A stretch of DNA of 64,000 nt, from NCBI GenBank assembly GCA_041662245.1, contig JBAZSW010000001.1, positions 119,757 through 183,756 on the forward strand, read 5' to 3'. The notes beneath the pieces are model-generated. The model saw only the letters and a program-made list of their open reading frames with translations, was not told the origin of the DNA and searched no databases. Positions 1-64,000 of this stretch are shown one piece after another (within the stretch, counting starts at the first letter, position 1; every line of letters begins with the position of its first letter). The translations under genes were made by a program, and so were the position numbers. This stretch comes from Parcubacteria group bacterium (lineage in GTDB: Bacteria > Patescibacteriota > Minisyncoccia > Moranbacterales > UBA9337).

Positions 1-611
1 CTGAAAGCAATGTAAGTATGGAGCCCAATTCCAAAAATAAGGCCAGACATTGCAAAGCAAAAATATGATCGGAAGGCGGAACCTTTTAAAAGGTTTTTGT
101 TACTATTTTTAGTGCTATAAATAATTTTGTTATATCTGATGCCACAAAACAGATAGTAAAAGGAAAAGGCCAAGACGGTCGGGAGAATATTGGCGCGGAA
201 AGAAATTCGAGAAAAATTTATCGCCCAAAATGAAAAAGCTACAAAAAAGGCAGCCAAAAGGCCTGCTCTTTGGCTGCGAAAAAGTTCTTTGGTTAATAGG
301 TAAGTGCCTAAAACGGTGAGAGTGCCAAATATTATAGAAGGAAATTTGAGTCCCAGAATGGTTACTCCAAAAATTTGAAAGGAAAAAGAAATTAAATTCA
401 TCATCAAACCCTCGCGTCCATTATTAGCAGTATAAAACCATTGATAATTTCCCGTAGAAGAAGCATCCAGTGCATCTATGCCGTTGACAGCTTCGTCGGG
501 ATAAACTCCACTAGGAACGTTTTCGATGTTATAGATACGGAGAATGAAGGCAAACATTACAATAATCAATAATAAAAACAGATTTAGTATTCTTTGGTTT
601 TTGAATTTCAT
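1..611 (-). CDS. Partial CDS (N-terminal part; continues beyond window start): polytopic membrane glycosyltransferase, GT-C family 39/ArnT/PMT-like
   Basis: Minus-strand ATG at 611-609 followed by an open frame to position 1. Hand translation gives MKFKNQRILNLFLLLIIVMFAFILRIYNIENVPSGVYPDEAVNGIDALDASSTGNYQWFYTANNGREGLMMNLISFSFQIFGVTILGLKFPSIIFGTLTVLGTYLLTKELFRSQRAGLLAAFFVAFSF... The TM-rich sequence with an acidic first loop is typical of GT39/GT83 enzymes. It is absent from the ORF track only because no stop lies in the window. Confidence 0.5.
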   Translation of the reverse strand, partial: MKFKNQRILNLFLLLIIVMFAFILRIYNIENVPSGVYPDEAVNGIDALDASSTGNYQWFYTANNGREGLMMNLISFSFQIFGVTILGLKFPSIIFGTLTVLGTYLLTKELFRSQRAGLLAAFFVAFSFWAINFSRISFRANILPTVLAFSFYYLFCGIRYNKIIYSTKNSNKNLLKGSAFRSYFCFAMSGLIFGIGLHTYIAF

Positions 612-731
612 TTTATTGTTTGTTATTCTTTTTAGAAAGATTTTTTATAATTATATAATAACAGTTTTTGTTGAATTGATAAAGTCGTGTTATAATTTAT
701 CTAGATATAAATAACTTTTTATTTTTTTGGT

Positions 732-2186
732 ATGGGAAAAAATATGGAAGATTTGCCTGAGTCTTCTCCTCTGGTGGAGAATATTGAAAGAAAAACAAAA
801 ATAAAAGAAAGCATCGGCAAAGATAAAATTAAAGAGGTGGTAGAATCCTTGGACTCGCAAGAAATCGCTTCAAACGAGAAAGAAAAAGAAATAACGCAAA
901 TCTATAAAGCAGATTCTTTTAATGATGAATTGGCAAGAGGACTAGAGGAAGAATTCTTAAATGGAAATGACTTGACTGATGATGAAGTTGCATATAATGG
1001 GAAAAATGAAAATGTTATTGACGTCGAACGGCTTTCTCCTGCAAATAAATATTCAGACGCTACGATTAAAAAAGCAGTCAATGATAAGAAATTTGCCCAA
1101 GACTTAGCAGATCATGAAATAGCAGGGGAAATTGCTGACATAGAGAAAGCCAGTGAAAGAAATAAAAAAGAGTTGAAAGTGGATATTGAAAAATTCAAAA
1201 AAGAATTGCCTACTGTCTTTAATGAGATTAGAAAAAAATTTATTAGTTTTCATAAAAAGTTTTCTGGTTCTGAAGAAGGAAAGCTTTTTACGGATAAATT
1301 GGAAGGGACGATTAATGGTTATGCTCAAAAAATTCATGAGTTTGATGTGATTGATATTTATGATACTAAAACTCTTACAAAGATAAATCAATTGCATCAT
1401 GAAATGGAAATATGGCTTGATAAGAATTGGGATGAACTGTACGAAAGAAAGGTAGGGAGAGGCGCTTTTAAAAAAGAAACTGAAACTGAATCTGTTCTGG
1501 AGGATTTAAATCTAGATGATTTGCATGGAAATGATAGTTTTGCGACTGAAAGGATTAAAAAAGCGGAGCAAAACAAGAAAATTGATAAGATTGAATCAAA
1601 AGATGAGGAAAAAATTAATCAAAAAAACCTTTCTGAGGAAGAGCGGATAGAATTAGTATCATTGATTAGTGAGAAATGGGCAGATGTCGAAAGAGGCTAT
1701 AATGATTTGATGAAAAAGTTTTATGATTTTCGTAAAAGCAATGAAGGCGAAATTAAATATCATAAATTATTATTTAAAAAAACCTTGGATATAAATGAAA
1801 AGAAGGTGACTCTAAAAAAAGTTATTAACGGAAATATTCAAATAAATCAGGAATTATTAAATGATTTAATAGATTTGGACAAGGATATAATTGAATTTAT
1901 AAGTTCAGATTGGGATAGGGAATTAAAAGAATTTAAAGGTGAAATTGAATTTACTCCGGAAGAAAAAGAAATTATAAAAAATGTAGCGGAGGCTTTTGGA
2001 AATTTTATGGATAGTTTAAAAGAAAAAAGTTCATGGGATGAATATGATGCTACGGAAAAAGAAACTGTTTTAAAAATTTTAACCAGTGTAGAGATAAAGA
2101 AAACAATCAAAGAGATGGGAATCGCTGAATATAAAATTAAGCAATTTGCCAATAGTGTTATGGATATTATTTTAACCAAAAAATAA
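732..2186 (+). CDS. Hypothetical Lys/Glu-rich coiled-coil protein (484 aa), first gene of T4SS-like cluster
   Basis: Long ORF with highly charged K/E/D composition and no TM segment. Same strand as, and tightly spaced with, the downstream large protein and the VirB4-like ATPase. Confidence 0.5.
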   Translation: MGKNMEDLPESSPLVENIERKTKIKESIGKDKIKEVVESLDSQEIASNEKEKEITQIYKADSFNDELARGLEEEFLNGNDLTDDEVAYNGKNENVIDVERLSPANKYSDATIKKAVNDKKFAQDLADHEIAGEIADIEKASERNKKELKVDIEKFKKELPTVFNEIRKKFISFHKKFSGSEEGKLFTDKLEGTINGYAQKIHEFDVIDIYDTKTLTKINQLHHEMEIWLDKNWDELYERKVGRGAFKKETETESVLEDLNLDDLHGNDSFATERIKKAEQNKKIDKIESKDEEKINQKNLSEEERIELVSLISEKWADVERGYNDLMKKFYDFRKSNEGEIKYHKLLFKKTLDINEKKVTLKKVINGNIQINQELLNDLIDLDKDIIEFISSDWDRELKEFKGEIEFTPEEKEIIKNVAEAFGNFMDSLKEKSSWDEYDATEKETVLKILTSVEIKKTIKEMGIAEYKIKQFANSVMDIILTKK

Positions 2187-2193
2187 AATTAAA

Positions 2194-5100
2194 ATGGAAA
2201 AAGATAATTTAGATCCAAGAAAAGTAGCGGAAAACTTGGGTGATGAGATTAGAAAAAATTTGAAAAATAAAAACGTTTCAACTGAGGCGGTTTTTGAGGG
2301 TGAGCAGAAAGAAGCTTCAGCGAAAAAAGATCCGATTATGACATCCGAAGATGAATTAAAAACAGGCCTAGATGAAGCACAGACTTCCAATAAAAAACCC
2401 AAGAAAGAAGAACTGACGTCAGAGGAGAAAGAAAAAGTTTATAAGTTGAAGAAAGATTTGGAAGATATTTTTAAAAGAAAAGAATTTGAAAATTATAAAA
2501 AAAAGAATCCGGATAGATTGGCGGAATACATCAGGCAGATAACAAGACAGGCGGAAAATAATATTAAAAAGGAGAAAGAATGGGATGCTTTAGATATCTT
2601 ATTGGATAAAGCTAAAAAAAGTAAGGCAACTACGCTAATCAGAATTTTGGAGGAAATAAAAAATAATAGGGGAACGGAAAAAATAAAAGAAAATTGGACA
2701 TTGGAAGAAATAAACGAAAGATTAAAATCAGCCGGTGCTGAAGATGAAGATATTAAATACTTTTTTACACTAATTAAAAAAGATAGATTAGATTTTCTTA
2801 ATTCAAATGATGAGGATCTGAGATTTAGAATTGGAAAATTAAAAGAAATGAGAGAAAGTGATAAAACAAGGCAAGAAAGTGCTGAAAATCAGGAAGAAAA
2901 AGTCGAAAAAGAGATGTTATCAACTGAAAATAATGACGAGGAAAAAGAAGTGGAAAATAGAAGAGTGTTGAAATATCTAGGAGGAGAAGTAGAAAGGTGT
3001 CGAAAAGAATACGTTAAAAAAGAAGATGAAGTGGGGGTTAAAATTTCTCGACTCAAAAATTTCTTTCGAAATCTTATTTCTATTGATAAAACTTATGAAA
3101 TTGAGAAAGAATTAGAAACTTACAAAGAAGAATATGAGAGAGCTCTGAAAAATCATTTGGAGGCGGTAGTTGATATTTTGGGTATTTCTAGCGAAGAAGA
3201 GCTAAAAAATTTACTTAATTATACTAAATTTGAAGAAAAACTGAATTTAATAAACGCCAAGGAGGATTTAAAATTTGAAAATGATCCTCGTTTGGAAAGT
3301 TTTAAGATACATTTTAAATCATGGGCAGTGGGCGCCTTGGAAGGCTACAAAAATTTGTTAGCCAAACCTCGAGAATTAATTACACAAAAAACTGGTTCAA
3401 AAATAAAAGGATTTGCTGGTGGAATGATCGCAGTGGGAGGAGCGATGGCATTTGCAAGCAATTATATTCCTGGACTAAGAAATGTGACCGTTCCCCTGAG
3501 TGTAGCGATAGCAACCATGGGATTTCAAAAAAGAGCTCAAGAAAAAGTTGAAATTGAAAAAGGGCAGTCTTTGGAAAGAGGGTTGGCAGATTTGCAAACT
3601 AGATTGGCGGGAATGGATGATAATCTAAAAAAAGAAATTCTTAAAAGAGAATTAGGAATGGAAATAAAAGATATTCCCGAAAAAGTTATTCGAGAAACAG
3701 AAGAAAAATATAAAAGATATTTATATTCTTTTGGTAAGGCTGTAGCCGTGAGTACTTTTTTCTATGAAGTAGGACAGTATGTCAGGGGGTATCTTTCTGG
3801 TTCGGAAACGGATCATCTCAATGAATCTATAATGAAAGACAATCTTGTGAAGGCGGGGGTTAAACTTCCTCCAACCCAAGACGAAACTTATCATATTAAT
3901 CGTCATCCAGAGGCCAATACCGCGGGAATAGCTGATGGAAGACCAGCGGGTATTCATGGAATGCAAAATCAAAAAATAATGGATGAGCCAAAAATTCCCG
4001 AAGGAGTAGCGCCTATAAAAGCAGAAACTATTCAAGAAACATTCAAAAAATTTGGAATAAAAGATTTAGATGCGAATCCTAATGAATCTCCAGAAGCTAA
4101 TCCTACCGATGCATCACATCCCGAAATTAAAAGCGACACTAATCCTACAAAAAGTGAAGAATTAGATAGCAAGGAGGGTGGAACGAGCGAGGAAATTAAT
4201 GTTTCAGAAAACAACGAAGATATTTTTAAAAATGAAGCACTAGAAACGCCAGAAATAAAGAGGACAGAATTTTCTGGTATTGAGTTGAATAACTCTAATA
4301 ATGGAGAATTGATAATAAAACAAAAGGATAGTGTTATCGGTACCATTGCCAAATTTTTAGAAAAAAATAGCGACAAATTGACAGAGGGGAAAATGGGTTT
4401 TGATCCAGCTAAATATTCCGGAGCAACCCTAGAAGAAAAAATTCATAGTTGGTCACAGATAAGAGCCAATGCTATCGCTAAAGAATTTGCTCGTGCTAAT
4501 AGTGAATATAATTTAAATAAAGTATCAGATGGTTCAAGCATCGCTTTAAATCTAAATAATTTAGCTGATATAAAAATCGAGCATCTCAATGATCAATATC
4601 ATTTAGGAGGAGAAGCTGTCTCTCAAGAAATTCCGATAAGCGCAACTGATAATGCAGAGAGGTTAATAGAGGTAAAAGAAACTATTAGATTAGAAAATGC
4701 CACTAAGGATGAAATGGAATTAGTTCATAAAATAGGATTAACTCCCAAAGAATATGCGGATTTGAATGACAAATCGGTGATAAATTTTCTTGATTCTAAA
4801 AATTCTGATAATCCCATTGATTCCAGTGCTCAATTAAAAAATATTCTTAAATATTTGATTAAAGAGGGATCAATTAACAATGTAAATAGTAGTGTTTCAG
4901 ACGCGATTAGAAGCTTGGATGAGCATTCCTTGGGAAAAATATTTGATAAGAGCAGTCAAATATTTACCCCCGATTTTTCTTTGCGAGAAGATTTTAATTA
5001 CAGTGAATATGTGGGAGAAGTGGTTAAAAATGAGCTATCAGAAGTGATTCGAGATAAATCTATTTTAGGTTTGGTTTTTAAGGAGATTGGCAGTATTAAA

Positions 5101-5301
5101 GGAAATATAATAAGCAGTGAGCCTACGGGTGGAATTTTTGATTCATTTAAGCAAGTGGCAGAAAAAACGCTTGGAGTGGAAAATATAAGGTCAAGAAACG
5201 ATGACACGGTGGCTAAATATGTGGTAAAATCATTTAAACGAGCCTATGAATTGGGGAAATTGGATGAACTTAAATTGGCACTAAAAAATATCAAAAAATA
5301 A
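2194..5301 (+). CDS. Hypothetical large protein (1035 aa) with central hydrophobic hairpin
   Basis: Starts 8 nt after the previous gene. Charged coiled-coil N-terminal half. Gly/Ala-rich hydrophobic segment GFAGGMIAVGGAMAFASNYIPGLRNVTVPLSVAIATMGF in the middle. No recognisable catalytic motif. Confidence 0.5.
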   Translation: MEKDNLDPRKVAENLGDEIRKNLKNKNVSTEAVFEGEQKEASAKKDPIMTSEDELKTGLDEAQTSNKKPKKEELTSEEKEKVYKLKKDLEDIFKRKEFENYKKKNPDRLAEYIRQITRQAENNIKKEKEWDALDILLDKAKKSKATTLIRILEEIKNNRGTEKIKENWTLEEINERLKSAGAEDEDIKYFFTLIKKDRLDFLNSNDEDLRFRIGKLKEMRESDKTRQESAENQEEKVEKEMLSTENNDEEKEVENRRVLKYLGGEVERCRKEYVKKEDEVGVKISRLKNFFRNLISIDKTYEIEKELETYKEEYERALKNHLEAVVDILGISSEEELKNLLNYTKFEEKLNLINAKEDLKFENDPRLESFKIHFKSWAVGALEGYKNLLAKPRELITQKTGSKIKGFAGGMIAVGGAMAFASNYIPGLRNVTVPLSVAIATMGFQKRAQEKVEIEKGQSLERGLADLQTRLAGMDDNLKKEILKRELGMEIKDIPEKVIRETEEKYKRYLYSFGKAVAVSTFFYEVGQYVRGYLSGSETDHLNESIMKDNLVKAGVKLPPTQDETYHINRHPEANTAGIADGRPAGIHGMQNQKIMDEPKIPEGVAPIKAETIQETFKKFGIKDLDANPNESPEANPTDASHPEIKSDTNPTKSEELDSKEGGTSEEINVSENNEDIFKNEALETPEIKRTEFSGIELNNSNNGELIIKQKDSVIGTIAKFLEKNSDKLTEGKMGFDPAKYSGATLEEKIHSWSQIRANAIAKEFARANSEYNLNKVSDGSSIALNLNNLADIKIEHLNDQYHLGGEAVSQEIPISATDNAERLIEVKETIRLENATKDEMELVHKIGLTPKEYADLNDKSVINFLDSKNSDNPIDSSAQLKNILKYLIKEGSINNVNSSVSDAIRSLDEHSLGKIFDKSSQIFTPDFSLREDFNYSEYVGEVVKNELSEVIRDKSILGLVFKEIGSIKGNIISSEPTGGIFDSFKQVAEKTLGVENIRSRNDDTVAKYVVKSFKRAYELGKLDELKLALKNIKK

Positions 5302-5321
5302 TCATTAATAAAATTAATTAT

Positions 5322-5624
5322 ATGGCTACTAAAAATCAAGATAAAATTAAAAAAGATATAATGTTGGATTTGGGAATGGATAAATTGCCAGAAGATAAAC
5401 AAGATGAGATTTTGGCTAAGATTGGAGAAATAATTTTAAAAAAAATATTTATTGAGACTATTGATAGACTGGATGAGGGTGATGCCAACGAATTTAAAAA
5501 AATGCTTGAAGATGGCAGTGATTCAGATAGTATCGAAAAATTTTTAAGCGCTAGAATTGAGAATTATGATGTGATAATAGAAAAAATTGTAGCAGAAGTA
5601 AAATCAGATATAAAAAATGGTTAA
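5322..5624 (+). CDS. Small acidic hypothetical protein (100 aa)
   Basis: ORF in operon context between the large proteins and the ATPase. No motif recognised. Confidence 0.4.
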   Translation: MATKNQDKIKKDIMLDLGMDKLPEDKQDEILAKIGEIILKKIFIETIDRLDEGDANEFKKMLEDGSDSDSIEKFLSARIENYDVIIEKIVAEVKSDIKNG

Positions 5625-5644
5625 TAATTTTAAATAATAAAAAT

Positions 5645-6106
5645 ATGCCTGATGAAAAAACAATAGATTTGAATTTGGAGCCCGTTAGTGATGATGATTT
5701 TGATTTATCTAAAAAATTCGGTCATATTGAAAAAAATCAAATAGGGTCAGTGGGCAACAAAAAAGAAGGGATTCCCTCAGTAACAGAGAAGGAAAAAGCT
5801 CAGGAAATTTCTCCAGCAGAAAAAGAATCTGCGTATAGTAGGATTCTTTCCAAAGTTTCTCAAAAGTCAGTTAGTCCAAGGAGTGATGATATCAAAAGTG
5901 ATGCGGAAGCAGTTTCTAAAAAAATGGATGCAGATAGTCAAATTCAACATTTAGTGGATTTGGCTACAACCAAAGGAGCAATACATGCAATAAAAGTAGC
6001 TAAGCATATGGAAGACAACTATGTTTTGGATATGCTTCATGATAAAATGATCTCAGAGGAATTGCATAAAGTATTGGTAGAAAAAAATCTTATTTCTGAG
6101 GAATAA
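5645..6106 (+). CDS. Hypothetical protein (153 aa)
   Basis: ORF in the same operon. No motif recognised. Confidence 0.4.
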   Translation: MPDEKTIDLNLEPVSDDDFDLSKKFGHIEKNQIGSVGNKKEGIPSVTEKEKAQEISPAEKESAYSRILSKVSQKSVSPRSDDIKSDAEAVSKKMDADSQIQHLVDLATTKGAIHAIKVAKHMEDNYVLDMLHDKMISEELHKVLVEKNLISEE

Positions 6107-6147
6107 ATTTGAGAGTAAAAAATAAAAAAATAAACTAAAAAATAAAA

Positions 6148-8634
6148 ATGTTTGATCTTAATTCTATTTTGTTATTTCTAGTAGTTGCTTTAGGCAGTAT
6201 GTCTGCTATTAGTGGCTTGTTTTTGGTGGTGCGTAGTTTCTTTCGCTTTCGTATTCAAATAAATTATTCTATAAACATGGATTTGGAGGTTGTCAGGGTG
6301 ACAAAAACAAATAAGAAAGATGGTGCTTCTATGGGGGGTGGACAAAACGGAGAAGTCTGGAAAGAAGAAGTGGGAGCAATGGAACAGTTGCTGACCACTT
6401 TATCAAAGACTAGAGTAAATAAATCATTTTTAAATAAAATTTTTTATGACGTTCCTTGTATTTCTCTAGAAATAGCTAAACCTTCCAATAGTGAAGAAAT
6501 ATTTTTTTATGTTGCTATTCCTAGAAAATTAAGAGAAACTATTGAAAAACAAATTCACAGTTATTTTCCTAACGCTTCTATAGAAAAAATTTCGGATTAT
6601 ACTATTTTTTCTCCGGGGAGCTTTACTGCCTCTGCCGTTTTGGAATTGAAAAATAGACATGCTCTTCCGGTAAAAACGTATGTCTATATGAATGGTGATC
6701 CTCTTAATGAAATTTCTAATTCATTGAGTAAATTTAAGGCAGATGAAGAGGGAGCGTCAATTCAGTTAGTGATTACCCCTGCCAAAAGAGGTTGGCAGAC
6801 ATTGGGAAAAACAATTGCGCATAGAATGCAACAAGGAAAAAGACTTAAAGATGTGCATAGTGATTCATTGATTTCAAAAATGGGAAGCGAAATAGGAAAA
6901 GGCGCAGGTGATGTTTTAAGTACTTTGATGGCCAGTAATAAGCCAAATAATGACTTGGAAAAGAAAAATATTATTCAATTGACACCAGAAGAGCAGGAGC
7001 TTATTAAATCCATAGAGAGTAAGTCTAACAAAGCTGGTTTTAAAGTTAACATAAGACTGTTGGCTTCAGCAGATTCTCAAGGTAGAGCGGATGAAATATT
7101 GGCTCAAATAGAAAATTCTTTTTCTCAATTTGAAAATCATGGAGTTAATTATTTTAAAATTAAGAAAAGGACAAAAAATAAAGATAATTCTTTCGATTAT
7201 ATTTTTAGAAATTTTAATGATGATAATGCTATAATTCTTAATACTGAAGAGATAGCTAGTATTTTTCATTTTCCAATTTCCACTACAGAGACTCCTAAAA
7301 TTAAATGGCTTAAAGCCGGGGCGGCTCCACCGCCAATAAATATTCCTTCAGAGGGAATATTATTGGGATATAATGATTATCGAGGAGAAAAAACAGATAT
7401 AAGACTATCTGATAGCGATAGACGAAGACATCTTTATACAATTGGACAAACTGGAGTTGGAAAATCACATTTTCTTCAAGCCATGGCTAAGCAGGATGTG
7501 ATGAATGGTAAAGGAATTTGTTTTATTGATCCCCATGGGGATGCAATCGAAGATATATTAGCTGCAGTTCCGAAAGAAAGGGCGGAAGACGTAATTATTT
7601 TTAATCCAGCGGATAGTGAAAGACCCCTAGGATTAAATATGCTTGAATACGACAGACCTGAAGAGAAAAGTTTTGTGATTAATGAAATGATCAGTATTTT
7701 TGATAAATTATACGATCTAAAGCAAACAGGAGGTCCAATGTTTGAACAATATGCGAGAAACGCAATGCTTCTTGTAATGGAGCATCCTGAATCAGGCTCA
7801 ACCCTAATGGAAATTCCCAAGGTTTTAGCAGATGAAGAATTCAGAAAAATGAAATTATCTCATTGTAATAATCCGGTAGTGAGAGATTTTTGGATAAAAG
7901 AAGCAGAAAAAGCAGGAGGAGAGGCAGCTTTGGCCAATATGGTACCTTATATCACCTCTAAACTTACCACCTTTATTTCCAATGATTTGATGCGACCAAT
8001 AATTGCTCAGCAAAAAAGCGCTTTAAACTTTAGAAGTATCATGGATGAAGGAAAAATATTACTTATCAATCTTTCCAAGGGAAGAATTGGAGAAATCAAT
8101 AGTCATCTTTTGGGAATGGTGATGGTTGGCAAGATTTTAATGGCAGCTCTTTCTCGAGTAGATATGCCAGAAAATGAGCGCAAAGATTTTTATTTATATA
8201 TCGATGAGTTTCAAAATGTAACGACTGATTCAATCTCTCAAATTCTTTCAGAAGCTCGAAAATATAGATTGAATTTAATTATTGCCCATCAGTTTATCGG
8301 CCAGTTGAGCGAGGAAATATCTAAAGCGGTTTTTGGTAATGTTGGATCATTATGTGCTTTTCGAGTAGGCCCAGAAGACGCGGAATTTTTAGAAAAACAA
8401 TTTGAACCGATTTTTACTGCTAGTGATTTGATTAATGTAAATAACTATAGCGGTTTTGCTAAATTATTGATTAATAATGACACGACTAAGCCATTTAATA
8501 TAAAAACTTATCCACCTAGAGAAGGTAATAAGGAAATTTCCAAATATCTTAAAGAGATGTCTCGTTTAAAATATGGTCGAGATGCTAATATTGTTAATCG
8601 AGAGATAATGGAAAGAACTAAATTTAGAACTTAA
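6148..8634 (+). CDS. VirB4/TraE/TrbE-like conjugative/type IV secretion ATPase (AAA_10/HerA-DUF87-like), N-terminal TM segments (VirB3-VirB4 fusion-like)
   Basis: N-terminal TM segment LFLVVALGSMSAISGLFLVV. Walker A HLYTIGQTGVGKSH followed by the FIDPHGD motif characteristic of HerA/VirB4-family ATPases. Walker B-like LYIDEFQNV. The gene is immediately followed by a VirB2/TrbC-like pilin gene. Confidence 0.7.
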   Translation: MFDLNSILLFLVVALGSMSAISGLFLVVRSFFRFRIQINYSINMDLEVVRVTKTNKKDGASMGGGQNGEVWKEEVGAMEQLLTTLSKTRVNKSFLNKIFYDVPCISLEIAKPSNSEEIFFYVAIPRKLRETIEKQIHSYFPNASIEKISDYTIFSPGSFTASAVLELKNRHALPVKTYVYMNGDPLNEISNSLSKFKADEEGASIQLVITPAKRGWQTLGKTIAHRMQQGKRLKDVHSDSLISKMGSEIGKGAGDVLSTLMASNKPNNDLEKKNIIQLTPEEQELIKSIESKSNKAGFKVNIRLLASADSQGRADEILAQIENSFSQFENHGVNYFKIKKRTKNKDNSFDYIFRNFNDDNAIILNTEEIASIFHFPISTTETPKIKWLKAGAAPPPINIPSEGILLGYNDYRGEKTDIRLSDSDRRRHLYTIGQTGVGKSHFLQAMAKQDVMNGKGICFIDPHGDAIEDILAAVPKERAEDVIIFNPADSERPLGLNMLEYDRPEEKSFVINEMISIFDKLYDLKQTGGPMFEQYARNAMLLVMEHPESGSTLMEIPKVLADEEFRKMKLSHCNNPVVRDFWIKEAEKAGGEAALANMVPYITSKLTTFISNDLMRPIIAQQKSALNFRSIMDEGKILLINLSKGRIGEINSHLLGMVMVGKILMAALSRVDMPENERKDFYLYIDEFQNVTTDSISQILSEARKYRLNLIIAHQFIGQLSEEISKAVFGNVGSLCAFRVGPEDAEFLEKQFEPIFTASDLINVNNYSGFAKLLINNDTTKPFNIKTYPPREGNKEISKYLKEMSRLKYGRDANIVNREIMERTKFRT

Positions 8635-8653
8635 TAATTTATCTATAAAAAAT

Positions 8654-9067
8654 ATGAAAATTAAAATTTTAATCGGAGGTATTTTTTTTATTAGTTTAAT
8701 TTTGGTGGCTAATTTATCTCTGGCGGCTTATACTCCGTTGGAAGAAATTCCCGGAACCACAGGAACGTCTGCTATTAATACTTTTCCTACGTATGTTAAT
8801 GCTGTTTATAAATTTGCGATTTGGTCAGTGGGAATTGCCGCTTTACTGATGATTTCCATTGGTGGTTTTATGTACTTTACAGCAGCGGGAAATACTTCTA
8901 AGATGGAAGGTGGAAAGAAAATTGTCACTGATGCCTTGTTTGGATTGATAGCTGTGATGGTAGCTTGGGTAGTATTAAACACCATTAACCCCAATTTAAC
9001 TAATATTTCCCTAAAAAGTGTTACTGACCTTAGTTCATCTTCTTCACAACTAAAATCATCACACTAA
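8654..9067 (+). CDS. VirB2/TrbC-like pilin (T4SS pilin-like, two TM helices)
   Basis: 137 aa. N-terminal signal/TM segment IGGIFFISLILVANLSLAAYTP. Second hydrophobic helix AIWSVGIAALLMISIGGFMYF, then LFGLIAVMVAWVVL. This size and topology are typical of TrbC/VirB2 pilins and of the pilin genes next to VirB4 in CPR genomes. Confidence 0.6.
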   Translation: MKIKILIGGIFFISLILVANLSLAAYTPLEEIPGTTGTSAINTFPTYVNAVYKFAIWSVGIAALLMISIGGFMYFTAAGNTSKMEGGKKIVTDALFGLIAVMVAWVVLNTINPNLTNISLKSVTDLSSSSSQLKSSH

Positions 9068-9077
9068 AATAAGATTT

Positions 9078-10085
9078 ATGTTTCAAATAATTTGCATTGG
9101 TTCATCTTCAAAAGATATTTTTTTTCCTACTGATGAGGGTTTGATTTTTGATACTCCTGAGGATATCACAGCCCAAAAAAAAATAGCTTTTGAATTAGGA
9201 GCCAAATATCAGATAGCAGAAATTTTTGAAGCTCCGGGAGGATGCGCAGCCAATGTAGCTCAAGGCTTAGCGAGATTGGGGATAAAAACTGCTTGTTATA
9301 CTAAGATTGGTAAAGATGAAATTGGGAGATGGATTAAAAAAGAGTTAAAAAGAGAAAAAGTTAATACCAGATTGTTACAAATAGATAAAAAATGCAAAAG
9401 CGATTTGTCATCTATAATTGTAGATAAAAAAACTGGGGAGCATGTAATATTCTTTAATCGAGAATCTAACACTAAATTGGAGATAATTCCCAAGAAGATA
9501 AAAAATACTCAGAGAATATTTGTCAGCGCCTTAAATGGTGAGTGGGAAAAGCACATAGATGCTGTTATGGAAGTAGCTGAAAAAAATAATATTAAAATAA
9601 TATTTAACCCTGGACAAAGAAATATCAAGGATAATCCAAAAAAAGTTTTAGAGATAATAAAAAAATCAGAAGTAGTCGTTTTAAATAAAGATGAGGCGAT
9701 TGAAATTTTGTTAGGGAACAATGTAGAAATAGAGAATGAGAAATTAAATGATGAAATTTTTCTGTTAAAAAACATAGCTAACTTCAGCCATGGGGTAATC
9801 GCTTTGACCGATGGGGAAAGGGGTTGTTGGGTGATCTATAATAACGAAGTATTTTTTTCTAAGGTAATTGTAGATAGTCCTGTGGATACTTTGGGTGCGG
9901 GTGATTCTTTTTCGAGCGGGTTTTTGGCAGGCTATATTGCAGGAAAGAACATAGAAGAGTCTTTAAAAATGGGAATGGCCAATAGTGCTAATGTAATTTT
10001 ATATTATGGTGCCAAGCAAGGATTACTGGCCAAGAATAATGTAGCTGATTTTACACAAAAAATTAAAGTGGAAAAATTAAAATAA
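9078..10085 (+). CDS. PfkB-family carbohydrate/nucleoside kinase (ribokinase-like)
   Basis: N-terminal GG motif region APGGCAANVAQGLARLG and C-terminal anion-hole motif DTLGAGDSFSSGFLAGY, both characteristic of the PfkB family. Confidence 0.75.
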   Translation: MFQIICIGSSSKDIFFPTDEGLIFDTPEDITAQKKIAFELGAKYQIAEIFEAPGGCAANVAQGLARLGIKTACYTKIGKDEIGRWIKKELKREKVNTRLLQIDKKCKSDLSSIIVDKKTGEHVIFFNRESNTKLEIIPKKIKNTQRIFVSALNGEWEKHIDAVMEVAEKNNIKIIFNPGQRNIKDNPKKVLEIIKKSEVVVLNKDEAIEILLGNNVEIENEKLNDEIFLLKNIANFSHGVIALTDGERGCWVIYNNEVFFSKVIVDSPVDTLGAGDSFSSGFLAGYIAGKNIEESLKMGMANSANVILYYGAKQGLLAKNNVADFTQKIKVEKLK

Positions 10086-10094
10086 AATATTTTT

Positions 10095-11363
10095 ATGGGA
10101 TTTGTTTCAAAAATTTTATCTATTCAAAAAAAACTCGATTTAGTTCTGGCTTTAGATATTGGTACGGAAGTTATTAAAGCACTTATTTTTAAAGTGGATA
10201 GTGCTAATAACAAGGGAATAGTTGTGGGTGTAGGAAAAGTTAGGCAAGAATTAGGCAATATGCAAAGTGGGGCAGTTTCTGATATCGCGGGGGTAGTAAA
10301 AGTCGCCAGAGAAGCAATAGATATCGCCAAAGGAAAAGCAGGAATAAAAAATGTTAAGTACGCTATTGTCGGAATAGCTGGAGAGCTGGTTAAAGGAACA
10401 ACCACCACTGTCCATTATGAGAGAGCGAATTCAGATTTAAAAATAGGATTACCTGAATTGAATAATATTATTCAAAAAGTGCAACAAAAAGCTTATGAGA
10501 GAATTGGAGAACAAATTGCTTGGGAAACTGGACAGAGTAATATTGATATAAAATTAATTAACGCAGCAGTTTCGGATGTAAGGATTGATGGTTATCGAAT
10601 TAATAATCCATTGGGATTTCAAGGGCATAACGTTTCTATTAGTGTTTTTAATGCCTATGCTCCAACTATTCATTTAGGAGCTATTGAATCGATTGTTAAT
10701 GAGCTGGGGATAGATTTGGCTAGTATCGCAGCAGAACCTTATGCAGTGGCAAAATTAGTTGATTTTGAGGGAGATTTAAATTTTAATTCCATATTTATTG
10801 ATGTGGGAGGAGGAACGACTGATATTGCGGTGGTTAGAAATGGCGGGTTAGAAGGAACTAAAATGTTTGCTTTAGGGGGGAGAGCTTTTACCAAGAGATT
10901 GTCTCAAGAAGTAGGCGTGGATTTCGAAAGAGCAGAGAGATTAAAAATAAATTATTCTTTGGGAAAATTAAGCAAAATAGATACTGAAAAAGTGGAACGA
11001 ATATTTGAAGATGATTGCCAGATTTGGTTAAGTGGAATAGAATTAGCTCTATCGGAGTTTTCTCAAAGTGATCTTTTGCCCAATAAAATTTTAATGTGTG
11101 GAGGAGGATCTGGCTTGCCGGGGATAAAAAAATCACTTTTATCTAAAGAATGGCTAAATAAATTGGCTTTTGTTAACCCTCCTAAAATATCATTTTTGCG
11201 CCCTCAAGATGCGGCCAATATCATTGATAAAACGGGTGAATTGACTAGTACTCAGGATGTTACGCCGATGGGATTAGCGGGATTAGTTTTGGAATTATCC
11301 CAGGAAGAAAAAGTTTTGGCAGGAATTTTGAAAAGAGCTATGAATAAAGTAGACTACAAATAA
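10095..11363 (+). CDS. FtsA/PilM-family actin-like ATPase
   Basis: Actin-fold phosphate motifs LALDIGTEVIKALIF and FIDVGGGTTDIAVV. The 422-aa length fits FtsA. The downstream gene is not ftsZ, so FtsA versus PilM cannot be resolved. Confidence 0.55.
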   Translation: MGFVSKILSIQKKLDLVLALDIGTEVIKALIFKVDSANNKGIVVGVGKVRQELGNMQSGAVSDIAGVVKVAREAIDIAKGKAGIKNVKYAIVGIAGELVKGTTTTVHYERANSDLKIGLPELNNIIQKVQQKAYERIGEQIAWETGQSNIDIKLINAAVSDVRIDGYRINNPLGFQGHNVSISVFNAYAPTIHLGAIESIVNELGIDLASIAAEPYAVAKLVDFEGDLNFNSIFIDVGGGTTDIAVVRNGGLEGTKMFALGGRAFTKRLSQEVGVDFERAERLKINYSLGKLSKIDTEKVERIFEDDCQIWLSGIELALSEFSQSDLLPNKILMCGGGSGLPGIKKSLLSKEWLNKLAFVNPPKISFLRPQDAANIIDKTGELTSTQDVTPMGLAGLVLELSQEEKVLAGILKRAMNKVDYK

Positions 11364-11380
11364 TTTGTAAAAACATTAAT

Positions 11381-13168
11381 ATGCATCAAACTTTTTACAT
11401 TGATGTTGATGAAGAAGTAAATTCTGTCATTGGCAGAATTAGAAAATCAAATGCTAAATACAACATTTTAGTTGTTGCGCAAGGGGCTTTATTGATGCAA
11501 AGTTCAGTTAGTTTAAAATTGATAAAAAAAGAATCAGATATTTTAGATAAAAAAGTAATGATTGTGACCAAGGATGATAGAGCGGCTATTATTGCAAAAA
11601 AGATAGGTTTCCCAGTTAGAAGAAGTTTAGATGAAGTAAAGGAAATAAGCGCTAATCCTGTTTTAAAAAAACCAGACATCCAAATTGGTCGGGAAGCGGT
11701 TAATGAAAACAAAGTTAATGCAAAACCAGATTCAGATGAAATTTCAAATAAAAGAAATAGGTTGACTAATTTGGGTGCAGATAGTTTTATTGCTACTAAT
11801 GGAATAATTAAAAAAAATAATCTGGTTGAAAATAATAGAAGTTCTTTTTTGAAAAATAATTTGGATGATAGTAATAGAGAAAAAGTTGTTGTTAAGAATA
11901 ATAATTTATTGGAATCTCAAAATGATGGTTTTAAAGATCTTTTTACTGAATTTCCTGAACCAATCGTTACAGAAAAAAAACAAAAAACGTCAAATAAAAA
12001 TATGCTGAAATTTCTTTGGTTTTTTGTTGCAATTATCATGTTGCTTATTTTAGGTATTGCTGCTTACTTTTTTTTACCTAGCGCGGAAATTTCAGTTTTC
12101 CCTTTAAAAAGAGATGAGAATATAAGTCTGAAATTAAATATTTCAGAAGATGATAATGTCGTTGACCCTCAAGGAAATACGATTAATTTAAGAGGAAAAA
12201 TAATTGAAGATGAAGGCATCTTGTCTTTAACGTTTGATGCTACGGGACAAAAAGGAGGATCAGACCAAAAAGCTAAAGGAACAATTACCATTTATAATGA
12301 ATTTAGTGAAACCAGTCAAGTCTTGGTGGCGACGACGCGTTTACTGAGTGATAATGATAAACTTTTCAGATTGTTAAATACGGTGACTGTTCCAGGAATG
12401 ACAATCGTAGACGGTAAAGTGGAACCCGGAAAAATAGAAGCTGAGATTATAGCGGATGAATCAGGAACTGATTTTAATATTAAAGAAGCAACCCTTGCTA
12501 TTCCTGGTTTTAAGGGAAGTGCTAAATATGATAAATTTTATGCTAAATTAACTCAGGAAACAAAAGGTGGGGGAAGCAGTGGTGGAGATTTAAAAATGGT
12601 TTCTCGAAGTGATATTGAGAGCGCTAAATTTAAAACGGAAAATCAGTTAAAGAATCAATTGAAGGATAGTATTAAAAATAAGTCAGGCGAAGAGAATATT
12701 TTATTAGATAACGCTTTAATTTACGAGGTAACAGATTTTTCAGTTTTTCCAGAAGAAAGTTCAGTGACCGAAAGTTTTGAATATCAGGTTAAAATAAAAG
12801 TTAAATCTATTGTATTTTCTTCTGGAGATTTGGATGAGAAGATAACCACTTTTATTAATAGCAGTGTTATTAAAAAAGAGGTCCCTCTAAAATTAATTTC
12901 TTTTAGTAAAAATTATGGCAATGCCGATATAAATTTTGCCAAAGGAACAATAAATATGGAAATTAACGTTAATGCAAAATTACGTTCTCAAATTGATGCA
13001 GACAAGATTTCTAACAGTTTAGCTGGAAAAAGTAGGGATGAAATGAGCGGAATAATAAGCAATTATCCTCAAATAAGTAAAGCTGAGGCAATTATTTCTC
13101 CTAGTTTTATTTCAAACAGTTTCCCTAAATATCCTTCTAAAATAAAGGTTATAATTAGCGATAATTAA
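11381..13168 (+). CDS. Hypothetical membrane protein (595 aa): cytoplasmic N-domain, single TM, large extracytoplasmic domain
   Basis: TM helix FLWFFVAIIMLLILGIAAYFFL at roughly residue 210. No catalytic motif recognised. Confidence 0.45.
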   Translation: MHQTFYIDVDEEVNSVIGRIRKSNAKYNILVVAQGALLMQSSVSLKLIKKESDILDKKVMIVTKDDRAAIIAKKIGFPVRRSLDEVKEISANPVLKKPDIQIGREAVNENKVNAKPDSDEISNKRNRLTNLGADSFIATNGIIKKNNLVENNRSSFLKNNLDDSNREKVVVKNNNLLESQNDGFKDLFTEFPEPIVTEKKQKTSNKNMLKFLWFFVAIIMLLILGIAAYFFLPSAEISVFPLKRDENISLKLNISEDDNVVDPQGNTINLRGKIIEDEGILSLTFDATGQKGGSDQKAKGTITIYNEFSETSQVLVATTRLLSDNDKLFRLLNTVTVPGMTIVDGKVEPGKIEAEIIADESGTDFNIKEATLAIPGFKGSAKYDKFYAKLTQETKGGGSSGGDLKMVSRSDIESAKFKTENQLKNQLKDSIKNKSGEENILLDNALIYEVTDFSVFPEESSVTESFEYQVKIKVKSIVFSSGDLDEKITTFINSSVIKKEVPLKLISFSKNYGNADINFAKGTINMEINVNAKLRSQIDADKISNSLAGKSRDEMSGIISNYPQISKAEAIISPSFISNSFPKYPSKIKVIISDN

Positions 13169-13244
13169 ATCTTTCTTTAAAGTAGCTCTTCCAAAAAGTC
13201 TTTTGTTATGTAATAATAGTAAATACTACTTATAAAACAAAGAA

Positions 13245-15044
13245 ATGGGACAGGAAATAGAGATGATAAAATCCAAATTAAATATTGTTGATTTAATTGG
13301 AGAATATGTTCGTTTGCAAAAAGCTGGTAACAACTGGAAAGCTTGTTGCCCATTTCATAATGAAAAAACGCCCTCTTTTTCCGTTAGTGAAGATAAACAG
13401 GTGTGGCATTGTTTTGGTTGTGGGAAGGGGGGGGATATTTTTGGATTTTTAATGGAAATAGAAGGATTAAATTTCAGAGAGGCTCTTGAAAATTTGGCTC
13501 AAAAAACAGGAGTAGATTTGCCCAAATATGATAATCGAGGAAATAGCACAATTGAAGAAAAAAATAAAATTTGGGACATTTTAGAATTGGCTACACGTTT
13601 TTATGAAAAACAATTGCAGGAAGGAGAAGCGGGGAAAAATATTTTGAAATATTTAAAAGAAAGAGGATTGACGGAAGAAACAATTCGTGAATTTAGAATT
13701 GGATATGCTCCAGATGGCTGGAGGAATATCGTCAGTTTTTTGGTAAATAAAAATTATGATACTAAGGATATCCTAGGAACAGGATTGATTATTCAAAAAG
13801 ACGAAAAATCTTTAGGAAAAGAAAATTTTTATGATCGTTTCAGGGATCGAATAATGTTTCCTATAGCTAATGCAGCGGGAAAAATAATTGGTTATTCGGC
13901 CAGAGTTTCTCCTGGTGGAGATGAATCTCAAGCTAAATATATCAATACTCCCGAAACAGAAATTTATCATAAAAGTAATGTTTTGTACGGAATAGATAAA
14001 GCTAAAATGAGCGCAAAAGCAAAAGATTGGATGCTTTTGGTGGAGGGAAATATGGACGTAATTGCCTCGAGTCAAGCGGGAATAAAAAATACAGTGGCGG
14101 TTTCAGGCACAGCTCTTACGGGGGATCAATTAACTATTATTAAGAGATATACTAAAAATATTAAAATGTTTTTCGATATGGATGAGGCTGGACAGAAGGC
14201 AGCCAAAAGGAGTGCTCAATTAGCTTTTGAAAAAGAATTGAATGTTTCCATTGTGGCAATTGATGATGGTAAAGACGCGGCGGATGCAGTTAAAGAAAAT
14301 ATTCAAAAATTTATAAAATCAATTGACGAATCTTTGTCAGCTATGGAATATTTTATTAAAAAATCTTTGGAAAACAGAAATAAAAATAATATAGAAGATA
14401 AAAAGATTATTATTGAAGAACTCTCAAGTTTAATTAATAGTTTTTCTAATAAGGTGGAGGCAGCTCATTGGACGAAGGAACTTGCAGAAAAACTGAATAT
14501 TCCCGAGGGAATCTTAGCTGAAGAATTCGCAAAAAGAAAGTATGTTTCAAATATTACGAATGAACGTTATTCGAATTACAATGACTTAAATGAGGATAGA
14601 ATGAATTATAATAGAATTAAAGATATTCAGATTCAAATAATGGGGACTTTTATTAGCGAAGATGAACTTTGGAGGGAATCGATTGAAAAATATCGCGAGG
14701 AAATTGAAAAATATTTTACTAACGCCAAAATAGTGGATATCATTATGAACAAGGGAAAAATGTATAATTTTAATTTCGAAAAATTATTAGACGGATTGGA
14801 TAGTTTTGAGCAGAAGAAATTTTTGAGAGAACTGTATTTTAAGAATTGCGAAAAAAATGAAGAGTTGGTGTCTATAGAAGAAAAACGAAAAGTAGTTGCT
14901 CAATACTTTGTTGAGCTTAAGAAAGAAATTACTAGGGAAAAGAGTAATAGTATAGTAGAACAGATTAAGGAAGCAGAAAAAAGTGGTAACAGGGGGAAAC
15001 TGGAAGAATTGACAAAAGAATTGATGAGTTTAAATAAAATTTAA
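13245..15044 (+). CDS. dnaG: DNA primase DnaG
   Basis: CHC2 zinc finger CPFHNEKTPSFSVSEDKQVWHCFGCGKGGD. TOPRIM motifs LVEGNMDVIA and DMDEAGQKAA. Confidence 0.9.
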   Translation: MGQEIEMIKSKLNIVDLIGEYVRLQKAGNNWKACCPFHNEKTPSFSVSEDKQVWHCFGCGKGGDIFGFLMEIEGLNFREALENLAQKTGVDLPKYDNRGNSTIEEKNKIWDILELATRFYEKQLQEGEAGKNILKYLKERGLTEETIREFRIGYAPDGWRNIVSFLVNKNYDTKDILGTGLIIQKDEKSLGKENFYDRFRDRIMFPIANAAGKIIGYSARVSPGGDESQAKYINTPETEIYHKSNVLYGIDKAKMSAKAKDWMLLVEGNMDVIASSQAGIKNTVAVSGTALTGDQLTIIKRYTKNIKMFFDMDEAGQKAAKRSAQLAFEKELNVSIVAIDDGKDAADAVKENIQKFIKSIDESLSAMEYFIKKSLENRNKNNIEDKKIIIEELSSLINSFSNKVEAAHWTKELAEKLNIPEGILAEEFAKRKYVSNITNERYSNYNDLNEDRMNYNRIKDIQIQIMGTFISEDELWRESIEKYREEIEKYFTNAKIVDIIMNKGKMYNFNFEKLLDGLDSFEQKKFLRELYFKNCEKNEELVSIEEKRKVVAQYFVELKKEITREKSNSIVEQIKEAEKSGNRGKLEELTKELMSLNKI

Positions 15045-15188
15045 TTTTTTGTGGGGTATTGGAAATAATTTTGTTAGATTAATTGAATGAAGGGCATGCT
15101 TTTAATTCGAGACATAAAATGTTTGCAAATATTTGTTTTTATGCTAAAAATGATATAGAATACAGACATTAAAGGAAGCGCATTATTT

Positions 15189-16652
15189 GTGTCAGTTTTC
15201 TTTTGTTTTTTGGTTAAGAAATTTACTTTTAAAAAAATGGCTACAATTAAGAAAAAACTCAATAAAAAAAAGGCCCCAAAGAAAAAAAGGGTTATTTCTA
15301 AACTTTCTGGTAAGAAGATTTCAACAAAGAATAAAAGACTGACAAAAAAAGTTACTAAGAAATTTTTAAAAAAAGTCGCTAAGAAAAAAAATACTCCAAG
15401 GAGTACCAAAAAAATTGTGAAAAAAAATAAAAAAATATCAAAAAAGATAGTGAAGAAGGTCGTGAAAAAATCAGTAAAGAAGATAGTAAAAAAAGTAGCT
15501 AGGAAAAAAACAAAAAAAATAGTATCAACAAAAAAAGATAAAAAAGTCTTAAAACCGAAGGAAAAAATAATTAATGTTATTGATGATTTGGTTTTTCGAG
15601 GAAAGCAAAGAGGTTTTATAACTGAAGATGAGATTATCCACACCTTTCCTGATATGGAAAAAAACATAGAAGAATTGGAGGAACTCTATAGTAAATTGGA
15701 AATAGGGGGAGTGAGAATAATGAGTTCCGGTGAGGTGATAAAAAATGAAACAGATAAAATAGCAGAAAATTTTTCTGCTAGCAAAGCTAGTAAGAAAAAA
15801 GCTATAGAAGAATCAGAGCCAAACTATAATGATTCAGTCCAAATGTATTTGAGAGAAATCGGTAAAGTTCCACTTTTGAAATCGGATGATGAGGTAAGAT
15901 TGGCAAAATTGATTGAAAAAGGAGATATTCCTGCTAAGCAGAAGTTGACCGAATCTAATCTTCGTTTAGTGGTGAGTATTGCTAAAAAATATGTAGGAAG
16001 ATCCAATAATCTTTCTTTGTTGGATTTGATTCAAGAAGGTAACATTGGGCTATTTAAAGCAGTAGAAAAATTCGATTATCATAAGGGCTATAAATTTTCT
16101 ACTTATGCAACGTGGTGGATTCGCCAAGCGATAACTCGAGCGTTAGCCGATCAATCCCGAACTATTCGTATTCCTGTGCATATGGTAGAAACTATCAATA
16201 AATATACCCAGATTGTTAGACAACTGGTACAGGAATTAGGAAGAGAGCCATTGGCTGAAGAAATTGCGGCAGAAATGGATATGGAAGTAGATAAAATTAG
16301 ACATATCCAAAAGATTTCTCAAGAAACTGTTTCTCTAGAAACCTCTATCGGAGATAGTGATGACGATAGTGTTTTGGGAGATTTTATTGAAGATACAGAA
16401 ACAATTATGCCTGATCAAACTGCTTCTCGTACTTTGCTTAAAAGTCATGTGACGGAAATACTAGAAGAACTTAGTCCTCGAGAACAAAGAATTCTTAAGA
16501 TTCGTTTTGGGTTGGATGATGGTGTGACTCATACTCTTGAAGAGGTAGGACAAGAATTTGGAGTAACTCGCGAGCGTATCCGACAAATTGAAGCTAAAGC
16601 TTTGGATAAAATAAGAAATCAAAAAGGTCTCGGGAAATTAAGAGATTATTAA
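15189..16652 (+). CDS. rpoD: RNA polymerase sigma-70 factor RpoD with ~110-aa polybasic (KKxx-repeat) N-terminal extension
   Basis: Region 2 [13 protein letters not shown]. Region 4 [23 protein letters not shown]. The N-terminal ~110 aa are Lys-rich repeats ([15 protein letters not shown]...). The true start is probably the Met of MATIKKKL, near 15237. Confidence 0.85.
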
Positions 16653-16679
16653 GTTTTAATTTTTTTAAAAAATAAAACC

Positions 16680-17042
16680 ATGGAAAATATAAGTTTTGAA
16701 AAATCTAAACCAACGGTAGTTGAATCTGGGAAAGATAAAGGTTTAGAATTAAGTGGTCCCAATAAAAGAATTATTGAGTTATCCAAAAAAGAGTTAGGAA
16801 AAATTTTGGGATTTGGTTTGAAAAGTATAGAGGAAGATGCAGAATTGATGGAGGTGGCTGGTAAAAATTTTTTGGAAAATGAAGGGGTTTTAGCTAATAA
16901 AATTATGGAATGGGATAAGGCTCTAAGTGATATTAATAAGGACGCGACAATTGTAGAGAGTATGCTAGCTAAAAATTTTGCCGATAGTATAGCTAATTTT
17001 ATTAAAGAGGAATCAAAACTAAAAAATAGGTTTAATAATTAA
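16680..17042 (+). CDS. Hypothetical protein (120 aa)
   Basis: ORF only. No motif recognised. Confidence 0.35.
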   Translation: MENISFEKSKPTVVESGKDKGLELSGPNKRIIELSKKELGKILGFGLKSIEEDAELMEVAGKNFLENEGVLANKIMEWDKALSDINKDATIVESMLAKNFADSIANFIKEESKLKNRFNN

Positions 17043-17046
17043 ACTC

Positions 17047-17074
17047 TTGATTTTTTATATAAATAATATATAAT
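17047..17074 (+). promoter_or_regulatory. Sigma-70-like promoter (TTGATT-16-TATAAT) upstream of the intron-containing tRNA
   Basis: TTGATT at 17047-17052 and TATAAT at 17069-17074 with a 16-nt spacer, about 85 nt upstream of tRNA position 1. Confidence 0.35.
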
Positions 17075-17193
17075 AGTCTTTGTTGGCTTTGGAATTGTAT
17101 TTTTTTAGTTTTTAAAATTGGGCTTAGTTTTTTACTAAGTCGAACATTAAAAATTATATTCCGCGATAGCTCAGTGGTAGAGCAGTTGGCTGT

Positions 17194-17758
17194 GAACACA
17201 ATCTTTTGTATAATTAATTTATATGAAAGATACAAGAAAATACACTGATCGTTCTGAATATTTAAAACAAGCTGTATCTAAAAGAAGAAAGAAAATAAGA
17301 GATATAGCAATTGAATATAAGGGCGATAAATGTTTTATCTGTGGTTATGACAAATGCAAAAATGCATTAGAATTTCATCATACCGACCCAGTGAAAAAAG
17401 AATTTGGATTATCTAAATCAGGATTAACTCGTAGCTGGGAACGTGTAAAAAATGAAATTGAGAAGTGTGTTTTAGTTTGTGCTAATTGCCATAGAGAATT
17501 ACATGACAAAAACGCAGCCCTCAGTAGAAATACTAAGGTGAAAATAAGGTGAATTGCTGGAAGTCTAAAATCTTTTTTCAGTGTAAAGATTACGATAATC
17601 AGCAGCCGAGCCCCGACGTGACGTCGAGGAAGGTTCAGAGACTATCCCTTCGGGGAGTACTTTCTCTTTAATTAGAGATGGGAAGCGCCTTATCTCATAA
17701 TCTTTTGTAAGAAATGAGAATGATATAGTCCACCCTTTTTGGAAACAAGAAGATAAGT
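17194..17758 (+). mobile_element. Group I self-splicing intron with HNH homing endonuclease ORF (ORF in P1 loop, catalytic core 17553-17758)
   Basis: Canonical group I core elements are present. R element GGTTCAGAGACTA is at 17631-17643. S element GATATAGTCC is at 17721-17730, forming P7 with AGACTA. The 5' exon ends in U and the intron ends with an omega-G. The HNH ORF is embedded upstream of the core. Confidence 0.75.
17223..17552 (+). CDS. HNH homing endonuclease (intron-encoded)
   Basis: Zinc-binding pairs CFICGYDKC and CANCHRELH. HNH motif EFHHTDP...N...H. The ORF lies inside the tRNA intron. Confidence 0.75.
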   Translation: MKDTRKYTDRSEYLKQAVSKRRKKIRDIAIEYKGDKCFICGYDKCKNALEFHHTDPVKKEFGLSKSGLTRSWERVKNEIEKCVLVCANCHRELHDKNAALSRNTKVKIR

Positions 17759-17792
17759 GTAACCAATTGGTCGGGGGTTCGAATCCCTCTCG

Positions 17793-18085
17793 CGGAGCAA
17801 ATTAAGAAAGATACCTGCAAAGGTATCTTTTTTAATTTGCTCCGCGAAGAAAGTGAATGGTTTCACTTTTGTGAGGGTTCGAAAGTCGGAGTGTTGTGTG
17901 AGTTTTTCTGTTTAGGCAGAAAAGGCAAACACCACGAGACGGGGTCGCGAAATTTTTACGTCAGGAAAAATATTTGTGACAGAATCCCTCTCGCGGAGCT
18001 GCGAAAAACTCAAAAAAGACTACCTTATCAGGATAATCTTTTTTTGTTTTGTATTTTTCCTAGGACCGTCCTAGAAATAGGTAGA
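17793..18085 (+). repeat. Direct repeat 1 (~290 bp) of island; begins at tRNA 3' end and contains a second copy of the tRNA 3' end (GAATCCCTCTCGCGGAGC at 17984-18001)
   Basis: Near-identical (~93%) to 22911-23203. It contains a terminator hairpin and an internal 18-nt duplicate of the tRNA T-loop/acceptor 3' strand. The ORF-track ORF 17837-18115 inside it is judged spurious. Confidence 0.8.
17807..17836 (+). terminator. Rho-independent terminator after tRNA 3' exon (inside direct repeat 1)
   Basis: Stem AAAGATACC / GGTATCTTT with loop TGCAAA, followed by a T-run. An identical hairpin lies in direct repeat 2 at 22921-22950. Confidence 0.6.
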
Positions 18086-18782
18086 AGTATGTATCTATTT
18101 ATGCTAAAATCATAACATATGAGCAGAAGAGAAAAAATAATTATAGGAGAGTATTATCATATTTTTAATCGTGGAGTGGAGAAGAGAAAAATATTTAATA
18201 ATAAAAATGATTATTTTCGTTTTTGCAATTCGATGATTTTTTTGAATACGGAAAAACCTTCTAAAATGTCTTTTGACAAATTTGATGATAATGAACGTCC
18301 TTCTGACAATGAGATGTTAGTAGATATTGTTGCGTACTGCTTAAATTCAAATCACTTTCATTGCATTTTAAAAGAGAAACGGGAAAATGGAATTGCGACT
18401 TTTATAAAAAAAGTTTGTACAAGTCATGCTATGTATTTTAATAAAAAATATGAAAGATCAGGAGTATTGTTTCAGGGAAGATTTAAATCGGTACATATAG
18501 ATTCAAATGATTTACTGTTGTATTTATCTGCCTATGTTAATTGCAATAGTCAGGTTCACAAAATAGAGGATGCTGAAAAATATCCTTGGTGTAGTTTTCC
18601 TGAGTATTTAGGCGGGCTTGGAATTGGATGTCAAAAGTCTATCATTCTCGATCAATTTAAAAGTTCAATTGATTATAAAACATTTTGTTTAGAAAAAGTT
18701 GATGGAATGATAAGTAGGAAGGATAATGAAAAATTATGTTTTGAATAGTCATAATTTCTAGGACCGTCCTAGCTAGTTAGTG
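18060..18782 (+). mobile_element. RayT/IS200-like HUH-Y1 transposase gene flanked by identical 15-bp perfect palindromes CTAGGACCGTCCTAG (REP/REPtron-like unit)
   Basis: Palindromes at 18060-18074 and 18768-18782 bracket the ORF at 18119-18748. A third copy lies at 23839-23853 and a degenerate copy in direct repeat 2 near 23176. Confidence 0.6.
18119..18748 (+). CDS. REP-associated tyrosine transposase RayT / IS200-like Y1 HUH transposase (COG1943-like)
   Basis: N-terminal YYHIFNRGVEKRKIFNNKNDYFRF matches the COG1943 pattern (YHV.NRGN.RQ.IF...D..F). HUH motif NHFHCIL. FQGRFKS. Catalytic Tyr region LYLSAYVNCN. Confidence 0.65.
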   Translation: MSRREKIIIGEYYHIFNRGVEKRKIFNNKNDYFRFCNSMIFLNTEKPSKMSFDKFDDNERPSDNEMLVDIVAYCLNSNHFHCILKEKRENGIATFIKKVCTSHAMYFNKKYERSGVLFQGRFKSVHIDSNDLLLYLSAYVNCNSQVHKIEDAEKYPWCSFPEYLGGLGIGCQKSIILDQFKSSIDYKTFCLEKVDGMISRKDNEKLCFE

Positions 18783-18784
18783 AA

Positions 18785-19336
18785 ATGGTTAAGCTGGGTG
18801 ATATTTGTGATATATATATTGGCGGGACACCATCAAGGAAAATTGGTAAATATTGGGGCGGAAAAAATCTCTGGGTTAAAATAAAAGATATGAAGAAGAA
18901 TGCTTCTTCTATAATGGATACGGAGGAAAAGATAACAGATGAGGGTATCAATAAGTCCAGCGTTAAGCTTCTCAAAAAAGGAACTTTATTGTTTAGTTTT
19001 AAATTAACAATAGGAAAGGTTGTTATTGCAGGAAGAGATCTCTATACAAACGAAGCTATCGCTGGTATAGTTCCGAAGGACGGTAAGGTTTTAATGAAAT
19101 ATTTATATTACATATTGCCTAGGTTAGATTATTTATCTTATTGTCAACGAGCAACGAAAGGTATGACTTTAAACAAAGAAATCTTAAATAGCCTGAGTAT
19201 ACCATTGCCTTCTGTTGCAGAACAAGAAAAAATAATAAAAAAGCTTGATGAAATAGAATTGAGAAAATATAAATATTTAGAGAATTTAAAAAATGCCACC
19301 GCTGAGCAAGATAGAGAAATTTTAAATATCTTGTAG
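18785..19336 (+). CDS. Type I restriction-modification specificity subunit HsdS-like, single target-recognition domain (orphan)
   Basis: LGDICDIYIGGTPSRK start. TRD core with NEAIAGIVP. C-terminal conserved region SIPLPSVAEQEKIIKKLDEIE (PLPPLAEQ-type). Only 183 aa. No hsdM/hsdR in the window. Confidence 0.65.
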   Translation: MVKLGDICDIYIGGTPSRKIGKYWGGKNLWVKIKDMKKNASSIMDTEEKITDEGINKSSVKLLKKGTLLFSFKLTIGKVVIAGRDLYTNEAIAGIVPKDGKVLMKYLYYILPRLDYLSYCQRATKGMTLNKEILNSLSIPLPSVAEQEKIIKKLDEIELRKYKYLENLKNATAEQDREILNIL

Positions 19337-19373
19337 CAGTATAAATTTTTTAATATTCAATTTATTTGTTATA

Positions 19374-20045
19374 ATGAAAAAAAGAAATAAATCAAAAACA
19401 AATATGAAAAAAAAATCATTAATCACGCATAGTCAACATTTTGTTCTTACAAATGATAAAATAATTCGTACCGCTCTTAAAGAAAAATTAGAGGAGTCTT
19501 ATTTTGGAATAAAAAATACTAAGATTATTGAAGAATTAGGCATTACTCATGGGGAGGCTCGTATTGACATAGCTGTTGTTAACGGTGTTATACATGGCTA
19601 TGAACTAAAGAGTGACAGGGACACATTAAAACGGTTGCCTGGTCAGATTGAAATATATAACACAGTTCTTGATAAGGTAACACTAGTGGTGGGAATGAAT
19701 CATTTGCATGAAGCGATGAAAATCGTTCCAGATTGGTGGGGTATAACAATTGCAAAAATAGTAAATTCAGATAGCGTAGTTTCTTTTTTTAATATTCGAG
19801 AACCAGAAGAAAATAAAAATCAAAACAGCGCTGCTGTTGCTGCACTGTTATGGAGAGAAGAAGCTCTCAAAATATTGGAGAATATAGGACAAGCCAAGGG
19901 GATGCAATCAAAAAGTAGAAAGGCTATATATGAAAAATTGGCTGATGTTTTAGAAAAAAAATCTTTAAATAAAATCGTTCGGGAACAGCTACGTACTAGG
20001 GTAAATTGGCGATCTGATTTGCAGTGCATACCAAGTGGTGGTTAA
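19374..20045 (+). CDS. PD-(D/E)xK-fold nuclease-like protein (sce7726-family-like)
   Basis: Motif GEARIDIAVVNGVIHGYELKSDRD (D ... E-x-K). Convergent with, and overlapping, a 372-aa partner gene. The family assignment comes from memory of family descriptions, not a search. The true start may be the second Met (MKKKSL, ~19404). Confidence 0.4.
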   Translation: MKKRNKSKTNMKKKSLITHSQHFVLTNDKIIRTALKEKLEESYFGIKNTKIIEELGITHGEARIDIAVVNGVIHGYELKSDRDTLKRLPGQIEIYNTVLDKVTLVVGMNHLHEAMKIVPDWWGITIAKIVNSDSVVSFFNIREPEENKNQNSAAVAALLWREEALKILENIGQAKGMQSKSRKAIYEKLADVLEKKSLNKIVREQLRTRVNWRSDLQCIPSGG

Positions 20046-21114
20046 TACCTGCTGTTAGCCATGTTTCAGTGCTTCCAGTGCCTTTAATTTCTGGGTTTAG
20101 TTGGTATTTTTCAAAATGTTTCCCCTTATCAAATATATACTTGTCGCCAATGCTAAAATTTTCTCCCATAAAAAGATCTACATCCTCTGATAGTAGTTTT
20201 GCATTGGCTAAATAGAGTTCATACTTTTGTTTTTTACCTTTCATGATTAGCCAATTACTTTCCAGTGTATATTTTATACTAGTGGTGGGAGGAAAGAATT
20301 GAAAAGATTCTTTGTATATTGGATGCTGAATTGTGTAATCTGCAAATATCGGATTTCTTTGCAGGGTTTTTGCGCTAACATAACCAAGCCAACCTATCCA
20401 ATCATGACGAGGAAGATAATTTTCTTCATCAAGTTTGCACTTGGATAAATCTAGGGGAAAAGCGCCACCTGCAAAAATAAATGATCTCCATTTTGATAGG
20501 TTGTGAATTTGCTGACTCTTAGTTATATATGTTTGATATTTGCCATCATTTTCTTCGACACTTTTAATATCTACTAATAGGTCAATATTCTTTTCTTCTA
20601 GATTGTAAGAAGTTAAAAAATCATTAATTTTTTTATTCAGCACATCTATGTCAGAGAAATCAGAACAAACTATTCGCAAGCACAAACCGTTGTTGTGTTT
20701 TTTTGCTAATAATCCGACGATATTTTTAATCTGAAGATCATCGTTAATGTTTATCACTGGAATCAAAACCATCCCGTTGGCACCTCCTTTTGTTAGTATT
20801 TTTTCAAAGCATGTTATTTTCAATGACGTGGTGTATAGGAGACTAAAATCAATAAATATTGGATCTTTTCCCCAAAACTTCAAAATTTCTTCTGAAATTT
20901 CAGGTATTTTTTCACTAAACGTTGCTATGACTTTATTAAATTTTTCCTCTTGAGTTTGTTCCGATGCTTCTTTTGTGCTTGATTTTGGCTTTGGCATTAC
21001 GAACTGAATTAGTGGAGTAATATATCTTTTACTTTCATCATTTAAAGCCTCTAGGGCTTTTTGCTCAGCACGTTTCCATTTTAATATTGGCACATAATGT
21101 TTTGCTTCAAACAT
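19996..21114 (-). CDS. Hypothetical 372-aa protein, possible Beta-protein (PF14350)/sce7725-family-like partner of the PD-(D/E)xK protein
   Basis: N-terminus MFEAKHYVPILKWKRAEQKALEAL resembles the YVPILK.K.GE..AL start I recall for Beta_protein/sce7725 families. Its 3' end overlaps the convergent gene at 19374-20045 by about 50 nt. This is an inference only. Confidence 0.3.
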   Translation of the reverse strand: MFEAKHYVPILKWKRAEQKALEALNDESKRYITPLIQFVMPKPKSSTKEASEQTQEEKFNKVIATFSEKIPEISEEILKFWGKDPIFIDFSLLYTTSLKITCFEKILTKGGANGMVLIPVININDDLQIKNIVGLLAKKHNNGLCLRIVCSDFSDIDVLNKKINDFLTSYNLEEKNIDLLVDIKSVEENDGKYQTYITKSQQIHNLSKWRSFIFAGGAFPLDLSKCKLDEENYLPRHDWIGWLGYVSAKTLQRNPIFADYTIQHPIYKESFQFFPPTTSIKYTLESNWLIMKGKKQKYELYLANAKLLSEDVDLFMGENFSIGDKYIFDKGKHFEKYQLNPEIKGTGSTETWLTAGINHHLVCTANQIANLP

Positions 21115-21115
21115 A

Positions 21116-22321
21116 CTAGTTAGTCCATTTTTCCTCAGGAAAATATTCTTTAACTTTTGCCTGATTTATAATGTTATTTAAATAAATATAATTACCTCCA
21201 GCGCGTCGCATTTTACCAGCAACGATAGCTATGTGTATTCCCAATTCCCTTGCTAGACTTTTTGCTGCCATAGAGTTAGGCATCAAACTAGCTGGGCTTA
21301 CCTCCCATCTACCCTCAGGAACGAGAGCTTCCGATGCTAATTTATCAGCTTCATCTTCCGTGATATTAATATCAGTATTATCTAAATCGTCATAGAAAAA
21401 ATCAGATCCTTGGTTGTAGTGAAGCGCAATATGTGCAAGTTCATGCATTAGGGTAAACCAAAAGTTATCAAGACGATTATGTCGGATTGTTAGTCCGATA
21501 ATAGGTTTATTTTTGTTTGTTAGAATTGTTGCACCATCCAGGTATGTTTGAGTGAAGTGAGGTTCTATTATTAAAATAATCCCATATTTTTTTAAAAAAT
21601 TACGAGCAGCAACAGGTCCATTTTCTCTTATGCTTAATTTTGCCAATTCTTGCATAAAGGTTAAATTTATTAACTCCGACTTAAATGGGGAAACATTTTT
21701 TATTTTGCTTGCTTTTCTTACTACAATAGTAGACCAAACAACGAGAGCATGTTTATCCATAGGTCGTGTGGATCTGTAGTTGGTTTTACGAAGCATTCCG
21801 GATAGGCATGCTGGGGAGCCCACAGGAGCAAAAAAATTTTCCATCACGGTTTTTATATCAGATATTGTAGATAATTTTTCTAAATATCCTCGCCTTATCA
21901 TTTCCTTTAATGGGAAACGGTTCCAGACAATATTTTCTGTATTTCTGAATTCGTCAGCTTCTTTTAATAGGACTTTTGCAGGAATACCTAATCCGGCTTC
22001 AAGAGCTCTTATCATTGAAAGAGTTAATTGTCTTTTGCGAGAGAGAATTTCTGAGACCTTGCTTCTGCTTCCGATATAAGGTACTAAATCTGATGGTTTT
22101 AAATTCTGTTGTTCCATTCTAAATAAGATCGCATCAATTGGATCTGGCAAAGACTCCGGAATTATTTTTGATTCATAATCCTTTATTAGTGTTATTAGGA
22201 GACTTAGTTTTTCACCATTCTCTGAGTTAGGATCGGGATTTTTGTCCATTAAATTCTCGACTAACTTTATAGCCTCTTGATAATCTTCTTCAGTTTTTAT
22301 AACCTTGATTTTAGTTGTCAT
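21116..22321 (-). CDS. HTH (XRE-like) + ImmA/IrrE-family zinc metallopeptidase fusion; HigA-type antitoxin partner of HigB
   Basis: HEXXH motif in MHELAHIALH with downstream FYDD (COG2856-like). N-terminal helix-turn-helix region. It lies 15 nt downstream of the HigB-like gene on the same strand. Confidence 0.65.
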   Translation of the reverse strand: MTTKIKVIKTEEDYQEAIKLVENLMDKNPDPNSENGEKLSLLITLIKDYESKIIPESLPDPIDAILFRMEQQNLKPSDLVPYIGSRSKVSEILSRKRQLTLSMIRALEAGLGIPAKVLLKEADEFRNTENIVWNRFPLKEMIRRGYLEKLSTISDIKTVMENFFAPVGSPACLSGMLRKTNYRSTRPMDKHALVVWSTIVVRKASKIKNVSPFKSELINLTFMQELAKLSIRENGPVAARNFLKKYGIILIIEPHFTQTYLDGATILTNKNKPIIGLTIRHNRLDNFWFTLMHELAHIALHYNQGSDFFYDDLDNTDINITEDEADKLASEALVPEGRWEVSPASLMPNSMAAKSLARELGIHIAIVAGKMRRAGGNYIYLNNIINQAKVKEYFPEEKWTN

Positions 22322-22336
22322 AGTATTTTCTGGTTA

Positions 22337-22615
22337 TTACCAGCTCATATATTCATTATGTGTGCCGGCATTCATTATTAGGACCGCTTCGTATGGGTAG
22401 TTGATCTTAGTTTTTAGTCTGTATTTAACTCCTTTTAAATTAAATATCACAGTATTGTCTGCTAAAAAACTCGCACTAGCATAGCGCTGCTTGATATCTT
22501 GTGGCGTGCACCACCTTGCCATTGCTACTTCGGCTTCCCAAGCGTCTACCTGTGAACGGACATCAGCGTGCTTTTGCTTGAAAGTATGTAATTTTTCTTT
22601 ACCAAGGATATTCAT
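22337..22615 (-). CDS. higB: HigB-family type II toxin (RelE/ParE superfamily)
   Basis: MNILGKEKLHTFKQKHADVRSQVDAWEAEVAMARWCTPQDIKQRYASASFLADNTVIFNLKGVKYRLKTKINY matches the HigB pattern (KHPDAR..L.AWY.EV..A.W..P.D.K..Y.SAS...DN.VVFNI.GNKYRL). The ORF-track start 22642 is 9 codons upstream. The internal Met at 22615 fits HigB homolog length. Confidence 0.75.
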   Translation of the reverse strand: MNILGKEKLHTFKQKHADVRSQVDAWEAEVAMARWCTPQDIKQRYASASFLADNTVIFNLKGVKYRLKTKINYPYEAVLIMNAGTHNEYMSW

Positions 22616-22634
22616 TATTATTGACTGTATAATT

Positions 22635-22651
22635 GTTCCCATTATGGGAAC
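22635..22651. promoter_or_regulatory. Perfect inverted repeat GTTCCCAT-T-ATGGGAAC immediately upstream of higB; candidate HigA operator
   Basis: 8-bp arms of perfect dyad symmetry about 20 bp upstream of the proposed higB start. Confidence 0.4.
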
Positions 22652-22910
22652 ATAATATCATGTGACGAATGAGTTGTCAAGATATGAAAAAATAGGTCTT
22701 TATTGAGCTTTTTTGTTAGCTTTCAAATTTTGTGCATAGTCGCTTCAACTTTCCCGTATTAGGCAAATCCGTTACGTTTTCTTGATTGTTTGATAAGTGG
22801 GCAAATAAGAGTTAATTGGGCTACTCGAGATTAATTAACCTAATCTGTCACTGTGGCAGTTTGTTACTTCTTGTTTCTTGAAACAGGTTCGAACTTCGTC
22901 CAAGATTCGG

Positions 22911-23203
22911 AGCAAATTAAGAAAGATACCTGCAAAGGTATCTTTTTTAATTTTCTCCGCGAAGAAAGTGAATGGTTTCACTTTTGTGAGGGTTCGAAAG
23001 TTGGAGTGTTGTGTGAGTTTTTCTGTTTAAACAGAAAAGGCGAACACCACGAGACGGGGTCGCGAAATTTTTACGTCAGGAAAAATATTTGTGACCAAAT
23101 CTCTCTCGCGGAGCTGCGAAAAACTCAAAAAAGACTACCTTATCAGGATAGTCTTTTTTCGTCTCATTTATTTAAGGACCGTCTTAGTCGATTAGTTTTT
23201 TAA
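22911..23203 (+). repeat. Direct repeat 2 of island (copy of 17793-18085, ~93% identical)
   Basis: Shares the start GGAGCAAATTAAGAAAGATACCTGCAAAGGTATCTTTTTTAATT and the internal CTCGCGGAGCTGCGAAAAACTCAAAAAAGACTACCTTATCAGGATA block. The ORF 22853-23203 predicted inside it is judged spurious. Confidence 0.8.
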
Positions 23204-23403
23204 TTTGTATTAGTTGTGTTATACTATATGTAATGGTTGAAGGGTGCATTGTTGACTAAATTGAATTTTTGTATTATTATATAAAATCAATTATTATCAT
23301 AAAAATATGTTTAAATTTTTGGGTTTAAAAAAGAATAAAAAGGACTTTCAGGCTGTTGCAAGGAAGCAATTAAAAAAGAACAAGGCAGTTCTAAAGTCTT
23401 TGC

Positions 23404-23820
23404 GTGATTATGACGAAGGAAAAAAAGAAATTTCAACAACTAACGTCAGAAAACATTTGCAACATATACAAGCTTCTCTATAAAGAGGGGCTTGTTTCTT
23501 TTCCGGTAGAAGAATGTGTTACCAATAAGATTGAAGCCCTTATTTCAAGTGTAAATAGTGTTTATTTTGGAAAAGATATATATCCATCTCATGGAGAAAA
23601 AGCAGTAGCACATCTTTATTTTATTATAAAAGATCATATATTTGTTGATGGAAACAAGCGGACAGCTTGTCTTTCTTTTTCTGTTTTGTGCGAATTAAAT
23701 GATTTGAATCCGAAATATAAGAATTTTACATTAGATGAGTTAGCTGTTCTTCTGGAGGATTATAAAGGGAAAAATCACCAAGTATTGATTAAGGAAGTTG
23801 CCAAACTTTTATTTAATTAA
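23404..23820 (+). CDS. doc: Doc (death-on-curing) family toxin, Fic fold
   Basis: Doc/Fic motif HIFVDGNKRTA (H.F.DGNKRT). The likely ATG start is at 23410 (the track start is a GTG). Confidence 0.7.
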   Translation: MIMTKEKKKFQQLTSENICNIYKLLYKEGLVSFPVEECVTNKIEALISSVNSVYFGKDIYPSHGEKAVAHLYFIIKDHIFVDGNKRTACLSFSVLCELNDLNPKYKNFTLDELAVLLEDYKGKNHQVLIKEVAKLLFN

Positions 23821-23838
23821 AGGGTGCTTAATTAATTT

Positions 23839-23853
23839 CTAGGACCGTCCTAG
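23839..23853. repeat. Third copy of 15-bp palindrome CTAGGACCGTCCTAG (REP-like)
   Basis: Identical to copies at 18060-18074 and 18768-18782. It shares the extended flank AATTTCTAGGACCGTCCTAGCTA with copy 2. Confidence 0.7.
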
Positions 23854-23895
23854 CTATTTATTTTCAGGAAGCCTGTCCAAGATTGAGGATCTTGC
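23853..23895 (+). terminator. Rho-independent terminator after doc
   Basis: Stem AAGCCTG ... CAGGCTT followed by TTTTTTT. Confidence 0.5.
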
Positions 23896-24016
23896 AGGCT
23901 TTTTTTATTAAATATTATTAGCTCTTTACAAGCGTGTTTATAAATGCTAGTTTTTATGCAGTCATTGGGTTAAAAAATTATTTTTAGCGAAAACTCAACT
24001 CTTAAGGGAGAGAAAA

Positions 24017-24400
24017 ATGAAAAGACTATTAGTTGTTGTGACAGTTTTTTTGGTGATTATCTCAGCAGGACAATCTTTCGGCTTGGGATATACATCAGAT
24101 GAAGGAGGTTCGGACTTAAAAAAATCTGAAAATCCAAATTTGGAAAGTGAAAAAAGACAAACACTTCCAAAACAAGCACATCAAGAAAGCGCAAAAAAAA
24201 TGCAACCAGATTCTTCTGGTCGGTATTCGGAAAATGTGAATGGATATGAAGTTCATTCTAATAATCCGATAAATGTTCTACCTCCATCATCTGGTGGAAC
24301 TATCACAGTCCAGGGGAATGAGACGATTGTACGGCCGAATTCTTCCGGTGGCATACAAGCAGTCGGTGGTGGAGATATATTCATCGTTCCAAATAAATAA
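24017..24400 (+). CDS. Small secreted hypothetical protein (signal peptide)
   Basis: N-terminal MKRLLVVVTVFLVIISAGQSFG signal-like segment. Low-complexity mature part. A strong terminator follows. Confidence 0.45.
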   Translation: MKRLLVVVTVFLVIISAGQSFGLGYTSDEGGSDLKKSENPNLESEKRQTLPKQAHQESAKKMQPDSSGRYSENVNGYEVHSNNPINVLPPSSGGTITVQGNETIVRPNSSGGIQAVGGGDIFIVPNK

Positions 24401-24445
24401 CCCACCGCGGAAAACCTTCCGTTTCGGTGGGTTTTCTTTTTGAAG
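24401..24445 (+). terminator. Rho-independent terminator
   Basis: CCCACCGCGGAAAACCTTCCGTTTCGGTGGG hairpin followed by TTTTCTTTTT. Confidence 0.65.
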
Positions 24446-24547
24446 TATGATTACACTTATTTACATTTAATAAATTTTATGTTATTCTGAGCTTCGCAGT
24501 TTTTTGACAATCCAGAGTATCTTTTCAACTCAATATTTGGGGGATAT

Positions 24548-25603
24548 ATGACAAAAACATTAAATTCGCAATTGAAAGTAGGGCGTTCATTTATGAGAAG
24601 AACATTAACTGAGAATGAAATAAATCAATACAAATTCAGTGATAAAAATTATGCTTATTTTGAGAAAAAGTATAAGGTCGTAAAAAAAGATTTGATTAGA
24701 CTAATATGTTTAATTGAAGAACTAGATGATCTAATAATCAGAAGAAAGATGAATGTATTAACATGGGAACCAATCGGTGAAGGAATATCTCATATAACCC
24801 AAATGGCGAAAAAAATCGGATTAAACAATTGCACGCTGATGAAGTTCATTCCAGATTTGGAGAGGTTTAATGAAAACCTGAAAGAAAGATCTTTTGGGAT
24901 GTTTGTAAAAAAATATCGAAGGATTTTTGGATTAACAGCAAAAGAATTGTCAACAAAGACCAAAATCTCTTTGAATTTTATTAATTCCGTTGAGTCTGGA
25001 ATTCATTTTCCTATTCCAAATAAAGCTAATGCAATTGCTAAAATTTTAAATTTAAACGGAGAAGCTAAACGAATATATTTCCAAATATATCGCAAAGAAA
25101 GAGGACTAAGGAGTTTAACTAGTCGGTTTGAACCTTCAGAAAAAAGAGGTCTTGGATTTATATTAAGGCAAATTAGAATTTCTGGGGGCTGGAGTCAGGC
25201 TGAGTTAAGTAAGAAAAATATAATTAGCATTTGTGGATTATGTAAGATAGAAAGAGGTAAACATCCGCCAAGCGAAAAATCGTTGAGAAAACTTGTAAAA
25301 TTTTATAAGTTGCCTAAAGATGATTTGGTTAATATGCTGGATCTCCTCTGCAGGATAAAAGGAGCGCCAAATCAAATCATTTGTAAAGACAACGTGGGTA
25401 AAATGCTGAAAAGTTTGAGAAAGAGAGAAGGCATTTCTCAAGGATTTTTAGCTGAACAATTAGGGGTTAATTTTTCCTTAGTTAGTTTTTGGGAATCCAA
25501 TAAGCGATTTATAAATTTAAAATATATTGATGGCATTACAAAAATTTTAAATTTATCAGAGCAAGAGAAAGAGGAGTTATTGATAAAAATCGACAAAGAC
25601 TAA
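24548..25603 (+). CDS. Transcriptional regulator with three XRE-family helix-turn-helix domains
   Basis: Repeated HTH_XRE-like segments: FGLTAKELSTKTKISLNFINSVESG, GGWSQAELSKKNIISICGLCKIERG and EGISQGFLAEQLGVNFSLVSFWESNKR. Confidence 0.6.
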   Translation: MTKTLNSQLKVGRSFMRRTLTENEINQYKFSDKNYAYFEKKYKVVKKDLIRLICLIEELDDLIIRRKMNVLTWEPIGEGISHITQMAKKIGLNNCTLMKFIPDLERFNENLKERSFGMFVKKYRRIFGLTAKELSTKTKISLNFINSVESGIHFPIPNKANAIAKILNLNGEAKRIYFQIYRKERGLRSLTSRFEPSEKRGLGFILRQIRISGGWSQAELSKKNIISICGLCKIERGKHPPSEKSLRKLVKFYKLPKDDLVNMLDLLCRIKGAPNQIICKDNVGKMLKSLRKREGISQGFLAEQLGVNFSLVSFWESNKRFINLKYIDGITKILNLSEQEKEELLIKIDKD

Positions 25604-25619
25604 TTTCAATTCTTTAAAG

Positions 25620-25662
25620 ATTTATAACCGCTCAATAGAAATCATTTCTATTAGAGCGGTTT
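25620..25662 (+). terminator. Rho-independent terminator after regulator gene
   Basis: AACCGCTC ... GAGCGGTTTT hairpin. Confidence 0.5.
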
Positions 25663-25727
25663 TGTTTTGAATAAATTTTTTAGATTCATCAAAAAATAAT
25701 TTTAAATATGTATTTTGACAAGTATTA

Positions 25728-28700
25728 TTAATTAATAAGTTTTAAAGTGGTTCGTTCTTCAGTGTAATTTCCTGCTTTATCATAAGCTCTTATAATTAAG
25801 ATATAAACACCGTTGGGAATATCTTTAGGAGCTATGTAAAAATCTTTATTTTGTTGCCACCAATTATTTTGAACTTGACCCTGATTATTCAAAAGCCTGA
25901 TTCTATAATGACTGAGATTATCATCAGTTGCATCAAAAGTAACCTTATCTGATCGTTTTTTGGTGAGGATTGGTGGAAAAGGTTGGTTAAAAATCGGTTT
26001 TTTGGTATCTATTTTAAGTTTAGCTTTATTAGTAGAAATAAGATTATCGTTTTTGTCATAGCGTTTAATTTTTATTAATCCAGAAAAATTTTCTTTGAAC
26101 TTTAGAATTTTGCTCCATGTGCCACTGGTACCGACTTTAATAGTTTTCCAAAGTTTAGATTTTTTGTAAATTTTAATTGTTCCATTTACTAAAGTATCTT
26201 TAGTACCTTTTATTTTTATGTTCTTTTTCCAAGCATAGATAGTTTTTTTAAATTGGATATTTTTTTTATTAATTTCAATCTTGATGACTCCTATAATATT
26301 TTTGGGGTTGATATTGAAATTAATTATATAATCATTGGTATTCGCATGTCCAATGCCGTCATCACATCGGATATAATAAGCATAAGTGTTCCCATCCGTT
26401 AGATTATTGATGAGAACTGAATGAGTAGTTTCTCCAGTAACAGTAAAAATGTTTGGCATATCAGCATATGCAATGTTTGGAATAGTAGCATATTTACATG
26501 TGGCATTTTTGTCGGTAGTAACGGAAAGATTAATTTCTGTAATATTCTTGTCTAAATCTTCGCTGGGAGAACCATCGGAAATAACCGGCGGGTTAGTTAC
26601 GCAATCAACTGTCACATTATTTATATTAGAGTTAGTAATTGTGCCATTGCCATTGGTCACAGTGCATGTTTGGCCAGTTGGTTGTGTTAGAACAGTAATT
26701 ATATAATTATTACTACTATAAAGAGCTGTAGCAAAGATAAAAGAACCATTAGCAGTAAGCGTTAAATCGTCTTCACTATTATTTTGCAGGGTGACACTCT
26801 CACTAAGTCCAGAGATAACTCCACCGATGGTATAAACTGGGATAGTAATGATAGTGCTAGCATTGACGCTAGCAGAAATATTAGTGGCCATATCGCGAGT
26901 AAAAGCATAAAGAGTTTTGGATCCCTCAGTAGAAAAAGTGTAGCTAACTGGAATAGTTGTAGACCAAGTACAATTGTTGGAATTATTAATTTCACTGAGA
27001 CAATATCCTGTTATGGCAATATTGTCGGTGGCAATAAATGAATCAACTGGAACAGTAAAAGAAGTGACATTTGCAGGTAAAATAAAACTACTAATATTTG
27101 GTGAGGAAGAGTCCTTTATAATAGTATCGGTTATGTCGTTACCCCAATTGTCAGCGGAGTCTTTTAGAGAAGCCGTTAAAGTTAATAGACCATCATTTAA
27201 AGAAGATAAGTCTATAGTAGCTATTTTATCGCTTGAAGTAGCAATAATTCCAGTTCCTGTGACAGCCGAAGTCGTACTATTTGTATCATCAATAGAATAA
27301 TTATAGGTTGTTCCTACTTCCGCGCTAGTGAAAGAGAAAGAGGCGACTGTTGTATTTCCAACGTTAATATATTGAGTATCAAAATTAATGGAATATCCAT
27401 TTGGAGCTATTATGTCTATTACATCAGTGACTGTTACCGAGGCAGAATTTCTTACAGCCACAACGTTGGTGGTTTCATTATTGGCTGATGCTTGGGAAAT
27501 ACTATCAATGACAATCTCTGAATCTGTCGCTATAGAAATAGCATGAAAAATAAAAGTGGCAACGACCGAGTCTGTTGTTATATATTTAGTGGGATTATTG
27601 GTGCAAACTCCAACAATAATAGAAGCTGTTCCATTTATATTATCTATGGAGGCTTCCTCTAATACTACGGACAACTCCGGATCTGTTGAGCATCCTGACG
27701 TCTCTATAGTATCAATGCTACTTAAACTAAATTTGGACGAATCAAAAGTCACATGCAACTCTACCGCTGCCACTTCGTTGGATCCCGGATCAATTTTTGC
27801 AGTTATTATAATGTCGCTTCCTATATCTACTGTGCCTATTGATGGATCAAGGTATAATATACCATCTGCGCAATTAACTATGATATTGGAAACATTGGCA
27901 CTAGAAACTGTACCAGAGCCATTGGTCACTGCACAAATTTGTCCGTCTGGTTGATCATAAACAGTAACATTGTATGAGCTTCCATCATGTAAAGCTGTAA
28001 CAAAATCAAAAGAATCATCAGCAGTAAGCGTTAGATTATCTCCCCCGTTATTTTGTAAGATAACACTGCCATCAAGACCAGAAAGAGTTCCACCAATGGT
28101 GTAGGTTAAAAGAGTAATAATAACTGAATCATTAAAGTTAGTAGAAATATTATTGGATTCATCACGTGCGAAAGCATAGAGAATTTTGTTGCCTTCCGAA
28201 GAAAAAAGGTGGCTAGATGGAATAGTGGCACTCCAAGTGCAAGTATCTGAGTCGTTGGTTTCGCTGATGCAATATTCAGTAACAGCTACATCGTCTGAAG
28301 CTGCAAAAGTGATGGGGGAAACATTAAGGGAATTGGAGGTAGCAGGAATAACGAAATTAGTTATAACGGGAGGAGTAGTGTCAGGGATAGTTGGATAATA
28401 TTCGTCTGCTCCAATATCCCAAGTGTTATCTGGACGACTGTCTCCATCTATATCATTTGAAAAAGAAATATTGCTATCATCACTTAAGTCGGCCCCCTTA
28501 TCAATTGCATCATTGTCAGTTGAAATTAAATGCAATTTTTCAATACCAGCAGTGGTATTTACAAAAGTCAAAGTTTTGTTTCTATAATAAGTATTGAAAG
28601 CGGGGGCAGTGGCGTCTTTAGAAAGATTATTAGTTGAAGTGGCAACGAAAGTTCCTGAATAATCAATGGCATTATTGTATGAAATATTATTTTTAATTAA

Positions 28701-29720
28701 TGTGTGAGTATTTCCAGTAAGAATTCCTATATTATTGCCGTAGATAGTATTATTATATACTGATGCATTATTTGCTCCCGGAGTAGAATAAATTCCATAG
28801 CTAGTTGTTTCGTTAAATCCATAAATAATATTATTCCATATTTTTAGATTTGTTCTAACCGTATTGCAGCGAATGCCGTAGATGTTAGTATTGTAAGCAC
28901 TAGAAACGTATTTAATAATATTATTTTCTATACTTACATTTGATGCCGCAATATTAACAACTACGTCACCGTTATTTTGCGGAGATAAAGAAATTTGCAA
29001 GCCGGAAATTTTAACATTATTGATATTAATAACGAGGGCGGAATTTAGATTACAAGCTAACCGATATTTTGTTGTATCCCATTTCCCTACCGCTCTTTGT
29101 GAATAGTTACTTTCTGTTAGGGTATTATTGGGTGTATAAATCTTTATATAGTGCGTACTATCGGTCGTGTAGCCATTGACAGTAGTTGCAGTTGTATCTG
29201 CAGAAGAATCATAATAGCATGGAATGTTTAGAATATATCCGTTGCCACTTGTTAAATCGCTTGTCCCAAGAAGAATCGATGCGCTTGCGATAGCAGAGTT
29301 AAGAGAAGTGTAAGTATGTTTAATGGAAGTGACACTTGCGGAGCTGACATCAGCTGGTGTCATACCAGTTGCTGTTATGACATTCCAAACACTGGTAGAG
29401 GTTTTGGATGCAATGTAATAAAGAATCGAATCAGCTGAAATAACATCTCCTACGCCGATATTTCCGGTTTGAGCAAAATTGAAAGTAGCTACACCAGAAG
29501 AAATTGATACTGTACAATTTCCGCCAACTGAACAAGTCTGGGCACTGTCATTAATAGAGAGATCAGCTGTTGACTGCCCAACACTATAGTAAACATTGGA
29601 AGTGGCCGATGCAAAAGAAGCGAAAGAGAGTCCGATAAAAAAGAATAACAAAATTATGATTAGTTTGAAATATTTGATCATAGCTAAGTTTTTTTTAATA
29701 TTCCAATCGTTGATAGTCAA
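25728..29720 (-). CDS. Giant secreted/cell-surface protein (1330 aa) with right-handed beta-helix (pectate-lyase-like NN.IYGN repeats) and duplicated Ig-like modules
   Basis: N-terminal signal/TM. Repeated N-rich turns NNIIKYVSS, NNIIYGFN, NNTIYGNNIG, NNISYNN. Two copies each of module TPPVITNFVIPATSNSLNV...CISETNDSDTCTWSATIP and module YTIGGTLSGLDGSVILQNNGGDNLTLTADDSFDFVTAL. Confidence 0.6.
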   Translation of the reverse strand: MTINDWNIKKNLAMIKYFKLIIILLFFFIGLSFASFASATSNVYYSVGQSTADLSINDSAQTCSVGGNCTVSISSGVATFNFAQTGNIGVGDVISADSILYYIASKTSTSVWNVITATGMTPADVSSASVTSIKHTYTSLNSAIASASILLGTSDLTSGNGYILNIPCYYDSSADTTATTVNGYTTDSTHYIKIYTPNNTLTESNYSQRAVGKWDTTKYRLACNLNSALVININNVKISGLQISLSPQNNGDVVVNIAASNVSIENNIIKYVSSAYNTNIYGIRCNTVRTNLKIWNNIIYGFNETTSYGIYSTPGANNASVYNNTIYGNNIGILTGNTHTLIKNNISYNNAIDYSGTFVATSTNNLSKDATAPAFNTYYRNKTLTFVNTTAGIEKLHLISTDNDAIDKGADLSDDSNISFSNDIDGDSRPDNTWDIGADEYYPTIPDTTPPVITNFVIPATSNSLNVSPITFAASDDVAVTEYCISETNDSDTCTWSATIPSSHLFSSEGNKILYAFARDESNNISTNFNDSVIITLLTYTIGGTLSGLDGSVILQNNGGDNLTLTADDSFDFVTALHDGSSYNVTVYDQPDGQICAVTNGSGTVSSANVSNIIVNCADGILYLDPSIGTVDIGSDIIITAKIDPGSNEVAAVELHVTFDSSKFSLSSIDTIETSGCSTDPELSVVLEEASIDNINGTASIIVGVCTNNPTKYITTDSVVATFIFHAISIATDSEIVIDSISQASANNETTNVVAVRNSASVTVTDVIDIIAPNGYSINFDTQYINVGNTTVASFSFTSAEVGTTYNYSIDDTNSTTSAVTGTGIIATSSDKIATIDLSSLNDGLLTLTASLKDSADNWGNDITDTIIKDSSSPNISSFILPANVTSFTVPVDSFIATDNIAITGYCLSEINNSNNCTWSTTIPVSYTFSTEGSKTLYAFTRDMATNISASVNASTIITIPVYTIGGVISGLSESVTLQNNSEDDLTLTANGSFIFATALYSSNNYIITVLTQPTGQTCTVTNGNGTITNSNINNVTVDCVTNPPVISDGSPSEDLDKNITEINLSVTTDKNATCKYATIPNIAYADMPNIFTVTGETTHSVLINNLTDGNTYAYYIRCDDGIGHANTNDYIINFNINPKNIIGVIKIEINKKNIQFKKTIYAWKKNIKIKGTKDTLVNGTIKIYKKSKLWKTIKVGTSGTWSKILKFKENFSGLIKIKRYDKNDNLISTNKAKLKIDTKKPIFNQPFPPILTKKRSDKVTFDATDDNLSHYRIRLLNNQGQVQNNWWQQNKDFYIAPKDIPNGVYILIIRAYDKAGNYTEERTTLKLIN

Positions 29721-29774
29721 TACGTAATCAATTTTAATTTAATTATAAAGATATAAAAATCAAAAGACATTTTA

Positions 29775-32700
29775 TTATTGGCCGAAATTTTGTATAAAAA
29801 GTAATACATCTGAAAGATTGACCGTATTGTCTGAATTTAAATCTCCAGCAATCCCAGTACCAGTCTTTCCGAAATTACCTACAAATATCGCATAATCATA
29901 AATATTAGTTTTGCCATCCCCATTGAGATCACTTGAGGGTGTAATGGGTGAAATTGCTGGCCAGGCTGGCCAATTAGACCAATCACTGGCATTTTCTGCG
30001 CCAGTTGTTCCTCCGTTGCGTTCAATAGTTACTGCTCCACCCGTGCTATCAAATTCAAGAACTCCATTGGCAGTTGTTGAGACAGTAGAAGAATTGCCAG
30101 CCACTGTAACTGTGTAAGTCCCTTCTTGCAAGCCGGTAATAATATGATGAGAGTTATTATTGTCAGCGTATGATAGGGAATATCCAAGACCAGCAACGTC
30201 AGTAAAGATAACCACTGTTGGTTTAGTTGAATCATCAATGTAAGCACCTACGCAGTTTGTTCCTACAATTGTAGATGTATCTGGCATCGTGTCGCTAGTA
30301 CTGGTTGGATATAAAACATTAAGAATATTATCTTTGTTGTTTCCTATATTAGGTCTTACTTCGAACCTCCAGCCACTAGGAATATCATTTGGTTGTTGAG
30401 ACATGGGTCGAATAAAATTATAATTTCCTCGTCCTTCTACCCAAGCTTGATAACCGTTTCCTCCAATTCTTCGAACCTTATAGTCACTGATTGGTAACAA
30501 AATTTTATCGTAAATTCTGGCAGTTCCTTGATCAGCATAAAGCTCAGATGTATCTGATGAGGTGCTAATTCCTTCATCGAGAGTTCCCTCATCTAAGGAC
30601 CATGTTCCATCTGTAGATTGAGGTTGACCAGTAACTACAGGAGGATCAATTAATTTATTATAGGTTCCGGTATGTAACAACCAAGATTTCTGATCATTTC
30701 CATTGATAGCATCCATGCGGTCGTAAACTAATAAATATTTATCATTTAACCATAGATAATCTCTTTTGTAGGAATTTAGTCTTTGAGCAATATTATTATT
30801 TGGTGAGTAGGTGGACCAAGCTGGATAGCAATCATATGCTTTATGAAGATCCATTGAAGCAAAAAGATAATTGTCTTTAGAGTCATCATATGCCAATAAC
30901 TCTCCTCTTGTTAGTTGTTTGCCAATATTTCGAACATCATTCACTGCCTCATATCCAGAAAAGGCTTTAGCATTAGCTCGACCCATGCTGCTAGTGGGTG
31001 GATCAGCTGTTGTAAAATTAAATCTTTGACCCCCGTCGTTCACTGGTCCACCTGATTGATTAACATATTGTCCCTCCGGAAAATTAGGCCATGTTCCACC
31101 ATCTGGGTCTAAAATTAGCATATTATTTCGAGAAACTGTTCTTGTTGTCCATGAAAAATTATAAAGACTTCCTTCGGAATTACCATAATCATAATATGCA
31201 GAAACATTCGCTAGTGGATGGCCGTTTTTCCAAATATAAAAGGATCCTGATTCAAGCGCATTATGAAAATTCCATTCAAAATCAGGAGCAAACATGTGAA
31301 CAACAGTATCATTATTTGTCCAACCAGTACGTGCAACAATGTCTGGTCCCATTTTCTTATATTTTGGAGCGGTGTTTAGCGGTAGATTGGTGACAGTTGG
31401 ATCATACCAAAGCAATTGATAGATTAAAAGTTGATTATTTGGATATCTTAAATAATTTGACCAAGTTGGATTGCCACTCCCATCCACAGTATATTGGCTA
31501 TCAATCCATGATTTAAACCATCCATTTTTATAGTGACCTTCCAGCATGGCCATGGACGACATTTCCAAAGACATTATATTATAATAATTTGCCTCTCCAC
31601 GCGGAATAACTAAATTATCAGGGGTGGTCATATACATAATCCAATAACCGCTTGTTTCAAACTGATGGAGTAACTTATCATCAGCAAACTCGTCAACAGC
31701 TCCATTGGTAGCAGTATTCCATGCTGATGCATAACGACAAAGATGTTGTAGAGGACGACGAGCATACGTTCTAGTTTCAAAAGCCAACGCTCCATCTTCT
31801 ACATCAAGAGAAGATTTAAAATTAAAATATCCCTTTTGCCCCGTGTAACCATCTTGAGCTATTCCTTCAGCCCAGTCCAATAGTTCAACTGCTCTCGGAT
31901 TATCTCCGTAGGTAGCCAAAGCTGCAACTGCAATGCCTGTCCAAGACTGAGTACCATAATTTTGCATATCAGTTAAAACTTCCATATCATTTTTCACACC
32001 ATCTGCATTTGAATTTATGCGATCTATTAAATTTTGTCTCTCAATGGGAGTTAAGCGATCATAAAAATAATCGTATGCTAGAGCATAAGTTTCCATTCCT
32101 ACAGCAGCATATCCAGTGTTTGGAGAATTTTGAGCTGTGATGGCATTGGCTAATTTATTATTAACTTGAGCCATTGCCATATCTGCCCATTGATCACCAT
32201 CTCCAGACAAATATCGAAATGCGCAAAGAGTAACATAATCACGAATATCTTCTATGCTGGAAATATTAGCAGATGCGGAATAAACATTTGCGTAAAGAGC
32301 GTTATATGTATTAGGCATTTGCGTCGTAGCTTTTGTTTTGAGAGCAGTGATATTGTCTGGCGTCATATGAATACGTGGGTGTGTATTTACGATGGGTTGA
32401 AAAGATGGTTTATCTACTGTTAAAATTACTGGAAAACTTTGTTGATAACCGCCTGAACCATTATTCGTATAAAAAGTTACTTTTTCGGATCCGTGCCACG
32501 ATGGATTTTGGGAAAATGAAACAATATGTGTATTTGAATTTATATCAACAACAATATTTGGATGATCATCATTAGAAATAGTAAAAGTCATTCCAGAACT
32601 ATTTGAAAAATAGTCATCCAAATCAAAAGCATTTGTTTTATTATTTCCCTCATTCCATCTTTGATTGGGAATAGATATATAATTAACAACCTTTAAGATA

Positions 32701-34931
32701 ATAGTATTTGAAACGGTGGTTGCAAAATCATCGGAAGCATTAAAAGTAACCGTCTCAGTTCCAAACCAACCGTTTTCTGGTATAAACGTTGGCTTATTGT
32801 CACTATCAATTGAAACTGAAATATGGGGACAATTTGTAATATCAACAGCATAGGTTAAATTATCAAGTGAATTTTGATCATGAAAATAATCATCCAAATC
32901 AAATGGTTTAGTATTAGTTTGATTAGTCATCCAAGTTTGATTTGGAATAAAGGAAGGATGATACGTAACTGTTAATTCTGGACGAGTACTCCCACCTGAA
33001 GTAGTTTTTCGAGCACCTGAAAATTTTTTCCAGTTCTCTATAGTATTTTGTTCAGTAGTTGCTTTAATAATTCCTCCATAGTTGCTTCCTGGGTTATCTA
33101 GCCAATATTGTATTAAATTTGTCACATCGAAGTCATACCAAGTATTCGTTGATGAGATTATTTTATTAGCATATTCGGTAAGATCCCAATCGCCTCCCAG
33201 CGCACTCCATTGAATGTCATTGAGTTTTGCCCAAGTCCAGTTTACTTCACCATCTGCCGCAGATTGATCTATATAAGAAGCTTTTCGGTCGGCTGCCCCC
33301 CAATCTTTAGTTAATCTATATAAGGAAGTTGATAAATTACTACCGTTAGCAGCGCCTTCATCATAAAGCGATAATTGGGCTGAATCAACCGTGACAGATT
33401 CTCCCGGAGGCACCCACGCATCAGTATCAAATTTCCAAAGAAGTCGAAATTGTTGTTTTAAATATCGATCACCAGTAAAAAGTTGTTGATATCTATAGGT
33501 TGTGCCTCCTGCGGAAAATCTTGGATCGACGAAAGCGCCCGTAATTGAATTAGCATCGGATCCGTCGTAACTGGCAGTTGGATAAAATCCATTTTTAAAT
33601 TTAACTGTGGCCTTTCTTTCGGGCGGAGAATTAAAATCTGCCGTGTTGTTTATTGTCAAATGGATAGAATTGCTTAGTTGTTTAAATCCATTTTCATCAC
33701 AAGAAAATACAACAGCTTCTTGGCCGATATAATTAGTTGGTTGGGAAAAAGAAACTTCATGCGTAATGGGATCTATAGATACTTCAATGTTCGGGTTATC
33801 TATTGTAGAGGCCGATGGTGTAACACAAGATTGTAAATAATCATCCAAATCAAAAGTGTTTGTTTTTGTCGTATTTACATCCCAAGATTGATCTGAAATC
33901 GTGACTGTGCGATAAACTTTAAGCGTAATTTGATTAATGTCTATGGATTGTCCTCCGGCAGTACCAGTAAAAGTTATTGTTTCTGTCCCATACCAATTTG
34001 ATTCGGGAGAAAAAGTGACAACATGTGTTGTTGGGTTAATTGAAGTAGTTATGTGTGTCGGTGTGTCAGAACTTTTAATAGCATAAGTAAAAGTATCTCC
34101 ATCAGCGTCATAAAAGTAATTATCCAGATCAATAGTATTTAATGGGGAGCTATTCCAAGCCCATTCTATGTTGGGAATGATTGAAGGTTGCGCTACAACT
34201 GTTAATTTAGGAACATAAATCGTGGGCTGAATAACTGTTCGAAATAATTTAAGATTATTGCTTGCAGGAGATTCTGTATCGGGCTTGATAATTATTCCAT
34301 AATTTTCGGAAGGATGATTCGCCCAATATTGAACGGCATTGATCACATTAAAATTAAAAATTCCAACACCCGTGAGTGTTTTAGAATCTTCGGCTGTTAC
34401 ATTGTAATCGCCACCGCCAGTTCCCCAGTTTATTGTGCCGTATTTTGCTGAATTCCAACACACTTTTTCTGGTTGGGCAAGGGCGTCTCCAACAGCAAAA
34501 TTAACACCATAAGTTTTGTAGGGTCCCCAATCAGTTGTAATGCGATAGGCTGAAACTGGAAGTGCTCCTGGATTAATATCTGTATCTACATACATCTGAA
34601 GATTGGCCGATACTACAGTGGGATTTCCTAGTATATAATCTGAAAAATTATCAAATTTAACAAGGGTTCTATGATTTTCTCCGTTATATCCGATGTAGGC
34701 GCGTTGGTAAGTAAAGTTTGCATGCCCAGTGCTATCAGCAATGGAATTTGAATATCCCCCTTCATAACTTGTAGTGGGATAAATTTTATCTTGTAAAACT
34801 ATCGTCTGTTGTAATATTGGAGCGACAGCAACACAAGTAAGTGGAGATAAAAATAAAAAAGCTATCAGTAGAATAATTTTGTTTGTTAAAATGAATTTGG
34901 CAAATTTTAATTGCCGAAGAAGGAATTGCAT
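29775..34931 (-). CDS. Giant secreted/cell-surface protein (1718 aa) with C-terminal dockerin-like calcium-binding repeats
   Basis: N-terminal signal/TM. Repeated Ig-like 'NxTxxFDLDDYF' modules. The C-terminus DLNGDGKTNIYDYAIFVGNFG ... DLNSDNTVNLSDVLLFIQNFG matches a dockerin type I duplicated F-hand motif. Confidence 0.6.
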   Translation of the reverse strand: MQFLLRQLKFAKFILTNKIILLIAFLFLSPLTCVAVAPILQQTIVLQDKIYPTTSYEGGYSNSIADSTGHANFTYQRAYIGYNGENHRTLVKFDNFSDYILGNPTVVSANLQMYVDTDINPGALPVSAYRITTDWGPYKTYGVNFAVGDALAQPEKVCWNSAKYGTINWGTGGGDYNVTAEDSKTLTGVGIFNFNVINAVQYWANHPSENYGIIIKPDTESPASNNLKLFRTVIQPTIYVPKLTVVAQPSIIPNIEWAWNSSPLNTIDLDNYFYDADGDTFTYAIKSSDTPTHITTSINPTTHVVTFSPESNWYGTETITFTGTAGGQSIDINQITLKVYRTVTISDQSWDVNTTKTNTFDLDDYLQSCVTPSASTIDNPNIEVSIDPITHEVSFSQPTNYIGQEAVVFSCDENGFKQLSNSIHLTINNTADFNSPPERKATVKFKNGFYPTASYDGSDANSITGAFVDPRFSAGGTTYRYQQLFTGDRYLKQQFRLLWKFDTDAWVPPGESVTVDSAQLSLYDEGAANGSNLSTSLYRLTKDWGAADRKASYIDQSAADGEVNWTWAKLNDIQWSALGGDWDLTEYANKIISSTNTWYDFDVTNLIQYWLDNPGSNYGGIIKATTEQNTIENWKKFSGARKTTSGGSTRPELTVTYHPSFIPNQTWMTNQTNTKPFDLDDYFHDQNSLDNLTYAVDITNCPHISVSIDSDNKPTFIPENGWFGTETVTFNASDDFATTVSNTIILKVVNYISIPNQRWNEGNNKTNAFDLDDYFSNSSGMTFTISNDDHPNIVVDINSNTHIVSFSQNPSWHGSEKVTFYTNNGSGGYQQSFPVILTVDKPSFQPIVNTHPRIHMTPDNITALKTKATTQMPNTYNALYANVYSASANISSIEDIRDYVTLCAFRYLSGDGDQWADMAMAQVNNKLANAITAQNSPNTGYAAVGMETYALAYDYFYDRLTPIERQNLIDRINSNADGVKNDMEVLTDMQNYGTQSWTGIAVAALATYGDNPRAVELLDWAEGIAQDGYTGQKGYFNFKSSLDVEDGALAFETRTYARRPLQHLCRYASAWNTATNGAVDEFADDKLLHQFETSGYWIMYMTTPDNLVIPRGEANYYNIMSLEMSSMAMLEGHYKNGWFKSWIDSQYTVDGSGNPTWSNYLRYPNNQLLIYQLLWYDPTVTNLPLNTAPKYKKMGPDIVARTGWTNNDTVVHMFAPDFEWNFHNALESGSFYIWKNGHPLANVSAYYDYGNSEGSLYNFSWTTRTVSRNNMLILDPDGGTWPNFPEGQYVNQSGGPVNDGGQRFNFTTADPPTSSMGRANAKAFSGYEAVNDVRNIGKQLTRGELLAYDDSKDNYLFASMDLHKAYDCYPAWSTYSPNNNIAQRLNSYKRDYLWLNDKYLLVYDRMDAINGNDQKSWLLHTGTYNKLIDPPVVTGQPQSTDGTWSLDEGTLDEGISTSSDTSELYADQGTARIYDKILLPISDYKVRRIGGNGYQAWVEGRGNYNFIRPMSQQPNDIPSGWRFEVRPNIGNNKDNILNVLYPTSTSDTMPDTSTIVGTNCVGAYIDDSTKPTVVIFTDVAGLGYSLSYADNNNSHHIITGLQEGTYTVTVAGNSSTVSTTANGVLEFDSTGGAVTIERNGGTTGAENASDWSNWPAWPAISPITPSSDLNGDGKTNIYDYAIFVGNFGKTGTGIAGDLNSDNTVNLSDVLLFIQNFGQ

Positions 34932-35295
34932 TATATTAAAGATAATTATATAAATTTAACTCTATATGATATGGTTATGTATTTTTTTTAGATTTAGGTT
35001 AATAAAATTATATCATAATTTATTAGACATAAAAAGTGTATATGCAGTCGATATATAAGAATATTGTTCGCTGGGCTAGATATAATCATTGTCGACTATG
35101 TAGCTACTGTTTAGCGTCAATTGGATATCGTATAAATCCTTGCCTAATAGCACTTATGTCTGCTAGAATAAAAAACCATCCTGAATCTAGGCTGGAGCAA
35201 TTGTTCATTGAAATAAGTTTAATGTTTGTGTATTTTTCCTAGAATAAATTGACATAAGTCAACTCAACAACATTATCAGGGAGGCTAAGATTATT

Positions 35296-36000
35296 ATGAC
35301 TAAGAAAAAATTAGAACTCACCACGGTATATGATTTCGTGACTAGCGGAACTACAAGCAGAAGTCATTTGAATTCGGTAGAATGGTTCGCTCTTGTCAAA
35401 GATTCTTTGAATGCTTGTGCAATTATTTTGCCCAAGGTGGCCGAAAATAACAGCGACTCAAGAGGTTTTAAATCTATCCTGAATCATTCGGTCAAAGGTG
35501 GACACAGCAATGAAAAAAGACTTACGCCAAAAGAAGTTGCTGACACTCTACCTAAATCATTGTTTATAAATGATAGGTGGATTTTTATGCCAATAAAGAT
35601 CCTGTCCACCAGTGAGGAAAAAGGTCAATTTTTCGAAAGGCAACTATTCATTTTGGCGGATTGTGCACTTCTGGTTATCGTGGACACGTTTTTTCGCAAA
35701 GAACCTCACCCAGATCAGCGATTAAAGTATGATCCTCCTTTGATTAACGAAAATGTGGTCGGATGTAAAATATCGGCCGCTTCTGAAAAGTTCGGCATAA
35801 CGAATACCGGTTTTGAAGAGACAATTATGCCATATTTCGAAGACCCTGTATTAAAATTGGGAGAGTATATAATTGATCATTTTCTCAACAGTGCCATCAC
35901 TGGGTTAAGAAAGTCCAAAGAAGAAGTGGCCAAGATAGAAGCGGACATGAAACCGTTTTTGGACATTCGGACCCGCTTGGGCATCTGGAATCATCTGTAA
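35296..36000 (+). CDS. Hypothetical protein (234 aa) in a relatively GC-richer block
   Basis: ORF only. Its composition differs from the neighbours. Confidence 0.4.
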   Translation: MTKKKLELTTVYDFVTSGTTSRSHLNSVEWFALVKDSLNACAIILPKVAENNSDSRGFKSILNHSVKGGHSNEKRLTPKEVADTLPKSLFINDRWIFMPIKILSTSEEKGQFFERQLFILADCALLVIVDTFFRKEPHPDQRLKYDPPLINENVVGCKISAASEKFGITNTGFEETIMPYFEDPVLKLGEYIIDHFLNSAITGLRKSKEEVAKIEADMKPFLDIRTRLGIWNHL

Positions 36001-36062
36001 TTCTCTTAAATATGAAATAAATATTGAAATTCTAAATTCAATAGTATTAAGGGAGAACTTTT

Positions 36063-36260
36063 ATGAGCAAAAAATGGGAGGTTCAAAAAATATTCACCCT
36101 TAGATCCGGAGAGCTAGTTAAAACTTTGCCGAAAGGATTAACCGGAAAGGCAGAAGGAAAATACCTAATTATCAAGGTGCCTCGCTACCCGCACAAACTT
36201 AATGGTGTTTATATGGATTGGTGCAGGAGTGTAGGTATTACCAACGGATTTAGTTTGTGA
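36063..36260 (+). CDS. Small hypothetical protein (65 aa)
   Basis: ORF with RBS-like GGGAGAAC upstream. Confidence 0.3.
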   Translation: MSKKWEVQKIFTLRSGELVKTLPKGLTGKAEGKYLIIKVPRYPHKLNGVYMDWCRSVGITNGFSL

Positions 36261-36449
36261 TGTAAGTCCTAAATCATTAATTGCCTCAGGACAGCGAGGC
36301 AATTTTTTTATTTAGTAAAATAACTTTAATAATATTTATCTCTTTTGAATAAAAATAAAATATTCCTTTTTTAATCAATTGATTGACATTTGTGGCAATA
36401 TTTGTTTTGATTATGTAAGGCTCTTTGGATATAAGTTTATTTCAGAGAG

Positions 36450-37217
36450 TTGAGTTATTTTGAAAATATGATTACTTTTTTTTCTTTAAAATTACTCTTA
36501 ACTAAGGGGAATGCTATGAACAAGAATAAAGTAGAAAAAGCTTTTGGAAGAAAAAAAGCATTTTTTCCTGTTATCCATGTTGCAAATGAAGGACAAGCTC
36601 TGCGAAATGTCGCGGTGGCCGTCAAAGCGAAGGCAGATGGAATATTCCTTATCAATCACACCATTAGAGCAATAAAATTGATTGAAATTTTTTTGATTAT
36701 AAAAAAGGAGTTTCCAACTTTATGGATAGGTATCAACTTTCTTGATCTTTATAATTATCAGGCAGCAGAACAGGTCGTCAAAATTGGAGCAGACGGTCTG
36801 TGGACGGATAATGCGGGAGTGTCCGAGGTAGCGATTGAAAGACCTATAATTCGAGATGAATTATTGGGTAAATGGAGTGGGCTTTATTTTGGAGGAGTAG
36901 CTTTTAAATATCAAGAAGAGATTCGAGATGTCGCTACTGTGGCTAAACTATCCTTAGATGTAGTTGACGTTGTTACCACCAGTGGTACACAAACTGGTTT
37001 GGCTCCTCAGATAGATAAAATTTCAACTATAAGAGAGGCTATCGGGGATAATTTTCCTATGGCTATTGCTAGTGGCATAGCAATTGAAAATGTTGAAAGC
37101 TTTCTTCCGTTTTGTGATTGCTTTCTTGTTGCTACGGGAATAAGTTTCAGTCATACCGAGCTTGATGCGGAGAAAACTTGGTTGCTTTCCAATTTAATTC
37201 ATAATTGGAAATTGTAA
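36450..37217 (+). CDS. BtpA/SgcQ-family TIM-barrel protein (PF03437-like)
   Basis: Colinear pattern match to BtpA. FFPVIHVAN matches VIGMVHLLP. ADGIFLINH matches VNGLIVENF. WIGINFL matches PIGINVL. VVTTSGTQTG matches LVVTGFETG. MAIASGIAIENV...CDCFLVATGISF matches ILIGSGVSPDNL...CDGIIAGSYF. The true start is probably the Met of MNKNKVEKAF. Confidence 0.55.
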   Translation: MSYFENMITFFSLKLLLTKGNAMNKNKVEKAFGRKKAFFPVIHVANEGQALRNVAVAVKAKADGIFLINHTIRAIKLIEIFLIIKKEFPTLWIGINFLDLYNYQAAEQVVKIGADGLWTDNAGVSEVAIERPIIRDELLGKWSGLYFGGVAFKYQEEIRDVATVAKLSLDVVDVVTTSGTQTGLAPQIDKISTIREAIGDNFPMAIASGIAIENVESFLPFCDCFLVATGISFSHTELDAEKTWLLSNLIHNWKL

Positions 37218-37251
37218 ACGAGGTCGTCTAATAAGAATGGAGGAGATATAA

Positions 37252-37818
37252 ATGAAAATAGTTTATTTAATATCCGGTCCTCGTGGGTCAGGTAAATCTA
37301 CTTTTGCAGAAATGATTAAAAAAAATAACCCAGAGGTAGCAGTAATCAATGAGGACGAAATTAAATTGGCACATTTCGGATCTATATATTTGGATTCGGA
37401 TGCAGGAGATCATATATTTGCCAGGTATCTTCTCGAGCAGGAAATTAAAAAAACAGTGGAATCCGCTGGCAATTCTGCTAAGATTATTCTTGATGTTTGG
37501 AATGGTTTTTCTGGTAGTCGATCAAAAATCATTCGTTTTCTTAGGCGTCTTGAAGTGGAATGTATAATTTGTTGGTATTTCATAGTACCACTCAACATTT
37601 GTTTACAGTGGTTTAGAACGAAAAAAGATTGTGATAAATATAGTGACGCTATGGTAATAGGGGATTATAATCTTTTTCATAAAGAAGCTGATGATATACG
37701 GTCTTGGAAAGATGAATTAATAGAAGATTGGAGCTATTATTCATTGGAGGGAAGATTTGATGGGGTATATTTTATTAATCCAGCACAACAAACGTTATCG
37801 GGATTTGCCTTAATTTAG
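37252..37818 (+). CDS. P-loop NTPase/kinase-like protein (AAA_33-like)
   Basis: Walker A ISGPRGSGKST at the N-terminus. Small, 188 aa. Confidence 0.5.
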   Translation: MKIVYLISGPRGSGKSTFAEMIKKNNPEVAVINEDEIKLAHFGSIYLDSDAGDHIFARYLLEQEIKKTVESAGNSAKIILDVWNGFSGSRSKIIRFLRRLEVECIICWYFIVPLNICLQWFRTKKDCDKYSDAMVIGDYNLFHKEADDIRSWKDELIEDWSYYSLEGRFDGVYFINPAQQTLSGFALI

Positions 37819-37852
37819 GCGAATATAAGATTAATAATCATAGGAGCTAGAT

Positions 37853-38065
37853 ATGACAAAAAAGCTAACAAGGGCGGAAGTTTTTGGAATAAACTGTGCT
37901 GATGTCATTATGGAAGCGGCACATATGCGATATAATGCCCCTAGTGGAAAATCGATAGTGGCATCTTGTATAAAAAGACTGCAGGAAAGAATTGATGAGC
38001 TTCAATCTGTCTCGGCTAAACCAGCATATAAAAAAGCCAGATATGGCAAAAAAGACGAAGAATAA
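37853..38065 (+). CDS. Small hypothetical protein (70 aa)
   Basis: ORF with the RBS GGAG upstream. Confidence 0.3.
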   Translation: MTKKLTRAEVFGINCADVIMEAAHMRYNAPSGKSIVASCIKRLQERIDELQSVSAKPAYKKARYGKKDEE

Positions 38066-38203
38066 TAGTGCAGAAAAAATGAGCCACTGGCGAATGCCCG
38101 TGGCTCTATCTTGTTAACAAACATCTTTAATAATATTTATTTTTTTGACAAATATTTATATTTGAGATATACTTGATATGTTAAGTATTAATCAAATAAT
38201 TTT

Positions 38204-38635
38204 ATGAAACAAATAATCAATCCTTCCGTTAAATTTTTCATAGATTTAGCCAAAGTTCAAGCTATCTCTAGTCGACGTTTCGACAATAGTTTAGGCGGAC
38301 TGGGGTTTAATGAATTTATAATCCTCTATCATTTAAGCCAAGCGGAAAATGAAAAAATGCGCAGAATTGATCTAGCGGATAAAATTGGATTAACTGCTTC
38401 AGGAGTTACTCGGATACTTCTTCCAATGGAAAAAGTCGGCCTGATAAAAAAAGAAGTAAATAAAGATGATGCTAGAAGTAGCTTGGTAATAATTGCTTCT
38501 GGAGGAAAGCGGAGATTGCTTGAAGGCTTAGAAAGATCTGAACTTTTAGTAGAAGAAATTATTTCAAGTAAAAATAAATCTAAAATAAAACAATCTTTAA
38601 AATTTTTAACAGAACTTAGTAAGGATATTAGATGA
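38204..38635 (+). CDS. MarR-family winged-helix transcriptional regulator
   Basis: LGFNEFIILYHLSQAENEKMRRIDLADKIGLTASGVTRILLPMEKVGLIKKEVNKDDARS is a typical MarR wHTH with a wing. Confidence 0.65.
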   Translation: MKQIINPSVKFFIDLAKVQAISSRRFDNSLGGLGFNEFIILYHLSQAENEKMRRIDLADKIGLTASGVTRILLPMEKVGLIKKEVNKDDARSSLVIIASGGKRRLLEGLERSELLVEEIISSKNKSKIKQSLKFLTELSKDIR

Positions 38636-38773
38636 TTTTCTGATTGACGAATATGCCGAATGTAGCTTAAAGCAATGTATCTAAAGTGTTGTTTTCTGAT
38701 GTTTTAAATATCTTAAAAATTTGTTGCAATATAAAAGACACTATCTGTTATAATAGTGTCTTTTAAATTTAAT

Positions 38774-39655
38774 TTATTTTTTTAGACCAGAAGGATAAAT
38801 GTGAGAAGCTAAAAAAGTATAAGCCCCTGTTACTTCATTGGATTCGGAAGTAATTCCCGGAAATCTATTTACTTCTAATAAATATGGTTTGCCAGTAATT
38901 TTATCAATAATAATATCGGCTCGAGACCAAGAAAGTCCAAGAATTTCACTGGCCTTGATGGCCATAGCTTTGATTTCTTGAGGAATATCTTTTACAGCTA
39001 TAAAATGTTCTGCAGCACCATTACAGGTATTGTTGCGAAATTCTCCTTTGCAGGGATAACTTTTTTCTCCTGCTACAACTACACCATTGGCTACCATTAT
39101 TCCCCAATCGTATTCATTGGCGATAAAGCGTTGAAATAGAAAATTCTTGCCTTTGGGAAGTTCTTTAGTTTTTTCCAAAAGCTCTTCTTTACTAGTAGCA
39201 TAAGCAGAATGTTTTCCTTGACAACCGCGAATATCTTTAATAATAAGAGGAAAATTACAGATTTTTTCAAGAAGATGAATATTTTTTTCGATGTTATTGC
39301 GATTAATGAAAACTGTATCGGGCATTGGCAAATTATTAAGAGCAAAAACCATACAATCAGTTACCTTGGAAGAATTTTTTTCAGCATAGGAATGCGGGGT
39401 CTGAGTAGCTTGAAGATAAAGGCTAATCGCATAAGCGATATCACGTTGATTCCAGCCAGAAGCCAACCAAACAAAAGAAAAATCTTTAATATTTGAGTCG
39501 CGGTGGATAATTTTAACAGTTGAGTTAAAAAAAATAATTTCAATATCTTTGTATTTACCTTTGGTAAGTTTAATGGGAAAAGGAAATTTTTTTATAATTT
39601 GACTGGTATTTTTAACAGTCGGTAGACTAAGTAGGGTAAAAGGTTTTTTTTGCAT
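38774..39655 (-). CDS. ATP-grasp family ligase (RimK/alpha-L-glutamate ligase-like)
   Basis: FPLIIKDIRGCQGKHSAYATSKEELLEKT and LFQRFIANEYDWGIMVANGVVV with a C-terminal LLEVNRFPGI. This is a typical ATP-grasp arrangement. Confidence 0.5.
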   Translation of the reverse strand: MQKKPFTLLSLPTVKNTSQIIKKFPFPIKLTKGKYKDIEIIFFNSTVKIIHRDSNIKDFSFVWLASGWNQRDIAYAISLYLQATQTPHSYAEKNSSKVTDCMVFALNNLPMPDTVFINRNNIEKNIHLLEKICNFPLIIKDIRGCQGKHSAYATSKEELLEKTKELPKGKNFLFQRFIANEYDWGIMVANGVVVAGEKSYPCKGEFRNNTCNGAAEHFIAVKDIPQEIKAMAIKASEILGLSWSRADIIIDKITGKPYLLEVNRFPGITSESNEVTGAYTFLASHIYPSGLKK

Positions 39656-39917
39656 AAAACAAGAAATTAAAAAATAAAAGATTTCTCGTTTATAAACCTT
39701 TAAAAATGCTAAGAAAGCAAGAAAGGAAGGCCTTATGGCCTAAATTGAGCTAATCAACTGATTATATCACAGAAGAGCCATTTTGTAAAGAGCTTGATTT
39801 TTAAAAGTTCTAAAAAAGAATTTTAGGTTTGGAAAAGTTTGTATTTTTTCTCTTGCTAAAGAATTATCAAAGTTGTAATATGAATGGGTAATTTACTAGT
39901 TTAACCTAATCAGAGTT

Positions 39918-41207
39918 ATGACTACAAAAAAATCAAAAAAGGAGACAGTGTGTGTAATTGGCTTGGGATATGTAGGTCTTCCTCTAGCAGTGCGATCTAA
40001 AGAGCGGGGTTATGAAGTTATAGGAATTGAACTGGATCAAAAAAAAGTTGATTTAATAAACAAAAAGATTTCTCCAATTGAGGATGATTTTTTAACTAAA
40101 AATTTGCCCATCTTTCCCTTTAAAGCAACAAGCAATGCTAAAGAAATAAAAAAAGCGGATATTGTGTTAATTTGTGTGCCAACTCCTGTAGATCAGTTCC
40201 ATAATCCAGATTTATCTCCTGTTATTGGTGCTTGTGAAATGGTGGCTACTAATTTAAAAAAGGGAGCCTTGGTAGTTTTGGAATCAACGGTTAATCCGGG
40301 GGTATCAGAAGAAGTAGTTCGACCAATTTTCGAATCGCACAAACACAAAATTGGGCAAGATGTTTTTATTGCGCATTGTCCTGAGAGAATCAATCCGGGG
40401 GATCCTAAATGGAATGTAACCAATATTCCGCGCGTAGTGGGAGCTTTTACTCCCAAGGGACTTGCTAAGGCAAAAACGTTTTATGAATCAATTGTAGATG
40501 GAATTATCAAACCAATGAAACATATTCGTGAAGCTGAAGCTTGCAAAATAGTAGAAAATTCCTTTCGGGATATTAATATCGCTTTTGTAAATGAATTAGC
40601 TAAATCATTTGATGTGCTTGGGATTGATGTTAAGGATGTTATTGATGGCGCTAGCACTAAACCTTTTGCTTTTATGGCTCATTATCCTGCTTGCGGAATT
40701 GGTGGACATTGTATTCCAGTGGACCCTTACTATTTAATTGAACGTGCCAAAAAGGCTGGATTTGATCACAAATTTTTAAAAACTTCTCGAGCTATTAACA
40801 ACTCTATGCCAGATTATACAGTGGAATTATTGCAGGATAAATTAAATGAGATAAAACTACCCCTTAATGGAACTAATGTAGGAATATTGGGAATTTCTTA
40901 CAAAGCTAATGTAGATGATGATAGAGAATCTCCTTTTTATGGAGTAGTTAAGGCTTTAAAAAAACATAAAGCTAATATTCATACGTTTGATCCCCATATT
41001 AAAGATAAATCTACTTGTAAAAGCCTAGGGGCTCTGCTTAAAAAATCTCAAGCGATAATTTTAGTAACTAGCCATCGAGAGTTTGAAATTCTAACCGGAG
41101 ATTTACTGAAGAAAAATGGAATAAAAGTTATTATTGACGGGAAAAATTTTCTAAATAAAGATGAAATTAAAAAAGCAGGAGTGATTTATAAAGGAATAGG
41201 AAGATAG
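39918..41207 (+). CDS. Nucleotide-sugar dehydrogenase (UDP-glucose/UDP-ManNAc/GDP-mannose dehydrogenase family)
   Basis: N-terminal Rossmann VCVIGLGYVGLPLAV. Catalytic Cys region GIGGHCIPVDPYYL. Confidence 0.85.
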   Translation: MTTKKSKKETVCVIGLGYVGLPLAVRSKERGYEVIGIELDQKKVDLINKKISPIEDDFLTKNLPIFPFKATSNAKEIKKADIVLICVPTPVDQFHNPDLSPVIGACEMVATNLKKGALVVLESTVNPGVSEEVVRPIFESHKHKIGQDVFIAHCPERINPGDPKWNVTNIPRVVGAFTPKGLAKAKTFYESIVDGIIKPMKHIREAEACKIVENSFRDINIAFVNELAKSFDVLGIDVKDVIDGASTKPFAFMAHYPACGIGGHCIPVDPYYLIERAKKAGFDHKFLKTSRAINNSMPDYTVELLQDKLNEIKLPLNGTNVGILGISYKANVDDDRESPFYGVVKALKKHKANIHTFDPHIKDKSTCKSLGALLKKSQAIILVTSHREFEILTGDLLKKNGIKVIIDGKNFLNKDEIKKAGVIYKGIGR

Positions 41208-41249
41208 TTTTAAAATAAATACTTAATTTTAAACATTAAGTCAAAAATA

Positions 41250-41288
41250 AAAACATCCCGACAACAGGTTGGGATGTTTTTATTTAGA
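41250..41288. terminator. Bidirectional rho-independent terminator between convergent genes
   Basis: ACATCCCGAC AACAG GTTGGGATGT stem-loop flanked by A-runs and T-runs. Confidence 0.65.
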
Positions 41289-41290
41289 TA

Positions 41291-41662
41291 TTATTCTGCA
41301 GAAGGGGTTTCGTTGTTAGTAGTAGGATAAGTTAAATCTTGGGGAACAGTGGGCATATTTTCTTGAAGTTCTTGGGCTTTCTTGCTCCATTCTTCGGCAT
41401 CCTTGCTACTTTGCTCTAATTGGTTTTGGAAGTTTTCAATGTTGGGTTTTTGTTTCTTTATTTCTTGTTTAGCCTTATGATATCCCCAATATCCCAAAAA
41501 TCCCATTATAAGCATGGATAAAACGATAATAATTAAGCATCCGCTGATAATCCAAACCCAAGGAGAGGTTTTTTTCTTTACTTCAATTTGAGGTGTTGCA
41601 GAAGCGGTAGGCGTTGTTGGCGGTGTAGGATTTTGTGGGGTTGCTTTTGGTTCATTGTCCAT
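41291..41662 (-). CDS. Small membrane-anchored coiled-coil protein with Pro/Thr-rich N-terminus
   Basis: TM helix WVWIISGCLIIIVLSMLIMGFLGYWGY. Charged coiled-coil tail. Confidence 0.45.
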   Translation of the reverse strand: MDNEPKATPQNPTPPTTPTASATPQIEVKKKTSPWVWIISGCLIIIVLSMLIMGFLGYWGYHKAKQEIKKQKPNIENFQNQLEQSSKDAEEWSKKAQELQENMPTVPQDLTYPTTNNETPSAE

Positions 41663-41797
41663 ATTTTTTTTATTTAATAATTATATTTAATAGGGGATTG
41701 TTTAATTATAACAAAAAATAAAAAAAATAGAAGGTGATGCTTATTTTTCTTTTGGGGATATGTTACAATTAATATGTAAAAATGCATAATAACAAAA

Positions 41798-43600
41798 ATG
41801 AATCAAAAAAAATTAATTTTGATAGTTAGCTTTTTTTTAGCGTTGGCAGTTATTTTTGGAATAACTATTTTTAAGAAAGAAAGATTAAATAATTACCAAG
41901 GAAAAGATGATGCTAAAAGTAGCGCTATTAATAAAAAAATAGATAATAAAAACAACAAAGAAGTAGCTTTAGCCAAATGCAAAGATGGTTGGGAAAGCTA
42001 CAATAATGATGTTTTGGGAATAGGTTTTTGTTACCTCGATTCATGGGGCAAACCGACTATTGAACCCTTAGAAAATTTAACGTTATTAGATGGAGCATTG
42101 ATTGAATATTCTGGCGATGAACACAATGCTTATAATAATTCTTTATTTATTAAATTTAAGGAAAACGAAAAAGAACCCGATGAGAAGGGGAATAATTTGG
42201 AATTGCGCATCTTTAACGAAAATTACAAAGGAGAATACTACCCTAATTCAGAAGCTTATGAAAAAGGTTATATTGATAATGTTGCTGATTTAAAGGCAAA
42301 TAAAAATATTTGTGATTATCAAGTTGAGTTTACTCAACTATGGAAGCAACAGGGCAGAATGACTGAATTTTGGAGTCAATGTAATAAAGGAATAAAAGAC
42401 AGAATTATTATTAATGAAGAATATTTTGATAAAAATATTTATTCCTATAACTTAGAATCTTTGGCCTATCTGAAACTTCAAAATAATTTTTTTGATAATG
42501 TTTTGATCAAAAAAAACTATTTAGCTGTTTCGCAAGTAGAAAAAAATATAAGCAATTTTTCTCAAATATTTGAAACAAAGAATTATCCTAGTACAGTAGA
42601 TAATTCAAAAATAATTTCTCAGGAAAAATATGCCCAACAGAGAGATGATTTTGGTAATTTTGTAAGTAGTATTTATAGCTATAAGCCGATTATTCCTGAG
42701 AAAAAAGATTTTCAAATAACTAATGGTGAAGATAACAAAATAACCCTTATTCGAAAATATTATTGGCTTATCGAAAATCAAAATTTGGAGGAAGCGTATA
42801 AAATGAATAATCGAATTAATATTTCTTTGGATGATTTTAAAGCTTTATATCAAAAAACTAGGTTTGTTCAGGCGAGAGATTTCCAAAAAGTCAATGATAA
42901 CACTTATAAATTTTTTTTAGATTATCAAGATCATAATAATTCTAAGAAAATTTATCGTTTAACTTTAAGAATAATAAATGAAGATAAGCTAGAAATTATC
43001 ACTACTGAAGAAATAGTTTCTGAGATGGTAAAAAGTGGTGATTTTACAGCTTACTCCAAAAAGCAAAATGGAAAAAGTTTTTTAATCTTGGGAAGATATG
43101 GCATAGAGACCGTAATTGATCAGGGAGAAGCTGACTATAGAGAAGATTATTCAAATTTGGAAAACGTTAAATTTTTTAGGGATATTAAATTTTCTGATAA
43201 TGGAAATTATCTAATCTATACAATGTCTGGTTGGGAGTGGTCGATTATCTATATTTATGATATCAACAATGATAAGGAAGCGCTAAGTTTTGATAGTGGA
43301 ACTTATGGATTTTCGGCTGACGAAAAAAGTTTTTTTGTTTGCACTAATGCTGGGATGGTTACTAATCCGGGAGGAATTATCTATAACACTCCTGATTTTA
43401 AAAAACAATTTGAATTATTTGGTTCAGACAAAAATTTAGCCACAGAAGTTCGTTGTAATTATGATAAGGATAAAAACGAGTTAACTTTTATTTATGATAA
43501 GGATTGTTCTGATTTTGATGACAAAAATTGCAAGAAAAACGAAGTTGTCTACTCTTTTAATGAAAATAAAATGATTAGCAGCAAAATTTCTAGTAATTGA
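41798..43600 (+). CDS. Hypothetical secreted/membrane-anchored protein (600 aa)
   Basis: N-terminal TM/signal LILIVSFFLALAVIFGITIF. No motif recognised. Confidence 0.45.
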   Translation: MNQKKLILIVSFFLALAVIFGITIFKKERLNNYQGKDDAKSSAINKKIDNKNNKEVALAKCKDGWESYNNDVLGIGFCYLDSWGKPTIEPLENLTLLDGALIEYSGDEHNAYNNSLFIKFKENEKEPDEKGNNLELRIFNENYKGEYYPNSEAYEKGYIDNVADLKANKNICDYQVEFTQLWKQQGRMTEFWSQCNKGIKDRIIINEEYFDKNIYSYNLESLAYLKLQNNFFDNVLIKKNYLAVSQVEKNISNFSQIFETKNYPSTVDNSKIISQEKYAQQRDDFGNFVSSIYSYKPIIPEKKDFQITNGEDNKITLIRKYYWLIENQNLEEAYKMNNRINISLDDFKALYQKTRFVQARDFQKVNDNTYKFFLDYQDHNNSKKIYRLTLRIINEDKLEIITTEEIVSEMVKSGDFTAYSKKQNGKSFLILGRYGIETVIDQGEADYREDYSNLENVKFFRDIKFSDNGNYLIYTMSGWEWSIIYIYDINNDKEALSFDSGTYGFSADEKSFFVCTNAGMVTNPGGIIYNTPDFKKQFELFGSDKNLATEVRCNYDKDKNELTFIYDKDCSDFDDKNCKKNEVVYSFNENKMISSKISSN

Positions 43601-43665
43601 TTTTTAATAAAATTGTGAAGTTGTTGTGCTAAACAGCTATTGCAATAAACTAAATAATTAATTTT

Positions 43666-44253
43666 ATGCTCAAGGGATTAACTTACAGTTTAAAAATAAA
43701 AAATGCCATTAGATTTTCCGTTAAAACTCATGAGGTTTATCAGAAGCAGAAAAGGAAAGGTAAAGACATTGCTTATGTTACCCATCCTCTTACGGCAGGG
43801 ATAATTTTAGCTATGGCAGGAGCTAAAGAGGATGTTATTATCGCTGGAATATTGCATGATACTATTGAAGATAGTATTACCGAAAAAAAAGTGGATAAAA
43901 GAATGATAGCCACTAGATTTGGTAAGAGAGTAGCTAAGATTGTGGCTAGTGTAAGTGAAAACAATAAGCTATTGAGTTGGGAACAGAGGAAGGCAGAGGC
44001 TCGAGAAAATATAAAGAAATTTAATCATGACTCAATTTTAGTGAAGTCGGCAGATGTATTGAGTAATGTTACTGAATTGATTGATGATTATATTGTTTGT
44101 GGGAAAGAATCTTTTAGCCGTTTTGGCGGGTCGAAAGAAAAAGTAATTGCCAACTACTTGGAAGTGATAGATATATTATTAAAAGGATGGCCAAATAGTC
44201 CTTTAGCTAAAGACTTAAAAAATTTATCAATAGAATTTAAAAAAATAAAATAG
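43666..44253 (+). CDS. HD-domain phosphohydrolase, RelA/SpoT-type (small alarmone hydrolase-like)
   Basis: HPLTAGIILA ... ILHDTIEDS (H...HD..ED) metal-binding signature of SpoT-type HD domains. Short, 195-aa standalone. Confidence 0.55.
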   Translation: MLKGLTYSLKIKNAIRFSVKTHEVYQKQKRKGKDIAYVTHPLTAGIILAMAGAKEDVIIAGILHDTIEDSITEKKVDKRMIATRFGKRVAKIVASVSENNKLLSWEQRKAEARENIKKFNHDSILVKSADVLSNVTELIDDYIVCGKESFSRFGGSKEKVIANYLEVIDILLKGWPNSPLAKDLKNLSIEFKKIK

Positions 44254-44352
44254 AACGATTTCAAATTGTTAAATTATCAACCATCACAATTAATCCTTTT
44301 TAAAATAGGGATATTTGTGCTATAATATGGGCATAATTAAAAAATAAATCTT

Positions 44353-46077
44353 ATGATAAAAACAACAAAAAAAGTTATTAAAAAAATTCCCGGAGAATTG
44401 CATCATCATGCTATGCTGGCAATTTTTTTTGGATTATTGGCGGTAAGTTTTTCTCTTTTGGCAATGAAAAATTTGGCTAATGCCCAAGATTCGACAATAA
44501 CTGACAGAGTGGCGTGTTCTTATATTACAGGAGATTGGAGTGATTGTGATTCAACTGGAACCCAGACCAGAACAATTACTAGAACTCCTGATAATTGTTA
44601 TGATACTAATACTATTCCATCAAAAACGCAAAGCTGTACATATGCTGTTCCTTGCTCTTTTTCTTATAATGCTTGGGGAACATGTGATTCGACAGGCTAC
44701 CAAACCAGAAGTGTTTCGTCCAGAACTCCTGAAGGTTGCTATGATTCAGTTAACCCTATTTTAAAACAGCCATGCACCTATTCTGTGACTGTTGCTAGTG
44801 CAGTAAAAATTTCTTGTTCCTATAACTTAAGTAGTTGGGGTGAGTGTAAATCTTCTGGCAAGCAAAGTAGGACAATAATTTCTAAAACTCCCGTAGGATG
44901 TTTTGAAACCGATTTACCAAAATTGGAGCGTTTATGTGATTATGGCTCAGCTAGTAGAACAGTGGGTACTCAAGAAAACAATAATGTTACTCCTTATTTC
45001 AATTTCTTAAATTTAAGCGGAGGAGAAGTTGTTAGCGGTGAAATAAAAATTCAGGGAACTGTGGATGTTGCTAATAGTATTGAATTTTATTTGTTACCAG
45101 CGGAATCCAATAATCCGAAATATCTTGGTTTAGCCAAATATATTGGACAAAAAACTTGGGAATATACTCTAGATTCAAAGAGTCAGCCTAATGGATCTTT
45201 TCATATTTATACTAAAATTAAAAATGCTTATGGTGTTTACGATGGGGAAAAGAGGATGTTGATTATTTTAAATGCTAATGAAGAAATGCAAAATGCAGGA
45301 AACAAATCAGAAGAAACAGGCAATGGAGCTAATAATAGAATAAGCAATGAGTGGCAAAATAAATATTTTAAATCGGATAATTGCTTAGATCAAAGTATTT
45401 GTGGAGGAGAAGTTGATCCTGATAGGGACGGGGTGAGTAATAATGAAGAATATCGTTTAGGTTTAAATCCGACTAATCCAGATACTGATCAAGATGGATT
45501 TTTAGATGGCGACGAAATAAAAAATGGTTTTGATCCACTTAAATCTTCTCCTGGAGATAAAAGTGATAAAATGGTTTTTGAGAGTCCTAAAGAAAAAGGA
45601 GAAATTAAAAAAGATGAATATAAAGTTGAAACCGTAGAGCTTGCTAATTTTCAAGAAGGTAAGAAACTTAAATTAACAGGAAGGGCTTTGCCTAACACTT
45701 ATGTAACTATTTATATTTACAGTGATCCAATCGTTTTAACAGTCAAAACTGATGCAGATGGTAACTGGTCTTATGTTCTAGATAAAGATTTAGAGGATGG
45801 TAATCATCAGGTATATGTAGCAGTAACAGATAATACCGGAAAGATAACTGCTAAAAGTGAACCATTGGCTTTCGTAAAAACCGCTGAGGCCGCTAGCATT
45901 GTTTCGCCAGCAGAAGCTTCCGCAGGAGATCGGGCGGTTTCACCAACTAAATCTTGGTCAAATAATGGCTTGTATTTCTTTATTACTTTAGGCTTAGGGG
46001 CGTTAGCTTTAGCGGTGGCTGTTTTAGGACTAATTAAACATAACTTAAATAAAAAAGAGGAAAATAGACTAGTTTAA
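44353..46077 (+). CDS. Membrane-anchored surface protein with three thrombospondin type-1-like repeats, TSP type-3-like calcium-binding repeats and Ig-like domain; C-terminal TM anchor
   Basis: Three repeats of C.Y...W..C.S.G.Q.R........C[YF][DE] (for example ACSYITGDWSDCDSTGTQTRTITRTPDNCYD). Ca-binding DPDRDGVSNNEEYRLGLNPTNPDTDQDGFLDGDE. C-terminal TM LYFFITLGLGALALAVAVLGLI. Confidence 0.55.
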   Translation: MIKTTKKVIKKIPGELHHHAMLAIFFGLLAVSFSLLAMKNLANAQDSTITDRVACSYITGDWSDCDSTGTQTRTITRTPDNCYDTNTIPSKTQSCTYAVPCSFSYNAWGTCDSTGYQTRSVSSRTPEGCYDSVNPILKQPCTYSVTVASAVKISCSYNLSSWGECKSSGKQSRTIISKTPVGCFETDLPKLERLCDYGSASRTVGTQENNNVTPYFNFLNLSGGEVVSGEIKIQGTVDVANSIEFYLLPAESNNPKYLGLAKYIGQKTWEYTLDSKSQPNGSFHIYTKIKNAYGVYDGEKRMLIILNANEEMQNAGNKSEETGNGANNRISNEWQNKYFKSDNCLDQSICGGEVDPDRDGVSNNEEYRLGLNPTNPDTDQDGFLDGDEIKNGFDPLKSSPGDKSDKMVFESPKEKGEIKKDEYKVETVELANFQEGKKLKLTGRALPNTYVTIYIYSDPIVLTVKTDADGNWSYVLDKDLEDGNHQVYVAVTDNTGKITAKSEPLAFVKTAEAASIVSPAEASAGDRAVSPTKSWSNNGLYFFITLGLGALALAVAVLGLIKHNLNKKEENRLV

Positions 46078-46089
46078 GTTTTTAAATTT

Positions 46090-47439
46090 ATGAAGAATCT
46101 TTTTGCTAGAGCTATCTCTTTTATCAAAGAAAATCCAAGCGTTATGTATTCTTTGGTTTTAGTTCTTTTGGTGCCGATAGCTTTTTTTATTAACACTTAT
46201 CTTGTTAATTTGAGTTATGAAGAGGACCTTAACAAGATAACTCAGAGAAAAGCGATTTTAATCGAGGATATTTTAGAAAATGTCATAGCCAAAGAAGCAA
46301 ACAACGCTGATAAAATTCAAGAAATCATTGGCAATATTATTTCAGAAGATAGTGAGGTAGTCTCTTTAACTGTGAGTAATTTTCAAAATCAAACCAATGA
46401 TTTTAAAATAGTAGCAGCTAGCGACAAAAATTTGGTTGGTAATATTCAACCTGACAATATGCAAAACATGATTGCTTGGACAAATCCTGAAGGGATAGCT
46501 TTTTTAGATGAGAAAAATAATGAAAGATTTTGGAAGGTTACAAAAATACTTAAAAGCAATTCGGAAGAAAAAATCGGATTAATTTCGATGTCTTTATCTC
46601 TAGCCAGTACTGATTTTTTAATCAATAGAACTATCAGAAATTCTTATTGGGTTTTATTTGTTACTATAATTATAGTTTTACTTTTTGTCTCTAACCAAGC
46701 GCGCCTATTTGGGTATGCTTTGATGGTTACCAAGTTGAAAGAGATTGATAAAATGAAAGATATGTTCATCTCTATGGCCAGTCATGAATTACGTTCTCCT
46801 TTGGGAGCGATGAAAGGTTATGTCGATTTCTTAAAAGATAAAAAAGAAATTTTAGCAGATGAAGATGCCAACCATTATGTGTCTAATATCTCTCTCTCCA
46901 TTGAACGTCTCAATGGATTAGTCGCTGATATGCTGGAGGTATCTAGGATTGAAGGTAATCGCATGCCGATGGAGATTTCTGAAATTAATCCTAATAAAGT
47001 AATTTCTGAATCTGTTGAAGAAATAAAATCACAAGCTATTCAAAAAGGCTTGAAATTAATTTATACTCCTCCCATTGATGATAAATTGATTATTTTAGCG
47101 GATGTTAATCGATTGAAACAAGTATTGATAAATTTAATTGGGAATTCTATTAAGTATACACCTGCCGGTTCAGTAACTGTTAGTGTGGTGGCAAAAAATA
47201 ACGAGTTGGGGATAACTATCGCTGATACAGGAATTGGAATTTCTTCAGAGGATCAGGCCAACTTGTTTAATAAATTTCATAGAATTCAAAATGAAAAAAC
47301 AAAGAACATTATTGGAACTGGACTGGGCCTTTGGATAACTATGGAAATAGTCAAAAGAATGAATGGAAGGATTACGATTGAAAGTATTGAAGGCGTAGGT
47401 TCTCATTTTACTGTTTATCTTCCTGTGGTTAAAAAATAA
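46090..47439 (+). CDS. Sensor histidine kinase (HisKA + HATPase_c)
   Basis: H-box MASHELRSPLGAMKGY. N-box LINLIGNSIKYT. G-boxes IADTGIGIS and GTGLGLWI. Two N-terminal TM helices. Confidence 0.85.
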   Translation: MKNLFARAISFIKENPSVMYSLVLVLLVPIAFFINTYLVNLSYEEDLNKITQRKAILIEDILENVIAKEANNADKIQEIIGNIISEDSEVVSLTVSNFQNQTNDFKIVAASDKNLVGNIQPDNMQNMIAWTNPEGIAFLDEKNNERFWKVTKILKSNSEEKIGLISMSLSLASTDFLINRTIRNSYWVLFVTIIIVLLFVSNQARLFGYALMVTKLKEIDKMKDMFISMASHELRSPLGAMKGYVDFLKDKKEILADEDANHYVSNISLSIERLNGLVADMLEVSRIEGNRMPMEISEINPNKVISESVEEIKSQAIQKGLKLIYTPPIDDKLIILADVNRLKQVLINLIGNSIKYTPAGSVTVSVVAKNNELGITIADTGIGISSEDQANLFNKFHRIQNEKTKNIIGTGLGLWITMEIVKRMNGRITIESIEGVGSHFTVYLPVVKK

Positions 47440-47512
47440 TGTACTAACTTAAAATATAATTTTTCCAATGAACCAAGTCTTTTTAAAATAGATTTGGTTG
47501 TTATCTTAAAAT

Positions 47513-50230
47513 ATGAACGAAAGTAATTTTTATAATTTTTCTTTAAAAGAAATTTCCAGAGAATTTAAAACTTCTTACATTACAGGTCTTTCTGAAAATG
47601 AAGTTTTACTACGTTTGAAGGAATATGGCAAAAATCAGATTAAGAAAAAACAGGATTGGCGTTGGATTAAGTTAATCCTTAATCAATTTAATGACGCTTT
47701 GGTATGGATTCTTTTGGTGGCTGCGGGCCTAGCTTGTATTTTTCAGGAGTATCGAGATGTGATAATTATTTTGATTATTGTGGGGATTAATGCCACTATC
47801 GGATTTTTACAGGAATTTAAAGCAGAAAGAATTTTAGATAGTATTAAAAAATTAACCACTGATCAGACCCAAGTTATTCGTGATAGCAAAAAACAAGAAG
47901 TAGATGCTCAAATGATTACTCTAGGAGATCTAATTTTTGTTTCTGCAGGGGATCGGGTTCCGGCAGACGGATATATCACCGAAAGCTATGATTTAAAAGT
48001 GAATAGTTTTATTTTTACTGGTGAGTCTAAACCAGAAAATAAATCATCCAAAATTATTGAGGAAAAAAATATTCCCATTGCCGATATTGATAATATGCTT
48101 TTTATGGGAGAAACCATTTCAACGGGAGAGGGAAAATTCATTGTAACCGGAATCGGAATTAATACTGAACTAGGTAAAATTGCTCATTTGACCAGTGAAG
48201 TTCAAGAAGTACTCACTCCAATGCAAAAACAAATGCGTAAGCTAGGTAAAAATGTTACGATTATGGCTATGACTGTCGGAGTAGTCGTAATGATCACAGG
48301 TCATTTTTTGGGAATGTCGCTTTATCATAATTTTATTTTTGCTCTTGCCTTGGCGGTGTCCGTTGTGCCCGAAGGACTTCCTGCAGCTATTTCAGTGGCC
48401 CTTTCTTTAGGAATGAAGAGATTATTAAAACATAACATTTTAGCTAAAAAATTAAATGCGGTAGAAACTTTAGGTTCAGTCTCGATAATTTGTACAGATA
48501 AAACAGGAACAATTACCAAAAATGAGCTAACAGTAACTCAATTAGTTATTAATAATCAAGAAGTAATATTAAGCGGAACAGGCTATTCTCCTGAGGGACA
48601 TTTTTTTATAGATAAGGAAGCAGTCAATCCAGTAGAAATAAAAAATTTAGAGTTACTTTTTCGTATTGGCACGCTTTGCAATGATGCAAATATTATTTTT
48701 AAAGATGGAATTAGAACAGTTGTAGGTGACCCAACTGAGGGAGCAATTATTGTGGCGGGAGAGAAATTTAATCCCAAGGAAAATTATTATGAAATCGGGG
48801 AAACGAAAATTACTGAAAACCCTTTTTCTTCTAATAGAATGAGAATGAGCGTGGTCTACAAAAATGCGGAAACATTGTCCTTGGTAAAAGGTTCCCCTGA
48901 TGTAATGATTGATTTATGCGATTTTATTAGGATAGATGATGAAATTTTACCGTTTGATAAAGAGGATAAAGAGAAAATAGGAAAAATGTATAATACCATG
49001 TCTGCTCAAGCATTACGAGTGTTAGCTTTCGCCTATCGAAATCTAGAAGATGTTACTAGTGAAAAATATTTAGAAGAATCAGAAAAAAACTTAACTTGGG
49101 TAGGAATGATGGCTATGATTGATCCTCCTCGCCAAGATGTGGCTGTAGCTATCGATGAATGCAAAAAATTGGGAATTAAAGTTATTATGATTACGGGAGA
49201 TTATGAAATTACCGCTAGCGCTATTGCAAAGAATATCAATCTAATTGAAGAGGGGGGAAAGAATGAAATTATTAATGGTAAACAACTAGTTGAATTGAGC
49301 GATGATGAAATCTACCATAAAATTATTCAAAAAAATATTGTTTTTGCGCGTATTGCTCCAGAACAGAAACTGAGAATCGCTAAAATATTGAAGAAAAACA
49401 ATCAAATAATCGCCATGACAGGAGACGGAGTCAATGATGCTCCTGCTCTTAAAAAAGCTGATGTGGGAGTAGCAATGGGGATAATAGGGACAGATGTTTC
49501 TAAAGAGGCTTCAGATATGATTTTATTAGATGATAATTTTGCTTCAATCGTGAGAGGAATCAAGGAGGGAAGAACTATCTATGGAAATCTAAAAAAGTTT
49601 GTGCATTATGTTTTTACTTCTAACGCAAGTGAACTATTAACGGTAATTTTTGGGGTAATCTTGCATATCCCTTCGCCTATTATGGCAGTTCAGATTTTAG
49701 CTATTGATTTAGCTACGGATGTTTTTCCTTCCTTTTCATTGAGTTTAGAGCCGGCAGAAAAATGGGTAGATAAAACAACAAAAAATTCTAGTGGATCAAT
49801 ATTGAATTGGAAAGGTTTTAAAAGAATAATTTATTTGGGAATAATTATGGCAGGGGGAGGGATAATAGCTTTCTTATGGTCAATGTTACGGGGAGGATGG
49901 CATTGGGGAAAGATAATAGATGAAAACAGCGCACTTTATATTCGGTCTACTACAGCAACCTATGCTGTACTTGCCATGACACAGATGGCTAACCTTTTAC
50001 AATCTAGAAGTGAAAAATCAACTCCTTTTGAATTGGGATTTTTCAAAAACAAATATGCTATTGGATCTATCTTTATTTCTTTAGGAATTTTAATCTCTTT
50101 TATGTATCTTTCATTTTTTCAAAAATATTTGCGAATGAGTCCTATTCAGTGGCAAGATTGGCTAATAGTGATAACGGTGACTCTAGTGGTATATTTTTTT
50201 GAGAGTGCGAGAAAGAAACGTCAGAAATAG
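47513..50230 (+). CDS. P-type cation-transporting ATPase (type II, Ca2+/Mg2+-like)
   Basis: Phosphorylation motif ICTDKTGTIT. PEGLP. Hinge MTGDGVNDAPALKKADVGVAMG. About 10 TM helices. Confidence 0.9.
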   Translation: MNESNFYNFSLKEISREFKTSYITGLSENEVLLRLKEYGKNQIKKKQDWRWIKLILNQFNDALVWILLVAAGLACIFQEYRDVIIILIIVGINATIGFLQEFKAERILDSIKKLTTDQTQVIRDSKKQEVDAQMITLGDLIFVSAGDRVPADGYITESYDLKVNSFIFTGESKPENKSSKIIEEKNIPIADIDNMLFMGETISTGEGKFIVTGIGINTELGKIAHLTSEVQEVLTPMQKQMRKLGKNVTIMAMTVGVVVMITGHFLGMSLYHNFIFALALAVSVVPEGLPAAISVALSLGMKRLLKHNILAKKLNAVETLGSVSIICTDKTGTITKNELTVTQLVINNQEVILSGTGYSPEGHFFIDKEAVNPVEIKNLELLFRIGTLCNDANIIFKDGIRTVVGDPTEGAIIVAGEKFNPKENYYEIGETKITENPFSSNRMRMSVVYKNAETLSLVKGSPDVMIDLCDFIRIDDEILPFDKEDKEKIGKMYNTMSAQALRVLAFAYRNLEDVTSEKYLEESEKNLTWVGMMAMIDPPRQDVAVAIDECKKLGIKVIMITGDYEITASAIAKNINLIEEGGKNEIINGKQLVELSDDEIYHKIIQKNIVFARIAPEQKLRIAKILKKNNQIIAMTGDGVNDAPALKKADVGVAMGIIGTDVSKEASDMILLDDNFASIVRGIKEGRTIYGNLKKFVHYVFTSNASELLTVIFGVILHIPSPIMAVQILAIDLATDVFPSFSLSLEPAEKWVDKTTKNSSGSILNWKGFKRIIYLGIIMAGGGIIAFLWSMLRGGWHWGKIIDENSALYIRSTTATYAVLAMTQMANLLQSRSEKSTPFELGFFKNKYAIGSIFISLGILISFMYLSFFQKYLRMSPIQWQDWLIVITVTLVVYFFESARKKRQK

Positions 50231-50325
50231 AATTTGTTATAATAATTAATAAGCAATTTAAGATAAGTTTTTGATGACTAAGAATTGAAATTATTGAAGA
50301 ATTATTAATATGTAAGTTTGAAGAT

Positions 50326-51234
50326 ATGCGTAAAAGAATGTTCAAATTAGGAATTTTTATTGGAGTAATAATTATTTCATTGGGGGTGATTTTATTTTTT
50401 TTAAAGAAGATAAATGCTCCTGCTACGATGAATAATAAGATTAATGTAACTACTAGTTTTTATCCTCTTTATTTTTTAACTTCTCAAATTGGAGGAGACT
50501 TGGTTAATGTAAATAATTTGACGCCTGCCGGTACGGAACCGCACGATTATGAGTTAACAGCTCGAGATATTGCTAAAATTAAAAAGAGCAAGTTATTAAT
50601 CTTGAATGGGGGAGGTTTAGAGATATGGGCTGAGAGTGTTAAGAAAAATATAAGTTTTAAAAATCCGTTAGTTGTAAATTTAGGAGAAGGTTTGGTTAGT
50701 CAAGAAGATCCTCATATTTGGCTTAGCCCGACTTTGGCGATAAAGATGGCGGAGAAGATAAGCAAAGGTTTGATTGAAGTTGATTCCCAAAATAAAAGTT
50801 ATTATGAGTCTAATTTCAATATTTTAAAAACCAAGCTGGTGAATTTGGATAGTGCCTATAAAGCAAGCTTGGCAGATTGTCAGAGAAAAGATATAATAAC
50901 TTCTCATAGTGCTTTTATCTATTTAGCAAAGGATTATGGGCTGAGACAAATTTCGATTGCAGGTCTTTCCCCTGAAGAAGAACCATCCAGTAAACAATTA
51001 GCTGACGTGACTCAATTTGCTAGGGATAATAATGTTAAGTACATATTTTTTGAGAGTTTGGTCAGTCCAAAATTATCACAAACTATTGCCAAAGAGATTG
51101 GAGCTAAAATTCTAATCTTAAACCCAATTGAAGGATTGACTGAAAAAGAACTAAATCAGGGAAGAGATTATTTAACTGAAATGAATACTAATTTGGAGAA
51201 TTTAAAAATAGCGCTGGAATGCAAAAATAATTAA
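50326..51234 (+). CDS. Metal (Zn/Mn) ABC transporter substrate-binding protein, ZnuA/TroA family
   Basis: Signal/TM N-terminus. Conserved ITSHSAFIYLAKDYGL block of the TroA family. It is followed by ATPase and permease genes. Confidence 0.75.
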   Translation: MRKRMFKLGIFIGVIIISLGVILFFLKKINAPATMNNKINVTTSFYPLYFLTSQIGGDLVNVNNLTPAGTEPHDYELTARDIAKIKKSKLLILNGGGLEIWAESVKKNISFKNPLVVNLGEGLVSQEDPHIWLSPTLAIKMAEKISKGLIEVDSQNKSYYESNFNILKTKLVNLDSAYKASLADCQRKDIITSHSAFIYLAKDYGLRQISIAGLSPEEEPSSKQLADVTQFARDNNVKYIFFESLVSPKLSQTIAKEIGAKILILNPIEGLTEKELNQGRDYLTEMNTNLENLKIALECKNN

Positions 51235-51392
51235 AAGTTAAAAATGAAAAATTAAAAGTTACAATTCAAAGTCCAAAATTATATAAAATAATTTAGAAAA
51301 ACTTTAAATTGTTAGCTGCAACTTTTAACTTTGCACTTTGAATTTTTAACTTGCAAAAAATTTGACTAGGTAAATTATGAGGATTAAATTTT

Positions 51393-52187
51393 ATGAAAGA
51401 GACAGTAAATAAATTGGAAACCGTTGATCATACTAAAAACATTATTGAGATTGATAATGTTTCTTTTTCCTATGATAATCAAAATAATGCCTTAGAAAAT
51501 GTTACCTTACAAATTCATCAAGGTGATTATATCGGTTTGGTGGGGCCTAATGGAAGCGGAAAAACAACTCTAATAAAACTTATTGTCGGTTTGCTTAGTC
51601 CAAAAAATGGAACAATAAAAATATTTGGAAAAAATATTAATGATTTTAGAGATTGGCATAAGATAGGTTATGTTCCGCAGACATTAGCTAACTTTGATAA
51701 AAATTTTCCGGTCACTGTGGCTGAAGTAGTATTGATGGGCAGGTATTCAAAAAAGGGTCTGCTGACAAGAGTTAACGAAGAAGATAAAAAATTAGTGCAA
51801 GAGTCTTTGAAAAAGGTTGAGATGGTAAAATATGGGAATCGTTTAATCGGGGAACTTTCGGGCGGTCAGATGCAAAGAGTTTTTATCGCAAGAGCTTTGG
51901 CCAGCCAGCCAGAAGTAATTTTCTTAGATGAGCCTACGGCCGGAATAGATGAGCAAAGTCAAAAAGAATTTTATAAATTATTGCAAAAATTGAATAAAAA
52001 GATGGGAATTACTCTAGTGATAGTTTCGCACGATATCCAAAAAATGACTCAGGAGGTAATGCATATGGTGTGTGTTAATCGGAGCCTTACTTGTCATACT
52101 ACGCCCGAAGAATTTATTCGAGAAAGTCAGTCTTCTAATATTTTTGGTCAGGATGTAAAAATTATAACGCATCATAATCATAAATAA
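51393..52187 (+). CDS. Metal ABC transporter ATP-binding protein (ZnuC-like)
   Basis: Walker A GLVGPNGSGKTTL. ABC signature LSGGQMQRVFIARAL. Walker B IFLDEPTAGID. Confidence 0.85.
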   Translation: MKETVNKLETVDHTKNIIEIDNVSFSYDNQNNALENVTLQIHQGDYIGLVGPNGSGKTTLIKLIVGLLSPKNGTIKIFGKNINDFRDWHKIGYVPQTLANFDKNFPVTVAEVVLMGRYSKKGLLTRVNEEDKKLVQESLKKVEMVKYGNRLIGELSGGQMQRVFIARALASQPEVIFLDEPTAGIDEQSQKEFYKLLQKLNKKMGITLVIVSHDIQKMTQEVMHMVCVNRSLTCHTTPEEFIRESQSSNIFGQDVKIITHHNHK

Positions 52188-52193
52188 TTTTTT

Positions 52194-53000
52194 ATGGAAA
52201 TTTTTCAATACGATTTTATTTTAAGGGGAATTATAGCGGGGATAGTTATCGGAGCTATTGCTCCTCTGATTGGTATTTTCCTTGTTTTAAAAAGGTACTC
52301 TTTAATTGCGGATACGCTTGCGCATGTTTCTTTGGCAGGAGTGGCGCTAGGGTTACTTTTAGGGATTAATCCGATTTTTACCGCTCTAGGAAGTTCAATG
52401 GTGGCTTCAGTGGCGATTGAAAAATTAAGAACCAGTAAAAAAGTTTATGGAGAATCAGCCTTGGCTCTCTTTCTTTCAGGAAGTTTAGCCTTGGCGATTG
52501 TGATTTTAAGTTTGGCGCGTGGGTTTAATACCAATTTATTTAGTTATCTTTTTGGAAGCATTGTTACGGTTAGCATAGGGGATATTTATTTAATTTTGAT
52601 AGTGGCAGTAATTGCGGTTGTTACTTTAGCTATTTTTTATAAAGAATTGATTTATGCTACCTTTGATGAAGATTCTGCCAAAGTTAGCGGTATTTCGACT
52701 CAAAAAATAAATATTATTTTGATTGTGTTAGCTTCGCTAGTAGTATCATTGGCCATTCCTATCGTGGGAGTCTTATTGATTTCAGCGCTGATTGTTATTC
52801 CTGTGGTTACAGCTTTGCAACTTAAAAAAGATTTTCGGGGAACAATTATTTGGGCAGAATTTTTTTCTATTTTTTCGGTAGTGGGAGGAATTTTTGGAGC
52901 TTTTTATCTAAACCTCTCTACCGGAGGAACAATTGTATTAATTATGCTTGCCATCTTTCTCTTGGTTTTTATGACTAAAAAATACTCAACATTAAATTAA
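52194..53000 (+). CDS. Metal ABC transporter permease (ZnuB-like)
   Basis: 268 aa, about 8 TM helices. Position and size are typical of the ZnuB/MntB family. Confidence 0.75.
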   Translation: MEIFQYDFILRGIIAGIVIGAIAPLIGIFLVLKRYSLIADTLAHVSLAGVALGLLLGINPIFTALGSSMVASVAIEKLRTSKKVYGESALALFLSGSLALAIVILSLARGFNTNLFSYLFGSIVTVSIGDIYLILIVAVIAVVTLAIFYKELIYATFDEDSAKVSGISTQKINIILIVLASLVVSLAIPIVGVLLISALIVIPVVTALQLKKDFRGTIIWAEFFSIFSVVGGIFGAFYLNLSTGGTIVLIMLAIFLLVFMTKKYSTLN

Positions 53001-53017
53001 TAATAAAATTTATAAAA

Positions 53018-53716
53018 ATGGAAAATGCAAATAATGATAAAAATAAAACGCACACTCTAGTTATCTCAGATTTTCATTTGGGATCGAAAGTGAGTCGCGG
53101 TGAAGATTTAATTAAATTTTTAAATAATTTTAAATTTAAAAAATTAATTCTCTTGGGGGACATTTTCGAAAGTCTTAATTTTCGAAAGCTGACTAAATCA
53201 GAATGGGATCTGCTTTCTCTCATAGGGGATATTTCTAAAAAATCAAAAGTGATCTGGGTCGCAGGCAATCATGATGCAGGTTTAACTGATTTCTTTACCA
53301 GTTTAACTGATGTTAAAGTTTATAATGTTTATAAATGGAAATATCAAAACAAAAAATATCTAGCCATTCACGGTCATCAATTTGATAATTTTTTAGTTAA
53401 CAATGCGGTAATAAGTTTTTTAGCTAATCAAGTTTATAAATTAATCCAGCTTCTTGATTTTGACGATAAACGGATTAGTCGTTCTATTAAGAGAAAGAGT
53501 AAAGGATGGTTAAGAATTTCAAAAAAAGTGGCTTCTCGTGCCATTATTTATGCGCGAGTGATGCAAGTGGACTATATTTTTTGCGGTCATACTCATAAGG
53601 CTATGGAAGACAACCGGGGAGATGTGCATTATTATAATTGTGGTTGCTGGACAGATGTTCCAGCTACTTATATTACTTTAGATAAAGATGCTATAGAAAT
53701 TCATCAGTATTTATGA
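53018..53716 (+). CDS. Calcineurin-like metallophosphoesterase
   Basis: Motifs ISDFHLG, LLGDIFE, GNHD, GHQFD, GHTH. Confidence 0.75.
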   Translation: MENANNDKNKTHTLVISDFHLGSKVSRGEDLIKFLNNFKFKKLILLGDIFESLNFRKLTKSEWDLLSLIGDISKKSKVIWVAGNHDAGLTDFFTSLTDVKVYNVYKWKYQNKKYLAIHGHQFDNFLVNNAVISFLANQVYKLIQLLDFDDKRISRSIKRKSKGWLRISKKVASRAIIYARVMQVDYIFCGHTHKAMEDNRGDVHYYNCGCWTDVPATYITLDKDAIEIHQYL

Positions 53717-53845
53717 TTTTTTGGCAGTTACAGGGGTCATGTTTGGATTTCTTCTTGAATGTTTTTTTCTTTTATGCTAGAGTGTGAAAAGTACTTATTT
53801 ATAGTTTTTATAAAATTTTCATTTACATATAAAGGGGGATGAGAA

Positions 53846-54298
53846 ATGGATAGGATAATTCTGTATCCTGACGATAAGAAGAAGGGTTATGTTTGTTGTC
53901 CAAGATGCGGAAAGTGTAAGGGACTTACTCTTTTTAATAACATGCACCTTATAGATATAAAGTGCTGCGGAGAAGTTCTAAAATTTAAAATTGAATGGAG
54001 AAAAAACTGGAGAAAAGAGTATGAAGGATTTGGAACTATAGGAAAAAAAAGAGTACAAATATTTGATCTTTCCCTAGGAGGAATGTCTTTTGATGATAGA
54101 GTATTTGATGCTCGTTTAAATTCTGAGGTGAGAATTTCATTTGAAATAGTTTTAAAGAATGGAAAAACTCAATTATTCAGTCAAACTATAAAAATTTTGT
54201 CTAGAAAAAATAATAAATATAGCGCTAAGTTTCTTGATTTATCAAGAGAATTGAATGTTAGTAAGGTTCTCTACTCTTGGCTTCAAGAAAGAGAATAA
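53846..54298 (+). CDS. PilZ-domain protein with N-terminal Cys4 zinc-ribbon
   Basis: CCPRCGKC...C near the N-terminus. PilZ-like RKNWR (R...R) and DLSLGG (D.S.GG) motifs. Confidence 0.45.
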   Translation: MDRIILYPDDKKKGYVCCPRCGKCKGLTLFNNMHLIDIKCCGEVLKFKIEWRKNWRKEYEGFGTIGKKRVQIFDLSLGGMSFDDRVFDARLNSEVRISFEIVLKNGKTQLFSQTIKILSRKNNKYSAKFLDLSRELNVSKVLYSWLQERE

Positions 54299-54360
54299 AC
54301 TACATTTTTTACAAAAAGATGTTATGCCTAAGTTTTGCATAACATCTTAAATTTTTTATA

Positions 54361-54396
54361 AAAAAACCTCATCTCAAAAGGATGAGTTTTTAATTT
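54361..54396 (+). terminator. Rho-independent terminator after PilZ gene
   Basis: CCTCATC TCAAAAG GATGAGG hairpin followed by TTTTTAATTT. Confidence 0.6.
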
Positions 54397-54518
54397 GTTG
54401 CGAACGTGGGACGGAGTTGGAACTTATTTGTTAAATCTTAGCTTATAAAAAAAATTCACCGAGGGGCTAAAATTAGACACGCCTCGGTGTAGGTGCTGGA
54501 AAATCAAACCAGCTAGAA

Positions 54519-54833
54519 TTATTCTTCGATAACCGCAGGGGCCAGCTCACTGAGAAGGTATGACGCATAGCTTAGGAAGTCTCGGAATCCAACTAGGTGC
54601 CTGGTTATGTGTCCTAGAGATTGTCTGCACATGGACCATTTCATAAGCATCTTGATTTGTGCATTATGGGTTCCAACAAGACTTCGCATACCGACAACTT
54701 CATCATGTTCCTCTTCTTGTGGTCTCTGCGTTGCCTCATGCACGCGTCTGCTGGCCTCCTTTTCCAAGGTCTCAATCAAATTTGCAATAACTGATCGAGA
54801 ATAGCCATTGACCACGGGATCTAAATTTTTCAT
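54519..54833 (-). CDS. Orphan 104-aa protein encoded in a GC-rich (~48-50% GC) insert; unknown function
   Basis: ORF with a strong RBS (GGAGAAGG 6 nt before the ATG on the minus strand). A downstream hairpin terminator (CACCGAGG ... CCTCGGTG at 54457-54490 followed by a T-run on the minus strand). Base composition is very different from the flanks. Confidence 0.45.
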   Translation of the reverse strand: MKNLDPVVNGYSRSVIANLIETLEKEASRRVHEATQRPQEEEHDEVVGMRSLVGTHNAQIKMLMKWSMCRQSLGHITRHLVGFRDFLSYASYLLSELAPAVIEE

Positions 54834-55404
54834 TTTGCCTTCTCCTTCTGGTGAGTTTGCATTCTATGACATATTTCAATAGCGAATTTATGCCGACAAT
54901 GTTCAACTAGGAACTCACAAACATATATTAAAATTAGACTTTTGTCAATAGCGCGTTCAAATAATCAAAGGTTCTAAAGTGATAACTGGGTATAAAAATA
55001 ACCTCTTGGATAAAAGGTTATTTTGTCTGTTGAAGATGAGGGATTCCTCTTCATCCGTCGCTTCGCACGTGACTGGTGCCACAGGCTTCGCTCCTCCCTC
55101 AGAGCCTGGGTTTTTAAAAACGCAAAGCCCTGCCTGCCGGTAGGCAAGAGTTTGCCTTTTTAAAATACCCTTCGAATCCTTCATCAATAAAAAATAAAAC
55201 CCCACCCGAAGAGGGTGAGGTTTAATTTTTCAGTTGGGGATGAATGGATTTCCGCATCACTCATTCGCCGTCACTCATTCATTCTTTGCCCTGGGTAGCG
55301 CCAAACGCTCTTTTTCGCGTTTGTCGACGTTCATTTCAATAATTTTTTGCTAAAAATTATTTTATTCACTTGCTACCCGTTCGAATCCCTGCCTCAGCTA
55401 AATA

Positions 55405-55447
55405 AAATCAAAAAACACACCCTAGCCGGGCGTGTCTTTTGATTTTA
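55405..55447 (-). terminator. Rho-independent terminator downstream of tRNA-Gln (minus strand)
   Basis: The minus strand reads GACACGCCCGGCTAGGGTGTG hairpin followed by TTTTTTGATTTT. Confidence 0.5.
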
Positions 55448-55451
55448 TAAG

Positions 55452-55522
55452 TTGGAGATGAGGGATTCGAACCCCCGATGACGGGATCAGAACCCGTTGC
55501 CTTACCGCTTGGCTAATCTCCA
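55452..55522 (-). tRNA. tRNA-Gln (anticodon CUG)
   Basis: Minus-strand cloverleaf UGGAGAU UA GCC AAGCGGUAA GGC A ACGGG UUCUGAU CCCGU CAUC GGGGG UUCGAAU CCCUC AUCUCCA A. It has a U1-A72 pair and a 3-bp D stem, as in E. coli tRNA-Gln. CCA is not encoded. Confidence 0.8.
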
Positions 55523-55629
55523 ATTGTAAATATTTAACTTAACAAGACTTATTCTAGCACACTTTTTTAATTATTTTCAATACCTATGTAGTATCTAAAT
55601 ATTATCTCAAAGTTATTATTTAATAAGTC

Positions 55630-56052
55630 TTGACAGCTTTTTATTAATTATGATAGTCTTTCAATGTTTAGAAGAGCGTTTCTTCGGATCGTACGTATCT
55701 GGAGGAAGGTAAACAAAAACAATTTTTTACGGAGGATATCATGAAAAGGTATCTAGTACCGCGCTGTGCACGGTGTATGAACGGTTACTGACGATGGGGC
55801 GCTAATATGCCCCGAATTATTTGGTTAGGGTATTTCCCATTTGAATGCCCACAAATTGGGAACGCAGAAAAAACAAAAAATGGGTACTACATTAGAGGGA
55901 GGTGAAAAAATTGTTCCAAATTAAAACTGGTCTGGGTGTTCCCTTCTGCGTATCACGCAGAGCAGGGGAGTCCCGCGGCTAAGACAGATATAACTGTCCG
56001 TGCTAGGAAGAAGAGGTCACTTTGGTATCCCGAAGTGACCTTGATTATTTTT
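55630..56052 (+). ncRNA. Candidate noncoding transcription unit (~420 nt, promoter-like TTGACA to strong terminator) with only a 16-aa ORF (MKRYLVPRCARCMNGY, 55741-55791, RBS GGAGG); identity unknown
   Basis: TTGACA at 55630-55635. Elevated GC. Several internal hairpins (for example TCTGCGT ATC ACGCAGA). Terminator AGGTCACTT ... AAGTGACCT plus T-run at 56014-56052. No ORF of at least 60 aa. No RNase P, tmRNA, SRP, T-box or B12 consensus motifs were found by eye. Confidence 0.3.
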
Positions 56053-56106
56053 ATAAAAGATGAATTTAATGTAAAATAGAAGCAATAATAAAATCATAAA
56101 AATAGA

Positions 56107-56604
56107 ATGAAAAATATCATAAGTGTTATTGGTGACTATAAAATTTTTTTGAATGCCGTATACGCAAATTTAAAAAGTGCAAAAGTTGATGTAGCTGATT
56201 TTTATATTGATCATATCGCTTATCGAACTACTTCTCAAAAAAACTACAGAGTGATTAGGGAAGAATTATTAAATTGGGGAGAAATCATGACAGAAAAAAT
56301 AATTCGTAATCGATTAGTGTCAATCTTTAAATTTAATATTCCATTAGATTATAATGATTCGAAAATAGAATATTTTGAGATATTGGAACCTGCCAATGAC
56401 AATAATTACAAAGAAGGATTAGAGCACGCAGAATTTGTAGTGGGCAAAAAATTTTCAGAACTAGTTTCTAAAAATTCTCAAATTAATTTTATTTTCAAAG
56501 ATAAAGAAATAAATCCAGAATTAGTTTTAAAATTTCCCGATAACGTCAATGTAAAATTTCATGAGTTGCCGATAGATGAAGTGATTAAATTGGAAGAAAA
56601 ATAG
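56107..56604 (+). CDS. Hypothetical protein (165 aa), possibly VOC/glyoxalase-fold (YecM-like)
   Basis: Paired beta-alpha-beta-beta-beta-like modules with DHIAYRT and LEHAEFVVG segments. Weak. Confidence 0.3.
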   Translation: MKNIISVIGDYKIFLNAVYANLKSAKVDVADFYIDHIAYRTTSQKNYRVIREELLNWGEIMTEKIIRNRLVSIFKFNIPLDYNDSKIEYFEILEPANDNNYKEGLEHAEFVVGKKFSELVSKNSQINFIFKDKEINPELVLKFPDNVNVKFHELPIDEVIKLEEK

Positions 56605-56691
56605 GCCAGTAATATTTCTAATAGTTCTAGACTTAGTGGTTAGGGAATGGTAAAATGAAGTTTGTAAGACATTAAATAGGGTAACTAATTT

Positions 56692-57810
56692 ATGAAAATC
56701 GCAATTCAGGCAGCGGATTTAGATAATAAGAGAATTGATGGAACAAGAGTGTATCTTTTAAATGTACTCAAATATCTAGGCAAACTTTCTCCAAAAGATG
56801 AGTTTATAATTTATCATAAAAATAATTTTAATTCAGAGCTAATTCCAGCTATTTTTCCTAATTATAATATAAAAAAATTAAAATTTTTTAAACTTTGGAC
56901 GCAAACTAGATTTGCTTTTAATATTTGGAAAGATAAAGTGGATATCTTGTGGATGCCGATGCATAATATTCCACTTTTAAAAAATAAAAATTTAAAAACA
57001 ATAGTTACTATTCACGATTTAGCTTTTAAACAATTTCCTAAAACCTTTCCCAAAAAGGATTTGTTTAAGCTTAATCTTTTGACTGATTTGGCGATAAAAA
57101 AATCCGATAAGCTTATTGCCGTTTCTTATTCCACTAAAAGAGATATTTTGAAATTTTATCCTGAGATAAAGAAAGATAAAATTAAGGTTATTTATCATGG
57201 TTTTGACGCGGAGCTTTATCAAAGGGAATTTTATCAAGAGATTATAGATAAGACTTTGGAAAGTTATAAGTTAAGAGCCAAAAAATATATCTTATATGTT
57301 GGCGCTATTCAACCTCGAAAAAATTTAAAGACATTAGTTGAGGCTTTTGAGATTTTTAAAAAAGAAAATAAAAATAATATTAAACTAGTTTTAGCGGGAG
57401 GCAGGGCTTGGAGTTGGCAAGAATCAATGGATTCAATTGAAAAAAGTCCCGAGAGAGATAATATTATTCTAACAGGCAGGATTCCTTTTGACGATTTATC
57501 GATTTTGCAACAAAATGCAACTATTTTTATTTTTCCTAGCCTTTATGAAGGATTCGGAATTCCAGTTTTAGAGGCTTTTGCTGCGGGAACTCCAGTCATT
57601 TTAGCGAGAAATTCTAGTTTAGAAGAAGTTGGGGGAGAGGCGGCTAAATATTTTGATAGTTTAGATAGTAAAGAATTAGCTCAAAAAATTAACGAAGTAG
57701 TAAATAGTTCAGAATTGCAAAAAGAAATGATAGCAAAGGGCAAACAACAACTAAAAAAATTCTCTTGGGAAAAATGCGCCAAAGAAACTTTGGAATTTAT
57801 TAAGTCATAA
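56692..57810 (+). CDS. Glycosyltransferase family 4 (GT-B, RfaG-like)
   Basis: C-terminal donor-binding region FPSLYEGFGIPVLEAFAAGTPVI with E...E motif. Confidence 0.8.
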   Translation: MKIAIQAADLDNKRIDGTRVYLLNVLKYLGKLSPKDEFIIYHKNNFNSELIPAIFPNYNIKKLKFFKLWTQTRFAFNIWKDKVDILWMPMHNIPLLKNKNLKTIVTIHDLAFKQFPKTFPKKDLFKLNLLTDLAIKKSDKLIAVSYSTKRDILKFYPEIKKDKIKVIYHGFDAELYQREFYQEIIDKTLESYKLRAKKYILYVGAIQPRKNLKTLVEAFEIFKKENKNNIKLVLAGGRAWSWQESMDSIEKSPERDNIILTGRIPFDDLSILQQNATIFIFPSLYEGFGIPVLEAFAAGTPVILARNSSLEEVGGEAAKYFDSLDSKELAQKINEVVNSSELQKEMIAKGKQQLKKFSWEKCAKETLEFIKS

Positions 57811-57875
57811 TCATTATTGAATAATATATAGCAAGTGTTGTAAGTTGTAAAAAACTCTTTTTAAAAAGAGTTTTT

Positions 57876-58298
57876 TTAGTCTTCGGTTTTTAAAAGTATT
57901 TTATAAAAATAAAATAAAATGAGCAATGTTGCAAGTGTAATTATCGCAATAGGAAAAAGTTTAAATTCTAAATTGGCTAGAATAAAAATTATCAGAGATA
58001 TGATAATCAAAAAAATAGACAAAAGGTTAGAAGATTTATCTAGGAAGGATTTTGTTAATTTAAAATTCAGGGTTGAAAAATAAATTAAAAAAATGACAAT
58101 AGTTATTCCTAAAATTAACTTTAAAAAACTAAGCTGGGCAGAAATAAAATCTGGTAAAATTCCTTCGGATAAAATGGCTATTCCCCAAACAACTAAAAGG
58201 GTAACTAAAATATTTTTTAGTATTTTGTAAAGTATTATTTTTTTAGCGGAGGTTATTTTTAAATGCATATTTTTGAGGTTAGCTTTCTTTAAATCCAA
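57876..58298 (-). CDS. Small polytopic membrane protein (140 aa)
   Basis: Four hydrophobic helices. Confidence 0.4.
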   Translation of the reverse strand: MDLKKANLKNMHLKITSAKKIILYKILKNILVTLLVVWGIAILSEGILPDFISAQLSFLKLILGITIVIFLIYFSTLNFKLTKSFLDKSSNLLSIFLIIISLIIFILANLEFKLFPIAIITLATLLILFYFYKILLKTED

Positions 58299-59223
58299 AA
58301 CGGTAAAAAGTCTTCTGTTTTAAATCGCCTAAAAAAAACATGAAATTTTCTTGGCTAGGTGTTTTTTTAAATTCCAAATTGATTTGTTTTATTTTTAGAT
58401 TGGCCGGTAAATTTTCTAAGGTGAAATTGTAATCTTTCCCAAGGAGTGGATTTACCGAGGATAAGTTAACCACACACTCATATTTCTTTTTAGATAAGAA
58501 GGATTTTGTTAGGGTACAATTCATTTTCTCTTTCAGACTTTGGTCATTAACTTCTATAGCATTTATTATGTTTTCTTTAGGGGGATTGATAATTTTCCTT
58601 TTGGTATGATTTTCTATGAAATAATAATTCTCATCAGGAATTGTTTTAAGAATTGTTCCTGTGGGATGAGCAGAATTGATGTCGGCCAACTTTTGTTTTT
58701 CATAAATACTTAGATCCTTATTGTTGGGATGAACATTTTTCCATTGATAGCCCAAACTTTCAAAAGTAGTAGGATTATTAATAGGTGTTTCTTGGTTGTT
58801 GCCAATAATGAAAACTGATCCATCAAGAGAAATCAATTGATTCTCTTCTTTGTTATTTAGATCTTCTAAATTTTGGGCTGTAGGATAAAAAAAGGCTTTG
58901 TATGATTTTTGGATAGAAATGGTTTGATTTTCTAGTGGGGCGTCAGAGTTTAGCAACTCCATGTTTATCTTTACTTGAGAAAATCTCAGTGGCGTAGAAG
59001 CATAAAAACTTAACATTTTTTCTGATAAGGTAGTGTCTGTAATGGTGTTTTTAAGGCTGTTTATATTAGCAAAGGAATAAACGAAGTACCCAGAAGGAAA
59101 AATGATTCTATAGATTGCTAAAATGGCTAACATGAAAAATGTAAAAAAAACAAGCGAGTTGATAACTAAATAAATTTTTTTATTTTTTTTATTCAATTTT
59201 AAGGAGTCTATTGTGTGAGGCAT
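58279..59223 (-). CDS. Membrane-anchored hypothetical protein (314 aa)
   Basis: Single N-terminal TM. Its start overlaps the upstream gene's stop (operon with the 632-aa membrane protein). Confidence 0.45.
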   Translation of the reverse strand: MPHTIDSLKLNKKNKKIYLVINSLVFFTFFMLAILAIYRIIFPSGYFVYSFANINSLKNTITDTTLSEKMLSFYASTPLRFSQVKINMELLNSDAPLENQTISIQKSYKAFFYPTAQNLEDLNNKEENQLISLDGSVFIIGNNQETPINNPTTFESLGYQWKNVHPNNKDLSIYEKQKLADINSAHPTGTILKTIPDENYYFIENHTKRKIINPPKENIINAIEVNDQSLKEKMNCTLTKSFLSKKKYECVVNLSSVNPLLGKDYNFTLENLPANLKIKQINLEFKKTPSQENFMFFLGDLKQKTFYRFGFKES

Positions 59224-59229
59224 ATTTTT

Positions 59230-61128
59230 TTATTTGATTATTTCGAAAATAGAACCGTTGACCACTCGGGTTTCTTTTTGAGGAAGAGTATATGAATTAT
59301 CGGAAGTTAAAACATCTGACGAAAGGGAATATTCTTTAATAAATAACATATTTTCTCCTAGCACAGTTTTTTTATAATAATCAATGTTAGACTGGGGAGT
59401 AATTAAAAACACTTTGTTATATTTTTCTTTGTCGATTTTTGCTAAGTCTTGAGGATTAAAAAAATAAACAGCATTCTTATTAAAAATAGAGCCTAAAGTA
59501 TCGGCAATCATTTCAAAATTATTTCCACTAGCTGTTTGATCAACTAAAATTAAATCTTGGGCAGAAAAATTTTGATTAATTTGTCGAGTTCCTTCTAATA
59601 ATTCTTTGTTTGGAACAAATGTTAGATACTTAGTAAAGGAAGGTAGATTAAAAGCCACTATTATTAGAGTGATTATTATTCCTGGGATAACTCTTTTTTT
59701 GGCGTAGAGAGAATTGATTAAAAATAATGAATAGATGATAAATAGAGGCAAAATAGAAAAAGTGAATCTGCGAAGCATCCATGGATGCTCAATAGTTATT
59801 TGAGGACTAATGATATAGAAAAAAGAAGGAAAAACGATAAATAATGGGGTAAGTATTTGATATTTTTTCTTTTTGGCTAAATAAAAAATTCCTGCTAATC
59901 CAAATAAAATAGGCATCAATATTCCGTAAAGTCCAAATATTTTAAACAGATTAAATATTAATAAAAGGCTATTGTTTTTTACAACATCAGAAGAATTTTC
60001 GCTTATATTTTCCAGTGTTGCTTTTAGAATCGATTTATAAAAATAGATATCTACGTTTAAATTCCAAACAAAAATTATTCCAATAAATATTATAGGAAGT
60101 AAAATTATTTTTAGGAAACTCTTTCTATAATATCTCCCAGTGTTGCTATTAATTAATAAAAAAACTAGCGCTAGGGAGAAAAACACTATTCCTTCAATGC
60201 GAGTAAAAACCAACAATCCCAAGCTTGAAAAAAGCAAAATCAAGAGAGCTTTTTGATATTTTGGGCTTTGGGTTTTAGATTCAGTTAATAATAAAAGAGC
60301 AAAAATTCCAGACCAAAGCAGGGGAAGGGCAATGTTTTCAGTAAGCGTAAACTTACTAAACCACATAAAACAAAAAGATGTTAGTAAAATGATTAATCCA
60401 GATATTTGAGTGAGGATTTTTGTTTTGGCAGAGGCTCTGATTAAATTGGTAAGTTTGTGAAATATTAGATATAAAACTAAAAAAGAAAGATAGATCAGAA
60501 TGGCGTTGGCGACCTTGAATCCGATAATTCCTAAAAATGAATAAAATAGAGCTAACCAAGATATATAGACAATTGGAAACTGGGTGATTAATTTACCATC
60601 TGAAGTGTAATAAAAGCCTGGAAAATTGAAAGCCTTAGAGGAAGTTTTAGCTTTACAGAAAACCTGATAGAATTTTGATTTTAGAGAATTATCAACTTTA
60701 AAATCATCCAAATTATCAATAAGGCAATTTTTTAGTTTATCTTTTTGGATATTGTTAATTTTAAAGAAATCCTCGGAAACTGAAGTAGAAAATTTTAAAT
60801 TCCCAGTTTTCGAAAGATAAATGGAGGCTTGGCTAATAGAGCCCTGATCGCGACCCGTAAATATAGTAGGAGACGAAAAAAAAGTAAAAAATATAGCAGT
60901 TAGTATTAGTAGAATGTTTATGATTAAAAAAGAAGAGGATAATCTAGTTAAATTAAATAAGATAAACCTAGCCCCTCCTGCGGTTATTATAGCTATAAGA
61001 AGCGAGATGCTCCACCAATAAAAAATACCCAAAAGTGTCAGTAGAAAAAGACCCCATCCGATGGCTACCACAAAAAGCGATAAGCAGACAAAGAAATTGT
61101 AATCATGATTATTTTTTTTGCTCTCCAT
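59230..61128 (-). CDS. Polytopic membrane protein (632 aa), GT-C glycosyltransferase-like (GT39/ArnT-like)
   Basis: More than 12 predicted TM helices in the N-terminal 450 aa, plus a soluble C-terminal domain. This architecture is typical of PMT/ArnT-like GT-C enzymes common in CPR. Confidence 0.45.
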   Translation of the reverse strand: MESKKNNHDYNFFVCLSLFVVAIGWGLFLLTLLGIFYWWSISLLIAIITAGGARFILFNLTRLSSSFLIINILLILTAIFFTFFSSPTIFTGRDQGSISQASIYLSKTGNLKFSTSVSEDFFKINNIQKDKLKNCLIDNLDDFKVDNSLKSKFYQVFCKAKTSSKAFNFPGFYYTSDGKLITQFPIVYISWLALFYSFLGIIGFKVANAILIYLSFLVLYLIFHKLTNLIRASAKTKILTQISGLIILLTSFCFMWFSKFTLTENIALPLLWSGIFALLLLTESKTQSPKYQKALLILLFSSLGLLVFTRIEGIVFFSLALVFLLINSNTGRYYRKSFLKIILLPIIFIGIIFVWNLNVDIYFYKSILKATLENISENSSDVVKNNSLLLIFNLFKIFGLYGILMPILFGLAGIFYLAKKKKYQILTPLFIVFPSFFYIISPQITIEHPWMLRRFTFSILPLFIIYSLFLINSLYAKKRVIPGIIITLIIVAFNLPSFTKYLTFVPNKELLEGTRQINQNFSAQDLILVDQTASGNNFEMIADTLGSIFNKNAVYFFNPQDLAKIDKEKYNKVFLITPQSNIDYYKKTVLGENMLFIKEYSLSSDVLTSDNSYTLPQKETRVVNGSIFEIIK

Positions 61129-61427
61129 AACTAAACTATAAAGGCAAAAGGGCTACTTGGCAAGGTTGTGCAGTTTATTGATTTGAGGTAAAATTTATTT
61201 AGCAAATATATTACTTAGTTTTAAGTAAAACTATAATTTGTGGAGTTAATTTTGAATTTCGATTTTTGAATTTCGATTAAATTCCCAATGAATTATTTTT
61301 TATTTTTGATTAATAAATATTGAGTTTAATATTTCAAAGTGGAGTTGAAAAGGTGTTAAGTTTTTAAAACATTTGTAAATTAAAATTTTAATCAAAGTTC
61401 GAAATTAAAAATTCGAAATTCAACGGT

Positions 61428-61799
61428 GTGTCTCTAAAAGCTTATATTTGGAGTTTAATGTTAAGTACCTTTTTAGCGCTGGGCGCTTGGCTTTTTGTTT
61501 TGTTTAATATTGATCCATTCAAATCAGGAATAATTGGTCAGATTTTCTTTTATTTTAGTTTTTGGCTTTTTTTGATGGGAATATTGGTAAATATTTTAGT
61601 TTGGTTAAGGGTGAAATTTCTGGGAGGAGAAAACGCCATTGAAACTATGGGTCTCAGCTTTCGTCAGGGTTTTCTTTTAGCGCTGTTGGTTATTTCAATC
61701 ATTATGCTTAATGCTTATGGTTATTATACTTGGTGGATAGGTCTATTGGTAATAGCCGGAATATTTTTGGTGGAATTATATTTTTTGAGTAGAGAATGA
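61428..61799 (+). CDS. Small membrane protein (123 aa, 4 TM)
   Basis: Hydrophobic ORF. Confidence 0.4.
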   Translation: MSLKAYIWSLMLSTFLALGAWLFVLFNIDPFKSGIIGQIFFYFSFWLFLMGILVNILVWLRVKFLGGENAIETMGLSFRQGFLLALLVISIIMLNAYGYYTWWIGLLVIAGIFLVELYFLSRE

Positions 61800-61931
61800 A
61801 ATCATAAAACATAAATCATATAGCATAAAACATGAGTCATAAAGTATGGAACATGTAACTATGTGATAAATTTTTTTAAGAAATAAGAATAAGATTTTAG
61901 ATATTAATTTAAAAATAATAAGTGTAAAAAT

Positions 61932-62435
61932 ATGAGCGAGGCTGAAGAAAAAGAAAAGTATAAAAGACCCTCTTGGGATGAATACTTTTTAAATTTAGTT
62001 CAAACAGTGCGAACTAGGGGGACTTGTGATCGAGGAAGGTCGGGTTGTGTGGTTACTAAAGATAATCGAATATTAGTTACTGGTTATGTAGGCTCTCCAA
62101 TTGGAACTGCACACTGTGATGATGTGGGACATGAAATGAGCACAGTAACTCATGCAGATGGCTCTAAGACTCAACACTGCATCAGAACTGCACATAATGA
62201 ACAAAATGCTATTGCTAATGCTGCTAGGTTTGGGGTAGCTTTAGAAGGATCAACTATTTATTGTCATATGACTCCTTGCTATACTTGTGCTAAAATTATA
62301 ATAAATGCTGGGATAAGGCGCGTTGTTTGTGCTAAGGATTATCATGGCGGAGAAAGAAGCCGTGAAATTTTCAAAGAAGCTGGGGTGAAATATGATTTAG
62401 TGAAAAACGAAATGGAAATATATGATAATATGTAA
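61932..62435 (+). CDS. Deoxycytidylate (dCMP) deaminase, CDA zinc-binding family
   Basis: HAEQNAI-type motif (AHNEQNAIANA). PCxxC zinc motif (MTPCYTCAKIIINAGIRRVV). Confidence 0.8.
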   Translation: MSEAEEKEKYKRPSWDEYFLNLVQTVRTRGTCDRGRSGCVVTKDNRILVTGYVGSPIGTAHCDDVGHEMSTVTHADGSKTQHCIRTAHNEQNAIANAARFGVALEGSTIYCHMTPCYTCAKIIINAGIRRVVCAKDYHGGERSREIFKEAGVKYDLVKNEMEIYDNM

Positions 62436-62621
62436 TTTTAAAATAATTAAAAATTAGAGCCTCCTTTCCTTAGAAGGGGAGGATCGAGAAGGGGCTTGAA
62501 ATCTAAAGTAATTTTAGAGAACCCCCCTCTGCCTATCGGCATCCCTGCCTGCCGGCAGGCAGGTCCCCCTTGAGTACAAGAGGGAGAGGGTAATTGAAAT
62601 GATGTTAGTTTTAAAAATAAT

Positions 62622-63164
62622 ATGACAAAAGTAATTTTGGGAATTGCCGGCGAAATCGCTGCCGGAAAGGGAACTACAGCAAAATATTTAGTAGAAAAAT
62701 GTGGCGCCTCGACTCATCGTTTCTCTACTGCTCTTCGGGATGTGGCCAAAAGGATGTATCTAGATGAAAGTCGAGAAAACTTACAACAGCTCTCTACTTT
62801 AATGAGAGATGGTTTTGATGATAATATTTTGTCTAGAGTAATTTATAATGATGTTGGAAAGGATTCTTGCGAAGTTGTAGTGATTGATGGCGTTCGTCGA
62901 ATGAAGGATATCGAATTTTTGGAGAAAATGCCTGAGTTTAAGCTGATTTATATTGAAGCAGATTTAAGGAAGCGTTACGAACGAATAACTAAGCGAAGAG
63001 AAAATATAGACGACAAAGAAAAAACTTTCGATGAATTTAGAAGAGATAATAAAAGAGAAGCGGAAATTCAAATAAAATATTTAAAAGATGAAGCAGATTT
63101 TGTAATTGATAATAATGGAACATTAGAAGAGCTTTATGCTCAAATTGACAAAATAGTAGCTTGA
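62622..63164 (+). CDS. P-loop nucleotide/nucleoside kinase-like protein
   Basis: Walker A GIAGEIAAGKGTTAKYL. DGVRR motif reminiscent of NMP-kinase DG(F/V)(P/R)R. It sits between dCMP deaminase and the ThyX-like gene. Confidence 0.45.
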   Translation: MTKVILGIAGEIAAGKGTTAKYLVEKCGASTHRFSTALRDVAKRMYLDESRENLQQLSTLMRDGFDDNILSRVIYNDVGKDSCEVVVIDGVRRMKDIEFLEKMPEFKLIYIEADLRKRYERITKRRENIDDKEKTFDEFRRDNKREAEIQIKYLKDEADFVIDNNGTLEELYAQIDKIVA

Positions 63165-63303
63165 TTAAGCCATTTTTTGGTTGGGCATTTTAAAGAGTTC
63201 AATCGTTTTGGAGCGATTGAGTTTTTGGTTTCCTAATTTTTTCTAAATATGTTAAAATAGGAATCCCAAGAGTTTTAGCAAAAATTAAAATATAATAATC
63301 TTC

Positions 63304-64000
63304 ATGGAAAAAGAAAAAAATAATCATGTAGTTAGGGATTTGAAGCAGGGTGGTTTTGTTTTAATTTTAAATAATGAAGCTAAGATTGATGCACAAGCGG
63401 AAGCCATGTTGCAGGCATTGCATTCTCGTTCTACTGGAGGGATTTATCAGCATCTAAAAATTTTAAAAGAAAGAGGCGCAGAGAATTTTATGCAACAGTT
63501 TTATGTGGGCTATGGGCATAAATCCATTGGGGACTGTGGAAGTGCTACTATATTCGTAGAAGGGGTTTCAATGTTGGCCGCTAAAGCTATTCAAGATTGG
63601 CGGCTTTATTCGGGGCAAGAAGCTTCTACCCGTTATGTAGATTTTTCTAAGCAAAAATTCATTAATCCATTAAGTAGCAAAGAGGGAGAGAAAGTTCAAG
63701 AAAATTGGAGAAATTTTTATTTGGAAGCGCAAATTCCGATTCAAGAGCATCTCAAAAAACAATTTCCAAAAAAAGATGACGAGGATGGAAAAACTTACGA
63801 AAAAGCGATTGTGGCGCGAGCCTTTGACATCACCAGATCATTTTTGCCTGCCGGAGCGACAACTAATGTGGCTTGGCGAATGAATTTTCGTCAGTTAGCT
63901 GATGAGTTAATGTTGCTAAGACATCATCCACTAGAAGAAGTAAGAGACATTGCTGATAAAACAGAAGAAGCTCTTCAGGAGGCTTATCCTAGTTCTTTCG
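63304..64000 (+). CDS. Partial CDS (continues beyond window end): ThyX-family flavin-dependent thymidylate synthase-like
   Basis: Hand translation from ATG 63304 is open to the window end. WRLYSGQEASTRYVDF aligns to the ThyX signature RHR.....ES.RY (the RHR residues are replaced by WRL). ARAFDITRSFLPAGATTNVAWRMNFRQLADELMLLR matches the ThyX ARIVLP...TVNARSLMNFLNLR block. Confidence 0.55.
   Translation, partial: MEKEKNNHVVRDLKQGGFVLILNNEAKIDAQAEAMLQALHSRSTGGIYQHLKILKERGAENFMQQFYVGYGHKSIGDCGSATIFVEGVSMLAAKAIQDWRLYSGQEASTRYVDFSKQKFINPLSSKEGEKVQENWRNFYLEAQIPIQEHLKKQFPKKDDEDGKTYEKAIVARAFDITRSFLPAGATTNVAWRMNFRQLADELMLLRHHPLEEVRDIADKTEEALQEAYPSSF

What the first reader, a model, noticed from the sequence alone, without database searches (positions are those of the whole stretch)
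732..9067. Type IV secretion/conjugation-like module: giant charged proteins, VirB3/4-like ATPase, VirB2-like pilin
Five co-directional genes with almost no intergenic space encode two very large K/E-rich proteins (484 and 1035 aa; the latter has a membrane hairpin), two small acidic proteins, a HerA/VirB4-type ATPase with N-terminal TM, and a two-TM pilin. No relaxase, coupling protein or VirB6/8/9/10 is recognisable. This fits a minimal CPR-type T4SS-like apparatus, possibly for episymbiotic contact or DNA uptake. The large charged proteins could be novel structural or effector components.
Basis: partly seen in the sequence, partly recalled or inferred. Interest (0 to 1): 0.5.

Follow-up and report, generated by a model that had tools for sequence, protein, structure and literature searches.

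The report
Orphan hybrid secretion ATPase locus
This is not a complete secretion machine: it is the conserved chromosomal home, in an ultra-small (CPR/Patescibacteria) bacterium, of an unusual membrane ATPase that joins a VirB4-type front half to a coupling-protein-type motor, together with a small partner protein, fast-evolving giant proteins and, in this lineage only, a pilin gene.

Summary
The ORFs are real, but there are six co-directional genes, not five: 484, 1035, 100, 153, 828 and 137 aa. The 137-aa protein is a VirB2-type T4SS pilin (PF18895 above threshold; signal peptide plus two TM helices).

The 828-aa ATPase is not a canonical VirB4.
- Its motor matches only coupling-protein (T4CP) profiles: TrwB_AAD_bind, TraG-D_C, and PDB TrwB/DotL.
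- A syntenic 73%-identical orthologue (KKQ22401.1) is listed in a 2025 survey as an orphan "T4CP", in a genome with a separate VirB3-TrsD-VirB4 cluster.
- So it is a hybrid.

Across 80 related loci the conserved unit is a new 130-165-aa partner family followed by the ATPase. Moranbacteria add a DUF5663 protein and giant, domain-less, fast-evolving proteins that share only a positively charged C-terminal helix. The pilin is adjacent in only about 13 close relatives. The pair often lies among cell-division genes.

Best guess, inferred and not shown: a coupling-type receptor/motor that handles the giant proteins. This is a new variant of a known kind, of moderate interest.

The parts
631..659 (+). 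Best promoter-like site (TTTAGA-17-TATAAT) in the divergent intergenic region upstream of the first gene
   Evidence: It scores 10 of 12. Promoter-like sites overall are at background frequency, so this is only a candidate.
732..2186 (+). 484-aa K/E-rich acidic protein with no TM and no known domain; lineage-specific extra 'giant'
   Evidence: Homologues (35-42% identity) occur only in the 4 closest loci, L004, L005, L007 and L038. No Pfam, NCBIfam, PHROG or PADLOC hit.
2194..5301 (+). 1035-aa giant, fast-evolving protein without a signal peptide; member of a mosaic family found upstream of the ATPase in Moranbacteria
   Evidence: Only 8 homologues among 5.8 billion proteins, at 32-35% identity, while the neighbouring ATPase is 82-87% identical. 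Single-linkage family of 35 members. No Pfam domain in 35 such giants, apart from isolated hits.
3397..3528 (+). G/A-rich moderately hydrophobic segment (residues 402-445) of the 1035-aa protein; possible membrane hairpin
   Evidence: The maximum hydropathy is 1.31 here and 1.5-1.9 in homologues. It is not a confident TM.
5164..5298 (+). C-terminal positively charged helix motif of the giant protein (..VAKYVVKSFKRAYELGKLDELKLALKNIKK)
   Evidence: The tail of 30 aa has net charge +6 in a protein with net charge -26, higher than any other 30-aa window of that protein. A related [WYF]-hydrophobic-x-[RKSG]-hydrophobic tail aligns in about 25 of 29 family members. In 55 scanned large upstream proteins, which include unrelated housekeeping genes from non-Moranbacteria loci, the motif occurs in the last 45 aa of 26, against 0.08 expected per 45 aa. 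The window's own tail (K-Y-V-V-K-S-F) aligns with the motif, but the strict regular expression did not match it.
5322..5624 (+). 100-aa acidic protein, DUF5663 family
   Evidence: The window copy scores 21.1 bits, just below the cut-off of 23.7. 18 of 20 positional orthologues match DUF5663, best E 6.9e-10. In L027 it is fused to a giant.
5645..6106 (+). 153-aa acidic partner protein from a new family without a Pfam model: disordered charged N-part plus a conserved C-terminal helical domain
   Evidence: BLAST finds a homologue within a few genes upstream of the ATPase in about 55 of 80 loci, directly adjacent in most, down to 43% ATPase identity. Alignment A3. 106 database relatives, all 'hypothetical' and none with Pfam.
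5936..6055 (+). Conserved C-terminal motif of the partner protein (LLDLAxxKGVxxAVKVAxxxxDxYxLDxFHD; invariant Y126, D129, H132, D133)
6148..8634 (+). 828-aa membrane-anchored P-loop ATPase: TM helix + VirB4-N-domain-like DUF8128 + T4CP-like motor
   Evidence: Pfam, NCBIfam and PHROG results. Precomputed PF26449 (DUF8128) + PF10412. AF2 model with pLDDT 86.4. Fold searches. Orthologue KKQ22401.1 is listed as an orphan T4CP.
6148..6240 (+). N-terminal transmembrane helix (residues 1-31)
   Evidence: Hydropathy. The model has one long helix over residues 4-42.
6277..7347 (+). DUF8128 domain (residues ~44-400) with a VirB4 N-terminal-domain-like fold
7357..8631 (+). RecA-like motor domain with an all-alpha insertion (residues ~506-633), T4CP-type
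7444..7467 (+). Walker A (GQTGVGKS, residues 433-440)
   Evidence: G433, G436 and K439 are invariant in 61-64 homologues; G438 is invariant in A1 and nearly invariant in A2.
8191..8208 (+). Walker B (YLYIDE, D686-E687)
   Evidence: Invariant D686 and E687. They align to the TrwB Walker B region.
8654..9067 (+). 137-aa VirB2-type T4SS pilin (signal peptide plus two TM helices); adjacent to the ATPase only in this sub-clade
   Evidence: PF18895, E 1.3e-7, 32.1 bits against 26.6. Topology. Orthologues lie next to the ATPase in 13 loci only, even by jackhmmer.

Best explanation
Identity (well supported). The locus is the chromosomal home of the 'orphan coupling-protein-like' ATPase that is widespread in Patescibacteria. 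The ATPase is a single-pass membrane protein. Its cytoplasmic part joins a VirB4-N-domain-like module (DUF8128) to a T4CP-type (TrwB/VirD4/DotL-like) motor that carries an all-alpha insertion. It comes with a family-specific small acidic partner (the 153-aa protein). In Moranbacteria it also comes with a DUF5663 protein and one or two giant, domain-less, very fast-evolving proteins that share only a positively charged C-terminal helix. In this sub-clade a VirB2-type pilin gene lies directly downstream. The genome's real VirB3-TrsD-VirB4 secretion cluster is elsewhere; this is shown in a relative and inferred for this genome.

Mechanism (inferred). The ATPase acts like a coupling protein. It forms a membrane-anchored ring and uses ATP to receive and unfold or translocate the giant proteins encoded beside it. 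It recognises their C-terminal helix, with the two small acidic proteins acting as adaptors or chaperones. The VirB4-like N-domain would dock the motor onto the T4SS inner-membrane platform, so that the giants are exported to the cell surface or into the host bacterium. Their rapid divergence fits such a destination. Whether the motor feeds the T4SS channel or works on its own is unresolved.
For: Identity:
- T4CP profiles match above threshold and no VirB4 profile matches.
- The profile against PDB sequences hits only TrwB and DotL.
- The syntenic orthologue P0035 is KKQ22401.1. Table S3 of PMC12102498 lists it as T4CP, not near virB4, in the same genome as VirB3-TrsD-VirB4 (KKQ22608-22610).

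Link between the ATPase and its neighbours:
- A g153 homologue lies upstream of the ATPase, mostly directly adjacent, in about 55 of 80 loci.
- Giants sit upstream in Moranbacteria, and also in a different context (map-giant-ATPase: L061, L074, L057).
- In L027 a giant is fused to DUF5663.

Substrate-like traits of the giants:
- No signal peptide and no known domain.
- 30-35% identity where the ATPase is 84-87%, FtsA 91-94% and the pilin 64-69%.
- Tails are net positive in 33 of 41 (mean +2.0 against -0.8).
- A shared C-terminal motif aligns in about 25 of 29 family members.

The small partners are acidic (pI 4.6 and 5.2), as T4SS adaptors and chaperones typically are. This last comparison rests on my own knowledge of IcmS/IcmW and VirE1.
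Against: - No experiment or interaction prediction links the ATPase to the giants; everything rests on gene neighbourhood and sequence traits.
- The published survey found T4CP homologues in 2,918 genomes but VirB4 in only 2,417. Some genomes therefore keep T4CP-like ATPases without a T4SS, although that count mixes several T4CP families.
- The t4cp homologue of S. epibionticum was reported as not essential while the T4SS genes were. It is unknown whether that homologue is a DUF8128 protein.
- Outside Moranbacteria many loci have no giant next to the ATPase.
- Full-length homologues occur in Bacillus and Geobacillus phages, which have no T4SS.
- The recurrent division-gene neighbourhood points to another role.
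Confidence: 0.4

Rival explanations
1. The ATPase is a VirB3/VirB4-type assembly ATPase which, together with the adjacent VirB2-like pilin, forms a minimal self-contained T4SS-like pilus apparatus. The ATPase would extract pilin from the membrane and polymerise it.
For: - An N-terminal TM helix.
- A genuine PF18895 pilin 19 bp downstream, conserved in 13 close loci.
Against: - No VirB4, VirB3 or AAA_10 profile matches.
- The pilin is missing next to the ATPase in about 65 of 80 loci, including most Moranbacteria.
- A relative with the same locus has a separate VirB3-TrsD-VirB4 cluster.
- No VirB6-like channel protein was found among the window ORFs scanned.
- The tight spacing continues into PfkB and FtsA, so it does not define a unit.
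Confidence: 0.15
2. A housekeeping, divisome-associated translocase. The partner-ATPase pair would act at the septum, as FtsK/SpoIIIE does, moving DNA or envelope proteins during division. The T4SS resemblance would reflect shared ancestry only.
For: The pair lies among division and cell-wall genes in three different arrangements:
- ftsQ-...-ATPase-pilin-pfkB-ftsA in Moranbacteria.
- mraZ-mraW-ftsL?-ftsI-mur ligase-partner-ATPase-..-murA in L060, L071, L073 and L075.
- ftsA-partner-ATPase in L070 and L081.

Other support:
- Very strong conservation: 5,854 clusters at 50% identity with E <= 1e-30, and many invariant residues.
- Stable chromosomal context and uniform GC content.
Against: - No FtsK_SpoIIIE Pfam hit for the window protein.
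- One TM helix, not the multi-pass FtsK anchor.
- Other lineages place the gene after secY-adk-map or next to dnaX, so the division-gene linkage is not universal.
- This model does not explain the adjacent hypervariable giants.
Confidence: 0.2
3. A decayed mobile element: a remnant of a conjugative element or prophage that left behind a coupling protein and a pilin gene.
For: - T4CPs are typical of conjugative elements.
- Full-length homologues occur in Bacillus and Geobacillus phages (phrog_5156, E 6e-90; phage G gp156, TP-84, SP-10 and CP-51).
Against: - No integrase, relaxase, repeats or tRNA at the borders.
- GC content of 0.32-0.34, like the rest of the window.
- The same flanking housekeeping genes appear across many species.
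- ATPase identity tracks taxonomy and the protein is highly constrained.
Confidence: 0.03

Closest known systems
Orphan 'T4CP' homologues of Patescibacteria (Quinonero-Coronel et al. 2025, Microb Genom, PMC12102498)
   Same: It is the same protein family. The 73%-identical syntenic orthologue KKQ22401.1 is in their Table S3 as T4CP (t4cp1 profile, 93.6% coverage, not near virB4). They report 5,713 such homologues in 2,918 genomes, mostly far from virB4, and suggest exaptation.
   Different: The passages I read describe neither the VirB4-like N-domain, nor the conserved 153-aa partner, nor the giant variable neighbours, nor the division-gene context. The pilin orthologue next to KKQ22401.1 is not in their list for that genome.
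Type IV coupling proteins TrwB (R388), VirD4/Cagbeta, DotL
   Same: - Walker A/B RecA-like motor with an all-alpha insertion.
- Membrane-anchored at the N-terminus.
   Different: - One TM helix followed by a 360-residue VirB4-like domain, where a T4CP has a short two-helix anchor.
- Far below the NCBIfam T4CP cut-offs (41.7 bits against 366).
- No relaxase or T4SS genes nearby.
VirB4 (TrwK of R388; split TrsD+VirB4 in monoderm and CPR systems)
   Same: - Two-domain plan: an N-domain plus an ATPase C-domain.
- Full-length co-linear Foldseek match, E 3e-15.
   Different: - No VirB4 sequence profile matches.
- About 10% identity.
- Relatives carry a separate bona fide TrsD-VirB4 pair.
- No adjacent VirB3, VirB6 or VirB8.
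Dot/Icm type IV coupling complex (DotL with small acidic adaptors IcmS/IcmW/LvgA)
   Different: - The 100-aa and 153-aa proteins show no detectable homology to IcmS, IcmW or LvgA.
- No evidence that the giants are secreted.
PHROG 5156 / Bacillus phage G gp156, Geobacillus phage TP-84 ATP06113.1
   Same: Full-length relatives that include the DUF8128 part: phrog_5156 E 5.9e-90 over profile positions 64-808 of 824; tblastn gives 22-24% identity over 85-88% of the query.
   Different: - They are phage-encoded, of unknown function, and lie in early or hypothetical gene regions.
- No 153-aa partner is annotated upstream.

Membership tests
VirB4 (T4SS assembly ATPase) | Matches VirB4 sequence profiles (PF03135 CagE_TrbE_VirB, PF12846 AAA_10, PF19044; CONJScan virb4) | tested here: not met
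   None appears among the Pfam or NCBIfam hits at E <= 0.1. The family profile against PDB sequences finds no VirB4 at E <= 1, although TrwK and 4ag5 are in the PDB. The orthologue is listed as T4CP, while another protein in that genome is the VirB4.
VirB4 (T4SS assembly ATPase) | Two-domain architecture: VirB4-type N-terminal domain plus RecA-like C-terminal ATPase | tested here: met
VirB4 (T4SS assembly ATPase) | Encoded beside VirB3, TrsD, VirB6 or VirB8-type membrane partners | tested here: not met
   No such family was found in the six genes or in the other window ORFs scanned, which included all the larger ones. A relative has VirB3-TrsD-VirB4 at another locus.
Type IV coupling protein (VirD4/TrwB/TraG/TraD) | Matches T4CP sequence profiles above curated thresholds | tested here: inconclusive
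   - PF10412 TrwB_AAD_bind scores 34.6 bits against a cut-off of 20.5.
- PF12696 TraG-D_C scores 22.0 bits against 22.
- PF02534 T4SS-DNA_transf gives no hit.
- The NCBIfam T4CP models score far below their cut-offs (41.7 against 366; 29 against 250).
Type IV coupling protein (VirD4/TrwB/TraG/TraD) | Motor fold with an all-alpha domain, closest to solved T4CPs | tested here: met
Type IV coupling protein (VirD4/TrwB/TraG/TraD) | Short N-terminal two-helix membrane anchor leading directly into the nucleotide-binding domain | tested here: not met
   One hydrophobic helix (residues 1-31), followed by a folded 360-residue DUF8128 domain before the P-loop at residue 433.
Type IV coupling protein (VirD4/TrwB/TraG/TraD) | Genetic association with a relaxase or a T4SS gene cluster | tested here: not met
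   No relaxase or T4SS channel genes in the window ORFs scanned. The orthologue is flagged 'VirB4 proximity: No'.
VirB2/TrbC-type T4SS pilin (PF18895 T4SS_pilin) | Profile match above the gathering threshold | tested here: met
   E 1.3e-7, 32.1 bits against 26.6, covering profile positions 4-71 of 71. A weak hit to the NCBIfam Mbov_0395 pilin-like model (17.7 against 40).
VirB2/TrbC-type T4SS pilin (PF18895 T4SS_pilin) | Signal peptide followed by two hydrophobic helices joined by a short basic loop | tested here: met
   Hydropathy segments at 1-29, 49-79 and 89-113. The sequence shows ..LSLAA/YTP.. and the loop TAAGNTSKMEGGKK. No dedicated signal-peptide predictor was available.
VirB2/TrbC-type T4SS pilin (PF18895 T4SS_pilin) | Polymerises into a pilus through a T4SS | not testable with these tools
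   This needs microscopy or biochemistry.
Complete CPR-type (MPF_FATA-derived) T4SS | VirB4 plus TrsD, VirB3 and VirB6-type components in one neighbourhood | tested here: not met
   Only the pilin is present here.
DUF5663 (PF18908) | Profile match above the gathering threshold | tested here: inconclusive
   The window copy scores 21.1 bits against 23.7. 18 of 20 positional orthologues match, best E 6.9e-10, so family membership is very likely.
FtsK/SpoIIIE DNA translocase | FtsK_SpoIIIE motor profile, multi-pass anchor, closest fold to FtsK | tested here: not met

The most novel reading that the evidence does not exclude
The DUF8128 ATPase, its 153-aa partner and DUF5663 form a previously unrecognised export route that is widespread in CPR. 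In this reading a VirB4/T4CP hybrid motor recognises a C-terminal helix on giant, hypervariable, domain-less proteins and delivers them to the cell surface or into the host bacterium. That would define a third functional lineage of T4SS-superfamily ATPases with its own substrates. Phage-encoded relatives may use the same motor for another translocation task.
Probability: 0.2. Interest if true: 0.8.

Novelty: new variant of a known kind. Interest (0 to 1): 0.5.

Why it matters
T4SS genes are among the few machines known to be essential for the epibiotic life of Patescibacteria. What they transport is unknown, and no coupling protein or substrate has been tied to them. The 'orphan T4CP' is present in nearly every CPR genome. 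This work shows four things about it:
- It has a VirB4-type docking domain.
- It has a dedicated conserved partner.
- In one large order it has hypervariable giant neighbours that carry a shared C-terminal tag.
- It often lies among cell-division genes.

If the link holds, it names candidate substrates and a candidate recognition signal, so the question of what CPR secretion systems move becomes directly testable. If instead the division-gene linkage is the true clue, it points to an unrecognised divisome component in these minimal cells.

Tried and rejected
- PADLOC defence models: only a superfamily-level hit of the motor to mad8 (E 2e-13) and weak HerA hits. I do not treat this as membership of a defence system.
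- PHROGs, NCBIfam and Pfam on the 484-, 1035- and 153-aa proteins: nothing significant.
- Pfam on 35 giant neighbours: only isolated Big_13, fn3 and DUF5663 hits.
- Direct BLASTP of the window giants against the 1273-aa protein at the same position in L001: no similarity. The family link emerges only through intermediates and the C-terminal motif.
- C-terminal extensions of fused ATPases (P0173 and others): no Pfam domain and no similarity to the upstream giants.
- Promoter and terminator scans: at background level and not informative for operon limits.
- Literature search for DUF8128: no paper found.
- Search for CPR FtsK and divisome literature: nothing relevant.
- I could not inspect the rest of the window's own genome for its VirB4 cluster. 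That point rests on a relative.

Full report
**Observation**

The + strand between 732 and 9067 holds six back-to-back ORFs: 732-2186 (484 aa), 2194-5301 (1035 aa), 5322-5624 (100 aa), 5645-6106 (153 aa), 6148-8634 (828 aa) and 8654-9067 (137 aa). Gaps are 7-41 bp. Equally short gaps continue through PfkB (9078-10085), FtsA (10095-11363) and a 595-aa membrane protein (11381-13168), followed by DnaG and RpoD. The tight packing therefore belongs to this small, 32% GC genome and not to a module.

A divergent minus-strand PMT_2-type glycosyltransferase lies upstream. The composition claims hold:
- The two large proteins are K/E-rich and acidic.
- The two small proteins are acidic (pI 4.6 and 5.2).
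- The ATPase has one N-terminal hydrophobic helix.
- The 137-aa protein has a signal-like N-terminus plus two hydrophobic helices.

The 'membrane hairpin' of the 1035-aa protein is only a moderately hydrophobic G/A-rich stretch (maximum hydropathy 1.31). The matching stretch in homologues is more hydrophobic.

**The pilin**

The 137-aa protein matches PF18895 (T4SS_pilin) above the curated threshold (32.1 against 26.6 bits). It has the VirB2 topology.

**The ATPase by sequence**

Pfam gives TrwB_AAD_bind (34.6 bits), DUF87 and TraG-D_C. NCBIfam gives only weak TraD/VirD4-like hits. No VirB4, VirB3 or AAA_10 family appears. A profile of 64 homologues searched against all PDB sequences finds TrwB (5e-8) and DotL (2.6e-5) but no VirB4. 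Database relatives carry precomputed PF26449 (DUF8128) + PF10412 and are named 'type IV secretion system DNA-binding domain-containing protein'.

The 73%-identical, fully syntenic orthologue P0035 is KKQ22401.1. Table S3 of Quinonero-Coronel et al. 2025 (PMC12102498) lists that accession as 'T4CP, t4cp1, VirB4 proximity: No'. The same genome has a separate VirB3-TrsD-VirB4 cluster, KKQ22608-22610. That paper reports 5,713 such T4CP homologues in 2,918 CPR genomes, only 148 of them near virB4, and raises the possibility of exaptation. Pfam scans of the other window ORFs, covering all the larger ones, found no T4SS ATPase or channel protein.

**The ATPase by structure**

The protein is thus a hybrid: one TM helix, a VirB4-N-domain-like DUF8128, and a T4CP-type motor with an all-alpha insertion (residues 506-633). 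Walker A (G433-K439) and Walker B (D686, E687) are invariant or nearly so. The family is very large, with 5,854 clusters at 50% identity scoring E <= 1e-30. It includes full-length relatives in Bacillus and Geobacillus phages (phrog_5156 E 6e-90; phage G gp156, TP-84, SP-10 and CP-51).

**Synteny**

I compared 80 loci from GTDB species genomes, with ATPase identity of 43-87%. I called ORFs and labelled them with BLAST and phmmer.
- The most constant neighbour is the 153-aa family. BLAST finds it upstream of the ATPase, directly adjacent in most cases, in about 55 loci.
- It has a disordered charged N-part and a conserved C-terminal helical motif, LLDLAxxKGVxxAVKVAxxxxDxYxLDxFHD, with invariant Y126, D129, H132 and D133.
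- It has 106 database relatives. All are 'hypothetical' and none has a Pfam model.
- The 100-aa protein is DUF5663: 18 of 20 orthologues match.
- It occurs mainly in Moranbacteria, where one or two giant proteins (580-1650 aa) precede it.
- The pilin, PfkB and FtsA follow the ATPase only in the window's own sub-clade. Even jackhmmer finds the pilin next to the ATPase in just 13 loci.

**The giant proteins**

The 1035-aa protein has only eight relatives among 5.8 billion proteins, at 32-35% identity. In the closest loci the giants are 28-35% identical, while the ATPase is 84-87%, FtsA 91-94% and the pilin 64-69%. They form a mosaic family held together by single linkage (35 members). They have no Pfam domains and no signal peptide.

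What they share is the extreme C-terminus:
- The last 30 residues are net positive in 33 of 41 proteins (mean +2.0, against -0.8 for windows of these acidic proteins).
- A [WYF]-hydrophobic-x-[RKSG]-hydrophobic helix aligns in about 25 of 29 family members.
- It occurs in the last 45 residues of 26 of 55 scanned large upstream proteins, against 0.08 expected per 45 residues.
- That scan included unrelated housekeeping genes from non-Moranbacteria loci, so 26 of 55 understates the frequency within the family.
- The window's own tail (K-Y-V-V-K-S-F) aligns with the motif, but the strict regular expression did not match it.

In L027 a giant is fused to DUF5663. In another context (secY-adk-map) giants again sit just upstream of the ATPase, in L057, L061 and L074.

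**Genomic context**

The partner-ATPase pair lies among division and cell-wall genes in three different arrangements:
- dnaX-ftsQ-[two PMT_2]-giant-DUF5663-partner-ATPase(-pilin-pfkB-ftsA).
- mraZ-mraW-ftsL?-ftsI-mur ligase-partner-ATPase-...-murA.
- ybeY-ftsA-partner-ATPase.

Nothing marks a mobile element. There is no integrase, relaxase or bordering tRNA, and the GC content is uniform.

**Interpretation**

*Shown.* The locus is not a self-contained T4SS. The ATPase is the CPR 'orphan T4CP'. It has a VirB4-like N-domain. It has a conserved partner and, in Moranbacteria, fast-evolving giant neighbours with a shared C-terminal tag. The pilin adjacency is specific to one sub-clade.

*Inferred (about 0.4).* The ATPase works as a coupling-type receptor and motor for the giants. 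The small acidic proteins would act as adaptors, and the motor may dock through its VirB4-like domain onto the T4SS platform encoded elsewhere.

*Rivals.*
- A VirB4-like pilin-assembly role (0.15).
- A divisome-associated, FtsK-like role suggested by the division-gene linkage (0.2).
- A decayed mobile element (0.03).

*Points against the preferred model.* There is no direct evidence. T4CP homologues occur in more genomes than VirB4 does. A t4cp homologue was reported as non-essential in S. epibionticum. Phage homologues exist. Many loci have no giants.

**Novelty and score**

CPR T4SSs, their VirB2-like pilins and the orphan T4CPs are already published. To my knowledge, and within the literature I could search, the following appear new:
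- The hybrid domain architecture.
- The partner family.
- The C-terminal tag on the hypervariable giants.
- The division-gene linkage.

I rate this a new variant of a known kind, with interest 0.5.

Noticed in passing
L060, L071, L073, L075 (about 5100-12350); L070, L081; L001 643-15242; window 6148-11363: The partner-ATPase pair sits among division and cell-wall genes in three different gene orders: ftsQ...ftsA in Moranbacteria; mraZ-mraW-ftsL?-ftsI-mur ligase-pair-...-murA; and ftsA-pair. Another lineage places a longer ATPase (918-941 aa) after secY-adk-map.
   Followed up: partly
L027 4839-7358: An 840-aa giant protein upstream of the ATPase carries a DUF5663 domain. It is a natural fusion of the 'giant' and the 100-aa protein family.
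   Followed up: partly
Proteins P0173, P0182, P0187, P0189-P0191, P0195, P0199 (representative search): In some lineages the ATPase is fused to a 750-1180-aa acidic, domain-less C-terminal extension. The extension ends in a conserved motif, KLxxGEVFVDExGNVIIGE. It is unrelated to the upstream giants.
   Followed up: partly
Phage records JN638751.1 91003-93159 (phage G gp156) and KY565347.3 30542-32806 (TP-84; L084): Full-length homologues of the DUF8128-T4CP ATPase (22-24% identity, about 85% coverage; PHROG 5156) occur in Bacillus and Geobacillus phages. They lie among hypothetical early genes and their function is unknown.
   Followed up: partly
window 19996-22642 (-) and 24548-25603 (+): A Beta_protein (PF14350) gene lies next to a 401-aa Peptidase_M78/ImmA-IrrE protein, and a protein with three HTH domains lies nearby. 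This may be a conflict or mobile islet. The GC skew dips here because the coding strand switches.
   Followed up: no
window 25728-29720 (-) and 29775-34931 (-): Two further giant ORFs: one of 1330 aa with no Pfam hit, and one of 1718 aa with Big_9, DUF4962 and dockerin-like matches. They are probably cell-surface proteins and are unrelated to the giants of the finding.
   Followed up: no
window 11381-13168 (+): A 595-aa single-TM protein with no Pfam hit directly follows FtsA. It is conserved in that position in the close relatives (32-63% identity) and may be an unrecognised division protein.
   Followed up: no
L002 12527-12940 (GCA_000992055.1): The pilin orthologue next to KKQ22401.1 (53% identical to the window pilin) has no precomputed Pfam hit. 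It is also missing from the VirB2 list for that genome in the 2025 survey, so pilin counts there are probably underestimates.
   Followed up: partly
window 55451-55522 (-): The only tRNA in the 64-kb window is tRNA-Gln(CTG). It is not associated with the locus.
   Followed up: no

Follow-up and report, generated by a model that had tools for sequence, protein, structure and literature searches.

In the textbook picture, primary sigma factors are strongly acidic; their region 1.1, a hallmark of the group 1 class, mimics DNA and prevents free sigma from binding DNA. The closest known analogues of the N-terminal tail described here are the basic extension of M. tuberculosis (Mtb) sigma A and the lysine repeats of Streptomyces coelicolor HrdB. 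In Mtb sigma A, residues 1-205 form a disordered extension needed for high steady-state transcription, the deletion of which lowers steady-state Vmax ~100-fold while leaving apparent promoter affinity unchanged; the extension, the mechanism of which is still unsolved, also alters the response to CarD and RbpA (PMC11888270). Lysine repeats make protein-DNA complexes more stable and are enriched among DNA-binding proteins, HrdB included; they have been put forward as a typical feature of GC-rich genomes (PMC5714199). Outside sigma factors, the actinobacterial proteins TopA, HupB and HupS carry disordered tails of KKxx or AKKx repeats, which add non-specific DNA affinity and processivity (PMC5714199; PMC5676037).

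The charge architecture of the two sigmas was computed from PDB chains 5uh5_F (Mtb sigma A) and 8k60_F (HrdB). The first ~100 residues of Mtb sigma A are basic and low-complexity (15% K and 8% R, net +19) and are followed by a 100-residue acidic tract (segment 104-205, 44% D/E, net -43), with no Pfam region 1.1. HrdB has Lys-rich tetrapeptide-type repeats (AKKT/AKKA) at residues 73-161 (24% K, net +20); a weak region 1.1 precedes these repeats, region 1.2 lies beyond them, and an acidic stretch (162-213, net -18) comes next to them.

Here ‘the window’ refers to the whole 64-kb stretch of DNA that was analysed, which comes from a Candidatus Moranbacteria/Parcubacteria bacterium (Patescibacteria, CPR). 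As the earlier note had it, a plus-strand ORF of the window, with a mechanical start at GTG 15189 and a stop at 16652, encodes a primary sigma factor with an extremely Lys-rich N-terminus; the gene encodes the housekeeping sigma factor of this bacterium. Read from ATG 15237, rpoD/sigA occupies 15237..16652 (471 aa plus stop; ORF list, Pfam, NCBIfam and PDB). Upstream on the same strand is dnaG, encoding DNA primase (13245..15044; Pfam Zn_ribbon_DnaG, DNAG_N, Toprim and DnaB_bind), and the intergenic leader between them (15045..15236) contains the in-frame GTG 15189 and an A-rich ‘aaaaaaATG’ start context. The same gene order, with dnaG directly upstream on the same strand, is found in 78 of 80 related loci. 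No promoter or terminator was found in a consensus scan of 14900-15400.

By its profile matches the protein is a group 1 (RpoD/SigA) sigma with a complete Firmicute-type SigA core. Pfam places regions 1.1, 1.2, 2, 3 and 4 in order, each exceeding its own cut-off: region 1.1 at residues 115-178 (15579..15770; PF03979, E = 2.6e-9, 37.4 bits against a cut-off of 22.5), region 1.2 at 199-230 (15831..15926; PF00140, E = 9e-15), region 2 at 238-309 (15948..16163; PF04542, E = 5.1e-22), region 3 at 318-393 (16188..16415; PF04539, E = 2.1e-22) and region 4 at 409-461 (16461..16619; PF04545, E = 1.1e-16). In NCBIfam, TIGR02393 RpoD_Cterm scores 357.4 against a cut-off of 354, and the full-length RpoD equivalog NF006666 is the top match, yet at 474 stays below its own cut-off of 572. 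The closest solved chain is B. subtilis SigA (7ckq_F), with residues 113-471 of the query aligned to 15-369 of the chain (E = 1e-110). The core aligns end to end from region 1.1 to region 4, and, as in B. subtilis SigA, regions 1.2 and 2 are not separated by a non-conserved insertion. B. subtilis SigA differs in having ~14 residues and no basic tail ahead of region 1.1.

The Lys-rich segment was claimed in the earlier note to stand in place of the acidic region 1.1, which is wrong. Region 1.1 is present, acidic (net charge -8, within a core of net -12) and predicted to be folded, as AlphaFold gives helices at 107-125, 130-136, 144-157 and 164-182 in this part with a pLDDT of 71-79. Across 82 homologues its invariant residues are R125, G126, F127, T129, E130, D131, E132, I133, H135, P138 and Y151. 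The tail is thus added ahead of a region 1.1 that is intact, and it converts a normally acidic protein to a strongly basic one (net +40 for the whole sigma, despite the acidic core).

The tail comprises residues 1-112 (15237..15572; supported by composition, periodicity, AlphaFold and related loci). It is 44.6% Lys with a net charge of +52, and its first acidic residue appears only at position 101. The basic residues recur with a period of 4 (autocorrelation of 0.38 at lag 4 and 0.21 at lag 8), reflecting a KK(V/I/S)x repeat. The KK(V/I)xKK repeats reported before are thus real. Lys makes up 42.5% (54/127) of the translation over 15189-15570 and 46.9% over residues 5-100, where K+R reaches 51% and D/E is zero. 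The tail is predicted to be intrinsically disordered, with an AlphaFold pLDDT below 50 and no secondary structure over residues 5-106. Among the window's ORFs of at least 80 aa, no other Lys-rich tract (40% Lys or more over 30 residues) was found.

Like Mtb sigma A and HrdB, the window sigma has a disordered segment ahead of region 1.2 that is basic and of low complexity. As in Mtb sigma A, this is an extension at the very N-terminus, disordered and specific to the lineage; as in HrdB, Lys-rich repeats of tetrapeptide type occur in the N-terminal part of a primary sigma. However, the tail differs from both in position, in lysine density and in its missing balancing acidic tract. It precedes region 1.1, whereas the HrdB repeats come after it; it has 45% K and net +52 against the much weaker basic segment of Mtb sigma A; and it is followed by a canonical region 1.1, predicted to be folded, which Mtb sigma A lacks. 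Between the tail and region 1.2 there are just the folded region 1.1 and an 18-residue linker, so the basic block is not paired with a long, acidic and disordered one ahead of region 1.2. The window genome, at 33% GC, also departs from the GC-rich setting proposed for lysine repeats. Two NCBIfam sub-families of PRK05901.2, NF004565 and NF004564 (‘RNA polymerase sigma factor’), align over 3-470 and 7-462, respectively, at scores far below their cut-offs. Sequence of such low complexity offers no usable homology signal. An independent origin of the window tail from the Mtb and HrdB basic segments seems more likely.

The resemblance to chlamydial Hc1, to AlgP and to histone H1 that had been suggested holds for composition and fails at the level of families and solved chains. 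Hc1/Hc2 and the C-terminal domains of histone H1 are alike in being very Lys-rich and disordered, but the window tail is fused to a sigma and is no free-standing nucleoid protein. Searched alone, it gave only noise in Pfam at E ≤ 10, with no match to Hc1/HC2 or any other family, and only noise in a PDB sequence search. No linker-histone Pfam match and no globular H1 winged-helix domain was found in the window sigma. Weak matches to Pfam HC2 do occur elsewhere, with the tail of one homologue (P0101, 25.1 bits, below the cut-off of 40) and likewise with the HrdB repeats. An AlgP-type KPAA repeat was rejected because the tail has just 3 Pro and 4 Ala per 112 residues. The TopA, HupB and HupS tails are comparable as disordered repeat tails on proteins of DNA transactions, but they are C-terminal, Ala/Pro-rich, attached to other host proteins in GC-rich Actinobacteria and without demonstrable homology to the window tail.

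We considered whether the tail is translated at all, as the Lys-rich segment could be an A-rich 5′ leader with the true start near residues 95-115. Some NCBI entries are indeed annotated with downstream starts (P0006, 377 aa; P0038, 359 aa; P0015, 393 aa), and no Shine-Dalgarno motif precedes ATG 15237. The latter says nothing about the start, as the genome makes hardly any use of the motif, found in 2 of 30 long ORFs of the window scanned from the first ATG and in 3 of 79 related rpoD genes. As to the former, P0006 is the NCBI version of the window gene and begins at residue 95, an ATA codon, while the window sigma has no Met between residue 1 and residue 140, the latter already inside region 1.1. 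In-frame basic ORFs lie upstream of both ‘tail-less’ entries P0121 and P0038, and the few entries of this kind, P0006 included, are truncations at contig edges or by NCBI start-codon choice.

The tail frame itself has 0 stops in 112 codons, compared with 13 and 10 in the remaining forward frames, and stayed open in 0 of 20,000 composition-preserving shuffles of the tail. A basic frame is open ahead of region 1.1 in all 80 related loci. A stop-free count of the 80 tails would be true by construction and was not used; open-frame length was instead set against the stop density of the other two forward frames (5.6% and 6.9% per codon). The basic segment begins, in each of the 79 loci whose 5′ end is complete, at an ATG with the motif M-(P/A/K)-K, often with a stop codon 0-1 codons upstream. 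This comparison contradicts a start downstream of the tail, the outcome that the earlier note had named as refuting its reading. Moreover, the Lys codons are placed so as to avoid long A-runs: runs of at least 9 number 5 against 54 ± 5.5 expected, and runs of at least 11 number 0 against 13.3 ± 3.1. Judged from these sequence comparisons, the tail is translated as part of sigma, and an untranslated leader is extremely improbable. The likely start is ATG 15237. GTG 15189 was rejected as the start: the 16 extra residues are unconserved, and homologues start at the Met opening the basic tract. An AAGGAAG 10 nt upstream of this GTG was discounted as support because the motif is hardly used in the genome.

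The tail was found in 80 of the 80 Patescibacteria species loci fetched and in essentially all of the 120 closest proteins, bearing out the lineage conservation for which an alignment with related CPR RpoD had been proposed as a check. Taxon labels in the record titles of many related loci are unreliable. Related tails range from 23 to 233 aa (10-fold), while region 1.1 is nearly invariant. Their median composition is ~42% K+R and ~3% D+E, compared with ~12.5% D+E for the ORFs of the window. They are retained from 31% to 58% genome GC, and the proportion R/(K+R) is uncorrelated with GC (r = 0.07). Compared with the closest locus (L001), the tail has 49% amino acid identity and a dN of 0.385, the core 96% and 0.033, so that the tail evolves ~12 times faster. 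The indels in the tail are whole codons. Its dN/dS of ~0.18 is a rough value because dS is saturated (pS ~0.7).

These data bear on a functionless origin, in which A-rich replication slippage at a permissive N-terminus would have generated a selectively neutral low-complexity expansion. The degenerate tandem repeats of 12-26 nt in the tail DNA, the rapid sequence turnover and the highly variable length are what such a process might leave. On the other hand, all 80 species have the tail, those with genomes of 50-58% GC included; Glu and Asp are strongly depleted though AAA to GAA is a single transition; Lys rather than Arg is retained whatever the GC; synonymous Lys codons are arranged against slippery A-runs; and the tract is the sole one of its kind in the window. 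Neutral expansion is improbable, and what selection maintains in the tail across Patescibacteria is its composition and charge rather than its sequence.

We propose, by analogy with characterised lysine-rich tails, that the tail is probably a sequence-non-specific polycationic tether of sigma and holoenzyme to nucleic acid, mainly DNA. It would act as a non-specific DNA-binding arm, as in the lysine-repeat tails of actinobacterial TopA, HupB/HupS and HrdB, and would hold sigma on the nucleoid, both free and in the holoenzyme. As the tail is attached to the N-terminus of region 1.1, which sits in the downstream DNA channel of the holoenzyme, it may also capture duplex DNA at the channel mouth. 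Such capture could aid promoter search, region 1.1 displacement, open-complex formation, or sigma-core re-association after each round. The proposed role parallels that of the N-terminal extension of Mtb sigma A.

Polycations have affinity for RNA, polyphosphate and acidic protein surfaces as well, and other functions have to be weighed. The tail could be an electrostatic switch that folds onto acidic region 1.1, other acidic surfaces of sigma or RNAP, or an acidic partner. It is fused directly to an acidic region 1.1, and basic and acidic blocks are paired in cis in Mtb sigma A and HrdB, where the Mtb extension modifies the CarD/RbpA response (PMC11888270). However, the charge is unbalanced, at +52 for the tail against -8 for region 1.1 and -12 for the whole core, so most of the tail charge has no partner in cis; also, tail length varies beside a nearly constant region 1.1. 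Such folding, which would tune free-sigma autoinhibition or DNA-channel occupancy without the tail binding DNA, is unlikely. Disordered regions that are polycationic have no less affinity for RNA than for DNA, which counts for a tail directed to RNA or another polyanion (rRNA, nascent RNA or polyphosphate), for example in RNAP-ribosome coupling or in condensates in ultra-small cells. The Parcubacteria ribosomal protein uS19 also has Lys-rich extensions (PMC9297842), and the top PDB similarity of the tail was to ribosomal protein eL31, at a non-significant E = 0.22. Nevertheless, this reading has no specific support, DNA is the substrate of sigma, and the characterised bacterial lysine-repeat tails that were checked work on DNA (PMC5714199); an RNA-directed tail is improbable. 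Finally, the Patescibacteria sigma might double as a nucleoid-associated, histone-H1-like protein, permanently DNA-bound through its tail and contributing to nucleoid organisation, which we regard as doubtful. Sigma would then stay on DNA when free, in the holoenzyme and perhaps also after initiation; a chromatin-resident sigma would search for promoters by sliding or hopping, in place of an autoinhibited acidic sigma that diffuses in 3D; and the tail would contribute materially to organising the nucleoid of ultra-small cells.

Patescibacteria/CPR make up a large share of bacterial diversity, and the whole radiation has a polycation of +30 to +110 joined to region 1.1. Should the tail be a DNA tether of sigma, as we favour, the model of promoter search and of the sigma cycle would differ in Patescibacteria. 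The combination of the tail with a canonical region 1.1 and a Firmicute-like core would then offer a clean system for basic sigma extensions, the role of which is still open for M. tuberculosis sigma A. We found no description of CPR/Patescibacteria sigma tails in the open-access literature, where absence proves nothing. NCBI annotation often removes such tails through downstream or non-canonical starts, which leaves them under-represented both in reference protein sets and in profile models.

Among 150 top 50%-identity representatives, ~29 have, somewhere ahead of region 1.2, a 40-residue stretch of at least 40% K+R. In a sigma of Solobacterium (a Firmicute), the N-terminal region is basic but Glu-containing, being Lys/Glu/Ala-rich. 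On the minus strand opposite the tail, the Phe-rich ORF at 15074..15667 (197 aa, 26% Phe) is no gene but an artefact of composition, as had been noted before. In 36 of 61 related loci an antisense frame runs open across the tail, simply as a result of the few stops in the T-rich complement of AAA/AAG-rich sequence.

The rpoD open reading frame extends on the plus strand from a mechanically called GTG at 15189 to a stop at 16652, with dnaG (13245-15044, Pfam primase domains) directly upstream, and its product is 471 aa when read from the first ATG (15237). Lys makes up 44.6% of residues 1-112, here called the tail (48% K+R, only two acidic residues), 46.9% of residues 5-100 (51% K+R, no acidic residues), and 42.5% across 15189-15570, where the earlier note had placed a polylysine N-terminus on sigma. 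Its basic residues recur with period 4 (autocorrelation of 0.38, 0.21, and 0.16 at lags 4, 8, and 12), which is the KK(V/I)x repeat, and the tail DNA contains degenerate 12-26 nt tandem repeats. The tail frame has no stop in 112 codons, whereas the two alternative forward frames have 13 and 10, and 20000 shuffles of the tail DNA gave not one open frame; a chance opening of the frame is thereby excluded. In the 64-kb window, where GC is 33% and ORFs of at least 150 aa contain 9.2% Lys, the tail is the only place with 30-residue stretches of at least 40% Lys. Thus, the polylysine N-terminus is real, as had been claimed.

Region 1.1 has not been replaced by the tail, contrary to the earlier note, as Pfam Sigma70_r1_1 matches residues 115-178 (E = 2.6e-9, 37.4 bits against a cut-off of 22.5). 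Regions 1.2, 2, 3, and 4 follow at residues 199-230, 238-309, 318-393, and 409-461 (Pfam). The region 1.1 is acidic (net charge −8), has 11 residues invariant across 82 homologues, and aligns with that of Bacillus subtilis SigA (7ckq_F), to residues 15-369 of which core residues 113-471 align with E = 1e-110. AlphaFold predicts it as a small helical domain (pLDDT 71-79), while residues 5-106 are predicted at pLDDT below 50 with no secondary structure. The NCBIfam model RpoD_Cterm exceeds its cut-off, and among full-length models the best is a Firmicute-type RpoD, matched from residue 106 onward. The protein is therefore a complete group-1 sigma to which a disordered polycation of 110 residues has been added ahead of region 1.1. 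The loss of region 1.1 is the one part of the original observation not confirmed, and its interpretation is partly supported, the tail being lineage-wide and region 1.1 retained.

Conservation of the tail in relatives was examined at two depths. The 120 nearest proteins in the database are RpoD of Candidatus Moranbacteria/Parcubacteria; in 118, region 1.1 is preceded by a tail of 18 residues or more, mostly of 65-153 residues with 29-51% Lys, although in four of these (P0004, P0006, P0015, and P0032) a downstream start call has visibly cut it short. Scanning a single genome for each species gave 80 Patescibacteria loci, labeled Moran-, Kerfeld-, Komeili-, Portnoy-, Nomura-, Uhr-, and Nealsonbacteria, Pacebacteria, and Microgenomatus, many other titles being unreliable placeholder taxa. 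All 80 have an open, basic frame ahead of region 1.1, and in the 79 with a complete 5′ end it opens at an ATG with M-(P/A/K)-K, a stop codon lying just 0-1 codons 5′ of this ATG in ten loci. Tails are 23-233 aa long (median 77), with median K+R of 42%, D+E of about 3%, and net charges of +7 to +111. Open runs of such length are not expected by chance, since the two remaining forward frames have stops at 5.6% and 6.9% of codons. The tail is thus pervasive in Patescibacteria.

If the true start lay downstream, the tail would be untranslated. This possibility is disfavored by the 80 open basic frames, by the 79 ATG-opened loci, and by the window gene itself, which has no Met after residue 1 until residue 140, inside region 1.1. 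The 16 residues between GTG 15189 and the ATG show no conservation in homologues, and the local norm is an A-rich leader and then ATG, A/T-rich leaders preceding starts. The missing Shine-Dalgarno motif at rpoD is uninformative, because the motif (GGAG, GAGG, or AGGA within 20 nt of the start) precedes only 3 of 79 related rpoD genes and 2 of 30 long window ORFs, each read from its first ATG; the genome is nearly without such motifs. Codon placement also stands against non-translation. When AAA and AAG were permuted among the Lys codons within each tail (window gene and the 80 loci, 500 permutations), 54 ± 5.5 A-runs of at least 9 nt were expected and 5 observed, and 13.3 ± 3.1 of at least 11 nt were expected and none observed; no permutation gave counts so low. 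Synonymous Lys codons are therefore placed so that slippery poly(A) tracts are avoided, a pattern that fits selection against poly(A) slippage in transcription or translation. As this avoidance matters only if the frame must be kept, it is an independent coding signature for the tail.

Three database proteins lack a tail only by artefact: a contig edge lies 159 nt from the start of P0121, and the frame upstream is open and basic; P0038 (NCBI, 359 aa) has ahead of it an in-frame ORF of about 105 residues, beginning ‘MAKAKKKSNRKK...’, that takes up the supposed dnaG-rpoD gap; and P0076 lies on a contig of just 1.4 kb. The basic ORFs upstream of P0121 and P0038 likewise speak against an untranslated tail. 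P0006, the NCBI version of the window gene (100% identical), has 377 aa rather than the 471 aa from ATG 15237, its start at residue 95, an ATA codon in the window, being another artefact. Downstream, sometimes non-canonical, NCBI start choices repeatedly cut basic sigma tails (window 15237-15572; P0006, P0015, P0038, and P0276; locus L082, 581-1000), and such tails are therefore under-represented in reference sets.

The tail could also be a neutral low-complexity expansion, and its sequence does diverge rapidly. Between the window gene and the closest species locus, amino-acid identity is 49% in the tail versus 96% in the core, and dN is 0.385 versus 0.033; indels are of whole codons, and the KK columns remain in register. 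The tail dN/dS of about 0.18 is indicative only, dS being saturated. Over the 80 species the tail is unalignable, and yet its composition is maintained at genome GC of 31% to 58%, with no tracking between GC and the Arg share of basic residues (r = 0.07). Glu and Asp codons are one mutation from Lys codons. Their depletion and the persistence of Lys in GC-rich genomes argue for selection on positive charge rather than AT-bias drift. With its presence in 80 of 80 loci and the avoidance of A-runs, neutral expansion is disfavored, and this polycationic extension of the housekeeping sigma is genuine, lineage-wide, and under selection for its composition.

The earlier note had likened the tail to Hc1, H1, and AlgP; by sequence it belongs to none of the Hc1/Hc2, H1, or AlgP families. 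Other primary sigmas are nearer, their N-termini being verified against PDB chains before analysis. Mycobacterium tuberculosis sigma A (5uh5_F) has basic residues 1-103 (15% K and 8% R, net +19), acidic residues 104-205 (44% D/E, net −43), and no Pfam region 1.1 match. Streptomyces coelicolor HrdB (8k60_F) has a weak region 1.1 match at 18-78, ahead of its repeats, basic residues 73-161 that just reach the Pfam HC2 cut-off (24% K, net +20), and acidic residues 162-213 (net −18). Unlike both, the Patescibacteria tail precedes a canonical region 1.1, has about double their lysine density and charge (45% K and net +52 in the window sigma), and lacks a compensating acidic tract, so that the whole window sigma is basic (+40, with a core of −12). 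It contradicts the suggestion that lysine repeats characterize GC-rich genomes (PMC5714199). In a set of 1.8 billion proteins clustered at 50% identity, about 29 of the 150 best representatives show at least 40% K+R over 40 residues ahead of region 1.2, and the other 121 do not. Related, less extreme basic tails exist outside Patescibacteria; one named case is a Solobacterium (Firmicute) sigma whose N-terminus is Lys/Glu/Ala-rich over 200 residues (NCBI version shortened, 399 versus 599 aa). No description of CPR/Patescibacteria sigma tails was found in the open literature; an Ala/Lys-rich C-terminal extension is noted in Parcubacteria uS19 (PMC9297842). The window protein joins the primary sigmas already known to have N-terminal segments that are basic and disordered, extending a theme rather than opening one.

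By analogy, the best-supported reading is that the tail would act as a non-specific nucleic-acid-binding arm. Such lysine-repeat tails stabilize enzyme-DNA complexes of Streptomyces TopA and show statistical enrichment among DNA-binding proteins, with HupS, FtsK, Ku, and the sigma factor HrdB as examples (PMC5714199). Region 1.1 occupies the downstream DNA channel in the holoenzyme (summarized in PMC11888270), and a polycation on its N-terminus would project out of the channel mouth, where it could capture duplex DNA or favor ejection of region 1.1. It could also hold sigma on the nucleoid, from where it would rejoin core quickly. In function, the nearest precedent is the M. tuberculosis sigma A extension, which is disordered and 205 residues long; the authors who studied it suspect holoenzyme recycling (PMC11888270). 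Alternatively, the tail and region 1.1 may form an intramolecular electrostatic switch, or the tail may bind RNA or polyphosphate. A polycationic extension is unexpected on a protein that is normally acidic and autoinhibited, and it is easily tested.

Incidentally, a plus-strand tRNA-Asn(GUU) gene (17160-17798) near rpoD is interrupted by a 566-nt group I intron (17194-17759), whose core matches Rfam RF00028 at 17461-17752 (77.7 bits, E = 1.3e-19) and which contains an HNH endonuclease ORF (17223-17552). The last nucleotide is U in the 5′ exon and G in the intron, and the exons (17160-17193 and 17760-17798), spliced in silico, give a canonical 73-nt tRNA; the split gene was missed by ARAGORN and also by a whole-window Rfam scan at the gathering threshold. 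The 18-nt 3′ end of this tRNA (gaatccctctcgcggagc, 17781-17798) recurs 200 nt downstream at 17982-17999, resembling an attachment-site duplication, and is followed by ORFs for an IS200-like Y1 transposase (18119-18748), a ‘Beta protein’ (19996-21114, minus strand), and a Peptidase_M78/IrrE-like protein (21116-22321, minus strand). The repeat and these three ORFs (18119-22321) may be an integrated mobile or defence element adjoining rpoD. A near-perfect 25-bp inverted repeat with a 6-nt loop (17791-17846, plus strand; CGCGGAGCAAATTAAGAAAGATACC...GGTATCTTTTTTAATTTGCTCCGCG) begins within the tRNA 3′ acceptor strand; it surfaced solely as spurious microRNA matches, and is probably a terminator or processing hairpin. 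No Pfam match was obtained for the 120-aa ORF immediately 3′ of rpoD (16680-17042, plus strand) or for two large plus-strand ORFs (484 and 1035 aa, 732-5301) that precede, upstream of rpoD, an 828-aa TrwB/VirD4-like type IV coupling protein ORF (6148-8634, plus strand). Two very large minus-strand ORFs (1317 and 1718 aa, 25728-34931) have hydrophobic N-termini.

Follow-up and report, generated by a model that had tools for sequence, protein, structure and literature searches.

The locus described here is very probably (at a probability of about 0.92) a tRNA-Asn(GUU) gene split within its anticodon by a group I intron with an HNH homing-endonuclease gene of its own. The insertion lies between anticodon bases U35 and U36, and the intron is 566 nt long and, as judged from its helices, of IA type. 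The locus was found in a window of 64,000 nucleotides, by which is meant the whole stretch of DNA that was analyzed, and the host genome is that of a Moraniibacteriota-like member of the Patescibacteria. A preliminary description made from the same DNA had proposed this kind of gene, and the proposal is borne out by a match to the Rfam group I intron model RF00028 (77.7 bits), by the ARAGORN call on the joined exons, and by a match of the encoded protein to PF01844. The parts of the gene are as follows.

17047 to 17074, forward strand: candidate sigma-70-type promoter for the tRNA precursor, TTGATT-16-TATAAT, 10/12 consensus matches
17160 to 17193, forward strand: tRNA-Asn 5' exon (acceptor 5' strand, D arm, anticodon stem 5' strand, loop C32 to U35), last base U35, from the sequence and ARAGORN on the spliced form
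17194 to 17759, forward strand: group I intron, 566 nt, between positions 35 and 36, from RF00028 (77.7 bits), 66-locus covariation and the ARAGORN intron length of 566
17759, forward strand: terminal omega-G, the last intron base, with G just before UAA in 66/66 aligned loci
17760 to 17797, forward strand: tRNA-Asn 3' exon (U36, A37, A38, anticodon stem 3' strand, variable loop, T arm, acceptor 3' strand, G73), from ARAGORN on the spliced form
17807 to 17830, forward strand: terminator-like hairpin with a T run on its 3' side, at the centre of a palindrome with 27-nt arms

The promoter is a candidate put forward from consensus matches alone, and sigma-70-type consensus matches in this region are not above shuffled expectation. 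The palindrome, at 17790–17847, takes in the 3' end of the tRNA, whose discriminator base G73 is at 17797; the CCA end is not encoded in the 3' exon.

The group I assignment is evidenced through both the covariance model and the pattern of substitution among relatives. A local Rfam search, which was the check suggested in the preliminary description, placed RF00028 at 17461–17752 with a score of 77.7 bits (threshold 50; E = 9.7e-20), and the match is full length, covering model positions 1–253 of 253. Covariation supports helices P2 to P9, including the P3/P7 pseudoknot. When 66 homologous loci are aligned with MAFFT, 87.2% of cells are paired, as compared with 36–48% when the partners are slid by one to three columns. 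Changes on both sides were observed for 63 of the 75 pairs, and the observed values were reached by none of 500 shuffles. Within the window the core helices pair throughout, bar one C.A mismatch in P2. The elements of the core are listed below.

17520 to 17537, forward strand: P2 hairpin with GAAA loop, 93.3% of cells paired, both-side changes in 7/7 pairs
17544 to 17549, forward strand: P3 5' strand AUAAGG, partner 17688–17693, 85% of cells paired, both-side changes in 5/6 pairs
17555 to 17604, forward strand: P4 (17555–17560 with 17599–17604) around P5/P5a (17563–17596), from the Rfam alignment
17605 to 17634, forward strand: P6/P6a, P6 98% paired, P6a of varying length
17632 to 17644, forward strand: R element GGTTCAGAGACTA (that is, GGUUCAGAGACUA), located by sequence
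17645 to 17678, forward strand: P7.1 (17645–17656, UUCG loop) and P7.2 (17663–17678), the extra IA helices
17688 to 17693, forward strand: P3 3' strand CCUUAU, from the alignment and pairing analysis
17694 to 17718, forward strand: P8 hairpin, both-side changes in 9/9 pairs
17722 to 17731, forward strand: S element GATATAGTCC (that is, GAUAUAGUCC), with the P7 3' strand at 17726–17731
17735 to 17752, forward strand: P9 hairpin with GAAA loop, 88.4% paired, both-side changes in 6/7 pairs

The R and S elements had been recognized correctly in the preliminary description, but each lies one base to the right of where it had been placed. In P7, the 5' strand consists of G17638 together with 17640–17644, leaving A17639 bulged; across the 66 loci P7 is paired in 99.7% of cells and its bases hardly vary. 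The P4 and P5/P5a region (helices 3 and 4) is 100% and 93.7% paired, with compensatory changes present, while for P7.1 and P7.2 (helices 10 and 11) the paired share is 81.8% and 81.6%, and every pair shows both-side changes. The intron is therefore placed, provisionally, in subgroup IA by the presence of P7.1 and P7.2 rather than by subgroup covariance models. No convincing P10 was found in the intron.

With the covariance-model match running the full length of the model, and core helices fully paired in the window save for the P2 mismatch, it is improbable that the locus is a decayed relic, in which the intron no longer splices, the tRNA is a pseudogene, and a second, intact tRNA-Asn gene lies elsewhere in the genome. 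Such decay would also be hard to reconcile with the retention of the omega-G, the U.G wobble at the 5' splice site and the guide sequence, or with a 109-aa reading frame that is unbroken and keeps all of the residues that are invariant in its family. Some weight is lent to a relic by the fact that the visible genome amounts to 64 kb, where the only other tRNA is tRNA-Gln, and by a tRNA 3'-end fragment and repeats just downstream, which show that the locus has been rearranged. The intron is, however, better conserved than rpoD in comparison with the nearest genome, a Candidatus Moraniibacteriota MAG, at 92% identity for the intron and 83% for rpoD.

A canonical tRNA-Asn is recovered when the exons are joined at 17193 and 17760. 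With the intervening 566 nt removed, ARAGORN returned tRNA-Asn(gtt) of 73 nt, with a canonical cloverleaf and the 7-nt anticodon loop that had been named as a check on the junction. The predicted spliced junction is GGCUGU/UAACC, i.e., GGCUGU joined to UAACCAAU, and the anticodon loop is CUGUUAA. In the preliminary description the 5' exon was rightly taken to run from 17160 to 17193 and to end in U, but the 3' exon was begun at 17759, which is the omega-G, so that 565 nt were removed; that junction gives an 8-nt anticodon loop and a four-base 'anticodon', gtgt, in ARAGORN. The terminal omega-G claimed there stands, as G17759, and is unvarying in all 66 homologues, as part of a pattern of CUGU before the intron, G at its end and UAA after it. 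The T stem of the tRNA is 100% paired across loci.

Automated annotation of the locus is less straightforward. Neither default ARAGORN on the 64-kb window nor a whole-window Rfam run at gathering thresholds with fast filters detected it, and ARAGORN in intron mode recovers the split gene and the intron length of 566 nt yet labels the tRNA Thr(tgt), in the window and in many homologues. This label corresponds to a host tRNA-Thr(UGU) with the intron at 33/34, the 5' exon ending at U17191 and the 3' exon starting at U17758, a register that in the window also has a U before the intron and a G (17757) at the intron end. As the host identity it is very unlikely. The last intron base in that register varies among homologues, being A in L018, C in L028 and U in L032. 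In the Asn register a G stands before UAA without exception in 66 loci, which decides for Asn(GUU) over Thr(UGU), as the preliminary description had also preferred. Additionally, U17191 would face A17516 rather than a G, so that the splice-site wobble would be lost. The tRNA body of the window, TCCGCGA...TCGCGGA-G, i.e., U1-A72 with G73, does not favor threonine either, and TCC...GGAG ends are found in nearly all homologues. We take U1-A72 and G73 to be the expected body features of a bacterial tRNA-Asn, as in E. coli tRNA-Asn. Spliced products of relatives have moreover been sequenced, and the same ARAGORN miscall explained, in a study of Patescibacteria introns (PMC13011429).

The tRNA-Asn(GUU) host also fits the pairing between exon and intron, of which the two strands are as follows.

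17188 to 17193, forward strand: P1 5' strand GGCUGU, complementary to GCAGCC at 17514–17519
17514 to 17519, forward strand: internal guide sequence GCAGCC (P1 3' strand), immediately 5' of P2, from the Rfam alignment

In this helix the splice-site U17193 wobbles with G17514 as U.G. The preliminary description had the U.G pairing of the exon's last U with GCAGCC right, but it located the guide at 17602–17607. That this identical hexamer is the guide, with the P1 loop then holding the reading frame and everything up to P5, is scarcely tenable: it could pair with GGCUGU on paper, but it is aligned by Rfam as the P4 3' strand and P6 5' strand, its columns show covariation with the opposite strands of P4 and P6, its equivalents in homologues are often UGAGCU or CGAGCC and unable to pair with the exon, and it is the hexamer just 5' of P2 whose GCAGC core is constant in 66/66 loci.

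The guide at 17514–17519 is translated as part of the endonuclease gene in three different frames, in 22, 28 and 16 loci, respectively. That the GCAGC core nevertheless does not vary in any of the 66 homologues places the constraint on the RNA and not on the protein. The CUGU/GCAG core of P1 is likewise present in every homologue, and all six pairs in 42/66. Past the four invariant pairs, no covariation of P1 with changes in the anticodon stem was seen among the 66 loci, and hosts with GACUGU retain GCAGCC or GCAGCU, giving an A.C mismatch. An extension of P1, between intron position +1 and the base 5' of the guide, was also considered; it pairs in 51/66 loci but is not consistently compensatory, and is not claimed as covariation.

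The endonuclease gene and its putative promoter element occupy the 5' part of the intron.

17209 to 17214, forward strand: TATAAT, a -10-like hexamer 8 nt upstream of the HNH start codon, from a promoter scan
17223 to 17552, forward strand: HNH homing-endonuclease ORF, 109 aa, intact, stop codon 17550–17552 in J3/4

The 109-aa ORF had been described as sitting in the extended P1 loop. It does start there, but it then traverses the guide, P2 and the P3 5' strand, as far as J3/4, and an overlap of the ORF with the guide was found in all 66 loci. The Pfam HNH match (PF01844) is just above the cut-off, at 22.9 bits against 21.4. The protein has 564 homologues with E ≤ 0.001, the best 120 of the 564 being at E 1e-36 or lower. 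In 34 sequences the residues C37, C40, H52, H53, C86, N88, C89, H90 and H94 are invariant, following the family motif CxxC...HH...N...CxxCH...H, and the ORF of the window keeps every one of them. No NCBIfam model for the protein was found, and an exact look-up of the 109-aa sequence returned no identical record. Among loci fetched via the protein, 66 of 82 carry the relative in tRNA-Asn at position 35/36. In the GTDB species representatives, relatives of the protein are encoded by at least 555 stretches, and among the best 80 of these, 64 lie in a tRNA-Asn at position 35/36. Some MAGs labelled Omnitrophota, Melainabacteria and Elusimicrobia have HNH-bearing copies of the intron as well. The protein likely acts in homing, in which cleavage of tRNA-Asn alleles that have no intron would lead to the copying of the intron into them.

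A -10-like hexamer lies 6–11 nt before the ATG in 29/67 loci, compared with 6.3% of control ATGs. In the window its partner is a -35-like TTGGCT at 17186–17191, which is itself the anticodon stem and loop. The -10 element in the window probably drives expression of the HNH gene, and the mRNA would then have little or no leader.

A course of splicing may be proposed from this anatomy, with the steps being those shown in vitro for relatives. The precursor would be transcribed from upstream of 17160, and the exon end GGCUGU (17188–17193) would pair with the guide GCAGCC (17514–17519) over a 319-nt P1 loop, so that the 5' splice site would be marked by the U17193.G17514 wobble. The P3–P9 core (17544–17752) would then fold and bind guanosine in P7, and the exogenous G would attack after U17193. 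Finally, the terminal G17759 would occupy the G site and the exons would be ligated, giving the anticodon loop CUGUUAA. As the ORF overlaps the guide, P2 and the P3 5' strand, and a promoter lies at its start codon, it may follow that endonuclease expression and maturation of the tRNA are mutually exclusive. Ribosomes on the precursor would unfold P1–P3, while a leaderless mRNA for the endonuclease would lack the 5' exon. It is a speculative and rather doubtful suggestion that each transcript thus serves either the endonuclease or tRNA-Asn, with the intron as an RNA-level switch on what is perhaps the cell's only tRNA-Asn.

Just downstream of the tRNA-Asn locus, a 250-bp repeat that includes the tRNA 3' end flanks a 4.9-kb island, and inside this repeat there is a 160-nt tRNA-like segment. 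A metagenome scan with a 20-mer from the repeat gave three chance matches in GC-rich coding DNA, and two scans of viral contigs gave nothing. Seven loci have a duplicated tRNA 3' end, but their MAFFT alignment was too poor to model. In locus L002 a gene for a large serine recombinase adjoins the tRNA. A tmRNA was rejected as the identity of the tRNA-like segment, since ARAGORN found none, and both strands of the T arm flank the insert instead of lying at the 3' end. That the segment is a new tRNA-mimicking integration module or a small RNA, and not a simple scar, is a separate suggestion and an equally doubtful one.

For annotation, the value of the locus lies in how readily it is lost, with default ARAGORN and whole-window Rfam missing the gene and intron-aware ARAGORN mislabelling it as tRNA-Thr. 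A genome that carries such a gene, missed or mislabelled, will therefore seem to be without tRNA-Asn and score as less complete, although this point on annotation and completeness is already in print. What is added here is a corrected map of P1 and the guide sequence, together with evidence from the whole family for constant read-through of the guide by the endonuclease gene and for a -10 element belonging to that gene. There is also an indication that HNH-bearing copies are far commoner than the four known from complete genomes, with some in MAGs labelled outside Patescibacteria.

Among the known relatives of the protein, the HNH (En) domain of group II intron maturases and McrA are distant ones. 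A PDB profile search reached only 6ME0 (E 0.0014) and 6GHC (E 0.0045), both weak, and no close relative with a solved structure was found by it; the HNH motif region is held in common, but in other domain contexts. Much closer are free-standing phage HNH genes of the same protein family, which are 50–63% identical to the protein of the window and share CxxC...HH...CANCH. At least 536 relatives are present in IMG/VR contigs. The phage genes differ from the window in that almost all are outside a split tRNA, the tRNA and R/S context being seen only in L087 among the 80 examined.

With regard to the intron, those of cyanobacterial and plastid tRNA-Leu(UAA) and tRNA-fMet and those of proteobacterial tRNA-Ile and tRNA-Arg(CCU) are also self-splicing group I introns in the anticodon loop, and likewise take their P1 5' strand from the exon anticodon stem and loop. 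Unlike the intron of the window, they are mostly IC and are located at 33/34, 34/35 or 36/37, and they are usually without an ORF, or else encode LAGLIDADG or PD-(D/E)XK rather than HNH enzymes (PMC13011429).

The tRNA-Asn/IA intron/HNH arrangement itself is already known, having been described in 2025–2026 by Nakagawa, Amikura, Omae and Suzuki (Nakagawa et al., mSystems 2026, PMC13011429; bioRxiv 10.1101/2025.07.03.662931). The preliminary description had considered such a host tRNA and enzyme unusual, a view that does not agree with the 15 tRNA-Asn(GUU) group I introns at position 35/36 reported there from 95 complete Patescibacteria genomes, four of them with HNH (PF01844) genes. As given in that report, two Patescibacteria introns at position 35/36, one in tRNA-Asn and one in tRNA-Asp, self-spliced in vitro and had their junctions sequenced, an omega-G-to-C mutant was blocked in vitro, nearly all Patescibacteria tRNA introns were classed as IA, and the Thr(UGU) miscall by ARAGORN was already pointed out. 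No mention was found in its Results and Discussion of the guide inside the ORF with constant read-through, of the -10 element before the start codon, or of HNH copies in Omnitrophota, Melainabacteria and Elusimicrobia MAGs. In comparison with the introns as described there, the present one has the same host tRNA, the same U35/U36 site, a patescibacterial host and the same IA core with P7.1 and P7.2, and the HNH gene is found, as there, in an intron of >500 nt. Those introns are likewise missed by default tRNA finders and miscalled as Thr(UGU) 33/34 by ARAGORN. There is thus no fundamental difference from the introns of that report, and the window adds a copy from a Moraniibacteriota-like genome.

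Sequence inspection places a tRNA 5' half at 17160–17193, followed by about 570 nt of AT-rich DNA containing an ORF and then by a tRNA 3' half that ends at 17797. Default ARAGORN, run on the window, made no call at this locus and the whole-window Rfam search at gathering thresholds returned no match there; in intron mode, ARAGORN called a tRNA split by an intron of 566 nt, and joining 17193 to 17760 gives a 73-nt tRNA-Asn(gtt). The preliminary description, which had the halves at 17160–17193 and 17759–17796, was correct about the split tRNA but one base off at the start of the 3' exon, as 17759 is a G belonging to the intron; joining 17193 to 17759 produces an anticodon loop of 8 nt in ARAGORN, so the 7-nt loop is not restored by that junction. 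The split tRNA is flanked by dnaG and rpoD, in DNA with a GC content of 33%. The sole tRNA detected in the 64-kb window by default tools is tRNA-Gln(CUG) (55451–55522, minus strand).

The HNH protein encoded in the intron has 564 homologues at E ≤ 0.001 in a large protein collection, and relatives are encoded in at least 555 stretches from GTDB species representatives. Eighty-two loci were examined, namely the best 80 of these stretches and two found via exact protein look-up, and in 66 of them the HNH gene lies inside a split tRNA. The nearest is in a Candidatus Moraniibacteriota MAG (JAVEXR010000059.1), with rpoD 83% and the intron 92% identical in nucleotides and the same gene order. The homologous split tRNAs were called Asn(gtt), Thr(tgt), Thr(cgt) or Thr(agt) by ARAGORN, according to which two bases precede UAA. 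The pattern ...CUGU / intron ... G / UAA... is found in 66/82 loci, the G-U-A-A columns at the 3' splice site being invariant in the 66-sequence alignment. Only in the Asn register is the last intron base G in every locus, in agreement with the terminal omega-G proposed earlier, whereas many loci have A, C or U there in the Thr register. All of these tRNAs begin with UCC and end with GGAG, giving U1-A72 and a discriminator G73, which presumably match bacterial tRNA-Asn and not tRNA-Thr. On sequence grounds, the G-ending intron and the U1-A72/G73 body settle the host as tRNA-Asn(GUU), with insertion at position 35/36; the earlier "probably Asn-GUU" is therefore upheld. The Thr(UGU) identity that had been left in doubt was ruled out, its terminal intron base not being conserved and the tRNA body being Asn-like.

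In a local Rfam search, 17461–17752 matched the group I intron model RF00028 over its full length, scoring 77.7 bits (gathering score 50; E 9.7e-20). Both elements reported previously, R and S, are present, each shifted rightwards by one base from the first placement (17631–17643 and 17721–17730), and the interval from P7 to the P3 3' strand has two further hairpins:

17632–17644, R element (sequence)
17722–17731, S element (sequence)
17645–17656, P7.1 hairpin (covariation)
17663–17678, P7.2 hairpin (covariation)

Helices P2 to P9 were placed on the window sequence and their pairs were counted in alignment A2, made by plain MAFFT from the 66 ribozyme halves. Standard pairs occupy 87.2% of cells, compared with 36–48% after shifting the 3' partners by 1–3 columns, 63 of the 75 pairs show changes on both sides, and none of 500 shuffles equalled the observed pairing on any measure. 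P7 is almost invariant, and many compensatory changes are seen in each of P2, P3, P4, P5, P6, P8 and P9. The extra helices P7.1 and P7.2 are a hallmark of subgroup IA, to which their presence would assign this intron.

Both extra helices are missing from the alignment in eighteen further introns of the homologous set (L015, L026, L029, L032, L033, L044, L045, L047–L049, L053, L054, L056, L057, L062, L067, L069 and L073). These carry the same HNH family in tRNA-Asn at 35/36, in MAGs whose labels are for the most part Omnitrophota, Melainabacteria or Planctomycetia. As P7.1 and P7.2 are absent, they may represent a structurally distinct subgroup that shares this endonuclease and lies outside Patescibacteria.

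The guide sequence had been placed at GCAGCC 17602–17607, bases in which, by the Rfam alignment, the 3' strand of P4 ends and P6 starts; they are the classical Q element. A second, identical GCAGCC at 17514–17519 lies directly 5' of P2, within the ORF's last codons, and is the copy that Rfam aligns as the P1 3' strand. P1 pairs the exon end GGCUGU (17188–17193) with this copy, so that the claimed U.G wobble at the 5' splice site stands as U17193.G17514, in a different place. The four-pair CUGU/GCAG core is present in 66/66 loci and all six pairs in 42/66; covariation support for P1 is weak, as pairs outside the core do not follow anticodon-stem variation across the 66 loci. Even so, GCAGC in the guide does not vary, although across the family it is translated in each of the three frames (22, 28 and 16 loci), which argues that the constraint acts on RNA and not on protein.

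The 109-aa ORF first described lies at 17223–17552 and matches Pfam HNH PF01844. Its start lies in the P1 loop, as claimed, but it is not confined there: it overlaps the ribozyme core, as its frame runs over P2 and the P3 5' strand to a stop codon in J3/4. In every one of 66 loci the HNH frame crosses the guide, with the stop 8 to 207 nt past the guide's first base. Among 34 aligned family members there is no variation in the two CxxC pairs or in the HH...N...H residues, and the only solved structures reached, both weakly, were the HNH domain of a group II intron maturase and McrA.

A perfect TATAAT (17209–17214) lies 8 nt before the HNH ATG in the window, with TTGGCT, from the anticodon stem and loop and starting at 17186, 17 nt upstream as a candidate -35 element; TTGGCT or TTGACT from the anticodon stem and loop stands at -35 spacing in the Moraniibacteriota-like clade. 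Across loci, a -10-like hexamer, often in the form TGnTATAAT, is found 6–11 nt before the HNH start in 29/67, with perfect TATAAT in 15, compared with 6.3% and 0.45%, respectively, for control ATGs in the same introns. This enrichment suggests an intron-internal promoter and a predicted leaderless or near-leaderless endonuclease mRNA. Phage T4 intron ORFs are expressed independently, and the predicted arrangement would be analogous in principle.

In IMG/VR, at least 536 relatives of the HNH protein were found (50–63% identity). Nearly all are free-standing genes, with a comparable split tRNA only in L087 of the 80 examined, and this fits the usual picture in which a phage-type HNH gene would have colonised the intron.

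The 3' end of the tRNA recurs downstream, as an exact 18 nt at 17982–17999 and with two mismatches at 23097–23114. These copies belong to a direct repeat of 250 bp (97% identity) at about 17794–18046 and 22908–23160. Each repeat unit contains a terminator hairpin, a 160-nt segment with a very stable predicted fold and a second hairpin, and the repeat had no Rfam match. The segment at 17839–17999 (−64 kcal/mol, z −4.8) ends in the exact tRNA-Asn copy, and within it a T-arm-like helix, GAGGGTTCGAA ... GAATCCCTC, is interrupted by about 98 nt. At about 22880–22913 there is a degenerate stretch resembling a tRNA 3' end. Between the repeats is a 4.9-kb island (18047–22907) whose genes are of defence and toxin type and include neither an integrase nor a recombinase:

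18119–18748, Y1 (IS200-like) transposase-like gene
18785–19336, type I restriction S-subunit fragment
19374–20045, sce7726-family gene
19996–21114, minus strand, Beta_protein PF14350 gene
21116–22321, minus strand, M78/IrrE peptidase
22337–22642, minus strand, HigB toxin

In six other HNH-intron loci (L036, L037, L040, L068, L074 and L075), the tRNA's own 3' end is duplicated (17 nt, ≤2 mismatches) 95–185 nt downstream of tRNA-Asn, beyond a terminator and a structured insert. Two of them, L036 and L075, have CCA encoded in the displaced copy and not in the functional gene. Because of these copies, the tRNA-Asn 3' end appears to have been used repeatedly for integration in these lineages. L002 is the closest metagenomic relative, with 90% identity in HNH; there, a gene for a large serine recombinase with Resolvase and Recombinase domains (L002:614–2263, minus strand) adjoins tRNA-Asn, and its called reading frame extends through the tRNA 3' exon. 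The repeats and displaced copies are probably att-type traces of integrative elements targeting this 3' end, a reading that does not account for the split T-arm-like structure.

Nakagawa et al. (mSystems 2026, PMC13011429; preprint July 2025) describe, in 95 complete Patescibacteria genomes, group I introns at 35/36 in 15 tRNA-Asn(GUU) and 3 tRNA-Asp(GUC) genes, nearly all of subgroup IA, and credit the first record of the site ("Asn.4Ug") to earlier tFind work. Such split genes are overlooked by standard tools, and ARAGORN and tFind miscall them as Thr(UGU) 33/34. HNH (PF01844) endonucleases occur in four tRNA-Asn introns, each >500 nt, and in vitro self-splicing was demonstrated for two introns, one from tRNA-Asn and the other from tRNA-Asp; the ligated tRNA was sequenced and an omega-G-to-C mutant served as control. 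The window element is exactly of the kind described there, already known with experimental support for relatives. An Asn host with an HNH endonuclease, called unusual in the preliminary description, was a reasonable judgement from the older literature that no longer holds; the observation itself is real apart from coordinate slips, and its interpretation right apart from the guide position. HNH-bearing copies among complete genomes are, in that paper, from Patescibacteria only, whereas the GTDB scan also found them in MAGs labelled Omnitrophota, Melainabacteria, Elusimicrobia and Planctomycetia, some of which labels may be unreliable. This far wider distribution, the corrected P1 map, the family-wide overlap of ORF and guide and the conserved -10 element are small additions to what has been published.
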